Shown here: piece after piece, positions 1-64,000 of the stretch | How positions within the stretch are numbered: position 1 is the first letter of the stretch | How the letters are laid out: every line of letters starts with the position of its first letter | NCBI GenBank assembly: GCA_973895155.1 | Contig: OZ316891.1 | Span: 19,865,048-19,929,047 of the forward strand | Direction of reading: 5' to 3' | DNA: 64,000 nt | Origin: Marsupella aquatica | Lineage: Eukaryota; Plantae; Marchantiophyta | The notes under the pieces: generated by a model | What the model saw: only the letters and a program-made list of their open reading frames with translations | The model's database searches: none | Told to the model about the DNA's origin: nothing | Program-made: the position numbers and the translations under genes

Positions 1-22
1 AAAGTGAAGTAGCTTACGGGCA

Positions 23-2340
23 TTACTTAGAAGAATCTGAATCTTCTGTTTCTTCCGTCATATGCCTCTCCTTCTCATTTTGTTCATTTTCCTCTTGTTG
101 TCCTCCTGAAGCATCATCTCCAACAGTATCTCCCTCCTGTTCATCTTCAGAGTCAAAATTTAAGACAGAGCAAACTTTATCTTTTTGTTTTCTTCCCACA
201 TCTTTAGCGGGAGATGAGCAACTGACATCTTTTGGAATCAATAACTCCATCCATGTCTTTTCCGCAATCTCAACAAACTCTTTTCGGCTTTCTATAACAA
301 GAATAAAACGACCACAATAGTCACCAACAACAAATGTACTTCCCGAACCAACAGTCCAGTCCATGACAATGTCACCCGGCCGAGTGATTAACTCTAACAC
401 AGATTGCATGAACCCAACGGACAAGCGTCCATTGCCAACAAACACTGCTAAAGGAGTTGGATCCTTCCTCACACTCGGGAGACCAATAAGGTTAGTGATA
501 GAAGGATCTTCAGTTGCAGAGAGGGGTCAAAACTTGGGGTCCTTTGGAACCTTAACCTTTGACGAAACACGACTGAACAGATCCAATCTCAATGTGAAAA
601 CCTATGAAATCCCAAGAAAGTCCTTTGTTAAGATGCCGACGATCCAACTAGAAAATCATTACAATCACGACATAACAATGAATTTTGGATAGCGCCAGGC
701 GCTAACAAAGAATATCCCCTTAACCGAAGGGTATATGAAAACATTTTTAGCTAGCGCTCGGCTCTAACAAAGGACAGCACAAAGAGTGAGATAATTTACC
801 TGACAATCACTTCGGGCCATGTACATTGGAACTCCCATAACCACGTTCAGGGTTTTCACACACTGAAACTTTTGAGACTCCTGGCTCCCGGCGATGACCT
901 GCAAGATCTGATCATACTCGCCGGTATGCAAAATGGCCAATATACCATCATCTGCTAGAAAGGGGTCCAATGCGTGAAAGAATGAACCAACAATTCTGTG
1001 ATCTGGGGAATTCTATTTTGGACACTTCTTCTCTAAAAGGGATGGGCGCAGTCCAGTTGGGAGGTAAACGAATCCAGCATCAACTCCAAATGATCTTATC
1101 TTTCCTCCTCTTATGACTCCTTTCTCCCTTAGACCAAGCAAGACCAGGTCTTTCACCCACTTCTCCACATTTGACACCCAAGCCGGTTTCTGCTCTTTCG
1201 TGAACACACTCTCAAAGAAGTCCATTACGCTGGACTCAACAAAAACATGCCTAGAAGTCTTAGACTTGAACTATCCAACATCTCGTTGAACACCAGTAGA
1301 AGCGACCGAATCCCGAGAGGAAAATCCATGATCCGAATATTTTATTTTCTTCATGCAGGTGGCATCTGCTGGTCGCACCATCTTCTCCGTGTTGGAAGGA
1401 GTCTGTTTATCAGGGACATCTTGTTCCCCCATATCAGCTTCAGAGATGCTAGGAGTGATAGTTGTCTTTGCATCTTGTGTTTCTTCTCCATCCGATTTCC
1501 GTCCACCTAGAAAAAGATACAAAAGTTTCCAAGATTACGGTCCACATAACACCAGCGTCGGGCGCTAACCAAACTGCCCAAAAAATCAACCGATAAATAG
1601 ACAACTTGATCTGCAGCGCTCATCAAAAGTCACTGACATAATCAAGCTGGTGGAGAGAAAATACAGAATGCCAATGGAAAATAGAAGAATCTCACGTTTC
1701 TTCCCGGATCTCGTTGATGGGATGGTTTTGCTTTCGCCCGGGGTTTTCGACTCCTGTCTACATGCAAAACTTCTGTTTTGCAATGTTTCTACAGCTCGCT
1801 CGCCGAGGCATCTACATCTTCCGATAAACCTTGTTTCATTTCAGAGAGAACTTTCCGAGGCACTAAAGACTTTGATAATTTCAGAAATGCATCCTTTTCA
1901 ACTTCATCGAAAGGGGTGTCCCACTTATCTGTGTCAAGATACCATGGACAGTGGATTATCTCCCACAATGAAATATCATGTGGTGGAACGTCCCCTTCGG
2001 CAGGGTACATTGAGTAAACTTCGCTAAAAGCATCCCCCTCTAGGATGGACCATTTCTGGAATGCAGGAGGGTAAGCCCAAAAATACTCTGGAGAACTGGT
2101 CTCCATTGCCATGTAGAAGCGATACATATATCTCTTGGCTCACTTTTGGTTGCGAATGGTATAATCTTCCTTGTCTCCGTACTTTGACTGCCAAATTGTG
2201 CTAAAAAACTTTGCCTTCATTGTTTCACCGTATGTCTTGAAATCATTGGTGATGTTCAAGACCAAAGCTTCAAACGTCTCCACTCCTCCTAGCGTCAGAC
2301 GATCAGCAGGTAGGATCGACTGGACTTGCGAAAGAGATGT
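23..2340 (-). pseudogene. Spliced, 5'-truncated gene ending in a beta-class (N6_N4_Mtase-like) amino-DNA methyltransferase domain plus acidic tail; probably TE-borne
   Basis: Exons ~2340-1696, 1506-800 and 601-23, with GT-AG introns 1695-1507 and 799-602. The C-terminus LELITRPGDIVMDWTVGSGSTFVVGDYCGRFILVIE resembles motif X/I of beta-class MTases (LI..T..GD.VLDPF.GSGTT..GR..IG.E). Upstream VDAGFVYLPTG sits at the DPPY position and FLADDGILAI resembles the LK..G.I motif. About 5 in-frame stops and one probable frameshift near 1785. Confidence 0.65.
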
Positions 2341-2361
2341 CTATAACATTGCAATTGCAAT

Positions 2362-3067
2362 TCCTTCCACCAAACTCCACATGTGCCATGTAAGCACCAG
2401 ATGACGATGCTGTCTGGGCTTGACCCAACTTCTTCTATGCATCATCTGACAGCAAAGAGCTTACCACCTCATCGTATGAAATAGACTTCAGGTCTCTATA
2501 CAAGAGAACCTGCTTCAAACCCTAATAAGATGGGGATAAGGAGCTGAGAAGAAGCAAGGCCTTGTCCTCTTCTTCAACGCCCTTACTGAGATTAGACAAA
2601 TCAACAGCTAGGCTGTCAAATTCATCCAAGTGATCTTGGAGCTTGTTCCCCTCTTTGAGCCGAAGGCTCATTAAGAGAGACTTCTTGTACAATCAATCTG
2701 ATGCATCCTCCCGATAGTACTTCTCCCTTAGGGCTTTGAATAGAGATGCACAATCTGCGTAGTCATCCAACTTCTTGATGATATGCGGCTTCAGATAAAG
2801 CATCACCGCATTCACTGCAATTACTTGTTCCTGCCTCCACCTCTTTAGTGGAATCTCCTCCTCATCATCGTACATCTCTCGTGTAGAGAGAAGATGATCT
2901 AGGCCCATAGCGCGAAGAACTCCTTTCACTTGCTTCTCCCAGAGCAAGTAGTCTGTATGCCCATCATACTTTTCCACCTCAAACTTGACACCTCCGAACC
3001 TGGATGTCATCTGTTTTTCTTTCACAATCCCTTCTACTTGCTGCACCGATGATTGTACCGGTGTCAC
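2362..3067 (-). pseudogene. Ty1/copia gag (UBN2/Retrotran_gag_2-like), truncated
   Basis: VKFEVEKYDGHTDYLLWEKQVKGVL followed, past a stop, by LMSLRLKEGNKLQDHLDEFDSL...EEEDKALLLLSSLSPSY. Stops and a frameshift are present. It breaks off at ~2362 into the MTase-like gene. Confidence 0.85.
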
Positions 3068-4134
3068 CTGCGCTTCCTTCTGCTCCTCTCTCTCTCCTCC
3101 TCAAACCGTCGTGGTGATCCTCGTGCTTCAAGATCCACTTCTTCAAAAATCTCCTCCGAATCACTCATGTGAGAATGCAAGAAAAAATGACGTTTTTCCA
3201 ACTTCTTCAAAAAACTCAAAACTTATCACCGCCGCGTAGCCCACAAGCCTAGCTCTCCAATGCTAAAAATCAGAATCGAAACCAAACTCCGACGTAAAAG
3301 TTATTCACTTTTCGGTTGGGGTGGATAAAACTTGGAATTCTCCCTCATTTTGACCACCTCAGGGAATAACAAAAAAGTGAAATAGTACCCGACGTTGGAA
3401 ATGCAATTCAATTTGTGCATCGCGTTGCCAACTCCGATGGCTAGCAACTTGCCCAAGACGAAGGAAAAAAGTTACCTTTCGGCGGATGGAATTTTTGACG
3501 GACGGCCAAAAACATGCTCTCTATTTTTTGGGAATATTCCCGCATAGAGCAGCAGGGCTCACAAGGGCCGTTCCCCCTGTCCAAGCAGTTAAATTGGAGG
3601 GCGGCAAGTCCCGGGATGTGGCTACCAATCAAAAATTGGGAAAAAGAATAAAAAATAGGGGCTAAAGGGGGTTTAAAGCCCCATTATTAAATCGGGAGTA
3701 TAGAAAAAAAGGGGGGGTTGTTTGGACGATCGTGTAGAAGTCGGGGCGTGTACAGGGCCGGGGGGGGGGTGGCAAGGCGGGGGCGCGGGCTGCCGAGAGG
3801 AGCAGCCACGAAACGGCTGCCAGAAGCAGTCGCTGGTGGCGTGAAGGGCCGCAAAGGGAGGGACCAGCGAGAGGGCGAGGGAGGACCGGCGGGCTGATGG
3901 GAGCAACGAAGCCACCGGCCAGCACTTCAGTCACGAGCACGACCGTGGCTACGGCTAGTGTATTCGGGAAGGGGTGGTGGTGGGGTGCGTAAAGGGAGGG
4001 TCGAGAGGGGGATCGGGTGTGTGATGCATAGCCAGGAATCACTCAGCCAGTTAAGTAGGTAAAGCAGGAGTGCACCCTAGAAACACCTTAGTATAGGGAC
4101 AAAACAAGGAAAATATAAACAATTAGGGGCGACT

Positions 4135-4776
4135 ATGGAACCCGGGCCGAGGCCGGAGGTAAGGACGCTGGGGGTGAAAACAAGATTAGGGTTAGGGTGC
4201 GCTAAGCGTCGGCGGCTAGGAAGGATCAATGGGAGGAAGAACCGAAAGAGGAGAGGGGTAAGGAGCGCTTGCAGGGAATGGTGGCTCATTTGCAAGCACG
4301 AACTAGGCAGACGACTACGGGAGGCCAACTACTGTCAGCTGCTTAGGCAAGCACTCAGGGAGAGAGTAGATACCGACGATCGACCTAAGGAGGGTATGAG
4401 CAACGTCAATCAAGCAGCACAATTCTGGGGATGCCTGTTCGAACGGGCAACTGAGTACATCAAGACTTACGAGGACGAAGAATCAGAAAGGGCAGCTCGA
4501 GAACGGCAGGAGCTCGCTCGATTGTGGGAGCTACAGAAGATGGCTTTCTTAGGAGGCGAACTCATCAAGGCCGAGTTCTTGTGGACTCCTACTTCCAATC
4601 AGCTCGACGATCTTCTGTTTTGCAAAGATAGAGTCATCGGCATCCGAGAAGCCATCAAACGCTGCAACAACATACACTGGGAGTTGAAGGGTAGCACGGA
4701 GGGGTGGACAAAGGCAACCGTGCTAGGAGAGATCCACGGGAGCCGAAATGAAGAGGAAGGGAGCCGTCAACGATGA
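4135..4776 (+). CDS. Hypothetical protein (ORF1 of the unclassified insertion; true start uncertain)
   Basis: 213-aa open frame overlapping the start of the next ORF; no recognisable domain. Confidence 0.35.
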   Translation: MEPGPRPEVRTLGVKTRLGLGCAKRRRLGRINGRKNRKRRGVRSACREWWLICKHELGRRLREANYCQLLRQALRERVDTDDRPKEGMSNVNQAAQFWGCLFERATEYIKTYEDEESERAARERQELARLWELQKMAFLGGELIKAEFLWTPTSNQLDDLLFCKDRVIGIREAIKRCNNIHWELKGSTEGWTKATVLGEIHGSRNEEEGSRQR

Positions 4777-7772
4777 AGCTACCCCAGCAAAAAGAACGAG
4801 GTCGGCGGCACCAAAGAAGCCAGCTGAGCAGCAGAGCAGGAGGCAGGGAGAAGCCGAAGAGGAGGACGATCCCATCAATGCCATTCCAACCAAGGATGAC
4901 ACCTGGAAGGGCTGGGCGGCAACCCTACAAGAGGAGGTGCAACTACATTTTGCACGGGAGGAGGATGCATGCTTTACGGCCATGCAGACCAAGAAGTACC
5001 AAGGCTTCATGGCCGGATCCGGCTTAGAGGCCTTTGTAAGATTACCATGGCTGAAGCCGGAGGTGTCGGATTCAGACTTATTAGAATTCGTGGGGTCATG
5101 GGAACCCGAGACCAATTCCATGAGGATATATGGGAAGGATTTCTATCTTACTCCCAAGGTGATTGCCGAAGTGTTTGGCTTGCCGATAGACAATAAGACC
5201 AAAGTTGATACCAGGAAGACCTTGCCTGACAAGGAGTTCCGGTCGTTCCCCGGGCCATCAACGAAGAATAGCTTCTTCCGGAACACCTGCACCAACCCGC
5301 ACATAGGAGAGATGATCGACTTCTTGCGGGTGACCATGCATTGTAACTTGCCGAGGGCAGAGATCGGCAAGGCACGGGTCTATCTGGCAGAGAGGCCAGA
5401 CCCAAGCCGGGACTACAATGGGTACCTCCTCAACCAATTGAAGAAGATCTTAAAGGAGGAGCAGCAGGTAATCGGCATGGGGAGCGTGTCACGACTTGGC
5501 TATCACATGCCGCTGTTGTGCCGGTATGCCAGAGGTCAGACCTTTGCCCCAGTACTTCCCCTACAGGTAAGGACACCTGAGGAAGCTCCAGCATCGAGGC
5601 CGGTAGCAGAGAAGCCTCAACCACCTGTTAGCCCTACGATTGAGCAGGTGTTTAGGCCAAGGAAGGAAGACTTGCCGATGCAGCAACCAAGCATGCAGAA
5701 TCTGCTGAAAATGCTGGAGAAGGAAAAGACGGCACTGGCACCAGCTTCGGCAGCGGCACCAATACAGGACACTGCCCCAGAGGTCAACCTAAGCAGACTT
5801 AGAAGGGAAAACCCCTTTACCGGAAATAAGGAGAGAATTAGGCCAGAATCCAAGCCGGGTGTTCGAATATACGTGGGAGTCTCAAGCTCTGAATCTGAGG
5901 CAGAATTGCCTGAAGCTCCTACCGGCAAAGATGAGAGGGAGAAGCCAGAAGTCCAAGGGTTGGAGGAGGCAGTGGAGGACTGCAACCATGATAACTCCGG
6001 CTATGGGTCGGACCATCACGTTCCAGGAGTAAGGACCTGTGGCCGGTTTATCCCCACACTTCCAAGGGTAGTTTGAGGGGACCCCAACCAGCAGAGTAGC
6101 CCCGAGTCTCCCCCACCAGATGTTGCTCCCCCAAGCTTTGACGGCATAAAGCAAACGACACAGGAATTTCAGGAACGACTTAGGGAAGCAGAAAAGGCAG
6201 CCCTGGCTAGGGAAAAGGATTTGCCAGGAGGAGATTGGCCGGAGGACATCAGGCGGCTAGCCAAAAAAGGAAGCAAACCTCTAGCCACGATTGAAGAGAT
6301 CCGCAAGACGGCTTGGGAGCAGAGGCCGCGATGGGTGATGCCGATCACTTCTACTTACTCCACCTACGCTAAGAATAGAGCCATGGAGTATGGTGAGATA
6401 TGTGGGGAACTTGCGCTCGGCATCTTTGGGGAGGAGTTGGAGGTAGGACCCTTTTTCCATAGGGAGCAGTTGGAGAAGCACCAGTTAGAAGAAGCGGTGG
6501 CTTTAGAGAGAAGCAAGAAGGACGAGGTCATCCGGCGGCTTAGGAGGATGGAAGCCGAGATTGAAGATCTAAGGGCGGCCAAGAAAGCCCAAGATGAACT
6601 GCGGATTAAACGGCATGAGCTGAACATCATGCAGGGGCAGTTGGACACCGCGCAGGCTGATAGTCAGATTATCAAGGATAAACTGACTCAGACCCAGGGA
6701 GAATTGGCCGACGCAATCAAGGACAGGGAGAAATGGAAGAAGGAGCTGAGAGACGCAGAGGAGGCCCATATAGTAGTCAACAACCGGGTCACGACGAAGA
6801 CTCAGAGAAGGGAGAGGGCGCTGAAGGAAGAGCTCGAGGTCGTCCGCAGAGCCCTTGAGCAGAATGGAGGCCAAGTTAGGGAAATCCTATCAAGGGATTA
6901 TTGCGCTACAGCAGGAGCTTGCGTCCCTGTCAGCCAGCTTCAAGGCCGACCTACGGGAGAAGGACGCCCAGCTCGACCAGACTTATGCCAAGATGAATAA
7001 CATGGAGTCTGAGGTCGTAGCGGAGCTCGACAAGGAGCTAAGAGCAACCCAGGAGGAGAGGGCTACCACCAAGAAGGAATTGGAGGAAGCCCACAGGGAA
7101 TTGGAGGAAGCCAAAAACGAGCTGGAGAAGGCACGTAAGGACCTGGATGAGACCCAAGAGGAGTTGGAGGAAATCACGAGGAAGATGGAGAATCTATAGC
7201 GGCGGGCCGACAACCAAACAGAGCGGCTGAAGAAACAAGCCGTAGTATTTAAATGCTTAGCTGCATCAGGTCCATCTCCCGTTGGGGCAAACCAGTTACC
7301 CGGGGTGGTAATTGCCGAAGGACCAGCCGTGACACACGGCCCGGTGCCGGACGTTGGCAGCAAGGGGAAGGAACCGGCTATGGAGATAGTGAAGAAGAAG
7401 AAGCGGAAACCTTCAGGGTCCGGAGGTTATTCGACCCCTCAAGCCGTACTCAAACCGATACCAACCTCCGGCATGAACACGGCAATAGATTCCGCTACCA
7501 CCAAAGGTGGGGATGGCGAGACCCAAGCCGAACTACTCAGTAATGAGGCCGGTATCCCAGATCCACCTCTTGAGCAAGCCGGGGAGGCCGTGGCCGAGGC
7601 TGAGGCCGTAGCCGAGGCTGATGTTGAAGCCGATGCCGTTGCCGGGGGTGGGCCCAGTCAGGCCGAGTTGACTCAGTCAAGGGCAGGTAATCTGTCAGAG
7701 AACGAACCTACGGCAGTGGCTAAGGTGGAAGCGTTGGGGGCGTCCACTGAGGAACAGCCATCGCTGCCATGA
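4748..7772 (+). pseudogene. Plant-transposon accessory protein (Athila/Tat extra-ORF or PMD-like domain) with long coiled coil, ~1000 aa, disrupted
   Basis: GLEAFVRLPW...LLEFVGSW....MRIYGKDFYLTPKVIAEVFGLP resembles the plant transposon accessory-ORF pattern. ORFs 4748-6076, 6221-7000, 6855-7199 and 7305-7772 join through frameshifts and a TAG. The middle part is an E/K/L-rich heptad region. Confidence 0.6.
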
Positions 7773-9600
7773 CGGTGGTGGAGGGCCTCTCCTTTCAAGG
7801 AGGGCGGACGTGGAGGGAGGAGGCGTGAGTGGGCAGGGCGGGCTCAGATCTCTAAGTTTAGGATTAGGATCAGGACCAAGAGGCGGCCCTGACACTTAGC
7901 TTAGTGGGATTGCGGTTCCATTGGTAAGAGCAACACTTGTACTCCTGCCTCGCTGTACATAGGTAGATCCAGTTAGGTAGATTAGGCTTACGCTGCAAAG
8001 AATTAGGTGGATCCACTACCAGGATAAGTACCTGGGCAACGGGGAGCTCAGGGCCTCTTCTTTAGCAAGTTTTTAGTTTGCACCAGCCGGGCTGGGATCA
8101 AGTAGTAAGAGAAGCTCTCGGTTAGTCATATAGTGACCCTTGTGTATATTCATGTTTCCTCATGCCTAAGAGCTGAATAGAGTTGGCCTCATGGCTTAGT
8201 TCGTAGAGCTTGTGTATGAGATGTACTGTTTGTATGGCAAGTGCATGGTATGACTCAGTCAGAAGGAGTCATTTTGCTATTTGTGTGTCGCATTAACTTG
8301 TGTGAAGAGTGCCCACATCAACCAATAGAGGAAGGAAAGTAAGCAGGGGAGTGAGAGTTGGATGTGTCGAGCTGAGAGAGGTCTTAGCGGCTTAACCAAG
8401 CCTATTGGGGATCATTCCGGCGGCGGAATCCAAACATACCTAACAAGACGGAGGGGAAGACAAGGGAAGGCCTAGATTAGGCCGGCTACGTATCTCATGA
8501 CCCGATGAAGGATCTGTCCAGTATATGTGTGTAAAATGTTAATAGTAGTAGTAGAAGGAGGTTAGCAGCGTCCCATGCCGCTAAGCCGCGGAAACGACCT
8601 CGCCAAGCGCAAAACCTGCGGGAATCGGCTTGCGCTGGGGGGGTTTCTTGGGTTTAGGGAGCCATGGGACGCACCACAGGGTGTGTGCACACACCAGCTT
8701 GTAAACCCCCCTAAAATAACCAAAAAATGCCCCTCACAATACAAAGGAAATAACCACGCAATGCCAAGGAGAAGAAAACAGCATGTGGCTAGTAAGGGCC
8801 CTAATGACACTCACTCCTCTCCAAAGCGCGATGGAGGTCTCTAGAGAGAGATATGTTAAAGAGACGACACCCATTCAAGGCCAAGTCAATACTTTACATT
8901 GACAAGTCACATAAAAAGTCACCGCATCATAGGTCAGGGCAGGGAGATAGCAACACATGGATGAGCACATACACCAAGTCCTTCGCAAGTAGATAGATTA
9001 ACATAATAATACAGCCTGACCATTACAAGGGAGAAAACAGGTCCGAGACTTGTTGAGGTCAATATTTACACTGTAGCTATATCCTAGCATGAGTCAGAGA
9101 TCAGTAAACGCATAAGAACAGTATGTTACACTATAGCGTCCCCAGTCATGGGTGGAGCACAATAAAGTATGAAAGGAACCGAGTGAAAAAAGGAAGGGAT
9201 TTAATAAGTACAAGGTCTAACAAAAAGATGCAGGAGTATAGATCAGAGGACTGAAAAGTCATAAAGCAGAAAAGCCTAGTAAGAAGCTGTCAGTACCTAT
9301 ATACATGAGCAGTATGGATAAAGCAACACTTATTGTAGACAAAAAATTAGTGCAAAAAGGACAGGTTTTCAAAGAGGATATTTATAGGATATGGCATGGA
9401 ACGCATAAAAAGTCAGAACACAGTATGGTAAAGTTGGACATGTGCAAGGTAATAGGATTGATAGTACTATTTTATAAAAAACATATATGAACAATTCCGG
9501 TGTCACAACAAAGGTGCCATTAGATGGTGCAGGAAAAAACCCTTAGTATAAAAAGGGAGATATACTAGGCGGTGCTTCATATAAGCTGGTCAGGAAAATT

Positions 9601-9860
9601 GAAGTAGACCATCAACTGAAATTAAAGAGCAGTGGACACAAACTGCAATACATCCCCGAGGTCATCATTCAGCCCCCGTCCCCAGGGTGAATCAAGATTC
9701 TCAAAAAATGATTCTTGTTGTACGTTTCTGCTACCATTGAACCGCGGCGGTAACGAGGAGACGTACATTAATTTCAGGCTAGCACTATAGAGAAGAAAGG
9801 AGTAATAAACCAGGAAAAAGCATGAATCATACCTAGAGAGACTTGAGCCATACCTGTGGT
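9601..9860 (-). ncRNA. Candidate structured RNA, copy 1
   Basis: Minus strand: UGUACGUC-UCCUC-[GUUACC..GGUAGC]-AGAAACGUACA, a hairpin, CCCUGGGG-[ACGGGGGCUGAAUGAUGA]-CCUCGGGG, hairpin GCAGU/ACUGC, then AUGGUCUA. Covaries with copies 2 and 3. Confidence 0.6.
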
Positions 9861-11200
9861 CCTCATGCCATGCTGGTGGAGCCCGTGTGAAAAACAAACA
9901 CAACAATGCTCTGTGCAAAAGTTACTGCAATAGAGGATCTAGAGTACTAAAGTAATGATACATACCAGCAAGCTAAACAGACGAGAGCTGACAGAGAAGG
10001 TGTGAGATTGTGAGAAAATACTAATAGAGAATCTAGAGTACTGGAGCAATGATAGATAATGTCAAGCTAAACCAACGAGAGCTGGCAGAAAAGGTGTGAG
10101 AATGTACTTGAGAAAAAGATCCTGTCAAGAAAAAAGTCAGGAAGCAACTCGCTATCTCCAACGTAAACAGTTGTTAGGAAAGGACCTAGTCAGGAATAGT
10201 CATAGAGCAAGATGCGCCTAGAATGAAAATAATGAACAACTACAGTGCTTTTTAAGGTATGCATGGAAACTAGGGGAGGCAGCTGCGTGACGGGATGAAG
10301 TCGTGAGCGCTGTTAGGGCAACCGCCAGGGTGGTGGTTTACATTAGTAAAACCTAATACATGTAAGAAGTATTATTACGTATTTAGTAAAGTATCTGTAA
10401 TATAAGCCGCGGTATAGGGCAATTTTTAATTTTTTACTAGTTGTATGTAAGATTTTCATCCTTTATAGATAACTTTAATTTTATTCAGTATTGTAGGTCA
10501 AATGCCACCATTTATCCAAAGAGAGAGATATGTTTTATAAAGTAGCAAAAAACACCCAATCAAGGCCACATCAAGAAGTTACTTTGTCCATACATATAGT
10601 ATGTCTAAGTCCTACAGTAAGGTCTGGGAGGAGTCCTGGATAGATAAGCATTACACCTTATAGTCCAAGTCAAAAAACTTCATATATTGCCGGTGACAAA
10701 TGGTAAAGTAAGTTCACAGAAGTACAATGAAAAGTTCTGACGGAGATTATAGGTATCAAAAAAGTTACTACTCATACAGCCCTCAATTCGTTAATAGGAC
10801 AGGTCTCCAAATAGCTTAATCAAAGCATAGTGGCAGGTGCTGCAATTGGAGGTACAGCGTAAAACAAGGGATAGAAATAACTAATGATAGAAGTAATTAA
10901 CAAGTGTCAGAAATAACCAGGATTTGTTTATAAAAAAACTTTTCATAGAGTAATAGGTAGATAGATCTCAACGCCAGGGGTATAGAAAGAAGGATTACTC
11001 TATCAAGTCAACAAAAAACAATTTCTTGGAGATACTAGTGGTGTGGATAGGAGCGAATTGCTGCAGTGTTAGGAACAAAAAAAATTAGTTAGCATGGTCA
11101 ATATATGACATATATGTAGCTTGTTAGAACTGGCATATAGCTCTAAGCAGAGCTCTATGCATGGACCATCGGTGCATCAAATCTGTTAGTCTTACAGACA

Positions 11201-11463
11201 GAAGTAGACCATAAACCATAACTGACATGTAGTTGACTTGACTACATTGCAAGCCCTAGGTCCGTCATTCAGCCCCCGTACCTGGGGTGAATCAAGCCAA
11301 TTAATTGACAAATTCATGCTATATGTTTCTGTTACCAAGATGCCCAGGCGGTAACGGGGAGACATATATCAGTTATGGGCTAGACTAAGCTTTTCATGAA
11401 ATATAAAGAAAGAAACCAATATGAGAAGAGCGGTATTTGTTGAGCGCGCGCCATAGTTGTGGT
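11201..11463 (-). ncRNA. Candidate structured RNA, copy 2
   Basis: Minus strand: UAUAUGUC-UCCCC-[GUUACC..GGUAAC]-AGAAACAUAUA ... CCCCAGGU-[ACGGGGGCUGAAUGACGG]-ACCUAGGG, hairpin AUGUAGU/ACUACAU, then AUGGUCUA. Confidence 0.6.
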
Positions 11464-12414
11464 GGACAGGAAAGGAATCTTACACAAGTGTGCCTTGGAC
11501 TGCTCATAAAGTAACCCTATAGGGAAAAGAAAGAAATGCTAGTGGTAAAGGACGATAGAGCAGTGTGGGGCAGAGTGCTAATGGTGAGAGATGTAAAGGA
11601 CAAAAGCACAGATTGGGGCAGAGTGCCAATGGTAAGAGATAAGAAAACAGAGTGACATTGGGAGGAGATGAACAGCACCTGAGCCAGTCATTCAGCCTGG
11701 GGGATGAAGATGCTCAGAAGAATGCTTACGCAGAGAGGGGAGGTATCATGCAAAAGGAATGTTGAAGAATTGTGCGTCAGAACCAGTGGTGATTGTCTAT
11801 TTTATAAGGATAAAAGTGTTGGTAGGGCATCTTACGTAAGAAGGGAGAGAAGTTGTTTTTTAGGTTTTTAGTATTTAGGCGTACTGTAGCCGTTAGATTT
11901 AGGGTGAATTTAAATAAGTGGTGTAGATGTATAGATCTAAGTGTCTCTTGCGTAAGGTGAGCAATACGTACTTAGATATTATTTTCATGAGTATGCATGG
12001 CTTAGTATTAGTATTTTAATGGGTATATTTTAGAGAGAATCATAGAGTTGCGGTACAAGGTGCTTAACTAAGATAGATTTATATTGAATGGGTCATCTTG
12101 TAAAAAGAGAGAGAGAGAGAGATATTATATAGATATATTACATCCTGCATTAAAGCAGGTCCTATTGTTCTCTATTGGCCATTCCTTGATTCAACATTCA
12201 ATCATATGCAGAGTATGGATCATACATTCACACATATAGTTTTTGGTACTGCGAACGTCTATTAACCATGGAAGTCAGACATGCTTATTCTGTATAACAA
12301 CTCTTATTTATAAATTGTCCATTTTCAAAACAACTAGGTCTATAAAGCTGAGTATCTTTTGATGTTGAGCTCTGCTTGGTGACAGTTGTACTCAAACGCT
12401 GTGTCCACAACATT

Positions 12415-12667
12415 GAGCATGGACCATATTCTTTTACCGGGAATGGACGGATTGTTTCCATTCACAATTCCAATGTCTTCGTTCAGCCCCCGCCATTGGA
12501 TCGAGATTGTGCTTTAATAGGCACAATTTCTAGTCTCATGTTTCTGCAGTGATGTCTAGATGGCTGCGGGGAGACATGGGCCGGAAAAAGTCGAGTCTCC
12601 CAAGCCTTGTTATGTTCCTTTTTATTATTAACTCCAACATCACATTTATGCATACCAATATGTCGTG
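12415..12667 (-). ncRNA. Candidate structured RNA, copy 3 (most diverged)
   Basis: Minus strand: CAUGUC-UCCCC-[GCAG..CUGC]-AGAAACAUG, hairpin AUUGUGC/GCACAAU, UCCAAUG-[GCGGGGGCUGAACGAAGA]-CAUUGGA, hairpin GAAUGGA/UCCAUUC, then AUGGUCCA. Confidence 0.6.
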
Positions 12668-14000
12668 AATGGAATAGAAAAGAAGGAGCAACATCTTCTG
12701 TAAAAAAAATGTGAGCTTAGCACCTGATTTGGTGGGGTTCCCATTGAGTCACGATAGGCTGTGTGTCACTGTGTTGCCTCAGCAGTCCTTGATCCTTGGC
12801 CTGCGCTGCTAGTCCCACGATCTTCTTGCCAGTGCAGTGTGTCCTCTTACTCTGCCATGCATGTCAGCCTATGCTCCCCACAGGGTGTGTGCTTCTTCAC
12901 CTATCGAGTGTTTTCAAAGAAATGTAAGCTCTGTGGCTGGATGGCTGGACTTGGTAGCACCGCTATCTTGGCTTGCTTTTTAGGTCATGGGCTTTGGTAT
13001 CTGGTTGTTTTGTGTGGCCCAGATGTTTTGGGAATAAATCAATGGCTTCGGTGGCCGGATGATTATCTCCTGGTTATTCTGGATTTTAGTTTTAAATTTA
13101 TCCCTGTATCAGGTGACAGGGGGTATATGTCCATAGTGCATATCATGGGACCTACCCACATATGATGAGATCATGATCCTTAGCCATGGGAATCATTAGT
13201 GGCTTATCATATTCTTTTCTTGAGAGAGAGAGAGAGAGTATTTTTCGAACCAAAAATTGGCCCGTAAGAAATCAAAAAATGCTTGTGGAAATCAAACGAA
13301 AAGAGCTTGCACCTTGTAACATTCGGATTATGGTGAGGAATCAGAAACCGATGTCGGTGGGTTGGAAAGATTTGCGCACCCACACCGTTTGCTGGTCAAT
13401 CAGTGGCAAAAAATCAGAACTCCTTCCTCCTGTGGGAAAAATCGTCAATCTTGGACTCAAAACGATCACCTCTTCGTGATCTATCCGTTCAGCCCAAGCA
13501 CTTGACGTCTCTCCCTCCAAGTCAAGCGCAATGACGAGAAACCCCGCTCAGGCAAAAGAGGACTCCATAGCCGGTCAGAAAATCAGAATGCTTCTTTTGC
13601 TCGTTGCGACGCACTCGTTACACACTCGACAACAAATCATCTACCAAAACAATCAGCTTGTCCCGATCTACAAGCAGAGCTACAGCGTGCGACGCCTCCT
13701 TCGCCGTAGAGCTCACACCATCGGGAAAACAAAATCTGGTCCCTCCTCCAAAAAACCGTCGAACACGAATGTTGCCAACTTTTTTCACAAATTCCAGAAT
13801 GACAAAAACTTAGATCTCTCCGCACCACAATCTCCGTTCAACAATTTCTTCGCACCGTTAGAAAGGCCTTGCCCCGATCTATCCGCTGAGCCCATAAACT
13901 CCAAGTTCCATGCGACGGAACTCCGGGAAATCCACCGATACTCAACGCTGGAAAAAACCGTCACAAAATCCCGTCACGAACAATGTCACCTCCCAAGCAT

Positions 14001-14012
14001 GCTCTGATACCA
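14001..14012 (-). other. Primer-binding site complementary to tRNA-iMet
   Basis: Minus strand TGGTATCAGAGC, 2 nt after an LTR end ...TCAACA. Confidence 0.9.
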
Positions 14013-14014
14013 AT

Positions 14015-14330
14015 TGTTGAGCATAGACGACACTCGTAACGGTAAGCACATGACACATCCAACGCGCAAGTAGTCGACACAAGAGATACGTGGTTCACCT
14101 CCTCGAGGCTACGTCCACGGGAACACACAAGAGAGCTTTACTGAACTCTAAGTCCATCGGCCTTACCAAGTCTCTACAGTGTAAGCTCTCCTCATCTCTC
14201 ACGTGGCTCCGTAACAATGAGCCTAAGTTCCACTTATCCAAGCAAATACCGTTTGGCATATAGTGTGCATCCTAGTTAACCTAACCACATCTCCGACTAT
14301 GGTTAGCCTAACTACGGTTATATGTCATAA
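14015..14330 (-). repeat. 5' LTR (partial) of the copia element
   Basis: Ends ...TCAACA next to the PBS. The outer boundary is approximate, where CACTA transposase sequence begins. Confidence 0.65.
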
Positions 14331-16203
14331 CCCTAGACCTTGAGTAAATACCTAACAAACTTGTGGGAAATCTCATTGACCCTATATGTTTGCGAAACTC
14401 AGTCCGCATTAGGAGGATCCATAGATGGCCAAAACCCATGAGGGCCATGCATCCCCATCTCCTCACAACTCTCTCTCCAATTGTTGTCTTTCTCTCCATA
14501 TAGATGGCGAATCAATGACCTCCCAACATTCCCCTCAATGTGCATAGGGTCAAACAAATGGTTAATTGGCATCTCAGCCCAATATGGCAGCTTTGACATT
14601 AATGCAGACAAATGAGTTATGCCACACCGGGCCAACTATAATGGATCATCCGGGTCTATCACTCTATCCCATACATCTTTCCAATAGCGTGGATCCCTTG
14701 GCACTGGTTGAGGGCGTGTATCTGGTTGGCCATCATCTGTGTCATGTAAGAATGGGTCACACCTCTATTCATGCTCTGGGGGGAGATACTTTGTGTGACC
14801 AATGTAAACTATCTTCCATAGGGTGGTAGATTTTTGGCGCGCCACTCCCTCCAAATTGGGCCCTCAAGTTGGGCAAGCTCGGTATCCCGAGACCTGCAAC
14901 CCAAAGATATATCCAAACCCTACAATGTTCACACCCACTACATACATTAAACATTGGCCAGGGGACCAATATATGACAAACCAAGGCATAATCAATATGG
15001 GGTGAGGTATATTATCTAGCAATAACAAGCCATGCATAATTAATATGGGGTGAGGTATATTTCCACATACCCGGAAGATCATGTACATGGTCCACATACA
15101 GATGGCTTTCAATTTAAATTCACGAGGTAAACCACCTGCAAGCACTCGACCATCATAGCAATCCACTCCTCTCTATAGTTGTTGAAGCTCCTCCAACAAT
15201 GGTTGCAAGTAAACATCAATCTTCTTTACTTGCTTGGGGCCTGGGATAATCATTGAGAGTAGCAAATGACCCTTCTTCATGGCCATCCATGGAGGGATGT
15301 TGTAATTTGTAAGGACTACTGGCCAAACTGATCGAGTATGGTTGGGCCTTCCCTGCCAATGCAAAGGGGCTGATCCCATCTGATGCCAAACCTAGACATA
15401 CATGACGTGGATCTGTCTTGAAGTCACCCCATCGGCCCTCCACAAACCTATTTGTAGGTGAGTCCACCATCATACGCATGGTGGGCGGATCTGAAGTCAT
15501 ATCTGACTGGTTCTTGGAATGCCACACCATATACTCAATCAACTCCGCACATCGGTACTGGTGCCATAATCTGGGGATAAGAGGAAAATACCTCATGACC
15601 TTCTGTGCTACTTTTCCAGTGAGCATTCCTCTTGATACCTCGATTGGTCACATGTAGGACATGTAGTGGCATCTTGTGTTCCCCCCTAAAGAGAACACAA
15701 TCATTCACACAAGCATGTATGACTTCGGATTTGAGACCTATGGATTTCAACACCTGTTTTGTTGCTTTCCAGGAACTAGGCAAGCAGTTCCCTTCTGGAA
15801 AAATCCGACTATGCAAAGTCCTGAAAAGATCATCAAGAAGGAGATTGCTTGCTCCATGTCTTTGTTGCAAGTTCAACAATAACATTATTCCTGATAGTCA
15901 AGATAGTTGTGACCCCTCAAAAATCCGTGTTTGTGCATGGTCACGAGCTTCCTCCCATTGTCTAGAGTGGGAACCTCGTGAAGGATTGTCACGATGAGCA
16001 TGTGTTGTGGTGTCAAATTCATCACCCACACCATGCTCACCATCCTCTACATCATAGAACTGGTGCATAAGATCATCCATGGCCCTCTCATTCTCAAGTC
16101 TGTCATCGGTGGCATTAGATACATGCTCAAGAGGGATATCTTCATTTGCTAAAGCTTGAGCCCTATGCCAGTCTTCCATGGCCTCACCAAGGTGTTGCCG
16201 CAT
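14330..16203 (-). pseudogene. CACTA transposase (Transposase_21/TnpD-like), frameshifted
   Basis: IHACVNDCVLFRG, KVMRYFPLIPRL, DPRHVCLGLASDGISPF, SVWPVVLTNYNIPPW...SMIIPGPKQ..IDVYLQPLLEELQQL, SGYRACPT and FDPMHIEGNV are spread across shifting frames. Confidence 0.92.
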
Positions 16204-16419
16204 TGCTCGTGATAATGCCCCAATATCTGGTTGAACATACGCATTCTAGTAGTTCACAAACGTACATAAATATATATTAGAAGAGGCCAAAATGAGACAA
16301 GTGTTTTAGGGTTAAGGGTTTAGGATTTATTTATACAAAGAACCAAATAAGTTTTGGAAACCATTGTCACGTATTCTATGTTCAACAAAAGAGGTGGTAT
16401 ACATGTCTGCCCTACACGG

Positions 16420-16915
16420 GGTGAGAAAGCAATGCTTTCTTGGGAGCATCCCACTCATAGTCGCAAAAAAACTCCTCACCAACCCTAATGGTTGTAATGG
16501 CTATAGTCATGACATGGTCATCCATGTGTTTTACATAATAAGGCTCTCTAGGTAGACCAAATATTTGAATCCACTTTACATTAGGCCTAAGCCCTCTCCT
16601 CTCCCACGAGTACTATTGATGTACCCATCTATGTTGTCGGAGCAAACAAGGTTGCCATCAATCATTCGAGAATGCCAAGGCCTCTGTATGACCTCATTTG
16701 GATCAGAATCCATTTGCAATGCATAGACCCCCCAAGATGGGTGTTGGCGCAATAGAATGTTCCAATTTTTTGAAGTATATACGGGACCAATATATGGAAA
16801 TAGGTGCTCCCCATCATAACCTTGGGGCCATGGCTTTGCAGGGACCACAATGTCCTCCAAGAAATATGCTAAATCCTATGTCAGGACCAAGGGAGGATGC
16901 CTTCACTATCCATTG
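16420..16915 (-). pseudogene. SET-domain-like segment within the CACTA transposase region
   Basis: IVKASSLGPDIGFSIF/LEDI...LFPYIG...YALQMD...IDGNL..NIDGYINS...TIRVGEEFF/DYEW reproduces SET motifs I-IV in order, with frameshifts. Confidence 0.6.
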
Positions 16916-17362
16916 GTGACCCCATATGTGGATAGGAGTGTCAGTGGTTAGGCCAGGGGGTATTTTGAATCTCTAAGATGAGATCCTTCAAGACTATCAA
17001 TGCCTTCCCAATGACATATGAAAGCCCCAACCTCCCTTCCACTTCCACATAGTCCTCTCCTGGCGGTACTCTATGAGTATGGTGCAAAACTTGGTCCTTG
17101 GTCTCATGCACGCCCAAGGGTTCATAACGACGCCGTTGTCTTTGGGAACGTGCTTGGGTGCGACCAACCCTGGATGGAATTGGTATTGTCTCCGGATCAA
17201 GGCTACATTGAGGGGGATCTGATGGTGCTGCTAACAACTCTCTTGCACCAGCCAAAAGTGTGTTTACCCATACATCATTAGAGACCAATGGAGGAGGGGT
17301 CCTATGAGGCACCTATTCAATCACAAAAAATACCAACAATTAATAAATGTATGGGTGCAATG

Positions 17363-17674
17363 TTACAACTTGTGCATATCAATCTCAAGCGCAATAAATG
17401 GTGCATACCTCGCGAGCAGAATATCCAGGTAAATCACCCTCATGTTGGCCATAGTTCTCAATGTGCTCAATGGCTTTGATAATTCCCAAGCTTGACGAAC
17501 CACCATGCCTTTACATCTAACACACCAGCATGGAATAGGTCCTATAGGAGGAGGACATTGAGTCAGAGGAGGGGGAGGAGGAACGTCCCCCTCAAAAGAT
17601 GATGAGGTTGAGTCGGAGTCTGACTCTAAACTCCTAGAACTGGATATCTGCCCATCATCCATACACAATGTCAC
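17363..17674 (-). pseudogene. Transposase-associated Cys/His domain (Transpos_assoc-like), N-terminal part of the CACTA gene
   Basis: IPCWCVRCKG motif after an acidic, Pro-rich start. Confidence 0.5.
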
Positions 17675-17870
17675 TCTATTTTAGATTCTGCACCATTGTG
17701 ACAATTATTTACATATATATATATATATATGTCTTAAGGAAAAACAAAAATAATAATTTTAAATCAATAATACCTTAATGAGACCCGCGCTCTGCAGTGC
17801 CAACTAGGATCTTGGCCTTAGACTACATGCTAAGACAAGTCTAAAATTACTGCACAAGAACATTTCAACT

Positions 17871-18236
17871 GTGAGCCGCCGGTCTCCTTCGGGTAGGAAA
17901 CTCTCTCGTCTCCTTAATGCCAAAGCTTGGCTTGATGTTCAGTGTAGGGATTGGCTGAGGCGGGGCTATGGCCGGCTCTCTGGCCTTTGAGGGCGCATGA
18001 GATGCCGCTCCTATGGGCTTTGTTGTATTTCCACTCTGTTGGTCTGGGAGTGGCCTCCTTGGACAGCTTGGCTGGCCCCGGGGTGTGTCCCCTGTGTGGG
18101 TCGATGTGATGTGTAATATCTCGTGATATGTAATGGTTGTTGTTTGCTTGTTGTTGCTGCTGCTTTCTCTAGCTGATTGCTTGCCCTTGTCGCGGGGCTT
18201 TCGCGGCCCAATTTATAAAGAAAAAAAATTCCCAGG
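17871..18236 (+). mobile_element. 5'-truncated L1-like LINE (ORF2 tail and 3' UTR) with 15-bp TSD
   Basis: TSD AAGAACATTTCAACT at 17856-17870 and 18237-18251. Translation SRRSPSGRKLSRLLNAKAWLD matches the LINE at 26.0 kb (GRRCPPGKKCTRLLRAKSCID). A-rich tail present. Confidence 0.85.
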
Positions 18237-18299
18237 AAGAACATTTCAACTTAATTAGTGTGGAACAATATCAATAATTCACCTCTATATGACCATAAT

Positions 18300-19875
18300 T
18301 ATAGTTGGCTAGGGAGTCGACCTATGTTGGGCACCTATATACAGTTCACCTCCACAACCTTTTAGAGTGGTCTAACTATAAGTCGCGGAACTTGACTACC
18401 TTAACACTTAGCTCCGGCGTCGCTGACTCCAACGCCGAGCTCCCTTATGGTCCAGGCCCGGATAGGCCATCCGGGGAGGACTTAGCATGGGGAGACTTGT
18501 GGGCAATGAGACGTGGCGCTAGCGAGGCAAGGGGCCAAGCTGGGGACACACACTAAGGACTTGGACTAGCCTATGGCTGGTTGGATCAAGGGGAAATGGG
18601 CCGGGCTCAAGGATGGCAGTCTGGACCGTCGGATGGGCTTTGAGTTTTGAGGGCTTGGGAGTGAGCTCCTCTTGGGCCCAAGGCCAATGGAGTTGACGCC
18701 ATTGGCAACGGATGCTTGGGGCGCAAGTTGTGGCCCGATCCGGGTTGCGCCAATTGGGGGCACCGAGCAGCAATCAGACCTGAGGGCCTAGGCATGAGCA
18801 CTGGGTTGGCCCGGTCACAACGGGCTAAGGCACTCCGCTTGCGGACGTCTATCAAGAAAGTTATGGGCGTTGCTAGTTGATGGCGCGCCCATTATGCGCA
18901 ATGGGATTCGGGTTGGGGGCCAAATGTTTAGGAACCAAAGCTGGTCCGGGGGTGGCAGGTCCCCTAAAGCATATATGAGGGGAGTGGTGTCTCCCTGGGG
19001 GCTAAGGGCGAGCCGAAGTCGTGAGCCGTGGCGGTCGGGACACTAAGGGAAACCGCCAAACAGAAATGGCGATATCTTCCCAATGGGAAGTCCGTTGGAG
19101 GAGTTCTTGAGTTCGTTGGAAAGCTCTTGAAGAGGGCTACGCTCTCCTGAGCTCAGATGGGTCCGGGGGTGCCATGGGTTCTCGTGGTTTGCGGGTGTTA
19201 GCTCGCCCGCTTGCCAAATCCTGCCGAATAGCAGCCAAGCCGCGTTCAGCCTCCCAAGGGAGCTTGCGTTGGGGAGGCAAGGCCAAGTAGGTATGGAGGC
19301 TGATTCCCAAGGGCGCTCGGTCCCTAGACCATCAGTGGGGCGAACCGGGAGTGGTTGTTAGAGTCGGGGCCATTCTGGTCCCGGCGTGTTGGGACAAGCT
19401 TTAGGACAAGCTACGCTAATTGGGCCATGAACATATCCTGAGGTCAGGGCGGTCAGTTGGTGATGGATAGGTACAAGGGGGAACCCGGGCCGCGCCCAAG
19501 GAAGGAGCTATCTTGGACGGACAGTGGGCGTGGGTTCTAGTTCCGGCTTATGGCATCGGGAGGACCTATCGCTGACCTATTTACCAACGTCTGTTGAGCT
19601 TGAGTTAGGATGTTAGACTTGGCGAGTTCTAGATCCGGAAGGGTTACTTATCGAGGTGCTTGGTTGTTTGTGCAGACAGTGAGGACCGTTGAGTAATGGT
19701 CGTGTAGGTGAGCAAGTGCGGCTTCGTATGGGAGTGGCCGCTGGTGGTGCTAGAGGCATTTGGATGCTTGCTCGGGGTATTCCATGGAGGCGTTCGGGCA
19801 CCAAGGGCACTTAGGCGCAAGTGCTGGGATTGGTGAGGGCGCTGGGTGGCTAGGTCCACCACTCTATACCTTTTA
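18300..19875 (+). mobile_element. Probable non-coding LTR-retrotransposon remnant
   Basis: GC-rich, with no recognisable ORF. Possible LTR end TTAACA at 18401-18406. Similar segments at ~18344-18366 and ~19854-19877 (GTYCACC...ACCTTTTAGA). Confidence 0.3.
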
Positions 19876-20502
19876 GACATGCGGAGTCTTGCTGCGCATG
19901 ATGCATTACAAAAATGGACCCCCAAAAAATCTCAGCAACCTAACCCTCCGCAAAAAACTGAGTGACTTAACCCTCTGCAAAAAAGAATTGCAAATTTGGC
20001 ATGTCACTATATGCATAAGGTTAGCTAGGTGAATCCATATTTTTCCCCCAAAATGTCACAATGTAAATTCCAAACAACTCTCAAATATAACTCGCGACAT
20101 CTATACATACCAACCACCTCCAAACCACACAATGAGATGGGATATCGCGGCTCCAATGGTCCACCCTATCCCTAAAACCCTACTTAAACACATAGAACCA
20201 ACGTAGGGTCATCCAACATATAACCAAATTAATTGCCATAGTCACTATATCGGAAAAGACTTTGGACATGAGTAATACAAGGAATTAACAAGAGTGGTTC
20301 GATGTTATAAGAATCGAAAACCGATAGTTTAAACATCACTCTTTCCAATGCTGTAAGAATCGGATCCATAGTCAGACAGGTTTTAGGTGGCCACTCCTTC
20401 TTTATTGGGCTTTGCATCGAAAGAGCATCAGGAGATGTTTTCTCTGGCAAAAGCCGGGGAGGTGCGTGGTCGTGAACTGGAATTGAAGGTCGGGAGGAGC
20501 TT

Positions 20503-21545
20503 ATGGCTATGGAGGGGAACAATGGAGGGGCAGGAGGTGGAGCCGGGGGAGCCAAAGCAGCCGGAGGAGCCAAAGGACCTGCAGGAGACGGAGTTGGGCC
20601 ATCTCAAAACTTTGGGGACCTCATGACAGACATTTTTCAAATGCGAATAGGGCTCTCAATAGAATTTGCGCAGCAGGTTGCTGCATTGACACAGGGATTG
20701 ATTGACTCTTCAAAGGGCACAATTATTTCAGAAGCTGAGAAAGCATTTGAGGAAAGGCAATAGAGGGAGAAAGAAAAGAAGAGGAAGCAAAGGGATGAGA
20801 AGCGGAGCATCCCTACGGAGGCCCTCTCTCCAAGATAGAGAGAAAGCCCTGCGTAAAGAAGCATGTGCTGCAGAGAGGAAGAGAGCAAAGGAGCAGAAGC
20901 AGCAAGCAGAGGAGCGAAGCAAGCGGCCAAAGCTTTTTTGAATAGTGGAGGAGCTCCCAGGGCCAGGAGCTATATTCTCTTCAGGAGTTAGCTTGGGCAG
21001 GTACTTAGATCCCATTTTGGGGTGTTAGACTATTGGGGGAAGCCAAAGGAATAGGAGAAATTCAGAGTTTGTAAGCAGGTGAAGGAGAGATTTTCCAATG
21101 GATCATTCCTTGATGACAGGTTCTTGAATAAAAAAATCAGCCTCTCACTTGCAGACAGGAAGGAACCATGTCAAGGAGAAAATCAGGAAATACCTTGGTG
21201 AATGCAAGGAAAACAAGGAGGGGATCAAGCAGAGGGGGTGCCCAGTTGATCTACCACCAGACGTATGGGCAGCTTGGATTGAGACCGAGCTACAAGTTCA
21301 AGCTTGGCAGGCAAGACGGTACTGGCAGGCCGAATTAGAAGAGCTTGCCACCAAGGCCCAAGCAAGGGAGACTGTTGACACCCGCCATGCTCATAGCAAC
21401 CTGCAGCATTGGGAATTCAGATCAGTTCAGCTTGGAGACCCTCCCTCACAAATCCTGAAAGCATTGCTTTGAGTGGACAATAGGCCAGTAATCACTCATC
21501 GGATGGGGTAGGGTGGGTCGCAACGTCTCAAGGTAGAGTTTACAG
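20503..21545 (+). pseudogene. CACTA second ORF (TnpA/Transposase_24-like), disrupted
   Basis: Gly-rich start, then a coiled coil, then GCPVDLPPDVWAAWI and ITHRMG*GG-type motifs. Ends at a GTAAGT donor near 21545. Multiple stops. Confidence 0.5.
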
Positions 21546-21879
21546 TAAGTACTATCCCTCCTCTCTCCAAGCTCCTCACCTCAATTTGCCTGATCACCTG
21601 AGGCTTGTGTATGCCTGAAGAGCCCCGACCCAAAGCTAGCCGGCAAAGGAGGTGCTAGTCGGGCCCCTAGCGCACACCAGTCGAGAGCCATAGGGGTGGT
21701 TCTAGTGGCCGACGCCAGTTAGGGGCTGGTGGTAGAGCTAACACTTAGGGCCTACAACATGTTGCACGACATGCTGTTGGTGGGTCTCGCCGATATATTA
21801 GAGCCCCACGGGGAAGGGTGTTCTAGAGGCTCTCAACAATTAGGTGTAGTTGGGGGTGGCTCTGGCCACTCTGGCCGCA

Positions 21880-22400
21880 TTGGGGGTGGGCAGGTTGGAG
21901 GGAGTGCAGCCGATGATGGAGAATCTTGGCACTATGGCCGCACTGGGGGTGGCCAGCCTAGAGGGAGCGCAGGCGGTGGTGGTGGAGTCTCTCACCACGC
22001 AGGCAGCACTGGGAGTGGTCGACATGCCCTTGGCCAATCTGGAGGGAGTGCAGGCAGTGGTGGTGGAGTCTCTCACCACAGAGTTGGCACTGGGGGTGGT
22101 CGGCATGCCCCTGGCCAGTTTGGAGGGAGTGCAGGCAATGGTGGTGGTGTCTCTGAGCATGTGGGCAGCACTGGGGGTGGTCGACATGCATGCCCCTGGC
22201 CAGTCTGGAGGGAGTGCAAGCAGTGGTGGTGGTGTCTCTCAGCATGCGGGCAACACTGGGGGTGGTGGACATGCCCCTGGCCAGTCTGGAGGGAGTGGAG
22301 GTGGTGGTGATGGGGTCTCTCACCACTCAGGCCTTGGAGCAGCTAGTCATGGTGCCCCTAGCCAGTCAGGAGGGAGTGGTGGTGGTGGTGGTGAGTCACG
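21880..22400 (+). repeat. 81-bp tandem repeat encoding Gly/Ser/His-rich 27-aa units
   Basis: CACTGGGRGTGGT recurs at 22007, 22088, 22169 and 22254. The last interval includes a 4-bp CATG duplication that shifts the frame. Confidence 0.85.
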
Positions 22401-23009
22401 ACATTCTACTGCCGATGGGATCAGTGGGGGGGGGGGGTCCTGCAGCTTCCTTTCATACTTGCCGAGGCAGCGGAGAGGGTGTGCCCACTCATGGCTCAGG
22501 GGCTTCCCATGGTGGTGGTGGTGGGGTTGGTCCACTTCCCTCGCCACTTCCTCAGGTTGCCTCTACACTTGGGACAGACGACCTGGACCAAGCCACCATG
22601 GACCAGACCACCTTTACCAAGGCTTCTCCACCCGCACCTCCTCGGACTTGTTCCAAAAAGAGGAAGGGACGACATGCTCCATTTTGAGTTGGTCGCAAGT
22701 CAGATAGTTGACCAGCATATGCAGAGTAGAGGCATAGTGTCTTCGAGCACAAAGATTAGACCATATGGGGCAGAATGCTATTTCTTATTTGATCCAAGTG
22801 GATCACACTTGTACATATTGGGGTCTATATGTATATATTCATTTTGGGGGCTTGAGAACCCTTTCCGGCCATGCATGGGTTCTAATTAGTTCTATGTGGC
22901 ATGGTTTTTTCAATAAGCTCCCCAATGCCTCTAAAACACCCCTAAACCTAAACCGAGCCCTAACCCTAACCCCCTAAATATGCTAATTAGCATGGCATCC
23001 ACAAATCCC

Positions 23010-23469
23010 AAAGCAGTATTTCCGATGCCATTCCGATACTATAATCATCCCACTCCATCCGAACAAAACCACGCCCTTCCGATGACTCTTATATCGGACT
23101 TTCCCATTCCAATACATTTGGATCTTCTGAATCTTAAAGCATCGGAATTTGCCATACTGATAATATTGGAAACTCCGATATTTAACCAAACGGAAGATTG
23201 TCGGACACAAATTAAACAAGAACAGGCAACAAGGTGGTTGTCCGATATTGTTGGCATCGGACATCAAAGTATCCAATATTGTAATTTATGGATATTCCGA
23301 TTTAGAAAATATTGGTTGTTCCGATATGTGTCCGATGGTCAATATCTGATGTTCAAACAATGGCATGTACCAATGTTGTGGTAATTGGAAGCCCCAAAAA
23401 CCTTGTCGCAAGTTGCCAAAGGGTTCCGATACTATCATTGCCAGAAAAGGGTGATAAAATGTACTAGTG
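23010..23469. repeat. CACTA subterminal repeats and terminus
   Basis: More than a dozen TCCGAW / WTCGGA motifs in both orientations, ending at ...GTACTAGTG. Confidence 0.8.
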
Positions 23470-23773
23470 ATGAGTTCACTATTTCACTAATTAAACTAAA
23501 CTAAACTTAGTGGACATCCACAAGTCGGATCATTAATACTAATATTCAAAAGTAGTCTTTCTCTGGCCAAACAAGGGCCGTTGTTGTGTTTTGCCTCAGT
23601 CAACAGAGAAAGACTTATCAATCACCATCTGCATGAAAGGGAAAACATATGCAAGTAGACAGAATTATATGAAAGGCTTGCCAATGCATCAATCTACTAT
23701 TGGCCTGATCAAACCCTCTTGGATTCAGTACTACATGTATTCAGCATACCAAAATAACTACTAAAAGCATATA

Positions 23774-24000
23774 GTGTTTAGTACCGAGAGTATTGAGTAC
23801 TATAACTAAGGTATTGGTATTAAGTACTATTGGTATTGGGTACTATATGTATTGAGTATTATATGTATTGAGTACTAAAGGTATTGAGTACTGTAAGTAT
23901 TGAGTACTAAAGGTATTGAGTACTATAAGTATTGAGGTATTTAGTACTAGCACCAGAAGTATTATGTATTATCAAACAAGTACTAGGTACTAAGTATTGT
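23774..24000. repeat. Degenerate 16-bp minisatellite (GTATTGAGTACTAWAR)
   Basis: About 10-12 tandem degenerate copies. Confidence 0.85.
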
Positions 24001-24521
24001 TGGACATGTACTTCAGCCACTATATATTATGTGTTTGACAGATATAGGTACTACAAACTGTCTTAGTATTATTGAATACATATAATAGATCAAACATCCA
24101 ACACTAATATTAGGGTCTTCTGTGCTTACTTGCCATTGGAATTCATTGGCTATATGTACATTGCCATCAAATTGCACACCTGCACACAAAACAACAGATA
24201 GGCAAAGACACAAATCAATGGACATGCACAGGCAGCCTTCTCACAAAGTTATAAAATTGATCAAGGCACCAACATGAAGTAAAGGTGGCTAGGGTACAGA
24301 GCATGGAAAATGATTAGGTAAGCTCTTGCTTGTACCTGGAACTTCAGGAGTATAGGTTCAATTAAATCACACTCGGATTTCCCCTACAATCAGAAGTGTT
24401 GCAATTAGAAACAAGCATAAACTGCAATAGCCAATGTAACTATGGTCTCCTGATGAATGACTTGCTGGAACAAAGAAAAATCCCTAGTTATAAACTGAAA
24501 CATTTTGGCATGTAAAGGAAA

Positions 24522-27500
24522 TTACCTATTTGCTGAATCCAAAATTGCTTGAAAAGTGTTAGGGGCAAACTCGAACCCTGGTGATCCCCTCAGTACTTTT
24601 ATCGGCACAAGTCCAAATTTTATGTGAACCACAGATGCCACATCAACATAGCTAATGCTAGATTTCTCGTTACGAACAAAGCAAGTCGGGTGCCTACCGT
24701 ATTGCTGAAACCAAGTGCCTGCCAAAACTACATCCCCCTTACAAAATTCAGCAGCATAGTCATCTGTGAAATCAATTTTAACAATGTGAGCCTTCTTTGT
24801 ACACAACAGAATGTAGAATTATGCTTTCCAAATGCTATTTTCTTCAGCCTTCACAGCAAAATAGTCACCTACTTCAACCAGATCACCAATGTAGCCTTCA
24901 TAGTCACAGGTCTGGCTGTCCAACCCACCGCCCATGTCTTCGATGATGGCTGCAATATCTCCAGGATTTTTGGGGTACACATAATCTACCTCCCATGGCA
25001 GAACATGCGCCTTATTTGCACAATGTTCCAGACTCTCTGGATGAAGTGCACACTTGTTGCAAAAGCAAGCTAGTTCTCTACATTTTAGCATCATGGGATT
25101 CTCAGGACTGTATCCCAAAAAACAATGCTTTTGTCTCACACCTTTGATAGGCAAACATTCAAGGGTTGAGGTCCGCTTCACCTCTTGCACACCAACCTCC
25201 CAGAAAAAATGCCTGACACCCTGCTTCTTGTCATACTCCATTTTCTTTCCCAAGCAAAAATGTTCCCTTAGAAACTCCACCACGTCCTTTTCACCCTCCA
25301 TCGGGTGCCCTCCTTCTTTCCGCAATTGCTCCTTTTGAAGAGCGTGCTTCACTCCACCTCCTAGTCCATCCTGTGCCAACAGGTATATAGCATCAAAGTT
25401 GTCATGTTGAAAGGAAATAAACATTAACATAAAACATAATAGTAAGAGAAGACCAAAAAAGAGTGGGAACTTGAATTATATTTACATGCACATCTTTCCC
25501 GTGCCCTGAGGCATGGAAACACCACAATAGTGGCACCCCATACTCATGGTAATATTTTGACATGTACAAAAAAGGACGGCAAGCTTTAAATTGTGTTGCT
25601 GACACTCGTCTGACCACATAATGTGATTGTTGACAAAGAATCCTTTCTCCCTCATCCACATCCAATGAAAATCCAGGTTGTGCTGCACAAAGAAGGTATC
25701 ATGGCTATTCCCTTGGAATGGTAGCCATAAATAAATCAATTCAGTTCCCCCGTGAAAAGCCCCACGGGGAGGGCGCACAAACAGACCAGGTTTCCCGGGA
25801 GGCAGCCAAGAAAGAACAGAGGGCCAAACCTCAAAAAACCAACCCAAATCCACCTAAGGCAAGGAATTACTCTCCCCGGAGACACCTACCAGCAACCCAA
25901 ACCCACACCACACAAACTCACAACCAGCTTGAGGGCATCAGTGCCCCCAGAACCAAACATCCATTGGTCTCAACGTTCAAACATCACTGCAAAATCAAAG
26001 TCACCCAGCGGAAGTGAAACTGATCCCCCCGCTGCCAAGCCAGCTCCTGCGAAGCCCATCGATACATGATTTAGCGCGCAGCAGGCGAGTGCACTTCTTG
26101 CCCGGGGGGCAACGCCGACCAGCAGCGAATAAGTTTTCCACTGCCTCTGACAGTACAAGTCCCAGGTCAAACACACGTCTCCCCCCCGTCTGAAACATGT
26201 GAGTGTTTCTCCCAATCCAGAGCCTCCAGAGAATCTGGTGCAAGACAAAAAGTTGCGCCACTCGGATCGGCTCCCTCCCACAGGCTGCATCTAAAAGGGC
26301 CATCAGCCCTTGTCCAATTGGCATATCCAGCGCACTCAACGAGGTCAAACAGAGACGCCAGCAACAGACAACATGTGCACATTGGAAAAAAAGGTGAGGG
26401 ATGGTTTCCAGCCGTCCGCTGCACAACTTGCAGTCACCATTGCTCACCTCTAATCTAAGTGCACGGGCCCCAGTGAACAAGCCCCCCACAATGATCCTCC
26501 ATATAAAGGTCTTGCCTCTGGTTGGTAAATCCGATCTCCACAGTCTGGACCAGCTCTCATTCCATCCTCTCTCCTCTCGGGTAAGAGACCAGATCCTATT
26601 CAGGCGTTCGTGATTTGAGGTCTTGGGCCGCAAGAAGTCATACACTCTGCAATTCTGAATTCTGAAATCCTTCAATGGTTCAGGTCTATCTGTCCACCTC
26701 CACTGTTTGGCATACAGGAAGTACTCTGACCGGCAGTGTGAAGCGCTCCATATACTTTCCAAGAACTTCCGTGCAAGCAATTGATGCTCTGCAGAGAATC
26801 CACGCATGTTGCTCCATCTAAGCGGGAGGTCATCTGAAATACAAAAAAGTGATAATCAGCCTCAATAAATTGGGTGATCCTTTGACCATTTTTGTCACAC
26901 ACCATAGGGTTGTCCTCCTCATTGTCATACTGGTGCGGGTAGGTGATCAGAACAAGAATGGTGATTTGTCTATTATCCCAATGAAGGGATTGTACCTCGT
27001 CCTGTGATGCAAACGTGTAATTCTCTGCAAATGTCAATGGAACTGACTATGGTACCTTTCGGAAAGGACTTAAGACAATTTTGGTACTGCTCAGCTTGCC
27101 ATCTAGCATAGAAGTCATGTTTTATAAATGTTTGTATAGAACCTGTCACCTTTTCCATGAACACCACCATTGAGGTGACTTTACTTACTAATCTAAGCCT
27201 CTTTGTAGCCTTAGAAAGTTGTGCATCATCATTCTGGACTTTCTTCTTTCTCACACTATTTGGCTTTGGCAAATCATCTAGGTTAACATACTCATAAGTT
27301 TGCCACACCACAGATTCCGTCTCTTCATCCACTCTTTCCTCCCATGGACACAAATCTAACAGCCCTGGCCCACAGTCCTCACAATCACCTACCAAACAAC
27401 CACTCTTGTGCCAAAGATCACCTTCTCCTTTTGCACATAAGGTCTCTGCACACCACTCTCTCACAGACAATTGTGTATGCTTGTGAGCTTTGCATGGTTC

Positions 27501-29158
27501 ATCAGTACCATGACTCAGTCCAACAACAATAGGGGAACAAACTACACATTGACATGTGCAATCTGGAGGATGCTGAGATTGTTGTTGCTTGGCAAATTAA
27601 GGCTTTGCAAAGTAGGTGCATCTCAACATGTTGCTTGTAGCAACAAACATCCCTATCTTTCATTGTACGTATAAAATAAGGTTTAAGGGCTTGAAAAGAT
27701 CGCAAACCAATTGTGTACGCTTTTTGCTCTTTCTTCAACCATTCCTGGAACTTGAAAAAGTACTCCGCTTGTAGCAAAAACGCAGCATATATTCATGAGC
27801 AAATTCAGCTGTACTCATGCAAATCACTATTAACGCAACATATATTCATGAGAAAATTTAGTTGTACTTAAATCACTATTGAATACACAGTACACTTGTG
27901 GCCTCTCACTACACAATTAAAAACATTACCTCAGTATCCTCCAGGCGGTGAGTCCTATGCTCCTCATATTATTCTTTGCAATCCTTTTTCTAGCAAAATC
28001 CTTCTTGCCTGGATCAGGCCTGGTAAATGCCTCCCAAAACCAGGCAACATCTCCTCAAATCTCCTCAGAATGTCGATCACTCCTTTTCTTTCGCTGACCC
28101 ATTGGAAAACACAATGTGGCATCACCATCCAACATAATTCTTCTCTTACTAGCAGCATACAGAGGGTCTCTTTTCATACACAATGCTCGAGCACGCAAGA
28201 GAAGATTGGTATCTTGCATTCACAATCTTGGGACTAGTGAAGGAAGCTAGTAGAATATCTTTGGCCGCTTTGTGATCTTCACGCCTTGCATACTTTATTG
28301 TATTCAAAATTTTCTTTACATCACCAATAGCTGTACTCCATGATAGATCCACTTTAGGGCAGCCTAGTGAAGTGGGGTGCAATTGAACCATTCCCTATGA
28401 GTCCAAAAATGCTCCATGATGATCTTCTTAGCAGCAAAATTATGTCTTCTCGTTAATTTGGGAAAGTGCTTTACCATCTCAGTGACAACTTGGGTCTGGC
28501 TATAGACACTTCTGTTTGGGATATCAGAGGCATCATGATTCTTGATTACCTCACCAAGTAGACACCGCTTCTTCAAACAAGACTTCTATTGTCTCCTTCT
28601 AGCTGATGCACGCATAGCCTCTTGCGTGGCCACCACTATTGCATATATCTCCATTGTAAGACTGATCATTTGCACTCCTCTCCTCCGCTGATCTCAACCT
28701 GGACTCCAAATCAATAGTTTGATTCTACAAGTCATGAATTTGGTATTCCAAAGTTGCAAACTCCCCAACAATTGTAGCCAAATTTCATCCTTGAAGTTGT
28801 CAGCCTGCTCTCTTGCGTTAGCAAGCAGCTTCTCTGCCTCTATTGTGGCCTCTCGTCCAACCTGAACAAGTAGCTTCTCCACCTCTATGGTAGCCTTGTG
28901 ACTAGCTTGACCAATCAATTGCTCTGACTCTATTGTAGCCTTATGTCTAGCCTCAGCAAGCAACTTCTTGGCCTCTATGGCAGCCTCCTGAATCACCAGC
29001 TTCTCTACCTGCCCTTGAACATCTTGCAAATTTTCTCTGGCAAGTGTTCTTACTGCATTCACTGCTTGCCCTGCCCTACGCTCTCTTGTCTTAAAATTTT
29101 GTTGGTCTCTTTCGAGGTCTCTTTTAGCTTTTGCTGCTTCATCCCAAACACTACTCAT
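24522..29158 (-). pseudogene. Sola2-like DDE transposase, spliced and disrupted
   Basis: FQALKPYFI...RDVCC..HVE, C..GDCEDCG, D/FAENYTFASQDEVQSLHW..QITIL, SDD..SHDTFFVQH, WSDEC..QFK, SGHGK, DGLGGGVK. Interrupted by a LINE between SDD and SHD. Confidence 0.75.
25711..26828 (-). mobile_element. 5'-truncated L1-like LINE with zf-RVT domain
   Basis: WSRLWRSDLPTRGKTFIWRI...CKLCSGRLETIPHLFFQC is the zf-RVT signature. The 3' UTR has a hairpin and an AT-rich end. It splits the Sola2 reading frame. Confidence 0.9.
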
Positions 29159-30380
29159 GATGTTGGGTTAACACCATGAGATCATGTGTGAGGGTAGAGA
29201 TTCACTCACTGCCATTGCACTTGCGCTGCCCTATTTGTTCTCCTAAACGCAGAGTAATGTCGTAGAGTAAGGAACTAAGGAAGGTCCATTTGCTACAAGG
29301 TCAGACGTTTCCAGTCCTTGATGTCCCTTAGACCACAATGCACGGTATTGCGACGCAAAATGCAATGTTCACTCAAGCTCCATGTCTCAATTGATCCTGA
29401 CCCTGTTTGTTCTCCTAAACGCAGAGTAATGCCGCAGATCGAGTAAGAAGCTAATGAAGGTTAGGGGTTCCAAGAAAAACCAAATCTAATTAAACTAATC
29501 AGAAGGTGTAAGGAGCAATGCAACTTACTCATAATACAACTTACTCAAAATAGATATAAGGCGCAAATAGGAGTTCTTAAATTGCTCAAAAAGTTTCATA
29601 GGTCACATGAATGACCAAACGTACCGTCCCATGTAAGCCCGCTTGCCATTCCCACTTGCCATCTCCATTCGCCACGAGGTCAGATGTTTCCATTCCTTAC
29701 TATCCCTTCGACGATGATGCACGACAATGTGACCCTTTTTGCAACACTCAAGCTCCAAACACGGGCAAAAGAAGATGAATGTCAAACACGAAAAGAACAA
29801 GGTAACCCCAAATTTGGCAACGCGATGTCTCAATGTCTGCTTGTTTTGACAGAAAAACTTACAAGTAACGTGCGTCCGCGAGTATTGATCACTGCATTTC
29901 TGCAACGCAATGTCCATGCCTGCAGCTTGTTTCTCTCAAGAAAAACTTACTCTTAAGAAAAACTTATAGATTGTGTGATGCGGTCCATGAGTAGATGACA
30001 CATAAAGATGTTTATCAAAATATTCCTGACCTAACGCACCATGTACCATGGACTTGGGTTCATGCATAGAGTTCAAAGCAGGGTCAACACAAGTTACAAA
30101 GTATTTAAATTTCAAGAAAGTACTAAGCTTAGTACCTTAAGTGACAATGTCGACTGTGGGTAGTGAAGGGCAGTTCACCAAGGAAATCATCACCTTTACT
30201 TCTTGGGCTACACACTAATTATTGTCTAATCTTGGCCATCCATTCAAGTACATCTGAGCCCTTCCATGGTCCTTTTTGGTCCCTCAAGTACCATCCTCTA
30301 TGGTATTTGAAATGTGACATTTGTGACATCAAATAATACCCCCTCTAGATTGCTTTTGGCCATGTCACAACCGTTATGCC

Positions 30381-31380
30381 TTAGTGATGGTGGAGCACTT
30401 TTATAAATGGATTGAGTTGGTTGCATTGCCAGATAAAGATAGTGAAGGAGTTTCCTATTCCTTTCTGGATCATGTATTGAGCCATTTTGGTGCTCCAGCT
30501 GAGGTTTTGACTGACTAGGGGACTGAGTTTTGTGGACCGAGATTTTAAGGTCTTGTGTCATCAAGCATTGATTGATCACCGTACGACGTCTAAGGATCAT
30601 CCACAGGCAGATGGATTGGTAGAGAGAGTTGTCCAGACAGTGAAGAGAGGATTGCGGAAGTATGGCTTGCAGATGGGTCACATGAGTGATTGGGATATCT
30701 AGCTACCATGGTTAGCAATGAGATATCGCTTCAGTAGACAAACATCTCTTGCATCCTTTTCACCGTATTTGCTGCTCTATGGTAGGGATCGAGCCAATGT
30801 TGCCAATAGCCATTTGACAAGAGGTTGGTGAGGTGTTACAGTTGGATGACCCTGATATGTGGATGCGAGATTGTTCCTAACGGGCAAAATTGTTTTGGAG
30901 AGTGATGCCCATGGCGTTTGAGAACTTAGCTATTACGCAGCATCGGGGTACTTTGAGGTATGCCACTATTTGGGGAGGAGGATATCACCCTAGCATTAGG
31001 TGATTTCATTTTGGAGATTGTGTATCTGCAACAAACAACACCTACTACTTTGGATGTTATTGTAGGACGTATTGTTCTGCGAGTGCAGACGAGAATGCAG
31101 AAGGTTTTGCCATCAGACATCCTGGTTTTAGAAGGTCGTGATGGTATGCTTTGGAAGGATCATGTGCACAATTGTGCACCTTGTCACCTTCCAAATATTG
31201 ATGATAACATAGATCCTAGTGGTATCTGTAGGCTTATAGTGTATGTTATGTGGATCTGCCCGAGGAGCTACAACCATGTTGATTTGTGATAGTTGCTCAA
31301 GAGGTTGGCACTTGGCGTGTTTGATGCCACCTCTTGATTAAGTCCCTGAGGGACGGTGGTTGTGTCCTAATTGTAGATAG
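30381..31380 (+). pseudogene. Ty3/gypsy integrase with C-terminal PHD finger
   Basis: LVMVEHFYKWIELVAL...FGAPAEVLTD*GTEF...HPQADGLVERVVQTVK...SPYLLLYGR, then MLICDSCSRGWHLACLMPPL..VPEGRWLCPNC. Confidence 0.9.
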
Positions 31381-31556
31381 ATATTGAATTTAGTTAGCAT
31401 AAAACTTATTAGGTAGTATGGATTGCAGACAGGCGACGAACGATGGGGCTCCTTGGCACCTGGCCTCTTGATCTGTGCACCAAAATGGTGTATGCTTCCT
31501 TTTAGTTTTAGGGCTAGCTGTAGTTAGTGGGACCTAATCACCAGCTAGGGGGAGGC

Positions 31557-32153
31557 TATGGATTTTGGCGGACATGTGTTGTGTGTCGTGTCACGATTAT
31601 CTTTTTCTTGTTTACATGGTGTGTCGCGATGTGAGTTGTGCATGGATGTGTGTTCGCACGACAATTGTTACTCCATGTTGCATTTAGGTTGCAACTTTGT
31701 TGGTTGCACATGTTGTGTTGTGAGTTTGGGAGGGTGACCTGGTATAGCAGGTCACCTGGTAGGGATAACCTGTTCACGCAGGTCACCATGCCCTTTGTAC
31801 CATGGGGGTATACCTTGGAGAGTGAGGATTAGCTCATCATTCTTCAAAGTTGAGCCTTCAGGCACTAGTAGAGCTCGTGTGAGTGTGCCTATGGTGAGAG
31901 AGAGAAAGTGTATGTTGATTGGCATGTAGAGCGACATTAGCAGGGTTTTGCTATGTGTATAGACTCGGAGTTCTCCATGGCTAGTGGGTGAGTTTGGCTC
32001 GACTTAGTGATACCTTGCGGTGGGGTTCCATTTTGTAAGAGATTGTTATGGATTTTGGTGTACATGTGTTGTGTGTCGTGTGATTATCCTTTTCTTGTTT
32101 ACATGGTGTGCCGTGATGTGAGTTGTGTATGGATGTGTGTCCGCACGACAACA
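31557..32153 (+). repeat. 3' LTR of the gypsy element, with ~105-bp direct repeats at both ends
   Basis: Follows the purine tract AGGGGGAGG (31547-31555). 31557-31663 is repeated at 32047-32150. Ends in CA. Confidence 0.7.
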
Positions 32154-32580
32154 TCTTTTACTTGATAACATCTTTCACATAACGACATCTTTTTACTTCA
32201 TGACATCATGACATCTTTCACATAATGACATCTTTTGTGCAATGCACGGGTAATGAACTATTTTGTACTTCACAACATTGTTATACTTAAAGAAAACCTT
32301 TGGCATATCGCTTTCCAACATCATTGGCAACACCACCTCTATTTGATTTCTTGGCCGACACGACATTTTTTGTTCTCACCAACATCTTGGCCGACCTGAC
32401 AACTTTTGTTCTCAACGACATCTTGGGCGACACAACATCTTTCTTCTCAACGACCTCTTGGCCAATACGACATCTTTTGTTCTCAACAACATCTTGGGCA
32501 ACACAACATCTTCTTCTCAACAATCTCTTGGCTGACACGACATCTTTTATTCTCAACGACATCTTGGCTGTCACGACATC
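32154..32580. repeat. Degenerate ~30-bp tandem repeat (TTCTCAACGACATCTTGGCCGACACGACATC)
   Basis: About 8 clear copies at 32345-32580, with decayed GACATC units upstream. Confidence 0.8.
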
Positions 32581-32599
32581 ATTTGTGCTACGCACGTGT

Positions 32600-33130
32600 A
32601 TTGAACTAGTATTGTTAAACAACTGGTTTGGCTCTTTGGTTATGTCATTGGAACATATCAAGTAATGTTCAAATATTATTGAGTCATATATTGTTAAGCA
32701 GTTGGTTTGGCATTCTGGTTATGTCATGGGAAGAGTGAGGTTATCAAGTAAATGAATTGTGTTCAAATAATATTGAATCTCATGTATTGTCATGACACCT
32801 TGATATGTCATGGAAGAAGGAGGTTATCAAGTAAGTGAATTGTGTTCAAATAATATTGAATCTCATGTATTGTCATGGCTCTTTGTTGATTATCTCACGA
32901 AAAAGGGAGGTTATCAAGGAAGTGAGATGTGTTCAAATAGTAATGAATCTCATGTATTGTTAATCAGCTATTCTCATGTATTGTTAATCAGCTATTCTCA
33001 TGTATTGTTAATCAGCTGGTCTGGCTCTTTGGTGATGTAATTTGATTAGCTCATGGAAATGGGAGGTTATCAAGGAAATGAGATGTGTTCAAATAGTAAT
33101 GAGCCATGTATTGTTAATCAGCTGGTCCGG
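32600..33130. repeat. Degenerate ~85-bp tandem repeat with an internal 24-bp triplication
   Basis: GGTTATCAAG...TGTGTTCAAATA...CATGTATTGT at ~32739, 32822, 32909 and 33065. Confidence 0.8.
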
Positions 33131-33361
33131 CTCAGATTATTTGGAGGCTCCTATATGGTGAATCCACCTTTCAGATTTTGTCTCATTCATATTTTGTGTC
33201 AAGTATTTTGATTTTAATGTGCCTTAACAAGGTAAATCATCTGTATTAATTTGATTTTGAATTAACTTTAGGACCTCTCTTAATTTTAGTGAATTTATAG
33301 TATTTTGAATATATTTGGCTCCCCTCATCAAGGTTTAATCTTTACTTTTCAATCACTCCTT

Positions 33362-33770
33362 AGTGAATTCTCTTTCTTCTCATGAGAGTGTAAGAAATGA
33401 ATTTGATCAATGTGAACATCTGGTGTATTAAGTTCCCTTGATGGTTTACTTGCAAAATTTATGATTTTAATTGAATGACATTACCTAGAAGCAAGTGAAA
33501 ATTCTCTTTCTTCTCATGAGAGTGTAAGAAATGAATTTGATCAATGTGAACATCTGGTGTATTAAGTTCCCTTGATGGTTTACTTGCAAAATTTATGATT
33601 TTAATTGAATGACATTACCTAGAAGCAAGTGAAAATTCTCTTTCTTCTCATGAGAGTGTAAGAAATGAATTTGATCAATGTGAACATCTGGTGTATTAAG
33701 TTCACTTGATGGTTTACTTGCAAAATTTATGATTTTAATTGAATGACATTGTCTAGAAGCAAGTGAAAAT
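33362..33770. repeat. Near-perfect 134-bp tandem triplication
   Basis: ATTCTCTTTCTTCTCATGAG at 33367, 33501 and 33635. Confidence 0.95.
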
Positions 33771-35037
33771 CTGTGCTGTTTGTGCACAACTCAACTCTTT
33801 AGTACCTTTGTAATTTCTTGGTCATAATGTGATTTTATGTGCATATATTTTACATGTCCCTACTTAAATGAATTAAGTATCACTAGAAGACAAAAAAAGA
33901 GACATGTTCTAGGATTAACATGCTATATCTTTATGCTATATCTTTATATATCACTAGAAGACAAATAAAATAAAATTACATATCATTAGAAGAAAAAGAC
34001 ATGTTCCGGGACGAAGATGCTATATATCAAGCTCTTTGGTGAAAAAGTCTTTGGTGAAAAAGTCATGTTCCAGGTGAACATGCTATATATCCGGCTCTTT
34101 GGTGATATAATTTGTTCGAGGGCTAGAGTTCTCGAATGAAATCCCTACAGCATTGAGTAGTTGCGTGGAGCATTTCTTTGAGCACAATATTTTAGTGCTA
34201 AGCCTGGTGGGCTGGGTTGGGCATGGGTGGATGTTGAGGGGCAATCGCAATGGCAGCCGGTCAAGCGTTTTTAAGTTTAAATGTCGTAAAAAGTTGTATG
34301 CTCATGCAAGGCATTCATCTGGCAATAAAGTTGAATTTAATGGCAATTTGTGTGATCACATTAGCATGACCTCATAAGTGACAATTTTGATGCGCACTTT
34401 TGATCAATAAGTCATGAGAGGGTTGCCAGAAAGTCATCTACATCGAGAGAAATTGTGTACCGTGGTGCCTACATTTCAGTGCTAATGCTACAGATTAACT
34501 ACCGTTAAAGATCGACCGCATAAGAAATGTCATGCACTTCTACGGTTTCAAAGTACGTCCACGCCTTTGAAGTAGATCTTACTCGGCTTCGAAAGTGCAA
34601 CTACATGTTACAGTCGCCTAGTGTTCTAAAAGATGGCGAAGGAATCAGCATTTTGACAAAATACATTTCGCAGTATTCATCAAGGAAGCTTACGTATCAA
34701 GCGTTGCTCTCACCTTCATACATTCTGCGTATCGAAGACAGTTTCATTCCAATAGCATGTCGAACACCTTCATTAAGTCAATATAACCACATGAGTTTGA
34801 ATAGTAAAATTTTAAAAACGTTCCGGATGGTGCTCAGCAGACCGGCAACACCTGCCTAACAGGATCAAAGTAAAAATCTAAAGCCGTGACAAAGCCTCGC
34901 CACCGCCTGTCCAGCACCCAAGTCTGCTTTTGACGGGCCAACAGCATCCTTCGGAAAAGGGTTGTAAACAGGGAGGATAAGGCTACAAGTATCTTCACGA
35001 TTGCATCAGGTTCGGACCACAATCCCATCAGCACGGT

Positions 35038-36631
<1,594 letters not shown>

Positions 36632-36777
36632 TCACAAAATCTGGCAAAGATTCTCAAGGTCAGGGAACAGTGGACTCCGGCACTTTCAATACAAGCTACT
36701 AAACATCGAAAAAACCTCGAAGAGAAAAGCTCACGCAGGCGGCGAAGACGTACGCAAACCTATCAGATAGAAAACGT

Positions 36778-36790
36778 AAACCCTAAACCC
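36778..36790 (+). promoter_or_regulatory. Telo-box in the EF1-alpha 5' UTR intron
   Basis: AAACCCTAAACCC. Telo-boxes are established elements of plant EF1-alpha and ribosomal-protein genes. A second telo-like TTTTAGGGTT lies at ~37153. Confidence 0.55.
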
Positions 36791-37382
36791 AGTGCAAGCA
36801 ACGGAAGATAGAAAACATCGAAGACAGAGGATCAGCAAGCAAGAAGGCAAACACTTGAAACGATAGCTGATTTAACCCTCCGTGCAAAACCCAATCCAGG
36901 CGTACCGAAGAATCCGAATCCTCCAAAAACAAGACCCACGGAAGAAGGCAGCAGAGAGCTCAAACGACAGCTTACCACAAACACAGCGACACCGACCTGT
37001 AGCTGGACGACCACCAACGACGAGCAGAGATGAAACAGCAAGTGGCCTACTCACCGATGAGTACCAAGAAGCTCGCTCGATCTCGAAGTCGAAGCGCAGA
37101 GTTGCGCAAAGCTCTCACGACCTCAGACGATAATAAGAAGAACCGAAAGGAGTTTTAGGGTTGCGGCGGAGGGTCTTGTAACTGGGAGAGCCCCTCCTGT
37201 GTTGGCTAGTTGAAGATATTCGGTTCCATGGGCTTCACATCTGTACCCTTTGCGTCACTCCCTCCCCTCGCTTAGGTTCCATGCGCTGGACCGATCGGTC
37301 AATCGACGGTAGGTGGGCATTCATTTCGGTAAACTCTGTAATCCTACGGCCGCCCACTACTGTGATGGAGCTTATTAATTAA

Positions 37383-37478
37383 TTAAGTGCGTCCTACGAA
37401 AACCAAAGCTTATGTTTTAAGTGCGGCCTACGAAAACCAAAGCTTATGTATTAAGTGTGTGGCCTACGAAAACCAAAG
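37383..37478. repeat. 34-bp tandem repeat, ~3 copies, upstream of EF1-alpha
   Basis: TTAAGTGYG.CCTACGAAAACCAAAG at 37383, 37417 and 37451. Confidence 0.9.
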
Positions 37479-39041
37479 AATGGCGAAAAAGATGCTCCCT
37501 GCGCAAGAGTCCATTTATTGGACCAAACCATGGGGGTTCACTACCTTGATTGTCTCCGTATTGGGTATGCCTTCCCTAGTGGTTGCCTCATGCTTGTTAT
37601 TAAGGAGAGCCATGGTTTAGAGACTTCACTCTAGATCATAGGCTCTAGAAGGCAACTTTTGATTGCAGATTATTAGTCAGATTTTGTGTAGGCTTTAATT
37701 CTAACAATATACTGGGCATTGCCGCCCCGCTCCTTTTCAAAAAAGTGCTGTGTGCACTTTATTTTAGTGCCATGCTGAATGTTAATTATTTTGATCAGCC
37801 GAGTACCTATGCTTTATTACACTGAAGACTTCCAGATAAGACAAAGAAATGCAGGTGAGTAAAGGAAATTGTTGAGACCATGTGGTCCTTACTATACAGG
37901 CATGTTGTCATCTTGGCCCATGCTTCCTTACCATGCAGGCACACATATAAAGCCTGGGTGAAAAGTTTATGATGGGAAGAAGAAATGTATTTTGATTTGT
38001 TTCCATCTATTTTTTATTTTTACTTATTACTTTTCCTGTTTTTAATAATGTTTGAAGGATAGGGGTGTTGTTGTTTTTTTGTTTTTCTCTTGGGTTTCTG
38101 GTCAAATTCACGGGGTCAATTTGAACCCTTGCCCACCTCTCGCACCTCTCCTATTTTAATAAGGTCAGGTGGATGTTTTTGTTCCATTTGTTAGTGCAGG
38201 CAAATTGTTATGGCAAAGTGGTTCAACCTTGCACAATATTTGTTTTTGGCCCTCATTTAAACTTTATTTATCTTTGTTTCCCATTTCATTTTAACTTTAT
38301 TTATCTTTGTTTCCCATTTCATTTTCTTTGCATCACCTGACATAGTTTTAGTTTGCATAGAGTTTCCTTTTTTGCTCCAATGGATTTTCTCCTTTCCCTA
38401 TGGGATTAGTTTTCTTTGAAACCCTATTAGCATCAAACACTTTTTCACCCACAATCTTTTATGTTGACCAAAAACATCCACATGGACAACACCTTGCACC
38501 CAAATTAGGTGATTAATTTATTTCCTGAGGGGAAAAGGAGTGAGGGGAAAAGGAGTGGATGGACATAGGAAGGGAATATATCAAGGGATACTCACAGTGC
38601 ATCCACCTGGCCCTTGTCTTCCCTTAGCCTCAAGAAAGAAATAAATCACCTCTCTGTCCCCCTCCCCTCACCTGGGGAGAGAAAGGGGAGGGAGAGGAGG
38701 AGAAAAATGTTGCATGACCCTACTTGGACCCTCTTGTTGCTGTTGCCTGTCTTACATAGATCTCTTCACCTTGCCTCAATGACACCTATTTTCCTCAATG
38801 ACTTCCTCCAAGAAATTTTTTTGCATCCATTTGCAGAATCACATCTTTTTCACATGGAGATCGTTAATGCAAAGACATTTTTTTGGTATAGATTTGCACC
38901 ATGACATCGCTGTCGCATGAGTATCTTCTACGCAAACACATCTTTTTCGTATTGATTTGCACAATGACATCTTTTACATGACACCATGGCCACAAGGACA
39001 ATCATGCAATGCGCAGACATTGGGCTCTTGGATGCATATCT

Positions 39042-39263
39042 GTTTTTGGGCTACTTTGGTAACATTTTCCTCACCAAAAGGAAACTCCAATTAACTAAAA
39101 CAAAAGCTCCTACAGCGCATAATATTCATCTATGGGAGCAAAGCATTCTGGTTTTTTGGGCTACTTGGTAACATTTTCCTCACCAAAAGGAAACTCCAGT
39201 TAGCTAAAACAAAAGCTCCCATAGGACATAACATTCATCTATGGGAGCACAACATTCTGGTTT
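39042..39263. repeat. 109-bp tandem duplication downstream of LeuRS
   Basis: AACATTTTCCTCACCAAAAGGAAACTCCA at 39061 and 39170. Confidence 0.9.
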
Positions 39264-39500
39264 CTCAGAAGGATTCTCAAAACCAGAATTGACCATCATG
39301 AAAACTTATGTTCTACTAAGATACTACTTATCTTGGGTGTCCAAAAATGCTCGGTCCATCAGAGTCTTCCGTCAAACTGCAGGTCAATCGTGGTGGTCCA
39401 TCTGGGTATGAAGCTCAATCTGAGAATCAACTTCCACACTTCCTACATCAATTGTAAAATATATTCAAAACCAGAGCTTCTCCAGGCAATTTATTTATAG

Positions 39501-42500
39501 TCATTTGACAATTAAATTCAATATTCTTCCCGATACATAGATTTTCTTCTTGATGCTTTTCCCCTCTAAGAATTTGGCAAACTTGCCACTCTCTACAACT
39601 GCGGCAAAGACAGTTTCTTCATCAGCCTCTACAGCCACTTCAATCGTTCCCCGCAGCTTCCCATTCATTTGCACAGGAAGGACGATACTCTCCTCTTTCC
39701 AGTACTCCTCCTTAGCCTACATCAGACAAGTGGGGTTCTTAGCAGCACATATCTGAGCTGTCCAGAGAATTCATGTCATCACAAAATGCAGCAACTATGA
39801 AGTTTCCTTGGCCTTCACTTCTATCAAGCTAAAGCTATTCAAAAAATATCACACAAGGCGAGGCTCACCTCTGGCCAGCTTTCATATGACAGACTCTTTG
39901 GGTTCCCAAGACGGTACCATAACTCTTCAGCGATGTGTGGAGCAAAAGGTGATAGCAGTAGAACAAATGGTCCCATGGCCGATCTTGGTCGATCACTCCA
40001 CTGAGAATTTCGACAAGATGCACAAGAAATCAAACAAGATAGAACTTGTAGGCATCACATAGAATAGCTGTAACTGATACGCAACCTCGCAAACGATTCG
40101 CACAGAACACGTCCACAATGGTCTTATATTCGGCCTCCCTAAACTGGGCCTTTGTTCATTCATTCCCAAAAGTCAGAGTTAAGTGGCTCTCGAAATTTCA
40201 AAGGCAACTATATAGTAATTAATCCAGCTCCAGCTTTGCATTTCTGTGAAACCGTATGTCTTGAGAGTATTCCATCCAAGCAGTTTCGCATGCTGTCAAA
40301 CATACGCATCCTTATCTTTGATGAAGCCCTCATACCCTAAACATCATGCTTGGGTTCCACTTCTTTCGAACACAGACTATCTTACGAGTTTCATTGGTCA
40401 ATGCACAGACTGAGACTGAAGACTGCTTTGCAGACTCACGTTAATTCATAACAGTAGCGACCTTACCTTGATGGCTGCGTTGATAAATTCCATCATGCCC
40501 GCTATGGCAGTGTTGAATCGCATTCCTTCTATATCATCAGTAACCTATCAATTTATATACACACTGGCGTCAGACAGTGTATTTGGAACCATCAATCACA
40601 GTCGCAAAACGTGTACTCCTAATTTAAAGAGCATCAAAATGATAAGGCAGCTATGACTTGGGATCACTCCCTGACACTGCTTCCCATAAATCTCAGAGGA
40701 AAAAACTGAAGAACCTCACTTTGTGAATACAACGATGCAGTGTCTTCAACTGCTCCAGAGTCGGCGTAGAATCTGTTGCAAGTGAACCATCTGGATACAT
40801 GCCTCCTCGAGCAGGCATTCCAACAACTAGCCTCCAAGCCCGGCCCAGAAAACGATAGACTCCTTCCACACCATTCGTACTCCAAACTTTTGTCTCCCTG
40901 CGAGGTTAGTCAAGTCAATCATGTCCCGATCACAGCAGAATGACTTTCCAGACATGCAGGTGGTTAAGGACATGAATTAACGACTGTTGGAGACGAAGTC
41001 CATCTGGGAAGGGCTATCATTGCTGACCATATTCAATTAATAAACTAACAATTTAACGATGCCCCCGTAAAATTTGATCACTCATCAAGTCCGTCAAGAA
41101 GAGAAACTCATGATGAAGTGTCCTGTTGCATCATTCATCTCGGTAACAAATAAGAGCACTCATGTGAGGTAGCTACTCACTTTAGAGGTCCCATAAACAT
41201 TTCGTATAAGCGTAGCGAGTCTGCTCCAAAGTCGTTCACCACATCGTCAGGATTGATCACATTGCCTCTACTCTTGCTCATTTTATGAGCTCTAGCACTC
41301 ACTCGGATACTTGGGTCAAACTTGAGCACAAAGCCATCCCCAGACTTTTGAACCTGCATCAAGCCATCTGTTTGTTACAGCTCGGCTGGAAGAAAAATGG
41401 TAGTAACCAAAGCCAACAGCCATTTCAATTGTACCGGTTCTTATCACGCATGGGAATGTTCCATCGCAAACAAGCGCTGGATTAGAATTCTGCTAACCCA
41501 CAAAACCATCAAAGCTCAAAGGCTCTCTTTCCCTGGTTGTTGGGTGATTCCACTGTACTCAATTCGCACTTACCTCATTTTCTGGAACTTTCTCCTGCTG
41601 AAAACTTTCATCCACTGAATCAGCAGAACGATAATTTCCATCTACATCTCGGTAAGCTGTGTATTCAACCTGTAAGGTGAAAAGCAACAGTTATTATTTG
41701 ACATCACAATCAAAGTGACAATGAATATCTAAAAATTTGAACGCATAAGATCTACAGATTATACAATTGCTCGACACATACGCCCTGCTAATATGAGGTT
41801 TTCAAAAAGCGTTGCAACAAAAGTCCGCTAATTTAGCTTGTGCAGAGAAGAACATGACAAGAGTTTTTTGGCAACCCCGTAGCTTAGAGATGAAAATCTT
41901 TTCTAAGGAAACAGGTTCAACCCAAAGGTAATAAATCATCAGATACCTGACCAAGAATCATGCCCTGATTAACAAGGCACTGGAAAGGTTCTTTTGTTGA
42001 GACGACACCAATATCATACAGAACCTAGAGAGCACCAACAACACCCAGAGCACACATGAGAGGCTATAGACAATGGAAATATAACTGCACCAAGGGCAAA
42101 AGTAAACACCCCTACCGTGAACAGTTCAGCTTTCATACCATCCAACAAATCAGAAACGCGATCACTTGTCCCAGATAAGATTCTAAATACCACATGCTCA
42201 GAGTTAAATAACCCGCGCTACCGTGATAGACACAGCAGCCGGAAATTACCAAACCCTTGATCAAGAGCTGCTGTGGGAAAACATCAGCCTAGAAGCATGC
42301 CATACGCTCTACAGAATCTGTCATTGACCACGAGCAAGAACATAGCCTTTTCCTGTTTTGATGGTTTTCAGACAAACCGTACTAAGACTTCCTTTCAAAG
42401 ATAAAAACGCTGCATGGTTGTTACCTTGTGCCAGAACCTTGCATACAGTAGATGCAAAACTGAATGCTCAGCTCCTCCAACGTAAAGATCTACAGGTCCC

Positions 42501-45500
42501 CAATATCTAGACAAATCAAACGCAAAATATTACAACAACGGTACCTTTGGGGCCTGCCACTTTGTAGTGTCACAAAATATGGTGAACACCGCAAGACTCA
42601 TGATTGTGAAGATCTGTATTCAGAATCCTGAACCTGTGACCTTTCCCAAGGATGACAGAAAAAGTTGACGTACTGTCAAACAATGAATACGTAACCTCAA
42701 TGAGCATTACACGTACCTTTCCTTCTCTGGATCAACAAGTGCAACAGAGTTCTTGGGATCCATGAATCTAAGATAGTACCTGTTGCAAGTATCACAAAGG
42801 CCGGCATCAGATGTCGGAGATATAAATAGGGTCATGGCTCAATTCAAATACGACCTGTCGAGACGCCAAGAAGCCAAGTTGTTTCCTACTGCTGCCTGGA
42901 CTTCATATCTCCGTCCGCATTGAATATCGCAAAAGGCAGAGAACAAGGTCTTGATCATACCAACAAGAACCTGCCCATTGCGGCATTGTATTCGTCTCTC
43001 GTTGAGCTTGTTTCCCTGTTTCTTTGTCAAATGTCTTTACCTGTTTGTGAGCCACCAAAACATCACATACGCAACCAGAGTTGCAATGAATCCCAAACAA
43101 GGAAAGAAGCATTGATCAGACAAGAGTGGGGCAGCTAAGGTTGTGCAGTTAACCTCATTTGTACGAACTTGTGAGGATCGTTATTCAATGAAGTCATCAT
43201 CGTGTATGAATCTAGTGAATGAATATCGCCTATGACATACAAGATAGTAAATGCTCCTTCTGACTTCAGACATTTCCCATAAACTTCAAAGACAATGCAC
43301 GTATCTTGGGTCTCATACGTTCAAACATCTCAAAGTACTTCAACACTGCATAATAAGCCATTGAACGAAGCTTACCCAAGAGGTAGCCTTTGCTAATGGA
43401 GGCTCGCCAGTCCCAGTGGGTGTGAAGTCATCTATTTCTGGAAGTCTTATGGGAAGTTCACTCTCTGACACTGCTTGAGGCGTGCTTGACTCATCAACAA
43501 AAATAATTGGAAATGGTTCTCCCCAGTATCGTTGCCTGGCAAACAGCCAGTCCCTAAGCTTATAATTAACCTGTTTACAAAGAATCCCTTCTATATCAGA
43601 TCAATAATATGGAAACCCAGTCACTCGATAATCCATCACACAGGACCAGCTTAACAAAAAGCTGAATCATATTGCTACATATGTCAATCCACACATTCGT
43701 TATCAGAACCAACACCAAACAGGCTGCTTTTCCTAGAAATTACTAACAAATGCAGAGTAGACACAGTAACAGTACCTGTCTTTTCCCCTGACCAATCAGT
43801 TCAAGCCATTCAGTAATTTTGACAGCGGCTTCGGTGTTAGGTAGACCGTTCAAGTCAACTCCCAGCGAACCATAGGAAGAGTTGATAATAGTGCCACTGC
43901 CTGTGTAGGCACTTTTGCCGTCCAAGGCCCTATCTTCTCCCTGTGCAACGACAAACCTTATTGGAAGGCCGAATGCCGTTGCAAACTCAAAATCTCTTGA
44001 GTCATGGGCAGGGACTGCCATGATGGCTCCTGTGCCATAGCTGCAATTTACAAACAACTTATTTGAGCAAATCGGATACATATACAAGTGTGCAATACAT
44101 ACACAGACGTGCCTCCAGTGAGAACAGTATGTTTGCTTCATAGATAAACACAGTCTACAACTGACCAATTGACTATTAAAGACTGGTCCTTTGACAGGGC
44201 ACTGAAACACAAGATTGTGATGCCAGACGTAAATTAGGTAGCATACCTGCCTAGTACATAATCTGCAACCCAGATGGGTATAGCTTCTCCGGTTGCTGGA
44301 TTTGTTGCTGTTGCTCCAGTAAAGATTCCAGATTTAGTCTTCTGAAGTTCTTTCCTCTCCAGATCACTCTTCCTTTTCGCAGCTTCAACATATTGTTCAA
44401 CCTGCCCCACTTTTCTGTCGTCAAAATATATAGCAAAGAAATTCACTAAAGCAATCTATTCAACTGGTCAACGCATTCAGATTTCAATAACTGCTTTGAA
44501 TCAAAAGGAACCTTATATGCAGATACTTAACGACTCCACCCTGACAAATGCTTCCACGAACTCATTTGATTTCTGGATTGTCCCCACCGTAAAACATAAT
44601 AGAGACTCAGCAGAGTAGTTGCTCCAGGCTGTTTAGTGGTCTAGCTCATACTGAAAGGGAAAAACGTACCACAGCCTGTTGCTCTACTGTAGTTAGCTGA
44701 TCGAGCAAAGGATGCTCGGGAGCAATGACCAAGTATCTGTTCTTATCATCAGAAACACAAAATTGCCAAGTAAGCCCTATGAATAAAAAGTCTTTTGCTG
44801 TGGGCAAACTGGTCATGGCCATGCAAAAACAATCTTCCTGAGGGCTAAATTGCTCATTTGCTAAAATCTGTTGTGGAAAAGGAAAACAGCTCCACTTTGA
44901 CAATAACAGATAACGGTCTAGTCAAACAGTGAAAGACTGAGGTTATGAGCTTACGTGGCACCACAAATAGTGTCTGGTCTTGTTGTGAAAACAGTCAAAC
45001 CGATTGAGCTCTCATAACCACCAGCACCCACAATATTGAAATTAATTTCAGCGCCTTCAGACCTACCAATCCAGTTTCGCTGCATGTCCTTGACGCTCTC
45101 TGGCCAATCAAGCGTGTCCAGGTCCTCCAGAAGCCGGTCAGCATATGCAGTTATCTTTAGCATCCACTGTTTCATTGGCTGTCACACTAAGAAACGGAAT
45201 CAATGGTCCAGCAAAGCGCAAGATGTGCTCTTTCTTCAAACGCTACCATCAAAAGAGAAACTCGAAAAAATTCCTCTACATACACGTGGATTTCAGTGTC
45301 GAAGCATGGACGAGGATGCACCAACTGTAAGCCTCCTCTTCTGGGTATATTTAGATTGAACCAAACGAGGATGTAGTAGATGATTACCTTTCGTAGCACT
45401 GGATAGCCGCCACGTTCACTTAGCCCATCAATTACTTCCTCATTTGCCAACACAGTTCCAAGAGCTGGGCACCAATTCACAGGAACCTCGGCCTGCTCAT

Positions 45501-47125
45501 TAAATACGATAGTTATAGGTCAATCCATTACATCAGCATTCAAATTGCCAGTGAATATTCTCCTAGTACAATCTCACTTGTACTCTTCGAAAGAATTATC
45601 ACAGATAAGTATTCAGAAACCTGATATGCAAGGCCCTTGTTGAATAGTTGTAGAAATATCCATTGTGTCCATCTGTAGTAGTCAGGCTCCGTCGTTGAGA
45701 TCTCTCGTTGCCAATCATACGAAAATCCTAACGCTTTAAGCTGTGAGATCAAATCAATGGAAGGTAACCATTATTTATAGAGTGAAAAATATGAAACATA
45801 TGGAAATAGGGAATGGATAGTGCGTAACGACAGAAAGAATCCCAGCCCTCGCATGTGTTTCTGAATTTTCAAATTTGTTGCTTTCATCTTAGGGGCCTAC
45901 CTGGCTCCTGAACCGGTCGATATTCTTCAGTGTTGTCTCCCTCGGATGAGTCCCTGTCTGGAAAGGAGGGACAGTCCGGCATTATGTTTTACTCAATTCA
46001 AATAGACCTCAGGACAACGAGCCGTCAGAACCTTAAGGTGCCAAGCACGCTGAAGATGGATAGAAGGCTCCTTTGTTTCTATAGTTTCAAGATCATTTAG
46101 ACACACAATTTTTTTAGTAGTTATTCGAACGTGACTCCCATTAATACTGTAAGTCCATTCGTGGTTCTGAACAACCTGAATGGCATATTGCTCGGCTGGC
46201 AATCCGAAAGCATCCCAGCCCATTGGATGCAAAACGTTGTAGCCTCTCATCCTCTTGTACCTCGCTATAATGTCGGTAGCTGTGTATCCCTCTGGATGCC
46301 CTACGTGCAGCCCTGCACCACTATCACCCAACAGCATTTCCGTCAAAAAATCAGCACTGCTCTGGTAATCAATAGCTCACTTCTGAACGCCACCGCGTTG
46401 ACATTCACATTCCTAGATTGGAGAGAATATATTGTGAGGCATAATCGTCACAAATTTCGAAATCCCTATGTGCCATTGAGACTCTCCAGTTGTCCAGGGA
46501 AATGCAGTACTGGGAGCAACCAACCTGGGATATGGAAACATGTCCAACACGTAGAACTTGGGCTTGGAGGTGTCTACAGATTCCGGAGTACAAAAGGTCT
46601 GCTGCTCTTCCCATATGCGTTGCCATTTAGCCTCAACTTCCGGGAATGGATACTGTAAAAGCTTCCCTAATTCTGTATCCTGACCCAATCCGTCCCCCTG
46701 TAAACAAGAGGCCCGGAGGTTTCAGAGCAATGCACTACAATTCCAGCAGTGAACCGCATGGAGATGGCAGAACCCTGATCAACACAAACTCTCACCTTCA
46801 ACAAGTCGCTCTCCTGCTGCTCGAGCTGTGCTGGAGGGGTGTTGATGGCCGCATTGCAAAGGACTTCACACCGACTTGTGAATCCTGCTGCTGCTCTCCA
46901 AAACGGAATTTGTGAGCTGCTGCTCCTGCTGCTCCGGTCATGCTGAATGACTATCCCCGATCTCAGCCTGCAGCCCAGAACACTTTCCACCCTACTACTA
47001 CAAAGACGTCTGCTGCACACCGAAATTGGAATTGCCCTCCCTGCAAAGTTGAGCGCCAGGTTTTGCCCCATTACTGCCAGCCCTGCGAAACCCGCTATTC
47101 TCGATAATCCTCCATCTCCTGGCAT
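39501..47125 (-). CDS. LARS2: Leucine--tRNA ligase, organellar (bacterial-type), multi-exon
   Basis: [21 protein letters not shown] (HIGH), [47 protein letters not shown]. Exon 1 (47125-46796) splices in frame to 46697. Stop TGA at 39503-39501. Confidence 0.96.
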
Positions 47126-48264
47126 AGTGCTCCTCCCTCTCTCTCACTCTCTCCCCCCCTTCGTCGGCCTTCTCCCGCACCTACTCGTGCACTGTCATCC
47201 GCTTGGAGATCCACAATTGCACAGATTGGCAATGGCGACGGCATCCGCGTTCTCATGTGTATATTGTCTCCGACTTCAGCATATTTCGTATGATCCCGAA
47301 GCTCGTGTATTTTTGGATGTGTTTTTGAGCATGAGTAAAGCAAAATATTCAATTGGAGTGTATCGAAAATCGCGCGTACCGTCTCAGAATTCACTACACC
47401 AAATAAATCATCGTTAAGACCTCCCCAACGCGTTTGCAGTCTTGGGACCTGGAGCTGTAGCACGTCGGTTCTCAAGACTCCATTGATCCATCGAACGAGA
47501 GTCTGCTCACAAGCTATGCTGGGTACCGGGGTGGTCTCCAGAAAAGCTTAGCATTGGGGTGGGCGGGGTTTGTGGGCTAGCTCAGTTCGCGGGCCACACA
47601 CCAGAAACCAGAATCTGTGCTTGCTCCATATCCAACATCCATATTTGTTCGCTCGAATACCAAGGATCCTGTTCTGGGCGATTGGACGGGGCTCTTTGTA
47701 TCCACGTTTCTCTATCCACATTTGCCTCTCACTTTTTTTGACGGCAGCTTGTATTTAAACCACACCTGCCCACATTAAAGGGCCCCTCACACCTGCCCAT
47801 TTAATAAGAGGGCCCATTCGCTGGTGTTACCGTTTCCCCCTACACAAAGCCTTGGCCTTGTATTGACTTGGCCTTGTATTTGAACAGTGGACCATGGAGA
47901 GCTCTATTCAAATAGTGCGCCGGGTGCATTATATTGGTGTTCTGACTATGTGTTTTCATGTTTTGTTATATTTGTGTTTTGACTATGTGTTTTCATGTCT
48001 TGACCTTGTATTTGAACAATGGACCATGGAGTGCTCTATTCAAATAGTGTGCCCTGATATTATATTAGTGTGTATTCATGTTTTCATGTTTTGTGATATT
48101 AGTGTTTTGACTGTGTTTTCATGTTTTGTATTTATAGAAAGCTGTGTTCGAATATTGACGTTATGTTTGAATATTGACATTGTCATATATGATTATTGAA
48201 TTTTTTATTATTTGTGCTCAATGTAGAATAGTTTAGGGTCAAATCTCAAACAACTTGAATACAA

Positions 48265-49087
48265 TGCCTGGGTGCTGTGTTAAAAGACCTTGTGTTTTGG
48301 GGGAAAAGTACTCTTTCTTATGGAGACCTAAAGAAATCCATTTTCTAACACAACCCCGGGTGCTGTGTTCAGGGGAAGACAGTAGTGCTCATTCCTGGAC
48401 CAAGTGAATAGTGTATTCTTCATAAAACCAAGTCTATTCCTAGTGGAAATGTACAGGGTAATGGTCTCCAGAAGGGCCACTTGATACAAAAGTAGAACAT
48501 ATGTTGACCTGTGTATGCGGAGAGGCATAGGGGAGACTGTATAAGCATAATGGCCCACCACAAGCATATCGGCCAACATGAAGGGTATGTCTACCACAAA
48601 CAGACCAGAAATGTTATGGCACAGACTATAAACAGGACTATTATCTTTTGACACATACTCTCACTGTACTGCCCTGGCGCTTTTCCAGAAAATTATGAGC
48701 CTATGAATGTGTCAGACCGTTTCCTCACCATTATTCTGAGATAAAGTGACAATGTGGCTGATCTTGATTGGCCCAAATGCTTCTTTAGTCAACCATTTCC
48801 CTTAACTAAAGGTATACAATGTATAATGAGAGCTACAGGTAACCCAAAGCTCTCATAGAGGTAGTTGTGGTTTCACCAAAGGGTTGTGAGGAACTTTGAG
48901 CTAAAAAGCTCAAGATTGATAGGATGGGAAAGGAACACCAACCACGGAGCGGAGGTCAGGAGTGGGTGTGATCTACATTTGTTTCTCCCACTTTGCCCAC
49001 CCTAATGCCTGGGCGTACAGTACATGGGCCTAAAAATCACCTAGCCCCATGTACTGTATGCCCGGCTAATTGTGCAACACCCAGGCA
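48265..49087. mobile_element. Possible MITE-like or foldback remnant
   Basis: 13-bp imperfect inverted ends TGCCTGGGTGYTG / CARCACCCAGGCA, and an internal 18-bp hairpin at 49011-49063. No TSD seen. Confidence 0.3.
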
Positions 49088-50535
49088 CTCCGCTTGTCTG
49101 ATGAAACATTTTTGTAAAGGGGTATGATCAGGCAGATGAAGTTACTTATCAGTTTATTGTCTGTAAACTTTTTGTCCACCAATTCTTCAGATATTGGTGA
49201 AGAGGATATGATAGTAATAAGATATGACATTCTCATTCACACTTTCATGACTATCTATTTCATAGCATATATTGTAAAAGCCTTGATGGTGTACTTACTC
49301 AAAGGGAAAGTGGCTTCCTTGCTTAGCTTTTTTGCTCGTAAAGGTGTTTTGCTGTGTATAATAACTAGCCTATTGTAGTGTGGCCATTTCTCGACTGGAT
49401 TTTGCATTGGTTTCCTTCCCCTTGGTGGGTTTATGCAATTAAACTAAGCTCCGCCCCTTCACCGTCTTTTGGAGACGTTCAAATAAGTTGGGTTTCACCC
49501 TGTCTGCCAGGCGAATCACATTCCTGCTCACCTAGATTTCCTCAGATCACTTGTATGGGAAGGTTACAGTGGGCATGAATCTCCACTTCCTCTCCGAGAA
49601 TTGCACTATTGTAGTTATGCGGACATAGACCTGTGCCCTGACAGGATGAACCCATTCCGGGGTGCGACTTCAAGAAGAAAAATGCACAAAACCACCAGTG
49701 AGTCCGCTCAATCTGAAAAGAGTAAAGGCCATTCAGCACAATCCCGACTAATAGTGAACAAGGAGCAAGACCTTGACCTCGAAGCAATTGAAAGAATCAC
49801 CCCCAGGGAAGGAAAGGGCTCCCCTGGGCATAGGTCATAATCCACGTCTTGCATTATTACAATCCAAACTGAAGTCTGGAGCAGGTCAGGACTTCTCGAT
49901 TAGACTGTGGAGCCGAGTCAGAGCAATCTGTGGTCTTCAATGAGAAGTAAGGATCATTATCACAGTTTGAATTCAAAGTGAATGTAAGGAAGACTCCTGC
50001 TTTTACATTTTTTCCCCTACATAACCCTGATTATGCCCTTCCGTAACTGTCCTCTATTGCAGATATGAAGAGCGTTTGCAACATATCACACATGCTTGCC
50101 CGTCGGGTCAATGTCACGGCCAAATACGTTGCCACAGGTGTTGACAAATGTCTGGCAATTATCTGGATTTGTCAACACCCGCTCTTCATCAATTTGAGTA
50201 CTAATAAAGGTGACTGAAATATTTGACAAAGTAACACGTGCAAAACGGATGATTCTGATAAGCTCCTTCAAGAAAGAATGTTGATCAAATTTGATTCATC
50301 AAAGTGCAAAAAGCAGCTCCAATTCCATGGACCGCAAGGAGGTCCCCATAGAAGAAGCATGGGGACAATGTCAAATCAAATAAGCCAAATTTTCCTAGTA
50401 TAAAAAAGGAGAAGTCATTTAAACTCAATGTGGGGAAACCCGCGATCTGGTAGACTCTAGATACAGCCCCTTCCACTACAATAGGTCTGGAAGGCTCAAT
50501 TTCAAAAATGGTTAACAAAAATCTCTTCCTGTCAA

Positions 50536-53500
50536 TCAGTCGATTTTCTTCGATCGCTCTTTCTTACGACTTCTTGGGAGCTTTGATGATGCCATCTTTG
50601 GTGGGAAAATATATCTGAGAGAATGCTCCCAGATGTAGCAACTGACAAACATGGCCGCCGCCCAGCCTAGCACCTTACCTCCATACGGTTGAGGAAGTGG
50701 AACTAATCTCAACCAATTATTCAAGCTCCTGAACAGATCAGAGGTTATGGCGGTGAAGAAAATCCCTGCTGATGTAAGAGCAAAATAAAATGGCTTATTT
50801 TCCCTAATGCTTTGATTAAAAGGATGGCCAATGTAGTTCACCGCGAAAGTAGCAACTTGGATCATCATGTTTGCCATGTAGGAGACTGTATTGACAAGAT
50901 TGGGTGAAAATTCTGAGTCTGGCTCGACGCACTCTTCAGGCATGAATTCCCGGGCACCATTCACTACAGTAACGAGGAAGGTGATATGAATTGCAAATTG
51001 GCCAAGGAGGGACAAAATGACATACGCGTTGAAGATATTAGGATGGGGTCGCTGAGCTGAAAGCTTGCCTAAGGGCCTTGCATGAGATATAAATAGGAAG
51101 AATGCTGCTGTAAAGAGACCACTTATTGTAGCTTGCATGTCGCCAAGTTTCACTCCATCCAGATACATCACACTCAAGACATAGGCAGTGGCAAGGCAAT
51201 TCAGACCCAGAATTTTGAACATCTGTAGGGTTGTGACCAAAGTACTACGACCCTGTCTGATGATATCTGTCACCGGTTGAACTGAGGAGTGTTTGGCAGT
51301 GAAGGGTGCAGCCATGGATGCATCCCCTGGCCTTACCATGGGTGCAGACCTCCCATCCCCTTCGGCCCCGAGCTCGTTCACCATCTTTTGGAGCTTTTGC
51401 TTCCGAAGTCTTGCTTGAGCTAGTGACGCACTCTCACCTGCTTGCGTTGCTGTCGATGACGTGGGTTCACTTGGCCCTGCACTTGGCAACCCAGCTTTGA
51501 CTCGCCGAGTTTGATTGGGAGACACAGGAGGCCCAATCTGCATTGCTTCATTAAGACCGGTGTGCGCTGGGATGCCACTCTTCAGGTGTTTGCCCTTCTG
51601 GCTTTGCAAATCAGAAGAATTCCCAGAAGATGGTGGCAGACCTGGACGAGAAAAAATTGTTAACAAAAATTAATTACATTTCCAAGACCAATCTCCCTGC
51701 TCTATGAGAGACAATGGTCAAAGACTTAGCAAACAGTCATGAGTGACCTCTCTTTGTCACTGCAACGACTTGGCGGTCAGATACAGAGAAACTTTATATC
51801 AGCTCAATAAACTCGCATCTACAATGCAAGACTGTGTCGATTCATTTCCGGCACTACCTCCCATACCTCCCTGTTTAACTACGAGTAATCGTTCGTTGTC
51901 TTGTCTATATTGAAAGGGCAATATCTCAGTCGTCTCTTACAATGCTAACGACGAACCGACCTCTAACACCCCACCCCACCCCAACCGACCCGACCCGACC
52001 CGACCCGACCCCAAAGACAATAAGCAATATCTCCCAATCTGGTTACTGAACGTACTCCCTCGCCAGACCTTAATCAGAAATCTACGCAGAGTGGGAAAAC
52101 CGATCAGTCTAGCAATTTCGCCACACTTAGAAGTCTGCAGGTCAGTTCATGGATATCTGGTGCAGATCAGGGGCTATGGTCAGCTCTCTGATTGGTACCC
52201 TGTATTTGCTGACCACTTAGTCTCACTTGCTGAGAACTGTCCATAAATTGTTGGTCATATTACGGAATTGGGTCCCGTGGATTTTCAATTCAGTTCTTCA
52301 CTATGCCTTCACACGTCCTGACATGAATAATTCTTCAACATTTCTTTCAAAGCATCGGCCAGACTGCATTTGGTTGAGATATACATGGTTGATAAAAACG
52401 TTACATCGTTGCGCCCATAAATCAGTTATACCATTAACCAACAGTTGATGTCCCCCTCATTTGTAAACATAAGCATACTCTGACCCGTTCAACAGCTCAT
52501 CCGAGACAGAACTGCAGCCCAATAGATTATGGAACTGCTGTTGGCAATGAGCGAATCAAATTCAGAAGTCCAAAGCTTGGAATATGACATTCAGAAAACA
52601 ACGTTGCTTTGTTTCAGTTCTGTTGTAAAACACATGTACGCTCTGTGCGACTTGAACTTCAGGACAAAAATCCAGCATGTCAAGAGGAAGTTCAGTATTT
52701 ACCAGGAGATGACCCATCATCACTACTTCTCACTCCGGATGACTTTGCTGTGGAGGATGGAGCTTGTTTAACAGGGGGGAGGTGATTAAGCAGGGCGACT
52801 CCAACATGTGCCTGCACATTTCAAGCAGAGAATTTAGTGCGGTAAACACTCAAATTTTAAGGATGTAAGACCGACACGAAAACCAAACAAAGAATATGAG
52901 GCAGCCTTTAGAGGCATGGTGTAATTGAAACCTGTTTGAGCGCACCAACATCATTTGTCCCATCTCCACACATAAGAGCGGTACGTCCGGCAGATTTCAA
53001 CGCTGTCAAAATCAGCTCTTTTTGGTCTGGCGCCACCCTGGCAAAGACCTGGAATACCACATCAAGACCACACTTACGATAAATAAATAATAAATAGACA
53101 ACATAAAACAATAACCGCATGACTTTATGACCAAATTGAATTTCCAACCTTTATTGATGGCAAAATCGACTCGAGTACATTAGTCCGTTGTAGCATGTTT
53201 AGCCCATCGCCGGCAATGCAAATATCATATGTACTCGCTATTTCGACAGCGTCCTCTTCTCTGTAGCAATGAAGAACTGATCAGATGAAAAAGTCGTTGC
53301 TCTTGTAATATACGATGCAGCATATCCCATGAAGCATAGTATCCAGCTGAAACAAACTTGGATCTTAGTCAGAAGGAGAACTGTGCACGTACTTGTATGG
53401 CATACTGATTGATTCATCAGGTGACAGCCAATAGAAAAGTCCATCATGGGAAGCGTCTTCAGAAAGGGTCAGTATCAACGCCGAGCGCGTGATAATGTGC

Positions 53501-56500
53501 ACTTGAGAAGCAATGTGACACGCAGTTAGGGCTTGGTCTCCTGTTATCATAACCTTCAGCAGAACCCCAAAATATCAAGTCAAGTTTAGAAGTAAACAGT
53601 GGAACAGGGCCCAAAAATAGTACCAACAACTTGGACCGACAGTAATGCAATACCAGACTCCGGCATACGGCATAGATCAACCGATTTGCACAATGCTATA
53701 TCCCAACACTTTTTTCTATCTCAATATCAAACCTCCGCATTCATACGTCATTGCAATCTTTCCGATTTTAAACCCAGAAATTTCTCACTAACTTATAGAA
53801 AAGAATAATGGTCTGAAAATGAACTACATTCACAAACCAAGTCATGAGAAGAATCTTGGAGCTCTTTCAGGAGTTCCCTTGAATCAATTCGAAGTGGACA
53901 TGCAAAAACCTGAACAAAAAACATTAAAAATTCAGACTGTTGATATCTCCTACTTTTCTAACGGGGTGAAATCTCTATCTTCGGCTATTTCTCCAAAAGA
54001 GACATTCTTCTACAGATAGGTGTCTCCAGATTGCTACTAAGAAGATAGACAACCCACAATAACTTGGCAAGAGAATATAATTTACTGCGAATCCAGCAAA
54101 TATTAGCTTGCTTTCCACAGTTTCACGGTCCAGACTTCTCGCCTCTCCAACCTGCAAACAAGCAAGACCAAGGATCTCATGCTCAAACGGTATTCAACAT
54201 TTTTGTGTGATTATCACAGGTCCAACTCTTAAAGGTCCATCCATTTCAAAGCATGGACGTATATTCTTGTTCAATTCTTTATTCTTGATTGCGAGTCTTC
54301 TTGAGTAACCAACATACTCCAATGACCACAAAAAATACACACAAAGCGAACATTGGAGCGGTACAAGAACCATGTAGAGGAGCTAGTAGACATCCGAAAT
54401 CTAGACAGTTATTCCACTAAAGGTGTGTTTCCTCTACTGTTTTAGGAAGGGGGGTATTTCAACTGTTGGAAATTTTAGGGAACACATTTATTGTTATATA
54501 TTGTCACCATAAATGGCAAAGCAGTATCATTTCTTCCCACACTCGGTGCATGATAGTAGTGTATGAGTAATAAACTGGAAAGCAATACAAATACAAATAC
54601 CACTGCGGAATTGTTGAAGAAACCGAAAGTAGAAGTATACCGCCATATCTGGAAGGTGTTTGTAAGCTAGTGCTAGTACACGAGACCCCTGCCGAGTGTA
54701 ATGTTTGTAGGCTTCCGCATATCCAGAGTCTACTTCAATTAAGCGCTCTTGAATCGTTTCAGGGGCCCCCTGCAAAGTCCTCCATTCATGAGTGTGACAA
54801 TCCAAGAAGTTCATTTTACAGATCTTAGTACTTCAATCATACGGACTGACTCCAATACAGTTATGAATTTGTTCTCCAGCGCCAATACATTTGACCTTAT
54901 GGAATGTCACATATGGACCGTCTAGGGAAGTTTGAACTAAAAACCAAGTACCACCAATTCAACTTCTCTACAGTGCGCTGAACATGTAAGATAATTTATG
55001 CGCGACGCCTGCTTGGACACGGAGGTTCATTTTCATGAAAATTATAAGTTCAGATATGAGTGCCAAAGATTACAGGAGAGAAATACATACCTTGACCAAA
55101 GAATAAAATGAGTCTTGAACTCTGACAATTACAGACATGCGCTTCAAATGTGATGAGAACTGATGACGATGAATAATCTGTATAGGAGGGTCGCTCCCCC
55201 TACAACCAAATTAAACTTCACTGAGCTTTGTTTGTGAGCATGAGAGCCCACTAATTACGAAGGGCTCACATACCTTCCATTTGATTCTCAACGAAACAAA
55301 AACGAACCAATAGGGCTGACAAGAAACAAAGATGGTGGCCAAAAGCCTTCTGTAGTAATATGCAGAATCCTCTTTGTAGTCCAATAGGTGTCCTCTTGCT
55401 CTCAAAATAAGCTCAATGCCGCCGTAACTCGATCCTATCAAGACCACCTCTCTCAATAAGCGGCAGAACTTACCGGTGAGGTACAGCTCTCTGGTCAGCT
55501 GTGTATGTCCAATCAACGCCCTTCAATGCAGCTTTTTCTAACGGATCCCCCACCTGCATCAAAATCCTCCCCGTAACACTTTCAGTTTCGCCACCCCTCG
55601 GACATGGTTGACTGATTTGCTCTTAAAATGCTCAGTATATGTGCACAACGAGTCGCCAGGACTGTTCTACAGTGCGTGAGGAAGCATACATGCTTCAGAC
55701 ATCCTCAAACATAGCGCTCTATGGAATAGGGGGTAAAAGTATATATTTCCACAAAAGCGAAGAGTCTGTTAACGATTCTATATTTAGAGCCAGACACCGA
55801 TGAACATAACAGATTTTCAGAAACACTAGAATATCACTCAGGAGTTTTCAATCAAAAGAAGAAAAAAGAAGGGGAAAGGGGAAAGGGGGACAAGGAAAAA
55901 AAGGAGGACAGAAAGTTCCTCACAAGTTTGTTGTCAACCAAAACAAGGGCGTGGCACGCTGCAAGTGCTTGAAGAGTGCGAGTTGAAAACTTCTTGGGGT
56001 TTGTCTCCAACCCTATGGTGTCTCCCAAGTTCACAACACCGCGGAATTCCTACAAAGATATAGTGAAGTTAATTTGATCTCCTATTGAGCAATAACAATA
56101 AATGAAGTAGATCCACGGTTCCCTAACGTGAGGCTAACAACCGTCAAATTTATCATTAGGATGAGCACAACACTATGAAATGTATCACAATCTAACTCTG
56201 ACATACATCTAGCTCATCATGAAACTAAATTCCTTTTGCAAAAGGGTTACCAACTGGTACCATGTCATCACTTGTCAGAGTACCAGTCTTGTCGAAGCAA
56301 CACACATCGACCTGCAAACATAAAGCAAACCAAAGTAAGCATACATCCTCTGTAAACACTAATGACCTGCATTAAGACTACAACAGCTTAACGCCGAAAC
56401 CAACATGCTCGGTATGACCATGCACAGAAGGTACTCTAGTCACCATACTCAAGTTCAGCCACAAGTAACATTGCGCTCATGGGCAAATTAAACGTCTTAA

Positions 56501-59500
56501 AACTACCGTCTGTCACCGATACCTCGAAAGTCAACGAAGTGCTTACAGATGGTCTGACAATACCTTTCCAGCAAAAGGAATTCTGAAGGGCTCAGTGCAG
56601 AATATTCCCTTCCTAGCTAGAGCAATCAACGAAGTGTTAACCGCGATTGAGAGTTCCATTGGTAACTCTGGTGGAATGACTGAAGTAATGATTAGGGAAC
56701 AGTTTAGAAACAGTTTATACTTGCTTCGAGTTGGGTCATCCAGGCCCTGCAACGATTACCACTAATGTCAAAAGGAATGCACCAGGCGTTACAACACAAA
56801 CTCGAACAAGTGGCAAGGAACACTTCAAGAAAGCTTCCACATCAGGTTCTTCATATTGCAAATAAACGCACTGACCTTCATCAATACATAGCCAGCTGCA
56901 ATCAGCGCAAAAAACACCAGAAACAGTATGAAAAGTCCACTCTCCCAGTTATTTGCTGTGACCTAGGAAAGCCACAATAACGAAAGATGTTACAATATTG
57001 AAAAGGAAACGCAGGTCCGAATTTCAGATTGAATGCCCTATCTAAATGTTAAATTGAGCCTGTTAGGCGACAAGCAACAAATGACGTTTTCAGTGCCAAG
57101 AGTCATGCCATTCTATTGTAAACGGACATATGTAGGGTATTAACCAGCAATGCGAAGCCAGTAAATCTGAAATGAGAATTGGACGAAGACAAAAGTCTGA
57201 CTCTAAGCCTCACAGGAGGAGTCACTTCGCAACCCAGATTCCACACTTGCAAAGTGTGTATCGCCTCAAGGAATATGAAATTTGCCCGGAGTGATACAAC
57301 ATCAACTCCGTCCTGCTGTCTATGAAGTTGCGAGTGTGCCTTGTCTCTTAAGGCATTGGTCTTCACCTAGCTGAATTAGACTACCTTAAAAAGGTTGATG
57401 GATGTAAGATATCCATATATGTGTCGGGCTTTGATACTTATCCCTGACTCAAGAGTAAATAACTGCCTCAAGAAATTGATACCGAACAAGCAGCACGAGG
57501 TAGCAAATATCCTCTTATTAACATAGATTAGGTGTGTCGGCTGGCAATTTTAGCGCATCAATGATAAAAGGATAACCAAGACTGTCGACGGGAACAGAAT
57601 GGAACCAAGCTACTGTGAAAAGAAACCAGAACCTTGAAAAAATAATCTCATGTCTTCTACAAGCATGAGCCTTTGGCTTAAGCTTTTAGGAAAGAAGAGA
57701 AAGTTCTCCTGGTGACTTAGTCGTGTCGAATTGCAGGTCAGCTATGAAGAAAGAGTTCAATTTACAGCTGAGGCGAGGAAAATACTTTAAAAACGACCAT
57801 CTTAAAATCGGTTAGGCTCCAGGAAACCCAAACAAGTACAGGAGAAAAGCTGTTATCAAATCAAAAGCGTTCCCTACGTGCCAGTTGTTTGCCACTGAAG
57901 TAAGGAATTTACCCTTCCTCCACTCAATCACTTTCACTTGCAAGCTAGCCACATAATCTCCGGGCACTCATAATTGGAGACAGACTGGATAGTGAGATAC
58001 TTAAACAAATTGTGACCCTGAACAATTAATAAATAAAGATCAGTCAAAACGTATTACCCGCTCCGAGGAGAACAATATGGTACGCATTAGCTTTCCTTGA
58101 CTTGTCCCGAAGCCGGTCCGCAATACAACAGCGAGACAACCCCCATCAGGAGTTTTTAAGGGACCCGCCTATAGAAACACAGGATGTATTAGCATACCTC
58201 CAGTCTTGGGCTCTAGTCTTGTCATTCGAGTTAGCACTTCAATAGCCAAAGACTCATGATGAAGAGAAGCTAACAGATATCATAAAGAGACCCACTTTCT
58301 CCGGAATGTGCTGGAATATCTTTGTGCCACCAAATAAAACATGATTCTTGTGCCGCCTTATTGACAACCTTTCTTGAGGCTCTTCGTTCAAAATGGAACC
58401 CTGTGAACAGATTAGAACCAACGAGGGATTCAAGCTTAGTCTCTCCGCTACTTTCTTGGAAAACTGTAAGCGGTTGCAATAAACACCAGGGAATACTAAA
58501 TAATCTCAGCAATAGTGCCTCACTTTCCATTGTGGAGTAGACTCTCCAGTTAGCAGTGCTTCATTCGCGATAGCACTGCCCGAAACCAACAACATGTCTG
58601 CTGGAACTGTTCTCTCTTCACTACCAGGTCCGGTTGGGCGGCCAATTGATACAACATCACCGGGTAAAAGATCCATCCCAGACAGTTTCACCCACCTGGA
58701 AACAGCAGAATCAATGAATAATTAATTCTCCATTACCAAATATATGCCTCACACTAGTTTAGCCCGTCAAATATTCTGAACACTGTCAAAGTCGTGCCAA
58801 AAACTCATGCATAAGAAATGATTCTCTTAGAGGAATGAATTGCAATGGCAGTTCAAGATAACTCAAAGGCAGTGTGAACTGTTTATGGCGAAAGAAATCA
58901 AATTGAGAGCCACAGAAATAACACCTCTCTGATACTCACGTACCCGGGACTGACATCTATTACATGCAAATACAAAAAGTTCTTCACGTACAATTTCCAT
59001 TTGATGTGACTCACAACTGTAAATGACAGTAGGAGCACAGTGGTGACTTTAGTGATCTTTTTACATAGATTAGCTATCATGGAAGTGCACAATCCATGTT
59101 ACCAATGGCCAAATTATTTTACCGGTGACCCTGTACACTTCATTGTTTTCCTAAGATAATGATTCGGCTGAGCAGATGAGAACACTTCCACGTTCCCTTC
59201 TCAGCCGCCTCCGTTGATCTTATAGGTTCTACTTTACAGATCAGACAGGATATATTAGCTCCTGGAGATATACACACGTCATAATGAATAAACTCTAAGT
59301 GGAGAATTCACACATATCCCTAAACACGACACAACACTTCATGATCAAACCGTTCAGGTCCAAGCTTCAATCAAAGAAACTTACTTTCCAGCCCTATGGA
59401 CTATTAGCGTCTGGCTGTCAACTCGAACCCGTCGCAACTCTGCCAAAGTCCTCAGCCGACTCTTGACTACCGTAGACTCAAAGAGTACCAGCATGAACAG

Positions 59501-62500
59501 CGTAAACAGGCTGTAGTACCAATAGTCATCTAAACACCAAAGCCCCACACAAAACACCTGCCATTGGAATTTTGTAAATTTAGAGAACAATGCGACATTG
59601 ATATCAATTCCCACCTCAAATGTGCTAAATCTTTTGCACTTCATCCCCAGGTTTTCCTCTGGACATGAGAGACTGCATCAATCCACATTTAAACCAACAA
59701 AAGATGATTCGAAAGTTTCGGACAATGATGAAAAATTAACTGCATGCACATCATTGACCAACAGGTACTGCTGAGACGATACTATAAACCTAGGGGTGCC
59801 ACAGTTCCCTGACATCACTAGGTAGCAAGACTTCACAGCAAATACAGAATACAAAAGGTCCGCTGCTCTTATTCTGTCACCACTCCAAAGTTTATTTGAT
59901 TCCACACCGACACACACAAAGCAGGAGCCGGAAAGAGTCTAGGCAGCCTTACAATCCCGCTCAACTATTGACAATTAAATTACATAACATTCTAGTTAGG
60001 TGCCAAGAAGATTTGCGCCAAACATGGTCAGTTCAGTGAATCAAATTCGGACAAAGTAGAACGCAATCTTGGAGTTCATATCAGACTATAATCTTCCAAG
60101 TAATCCTTATTTAGGCACCAAAAGGGAGCCTTTCCAGCAGACAACTACTCGTGACCATAGACCTCTTCCTCCTTGTCCCTTTACCCTGGGGATGGAGGTT
60201 ATGGCTTGGGCGAGCAGGAAATGAGTGATATCTTTCCCTCCCCTAAACGAACCTTCAAATTCTAGTCTTATAAACACAAGACAGAGAAAACGCTTAAAAA
60301 AACTTTCTTTTATTTAGTTCTTTTTCTTTTTCGGTTTTTCATTAGGTCAGCAGCGGAATGACGCATCTGTAAGATCAGGAATCGCCGGTCTTCTCTTGCA
60401 TGTGAAAGGAAAACCTACTTAACAATAACGCACTTACTCCGTTGAAAACCTCCCGCCGCCACCCTCTGGCTCTAAGGCATGGTCACATAAATTTGATCTG
60501 GGAATTTGATCTCGTCTTCACATATCACTCAGAAAAGTCCTACCTCGAAGCTCAGTGATAAGATACCCCAAGAAAAGCCCAGCTACAAGTCAGGGATGAA
60601 CACCAGAAAAAGGAAAACAAACCTGGAACACAAAAAATGGCTCCATACAGTGCTCCTTCATAAGCACACCAAAAGTTGGTTGGGGGAACTCAAATCTGCA
60701 ACAAACGGACATAAAACCACAGCCCATCAACCTTATGTTGGCTATCACCCTACGAACATATCACGCATAATTTCAGCAAACACAGAAGATTTCAGCGAGG
60801 GCCATCTAAGACAATACAAAAACCAGGTATATTAAATACTGGATACCCACAAAATAATTGGCAGTCATCCATGATACCAAGGATTCATAAATCTTGCTAG
60901 CTCATCAACATTCTAACCGTCATGCATCAGCATGCATAATTAAACCATGATAAATCGAACCTGGAACAGACCGTCCATAACGGTATGAAATCATCCATCT
61001 TAAAACACAGCCCATCCTTATCCGGAAGCTCACCTTTCTTCCTACTTTAAGAAATTGGGATAAACACCACATGCAAGCCTGAAGACATTCCGTTAAAAGC
61101 ATGCGGAAACGGTAGACCCAAAGCAGTAGATCCGGCACGTACATGTTTCTCCCCCACTTGGTCATCGCTAGCTGGGATTTTGCTTCAGATCCATAACCCA
61201 TCAACTTGCTGTAGATCCCAAAAAGTTCTTTCGATGGATAATCAAGTTTAACAAAGCAATTCACATCCTCTGAGAAGATGAAACGCTGCTTTCGAAACTC
61301 GAATCCAATCTCGTAGTCAACAGGTACTGATGGAGAAGCTGTAGATAGGTGCCTAGTGGCCAGAAGTTGGTGAACATCTCGACGACCAGTGTCTTTTTCA
61401 CCAGCCTGCTACACGAAGCAGACAAGACCTCAACGGAGTATATTTACAAACTTCCGGTAGGACAAGGAGAATTGGATCAATTAATAACAGGAACCCTTAG
61501 AATTCACCCTAACCATGCGAAGGATGGCTTGCGGGAACCCTGTAAGCCTTCAAGGAACGAAATAGGATATCCTTTAAAAGCAAGTAGGGGCTTGGAGACT
61601 GTTATGATTGTGTCCTAAGCGCGTCAAGCCTGAAAGAAGGGTTTTCTATAATAAAAAGAAGTTGAGCAACTATGGTACAAAACAACCACTAATATTTCTG
61701 CCGACCTCAAGTTCTAAACATCGACAAGCCATCTTCACAAAAGACTCCAAAGGAACAACAAAATGTAACTGGCGGATGAAAGGAGGAACTACACTTTCCC
61801 TCTCACAAAAAAAAGGTTAATGAATGGGGCAATTTCCCTTTGGATATATACTACATTTAAACAACTCCTGCCCAGAAACGACCCTAGCAGTAGGCCACCA
61901 AAGTCTAACCTTTGCGGTAGTGCGCTCTGATCAATTTACAGGGGAGATTGCACTTAAGCACTCGAAAAAAATCATATTTCGAGGCTAGTTAATTTCTTCC
62001 ATAGAAAAGCAGATATGAACCTCATTTTCTTCATGTAAAGACGAATTCTGTGCGCGAAATACATGTGAGATCACAGAGTTGAAAAATTGAACATACAATT
62101 TCTCGACGCTCAAGTGAAACAATCTCCTTCGCACCAGAAAACCTTGCCGGAACAACTTTGCAGATATCTGCTGCGTGAACATCCTTCACCTTCACGTATC
62201 AGACGTATGACCGTCAGAGTCATGACATTCAATTGCCATCGTGAGAAGCTTCCAACAATTCAAAAACTGCAATAATGCTATCATGTTTCACGTGCCCTGC
62301 TTCAGTTCCAGAAGCTTACTCGACTTGCAAAAACCTCCTGTAGGTAGAAAGTTATAACAACGCCCTCGAGCCACAATCCTCTGATACTACCTCTCGGCGG
62401 CTCAGAAGTGTCTCATCATCGGATCAGGGAGGAATTCCAAAGAGCATGCCAGAAGAGAACCAATCCACCACTAAATTTGTATTAGTCTGGCGAGTACGTA

Positions 62501-62780
62501 AGAAATGCAGAGGCAGAGTAGCTGTGCGTTTTACCTTGAAGGCGTGCATGAAGCAACGAAAGTCGATAGACCAAACAGTGAATAGGAAGGTGAGGATGTG
62601 CACAAGAACCAAACATAAGAGTACGATTCCGGCATCTCCGATCTCCATCTGCGGCACCGCCATCACCAGCCATGCCAAATACATACCAACGAAGGGCCAA
62701 ACATCTAGTCGCCAAGGCAGAGACCTCCATTTGTAGAGCTCTACCAATCTCACTATCTTGCTTTCCACCCGCACACCCAT
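50536..62780 (-). CDS. PDR2: P5A-type ATPase (PDR2/Spf1/ATP13A1 orthologue), multi-exon
   Basis: N-terminal [25 protein letters not shown] (P5A signature), CFDKTGTLT at ~56300-56275, [28 protein letters not shown] and [12 protein letters not shown] introns at the junctions checked. Confidence 0.97.
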
Positions 62781-63135
62781 ACTGACTAAAGACTTCAAAC
62801 GCAATTCCTACGCCGTCGTCAATCCATCGAGTGGGAAGCTTGCCTCTCGTGAATGTGAGGAAGAACTACGACATGCGCTGCCGTAGTCCTAATGACACGG
62901 CTTGGATGGGAAATCCTTGTTTTGCCTTCGAAGGAAAGGGCTCAGAGACTGAGGAATAATAGTCACAATCCTTCCGTTTGTTTTGCTTTTGGGGAAAGAA
63001 TTTTTCTACGAGTTCGTGAGGGCTCTAGGCGAACAATAGGTCATTCCTCAGTCTGTCTCTTTGTCTGCAATCCATCGCTCTTCTACCGCTCTTTCTTTTC
63101 TCAATCTACCGCTCTTTCTTTCCAAATGTCAGAAG

Positions 63136-63537
63136 CCCTGGCCGTTGGATTATGGTGACAACTTTTCCTGGCTGTTCGATTATTATGGTGATAGTTTTTC
63201 CACACCTTCCATGTCTACCTATGGCTCTTCCTTTCCAAATGTCAGGTGTCCTGGCCTTTGGATTGTGGCGATATTTTTTCCTGGCTGTTGGATTATGGTG
63301 ATAACTTTTCCATACCTTCCATGTCTACCTATGGCTCTTCCAGCCCTGGCCGTTGGATTGTGGTGATATTGTTTCCTGGCTGTTGGATTATTATGGTGAT
63401 AATTTTTCCACACCTTCCGTGTCTATATCTATGGCTCTTCCTTTCCAAATGTCAGGAGCCCTGACCGTTGGATTGTGGTGATATTTTTTCCTGGCTGTTG
63501 GATTATGGAGATAGTTTTTCCACACCTTCCATGTCTG
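63136..63537. repeat. Tandem repeat with ~30-bp subunit (CCTGGCYGTTGGATTRTGGTGATA) and ~100-bp higher-order unit
   Basis: About 8 subunits interspersed with ACCTTCCATGTCTA blocks, upstream of the ATPase start. Confidence 0.9.
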
Positions 63538-64000
63538 ACCTTTTTTTTATCTCCATCCAGCTTGCATCTTGAAATCCAATTGTCAGGCTGACTCACCCAC
63601 TTGTGGCAGGATTAAACTGCCTGATCATCTCACTAATGCTCCACAACATTTTTGCTCAGCATCACTTACCAACGACAATACCATGATGCAATACATGGAC
63701 ATGGGGCTTGTAACCAGTAACAAATGACCCCAGGGCGGCCGCACCGTTATTGTTATAGTTCTTTCTTGTACACTAGCCCAGTGTGTCACACAATTTTTTC
63801 AAGTGGAAGTGTTGCCAATTCGAAGTGAGGGTGGCCAGGTAGTCAGGCACTGTGGGTAGTAGTTGGACTGGCAATGGGATTTTGAAGAGTGTGCAAGTTG
63901 CGGGGAGTGATGAGTGGGGCATTGAAAAGGTGCACATTGGAGCCTTTAGGTGCATCTCACAGTTTGAAGAAAATGCTTCCATAATTTAAGGGCCAGGGAT

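Follow-up and report, generated by a model that had tools for sequence, protein, structure and literature searches.

GA-bounded non-coding modules with a predicted permuted hammerhead-like fold in the Copia leader of a liverwort

What are the three non-coding modules that lie in a row between GA repeats in this liverwort genome, and how might they have come to stand there? In the window analysed (the whole 64-kb stretch of Marsupella aquatica DNA), module 1 (8852..10519, 1668 bp, with its 3' end at 8852), module 2 (10529..12105, 1577 bp) and module 3 (12123..13221, 1099 bp) are all read on the minus strand. They are bounded by GA tracts at 8843-8851 and 13222-13238, the former part of a host microsatellite, and are separated by tracts at 10520-10528 (module 1/2 junction) and 12106-12122 (module 2/3 junction). 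Only nine GA/TC tracts of at least 8 nt occur in the window, and none of the other five has a module; the post-hoc Poisson probability of the clustering is 2e-5 for the same strand and 6e-4 for either strand. The initial annotation had described modules of 1.1-1.7 kb bounded by GA and starting with AGAGAGAGATA. The lengths and all three starts were borne out, and these three starts are the only occurrences of AGAGAGAGATA in the window (shuffle mean, 0.02). Three modules would share one orientation by chance alone in one case out of four. The same annotation saw no credible open reading frame, in agreement with our finding that none of the ten stop-to-stop frames of at least 62 aa (the longest 135 aa) matches Pfam at E<=0.05.

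Homology between modules 1 and 2 had been proposed to run up to the GA tract. This holds, their GA-proximal ends being 65% identical over 141 columns (z 4.9; 0 of 200 shuffles). The 3' half of module 3 is unrelated to those of the other two (z 0.8 and -0.3), and the 5' halves of the three modules cannot be aligned with one another (z -0.3 to 0.5). Module 3 thus belongs to a different family and has in common with modules 1 and 2 the ribozyme motif described below and the last few bases of its 3' end (GAGATAT as the start on the plus strand), and nothing else. No poly(A) tail was found at the module ends, self-BLAST revealed neither terminal repeats in the modules nor a pseudo-LTR (a partial tandem of one unit) at the locus, and folding and hairpins at the 3' ends were no better than in shuffles (z 0.5-1.5). 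The TATA-like words noted earlier are present on the minus strand at 11806 and 10255 but are commonplace: modules 1 to 3 hold 4, 3 and 2 on the minus strand and 2, 1 and 1 on the plus strand. Because they are frequent on both strands and none lies upstream of the module 3 motif, they provide no evidence for a promoter. Rfam returned two matches at E about 9, both attributable to chance.

Each module carries on its minus strand a hammerhead-like motif with an altered core, whose conserved blocks stand in the rare, non-circular order S, G, C. The three copies lie at 9641..9767, 11248..11368 and 12463..12580, with predicted cuts after the C at 9760, 11361 and 12573, respectively. The expectation of one structured motif per module was therefore confirmed, with three in the window, all on the minus strand, against none in 100 shuffles; a covariance model found no fourth copy in the window. 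The identity of the motif as a permuted hammerhead had not been recognised in the first reading. The ribozyme sits in the middle of each module, 649-760 nt from the 5' tract and 450-908 nt from the 3' tract, and the predicted sites are 1212 and 1601 nt apart, cut to cut. A pattern scan of viral contigs gave no matches, and a scan of metagenomes gave 12. Two of these (L002 and L004) were retained, and the other ten, with no covariance-model match at E<=5, were set aside as chance. The two retained copies lie in flanks unrelated to the modules and to each other (largest z 2.1), and neither shows a GA tract in its 1.2-1.3 kb. Of the 14 frames listed for them, 13 were checked and none matched Pfam.

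The order S, G, C is kept in all five sequences (three modules and two metagenome copies), as are the core segments CUGAAYGA and CAGAAAC, whereas the exact cores CUGAnGA and CGAAA are absent. Compared with validated SGC ribozymes, the motif has an extra A within CUGAnGA and another before GAAA. Stem II is reduced to one G-C pair in four of the five; a hairpin of 20-25 nt takes the linker's place, and the spacer measures 45-49 nt (about 45 nt from GAAAC to block C). A four-way junction, the first two pairs of which can swap partners, stands instead of stem II. Across the five sequences the fold comprises 26 pairs, with 94.6% of 130 cells paired and 16 pairs changed on both sides (controls: 0 of 500 shuffles; 38-45% for slid alignments). 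Double changes affect five of seven pairs in stem III, one of seven in stem I and all eight in the stem joining I and II. Stem I shows G-U rather than A-C, a one-strand bias that identifies the minus strand as the motif strand. Nested minimum-free-energy folding misses this knotted fold (z -0.7, 0.0 and -1.9). HDV-like ribozymes are diagnosed by P3 and P2 and the hairpin ribozyme by loop B; by eye, neither P3 or P2 pairing nor loop B is present, and both readings of the motif were dropped. On this model, self-cleavage of the RNA is predicted.

The stack is an insertion in the GA microsatellite of the 5' leader of a Copia retrotransposon, as seen from the anatomy of the locus and from an uninterrupted copy. 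This host lies on the minus strand, with a 514-bp LTR (14015..14528, TGTTG..CAACA ends, high contig depth), a motif at 14001..14012 that we take to be a primer-binding site of the initiator-Met tRNA type and that occurs once in the window, leader sequence beside it (13239..14000) and again at 8679..8842, and a Copia-type gag start (2696..3010), for which both homologues found carry PF14223. Between the second leader segment and gag lies element X (4020..8678, plus strand), a very high-copy element with TG..CA ends, a 5-bp duplication (GGGTG), broken coiled-coil ORFs and contig joints at 8678/8679. Its main ORF belongs to no Pfam family; 13 unnamed homologues were found, none longer, and none of the eight that were scanned matches Pfam.

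Copies of the modules were assessed by aligning contigs from four public sequencing runs, including two designated X1 and X2. The modules are low-copy repeats rather than single-copy sequence, with several copies plus short variants, and their depths are all of one order. The host leader is far more abundant by contig depth, which is not copy number (bins at 7210 and 22129 in X1, against 282-1510 for the modules). An uninterrupted host site, akin to the empty sites for which a search had been suggested, was observed in X1 and X2, where 8851 is joined to 13236 across a longer GA tract and nine other letters, at roughly single-contig depth (85.6 and 14.1, respectively). Both runs belong to a single study, and the site probably represents a paralogue rather than the allele; among the rows listed, three further X2 contigs go from tract 1 into sequence like the right flank. 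Other X2 contigs begin or end at the tracts (8849-9176, 10023-10528), and four of those listed pass tract 2 into other sequence resembling a module start; the loose ends at this tract look like diverged ends of modules 1 and 2. The short variants retain both module ends and the ribozyme, and depth peaks over the motifs. Among the joints listed, those of module 1 are 8893-9651 (three of four runs) and 9760-10497 (all four), and those of module 3 are 12236-12476 (two of four) and 12793-13176 (three of four). Motif 3 has the highest contig depth within the stack and is found in 13-27 contigs per run with differing flanks. No contig with the modules in another order was seen among 15 of the 28 joints and 12 of 13 further rows, and no reverse transcriptase, endonuclease or longer relative was found, the public contigs having been used in place of the assembly.

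Together, these observations suggest, with a probability that we put at roughly 0.6, that the modules are non-autonomous retroelements inserted in the GA microsatellite of the Copia leader, each with a predicted self-cutting permuted hammerhead-like fold. Since another copy of the host transposon has an unbroken GA repeat, they are likely to be small parasitic elements that target GA repeats and accumulate there. The proposal that non-autonomous elements build an array in (GA)n gains from the uninterrupted site, the multiple copies and the contigs that break or diverge at the tracts, whereas the different orders that it envisaged did not appear among the joints and rows listed. In such a scheme the minus strand would be transcribed, for which read-through from the host LTR would suffice here; through its (CU)n stretch this RNA would anneal to a (GA)n strand bearing a nick, from which reverse transcription would be primed. 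The enzyme, borrowed in trans, would most probably be a Penelope-like reverse transcriptase. A new copy would again end in GA, each insertion leaving fresh tracts that later ones could enter, all oriented alike. With the ribozyme in a central position, RNA cut from site to site would contain the CU tract; pieces of this kind might be released from the array RNA, form circles like those of retrozymes and be opened by priming at the CU tract, which would yield exactly GA-module-GA with the ribozyme in the middle. As these monomers would join halves of neighbouring modules, arrays could combine the 5' halves of one family with the 3' halves of another. The full version, in which plants harbour microsatellite-homing circular-RNA retroelements with an active knotted hammerhead of non-standard core, circles reverse-transcribed from (GA)n and shuffled halves, is offered tentatively, as a possibility that we rather doubt.

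The 4.37-kb stack could instead have arrived in a single insertion, as a 5'-truncated and non-coding tail, rich in ribozymes, of a long Penelope- or Terminon-like element. Retrotransposition would likewise be GA-primed, but the inner GA tracts would be relics of older accretion and the modules no longer independent. Terminons make head-to-tail chains with several hammerheads (PMC6431247), the module depths are of one order, and the resemblance of the loose ends at tract 2 to diverged module 1 5' and module 2 3' ends implies that the adjacency of these modules may be conserved. Against this, short variants preserve the ends and ribozyme of each module separately, module 3 is unrelated to the others beyond the motif, and its motif recurs between varied flanks; we judge a single insertion unlikely. 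We hold it even less probable that a microsatellite-specific LINE (of the Tx1/L1 clade like Kibi, or with a restriction-like endonuclease) mobilises the modules as SINE-like passengers, with linear RNA and another role for the ribozyme. Kibi elements do target TC microsatellites (PMC3812793), the 3' ends of modules 1 and 2 are conserved, and the window has an L1-type zf-RVT fragment at 26004-26855. However, no LINE with the module 3' end was found, poly(A) is lacking, and a central ribozyme would remove the 5' part, yet that part is inserted.

A DNA-level origin, through a Replitron/HUH or other element or through recombination between GA tracts, with the motif incidental, is very improbable. 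Liverwort Replitrons exist and combine short terminal direct repeats with orientation-specific insertion (PMC10288648), but the boundary repeat is already present in the host site, the modules hold no Rep ORF, the 3'-end hairpins do not exceed shuffles, and the best-conserved part is an RNA fold with a one-strand G-U bias; the Replitron suggestion of the initial annotation is left without support. Its alternative, in which RNA cassettes gathered at one end of a carrier spanning 3306-8843, is not supported: this segment is a composite of Copia leader and the separate nested insertion at 4020-8678, and its contig depth exceeds that of the modules by two to three orders of magnitude (contig depth not being copy number). 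Element X is excluded as the carrier by its separate insertion and far greater depth. Although the modules lie within the leader in this window, the notion that they form a fixed part of it or of 3306-8843 is contradicted by the uninterrupted leader copy, the depth gap and the composite segment, and we give it almost no credence.

A genomic SGC form in which the core is changed and a four-way junction replaces stem II would widen hammerhead sequence space and give SGC-type ribozymes a role in plant retroelements. It would also offer non-coding elements a way to amass in microsatellites while regenerating their target, and perhaps to travel within an LTR element. Our literature search, which covered sources other than subscription journals and Repbase-type reports, found no prior paper describing such elements. 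What is new is the host context, with the stack lodged in a GA tract that belongs to a Copia 5' leader.

Among known systems, Kibi Tx1-clade LINEs resemble the modules in their TC/GA microsatellite target but are autonomous APE-RT elements of fish (PMC3812793), and the modules have no coding part. Unlike in Replitrons, there is no Rep ORF, and the short repeat belongs to the target rather than to the element; a non-autonomous Replitron is conceivable. For Chlamys Penelope-like elements (PLEs), a bias towards microsatellites and head-to-tail arrangement of non-autonomous copies have been described (Craig et al. 2021, PMC8557442). The non-autonomous ones share with the modules the green lineage, insertion in microsatellites, head-to-tail arrangement and 3'-end conservation; their reported targets are (CA)n and (C)n, and most are without canonical hammerheads (PMC8557442), and the present locus has neither a pseudo-LTR nor an autonomous partner that we could find. 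Terminons pair reverse-complement repeats with their target (PMC6431247). Like these and other EN-minus PLEs, the modules have an RNA whose 3' end is the reverse complement of the repeat targeted, and form chains of co-oriented units with hammerheads, but in Terminons the hammerhead abuts the repeat and the target is telomeric, whereas here it lies 450-908 nt away, the microsatellite is internal and there are no ORFs.

Retrozymes (PMC7761336; bioRxiv 10.64898/2026.07.22.740005), which in animals are proposed to derive from PLEs, are likewise non-coding tandem units with one hammerhead each and a presumed borrowed reverse transcriptase. Non-LTR retrozymes consist of similar repeats of 150-300 bp with type I hammerheads, in contrast to units of 1.1-1.7 kb that are mostly unalignable and of SGC order. 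LTR retrozymes have type III hammerheads in their LTRs, their own primer-binding site and a 4-bp duplication; the modules lack these, the primer-binding word here being that of the host, and are bounded by (GA)n. The validated type-SGC hammerheads themselves (HRIMA-1 and variants; Eckert et al. 2023) have been reported from metatranscriptomes alone, with no host genome known (PMC10085705). Their descriptor asks for 2-6 further pairs in stem II, a linker of at most 8 nt and a spacer of at most 15 nt (PMC10085705), and the motif departs from it on all three. It differs also in its core (CUGAAYGA, CAGAAA), its single-pair stem II and its place in a eukaryotic genome, but has in common with type SGC the order site, GAAA, CUGA..GA, stems I and III, a further stem that links stems I and II at their far ends, and a spare base between the last A of the core and the G of stem II.

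Three non-coding modules on the minus strand (8852..10519, 10529..12105 and 12123..13221; 1668, 1577 and 1099 bp) are delimited, as the initial annotation had described, by four GA tracts at 8843-8851, 10520-10528, 12106-12122 and 13222-13238, which represent four of the nine GA/TC tracts of 8 nt or more in 64 kb. The common start word is likewise borne out, since AGAGAGAGATA occurs three times in the window, once at each module start (shuffle mean 0.02), and in agreement with the reported lack of a credible ORF, a Pfam search of the 10 module frames of 62 aa or more gave no match. Modules 1 and 2 align over their GA-proximal 115 nt (z 4.9), the end at which homology had been claimed, and again at an internal motif; module 3 aligns with either of them at this motif only, and the 5' halves show no alignment between any of the three. 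Two-copy tandem repeats were observed in the 5' halves of module 1 (94 bp, 9929-10116) and module 2 (48 bp, 11545-11640). The TATA-like words noted in modules 1 and 2 are present, although such words are common and none lies upstream in module 3, and they do not amount to evidence of a promoter.

The motif, found on the minus strand of every module, consists of GUC, then UCCYCG, then CAGAAAC, then CGGGGG-CUGAAYGA. Three matches to this three-block pattern were found in the window versus none in 100 shuffles, and an Rfam search returned no family for it. Module 2 has a further minus-strand occurrence of CUGAAUGA, at 11688-11706, where the other blocks are missing and the covariance model gives no match. 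A metagenome pattern scan yielded 12 matches, of which two contigs (L002 and L004) contained full motifs, with flanks unrelated to the modules and no GA tract within their short lengths. Both carry the same putative ribozyme variant (L002 742-835, L004 582-680), with a higher CpG content than the modules. Across these two sequences and the three modules, 26 proposed pairs were 94.6% paired, with both sides changed in 16, a pairing level reached in none of 500 shuffles (slid controls, 38-45%); because the structure was derived from the same five sequences, this score is biased in its favor. Stem I has up to seven pairs and one compensatory change; the two pairs at its end are in competition with the hairpin that follows, giving a four-way junction of stems I and II and two flanking helices.

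The stack occupies the leader of a minus-strand Copia element, whose 514-bp LTR (TGTTG..CAACA, 14015-14528) and primer-binding site (14001-14012, also minus strand) lie to the right and whose gag start, at 3010, lies to the left; PF14223, the Copia gag domain, is present in both homologues found for this gag. At 3251-3264, about 240 bp ahead of the gag start, a degenerate word looks like another primer-binding site, perhaps by chance. Between the gag start and the primer-binding site are two insertions, the stack and a separate element X (4020-8678), without which the leader measures about 1.9 kb. The segment 3306-8843, proposed previously as a single carrier, is therefore a composite of Copia leader and element X. 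The latter has TG..CA ends and a 5-bp duplication, GGGTG, the sole such candidate within 3000-4400, contig joints at 8678/8679, and a very high copy number (depths summing to 1e5-1e6 in run X1) with no two matching LTRs. Its broken plus-strand ORFs encode coiled coils and have 13 unnamed homologues, with no Pfam family among the eight scanned; it is possibly a giant solo LTR or a non-autonomous LTR element. One contig joint in this element leads from 8678 back to 7839.

Elsewhere, the window contains a P5 ATPase host gene (50536-51669), one exon of which (50839-51666) matches a Calypogeia fissa protein with 90% identity across 97% of the query and a Marchantia protein with 71% identity; the best E-value went to a coconut protein (79% over 71%). 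The Calypogeia and Marchantia identities make a leafy liverwort the most likely source of the window. Judging from their translations, we take 35038-36631 and 43743-47143 to be host genes for elongation factor 1-alpha and a leucyl-tRNA-synthetase-like protein. Transposon remnants include a broken CACTA-type transposase fragment (15219-15997, minus strand; weak Transposase_21 match) and a C-terminal L1-type RT fragment (zf-RVT, 26004-26855); a frame at 26-526 matching N6/N4 DNA methylase (PF01555, E 2e-7) is perhaps a transposon-borne 4mC-type methyltransferase fragment.

Evidence for mobility comes from contigs of four public runs from two studies, in which about half of the region's words are present. 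In one contig each from X1 and X2, runs of one study, tract 1 and the right flank are joined, and what lies between them is a longer GA tract plus nine other letters; three further X2 contigs pass from tract 1 into right-flank-like sequence. The window does not contain these nine letters, which speaks against a simple deletion at this locus; we take the joint to represent an unoccupied leader copy. Depth is several- to tens-fold higher in leader bins than in module bins; within modules, near-identical contigs reach about 1.5-4 times the depth of the most diverged contigs, and relatives at 80-90% identity are numerous, so that the modules appear to be low-copy repeats, depth being a rough guide only. 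There are contig starts at 8849 and contig stops at 10528; beyond tract 2, four X2 contigs run on into different sequence of module-start-like character, and in four X3 and three X4 contigs module 2 is preceded by a tract and a different end. The loose ends at tract 2 look like diverged versions of the module 1 and 2 ends, which counts against module independence. Joints at 8893-9651, 9760-10497, 12236-12476 and 12793-13176 indicate candidate shorter relatives retaining the ends and ribozyme motif; position 9760 coincides with a predicted cut position, to which we give no weight. The proposal of non-autonomous (GA)n insertions gains from the unoccupied leader and from the repeated occurrence of the modules. 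Also against independence, the joints listed from the four runs include none with the modules in a different order.

Together, these observations suggest that the initial observation is real and the modules mobile and unusual, and that the stack is best explained by non-autonomous retroelements that carry a putative ribozyme (probability roughly 0.6). A minus-strand module RNA would have a (CU)n end able to pair with the (GA)n strand; target-primed reverse transcription would then set out from the conserved end and proceed to the right. The new copy would end in GA again, regenerating the target and fixing orientation. Precedents are Chlamys PLEs, with microsatellite bias and non-autonomous head-to-tail copies (PMC8557442), Terminons, in which a reverse-complement repeat pairs with the target (PMC6431247), and TC-specific Kibi LINEs (PMC3812793). 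The ribozyme motif is placed centrally, which would be awkward with a linear template and natural with a retrozyme-like circle (PMC7761336; bioRxiv 10.64898/2026.07.22.740005); cut-to-cut monomers would be 1212 and 1601 nt, each with one CU tract. No partner enzyme for the modules emerged from this analysis. The data give no support to a Replitron identity (PMC10288648).

The motif resembles the SGC hammerhead. In each module, the three blocks run site, GAAA, CUGA..GA, the order termed SGC by Eckert et al. (PMC10085705), and the motif is predicted to be hammerhead-like in its working. It departs from the validated SGC ribozymes in three ways: the core has 8 nt (CUGAAYGA), C11.1 and G12 are separated by an A, and stem II consists of a single G-C pair in four of five sequences. 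It does not satisfy the SGC descriptor published by those authors, which would explain why it was previously missed.

Follow-up and report, generated by a model that had tools for sequence, protein, structure and literature searches.

Three copies of a conserved element on the minus strand of the window, by which we mean the whole 64-kb stretch of DNA analysed, hold the components of a hammerhead ribozyme, their blocks arranged in the non-circular S-G-C order. We consider it probable that the element is an S-G-C hammerhead with an interrupted core, which would cleave itself after a GUC in minus-strand RNA from a probable non-autonomous retroelement targeting (CT)n. Judged from its sequence, it is a type-SGC hammerhead by its predicted mode of working and lies outside that family by the published descriptor. 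An earlier note on this DNA had proposed a conserved, covarying minus-strand RNA fold in a mobile element, for instance a self-cleaving ribozyme, and the analysis supports this part of its reading, with a self-cleaving ribozyme as the probable identity.

Three copies of the element

All of the helices listed in the earlier note were found on the minus strand of the window, and the 18-nt loop that it described is present in each of the three copies. The three sites were correct and the bounds were not; the copies occupy 9605-9779, 11205-11382 and 12420-12590, rather than ~9601-9860, 11201-11463 and 12415-12667. The reported core-to-core spacing of 56, 57 and 58 nt was reproduced as the distance from G12 to C3, and the swap from U-A to C-G in copy 3 was found in the sequence. 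Three parts had been overlooked: an outer closing stem, a self-complementary loop, and a GUC within the loop of hairpin 4.

In copy 1 (W1; 9605..9779, minus strand), the closing stem (9779-9614) is followed by stem III, C17, stem I, the S-G hairpin, G12, a spacer hairpin, the enclosing helix, C3, hairpin 4 and the distal motif. The cut is predicted 3' of C17, at 9760. The self-complementary loop word of the S-G hairpin lies at 9748-9741, G12 at 9728, C3 at 9672, the GUC of the hairpin-4 loop at 9637 and the distal motif, AUGGUCUA, at 9612-9605, all on the minus strand. Copy 2 (W2; 11205..11382, minus strand) has its predicted cut after C17 at 11361, the loop word at 11349-11342, G12 at 11329, C3 at 11272, the hairpin-4 GUC at 11237 and the distal motif at 11212-11205. 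The corresponding positions in copy 3 (W3; 12420..12590, minus strand) are 12573 for the predicted cut, 12561-12554 for the loop word, 12544 for G12, 12486 for C3 and 12427-12420 for the distal motif. The resemblance among W1 to W3 is about 70% and is confined to 190 nt.

The loop pattern has exactly three perfect matches in the window. When up to three mismatches were allowed, there were four matches against 0.49 expected, a number reached in none of 100 shuffles. A stem-agnostic S-G-C descriptor matched these three sites and no others in the window; on 20 block-wise shuffles it gave four matches in total, none with a stem I of at least 7 bp. With a covariance model, no further copy came to light in the window, the best other match scoring 8 bits. 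The Rfam search proposed in the earlier note gave no family match for the element; over the window there were no matches at the gathering score and two chance matches at E 2.7 and 8.7. The folding z-scores of single copies were weak (-0.8, -1.9 and -1.3), as is expected for a pseudoknotted fold.

A hammerhead core in S-G-C order

The earlier note had held that a hammerhead fold cannot be completed here. The core does assemble, in type-SGC order, in all three copies: stems III and I, the words GUC, GAAAC and CUGA-A-YGA, and a helix around the C block are present in each. The order of the blocks along the RNA (cleavage site, GAAA, CUGA) is the same in all five sequences compared, namely W1, W2, W3 and the metagenome contigs L002 and L006. 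Stem III, formerly described as an outer stem, pairs the GUC side with the GAAAC side over 7, 7 and 5 bp in W1, W2 and W3, and over 5-7 bp across the five. Stem I is formed by the bases after C17 and the RCGGGGG that precedes CUGA, and 7-8 bp are possible. The pairing that had been suggested as a kissing loop or pseudoknot is hammerhead stem I. The third stem of the earlier note is the helix enclosing the C block, and its second hairpin is the optional hairpin after stem III. Its statement that the element belongs to no described family holds for the architecture, which differs from the published SGC alignments compared, and fails for the hammerhead blocks, which fit the published order.

Stems I and III of at least 4 bp, the A15.1-U16.1 pair and H17, all required of published SGC hammerheads, are present, with GUC in all five sequences; so is the required helix around the C block (the stem I-II interaction). 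C3, G5, G8, G12, A15.1-U16.1 and C17 are identical in the five, in which the stems are unrelated in sequence. A descriptor of the circular hammerheads (types I-III) had no match in the window, and neither had the Rfam models.

Two other ribozyme readings were considered. HDV-like ribozymes are characterised by P3/L3, P1.1 and J4/2 with its catalytic C. No HDV family was matched at E values up to 10, and the UCCYCGY word is engaged in the covarying helix beside CUGA; the HDV-like reading was rejected. The hairpin-ribozyme reading was dropped on inspection by eye.

Relatives and covariation

Pattern scans outside the window returned 46 loci: 13 from metagenomes, 10 from prokaryote genomes, and 0, 3 and 20 from three scans of viral contigs. 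Part of stem I was specified in the patterns, which left the outer pairs of stem III and the enclosing helix free. Two unrelated metagenome contigs, L002 and L006, form 21 and 22 of the 22 stem pairs. Among the other 44 loci, 42 form at most nine and two do not assemble; none of the viral matches has the helices, none of the ten prokaryote matches is genuine, and the covariance model recognised no relative among these 44 (best score 13 bits).

In the alignment of the five sequences, 94.6% of the cells pair and 16 of 26 pairs are changed on both sides. In the enclosing helix both sides are changed in all eight pairs, with 95% of cells paired. This combination of pairing and double changes was equalled by none of 500 shuffles, and slid controls pair at 38-45%, in a test whose five sequences are not independent (W1 is related to W2, and a single metagenome yielded both L002 and L006) and whose structure was derived from the same five. 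The alignment contains nine G-U against three A-C pairs, which bears out the earlier proposal that wobble pairs favour the minus strand. A search for relatives of the open stretch upstream of L006 found none, which is weak evidence.

The carrier of the copies

The copies lie in three non-coding units on the minus strand. Unit 1 (8852..10518) is about 1.7 kb long, with the ribozyme ~0.75 kb in; unit 2 (10529..12105) is about 1.6 kb long; and unit 3 (12123..13221), which contains copy 3, about 1.1 kb. Each unit is bounded by (CT)n tracts, at 13222..13238, 12106-12122, ~10519-10528 and ~8842-8851 on the minus strand, and exactly one ribozyme lies between each successive pair of tracts. The tracts would fit insertion into a microsatellite; no empty site was seen. 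In units 1 and 2 the ribozyme is at matching offsets (744-961 and 739-956) and the final 135 nt are 65% alike; elsewhere these two units share one weak 43-nt match only. A reverse transcriptase, a GIY-YIG domain and a terminal repeat were sought in the units, and none was found. The units are likely to be non-autonomous retroelements, and their arrangement fits a stack within a microsatellite.

The three units occupy one end of a larger insert (3640..13250, 9.6 kb) flanked by a 10-bp direct repeat at 3630-3639 and 13251-13260. Open reading frames on the plus strand of the insert, at 4081-7772, have no informative Pfam match. One of them, 4748-6073, gave no match in a word search and an uninformative result with Pfam; a full HMMER search gave 13 matches, one of them named from the liverwort Calypogeia fissa. 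Its predicted structure model is poor (pLDDT 48). The insert appears to interrupt the leader of an LTR element that has a primer-binding site at 14001..14012 (minus strand), presumably of the tRNA-iMet type, and a gag-like open reading frame at 2693-3100 with no Pfam match; we take this element to be a Copia. The window also holds an EF1A gene with introns and fragments of CACTA and LINE elements, and has the look of land-plant nuclear DNA.

It is possible, if rather unlikely, that the copies are signals inside a single large element, which might be Tat-like or Mutator-like with antisense open reading frames, and not separate units that target microsatellites. The 10-bp repeat flanking the whole of 3640-13250 and the unbroken contig cover over 9500-12750 would agree with such an element. 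A single ribozyme in each (CT)n interval, the agreement of units 1 and 2 in length, ribozyme offset and end sequence, and the far deeper contig cover and several different flanks of copy 3 argue for separate units. This question concerns the carrier and not the fold.

Separate units would resemble the Naiad/Chlamys Penelope-like elements, which insert into microsatellites, are found within the green lineage and form non-autonomous head-to-tail copies (PMC8557442). In the part of that paper compared here, canonical hammerheads are reported absent, and some elements are described as having a "half core" with the second half 35-50 nt away. Their targets as given there are (CA)n, (C)n and (TA)n, whereas the present units are bounded by (CT)n; unlike them, the present units have no reverse transcriptase or pseudo-LTR that we could find. 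The loop motif had no match in the supplement text of PMC8557442, in which line breaks can hide matches. A non-autonomous member of that clade would have its 3' end in common with an element that encodes a Penelope-type reverse transcriptase and GIY-YIG; no reverse transcriptase connects the ribozyme units with the clade, and a link to it would be a guess. Plant LTR retrozymes (PMC4918200) and the elements with Penelope-like hammerheads (PMC4209133) are likewise non-autonomous retroelements with hammerheads, but use circular types with LTRs or tandem repeats. An LTR retrozyme, with near-identical LTRs, a type III hammerhead and strongly paired RNA between the cut sites, does not fit the present copies, whose ~70% likeness extends over just 190 nt. 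Between their cut sites, folding is at most marginally better than in eight shuffles, and no strong pairing is seen. In the literature on hammerhead permutation or rearrangement, Naiad, liverworts and mosses, a search lying mostly within openly accessible papers, we found no genomic or plant SGC ribozyme.

Variation within the family

Contigs from four runs in two studies show a multi-copy family whose variation falls for the most part in spacers and loops. They cover 9500-12750 without a break; the cover rises to a peak at each of the three copies and is highest at copy 3, where depth is not to be equated with copy number. A further run gave no contigs here. Copy 3 has far more cover than the others, with several different flanks.

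Variation in copy 3 was read from 36, 85, 79 and 48 contigs of the four runs. There are 32 places variable at 12% or more, four of which (12452, 12536, 12550 and 12561) are private to the window, the other letter accounting for 90-100% of contig depth. At two of these sites the window's letter breaks a pair; at the other two it makes the loop palindrome shorter and takes away a GUC from a loop, respectively. The window's copy 3 is partly decayed. The remaining 28 variable sites comprise 17 of the 51 positions in spacers, loops and linkers and 11 of the 120 in core and stems (Fisher p=2e-4, with site classes assigned by ourselves and the four private sites counted as non-variable). An A-U/G-C swap segregates at 12496/12473.

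G8 is read as A in 17% and 12% of depth in two of the four runs, and one G of stem I varies in 6-14% of depth. Both are CpG sites and the changes fit CpG decay; it is therefore likely, on this reading of the variation, that many copies have decayed and that many members of the family are dead. The homology within the family often extends upstream of the cut site as far as the closing stem, with loose contig ends. The copies are therefore not simple reverse transcripts of the 3' cut product. A joint at 9760/10497, seen in three runs, adjoins the predicted cut; it rests on 32 letters, with undefined sequence between, and was given no weight.

Departures from the published type

Type-SGC hammerheads (HRIMA-1 and variants) are described from metatranscriptomes only in the part of PMC10085705 compared here. 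Their descriptor calls for CUGAUGA(U)G and, at CGAAA, a stem II of 2-6 bp immediately in front, with no more than 8 nt in the S-G linker; a helix encloses the C block. Self-cleavage, which falls 3' of N17 and is abolished by a G5 change, belongs to the type as well, and the rates given are 0.007-0.19 per min. In the alignment there, stem I has 5 bp and a hairpin may follow stem III. The present element has the same S-G-C order, and its stems I and III are likewise pseudoknotted. It also has the helix around the C block and the optional hairpin beyond stem III, a single base separates A9 from a conserved G, and the words GACC and UGGUC recur. The enclosed C-block loop is 19 nt long in most HRIMA-1 rows and 18 nt in the element.

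The published descriptor does not match the element, for several reasons. The C block reads CUGA-A-YGA in all five sequences, with an extra A (A6a), and not CUGAnGA without an insertion; the supplement of PMC10085705, as far as its text was covered, contains neither form of this word. GAAA is preceded by C-A (C-A-GAAA), as opposed to C-GAAA in the published type, and an ordinary stem II of 5-6 bp beside it is lacking: no register gives two adjacent pairs in all copies. The S-G linker holds a hairpin of 16-21 nt, against a 3-nt linker in the published alignment and the limit of 8 nt in the descriptor. The loop of this hairpin is self-complementary in each of the five sequences, with a different word each time, and begins 4 nt past stem I in four of them and in the majority form of copy 3. 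The product of the shuffle probabilities for this self-complementarity is ~1e-5, a post hoc figure; the best partner of each loop is itself. In Penelope-like element hammerheads, palindromic loops allow two type I hammerheads to act as a dimer (PMC4209133, in part); there the palindrome caps helix III, whereas in the present element it lies in an added hairpin and its word differs between copies.

Further parts have no counterpart in the SGC alignments compared: hairpin 4, the closing stem (~6-14 pairs, weakest in L006), the distal AWGGYC and the CUGA-A-YGA word itself. A GUC stands in the hairpin-4 loop 34-36 nt from C3, directly in four of the five sequences and also in the family of copy 3 (chance probability ~7e-4, allowing for any triplet). 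The distal AWGGYCNA lies 59-62 nt from C3 in all five, and it is similar to the strand of stem II found before GAAA in the SGC variants seen in PMC10085705. The element is 175 nt long against a published average of 65 nt, and it is found in eukaryote genomic DNA where the published SGC ribozymes compared are from metatranscriptomes. Natural hammerheads with an A6a insertion, of low activity, and with a stem II of 1-2 bp do occur (PMC3088659). The variants in the portion of that paper compared are reported to be rare and are of the circular types I-III, whereas A6a is fixed in all five of the present sequences.

These departures raise the question of whether the fold still cuts. It is unlikely, in our estimate, that the fold is a hammerhead derivative that has lost the ability to cut, or needs protein to do so, and now serves as a signal for dimerisation or for recognition by a reverse transcriptase. 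A core off consensus, with no ordinary stem II, would agree with this explanation, as would the conserved self-complementary loop that pairs best with itself, the deepest contig cover over the S block and loop, and the family homology that often reaches upstream of the cut, where the copies do not start. A binding signal would not, however, need the identity of the catalytic positions that is observed in five of five sequences with unrelated stems.

A considerably weaker case can be made for a new class of small self-cleaving ribozyme that borrows only hammerhead words and has a different active site, into which the hairpin-4 GUC is built together with the distal motif. The two extra motifs at fixed distances and the invariant A6a, absent from the SGC alignments compared, could be read in that way, but the three hammerhead blocks and both flanking helices assemble exactly in the published topology, and we regard a new class as very improbable. 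Chance or coding constraint, to which only the weak single-copy z-scores would lend weight, can practically be dismissed: no long open reading frame covers the copies in the window, shuffled and slid controls fail, and the stem-pair and covariation results, with helices kept in L002 and L006, refute it.

Two possible builds of stem II

The hammerhead reading leaves two ways of building stem II. In the local build, there would be a 7-bp stem I, a 1-bp stem II and a four-way junction. G10.1 pairs with the C before AGAAA in four of five sequences, beside an A.G or G.A pair in all five. The local build gives the hairpin-4 GUC and the distal motif no role.

In the split build, stem I would be 5 bp long, and the next two bases would pair with the RC before AGAAA and lengthen the S-G hairpin; these pairs form in 10 of 10 cells. 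The RC that opens the 18-nt loop would pair with the GU of the hairpin-4 loop, again in 10 of 10 cells when the majority G is taken for copy 3. A composite stem II would then consist of N.A, with the A linked to G12, followed by G-C and R-Y pairs contributed by the detached distal AWGGYC. The G-C pair is present in four of five sequences and the R-Y pair in all five (A-U, G-U, A-U, G-C, G-C).

The two contested pairs bring about the same energy gain in either helix in four of five sequences; the hairpin of L002 is opened by a mismatch and is not properly scored. At 10.1 L006 has an A, so that the conserved pair of stem II is broken whichever build is taken. The covariation of the distal R-Y pair is weak with five sequences, being expected from the margins 3 times in 10 by chance. 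In no more than two of five does the distal strand rank as the best downstream partner; in copy 3 the best downstream partners of the 3' strand of the C block do not include the distal motif, and in copy 2 a second AUGGUCCA farther downstream pairs better than the distal motif. An exchange of strands, with the distal strand on RC and the hairpin-4 GUC on G10.1, was rejected, since it fails in two of five. We prefer the split build because it gives every conserved motif a partner; the local build is nearly equal, and five sequences cannot tell the two apart. Since the builds are nearly equal, the junction may switch between them, which is plausible.

Proposed mechanism and implications

The unit would be transcribed on its minus strand, and the knotted hammerhead would fold once the distal strand had been made. 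In hammerheads in general, G12 is the base and G8 the acid, and they would act in the same way here. Cleavage after the GUC, at 9760, 11361 and 12573, would set an end of the element's RNA, which a reverse transcriptase provided in trans would use as its template. Two like transcripts may pair through the palindromic loop, and this pairing would gate cleavage or present a dimer to the reverse transcriptase. Taken to its full extent, the proposal would be of a hammerhead in plant retroelements that lies beyond the six proposed permutations, with its "uninterruptible" G block split, stem II completed 60 nt downstream, and cutting gated by kissing of like transcripts through a copy-specific palindrome. 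We offer this fuller version tentatively, as an idea that is doubtful as a whole.

The element places a non-circular SGC hammerhead, as predicted from sequence, in the DNA of a likely land plant; the type was previously known from the RNA of unknown hosts alone. The repeat that carries it is multi-copy and has relatives elsewhere. Ribozymes of this kind escape both Rfam and the published descriptors. Retroelements that are said to lack hammerheads may therefore carry them, and plant genomes may hold more ribozymes than have been counted. The detached strand of stem II and the palindromic loop would provide tests of how far a hammerhead core can be rewired, and of cleavage that is switched by pairing.

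Unit ends and further members of the candidate ribozyme family

Units 1 and 2, the two (CT)n-bounded stretches that each carry one candidate ribozyme, have a common end motif on the minus strand immediately before the (CT)n tract (8843-8901 and 10520-10586), and contig cover is elevated at the second of these sites. The motif is a candidate RT-recognition signal. Each unit also contains short tandem repeats (94 nt and 48 nt; 9929-10105 and 11545-11640), which precede its ribozyme when the minus strand is read 5' to 3'.

In copy 2, the candidate ribozyme of unit 2, the distal motif (the possible detached stem II strand) is followed some 43 nt further downstream by a second AUGGUCCA (11163-11156, minus strand). 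The 3' strand of the C block, which holds the CUGA word, pairs better with this second word than with the distal motif.

Neighbouring features in the window

The minus-strand ORF at 23-526, which likely extends to about 1500, carries a DNA methylase domain of the N6/N4 type (Pfam PF01555, E 2e-07). Its setting is a plant-like genome, and the ORF may be transposon-borne or horizontally acquired. On the plus strand, a run of ORFs at 4081-7772 encodes coiled coils together with a domain of 235 aa that has no annotation and 13 distant relatives, one of them from Calypogeia fissa; the structure model of this domain was of poor quality. We take the run to be reminiscent of the extra ORFs in Tat/Athila or Mutator-like elements.

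Pfam further showed minus-strand fragments of a CACTA Tnp2 (15216-15897) and a LINE zf-RVT (26001-26855). Exons labelled from ORF translations presumably belong to EF1A (35038-36631, minus strand), a leucyl-tRNA synthetase-like gene (43743-47547) and a P5-ATPase-like gene (50536-62865). Several tandem arrays, with units of 81, 16, 36, 83 and 134 nt, were located at 21950-22407, 23800-23952 and 32143-33767.

Family members in metagenome contigs

Upstream of the ribozyme and on the same, minus strand, both metagenome contigs with further family members contain a stop-poor stretch, at 733-1134 in L006 (134 codons, one stop) and at about 950-1336 in L002. A search with the L006 stretch found no relatives. 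Both stretches may be what is left of the ORF ends of an autonomous partner. Within hairpin 4 of L006, AUGGUC-GAAAC occurs as one uninterrupted word (561-539, minus strand), which is the G block of published variants with the non-circular hammerhead order SGC (Eckert 2023). This word may be a relic of a route by which the G block was split.
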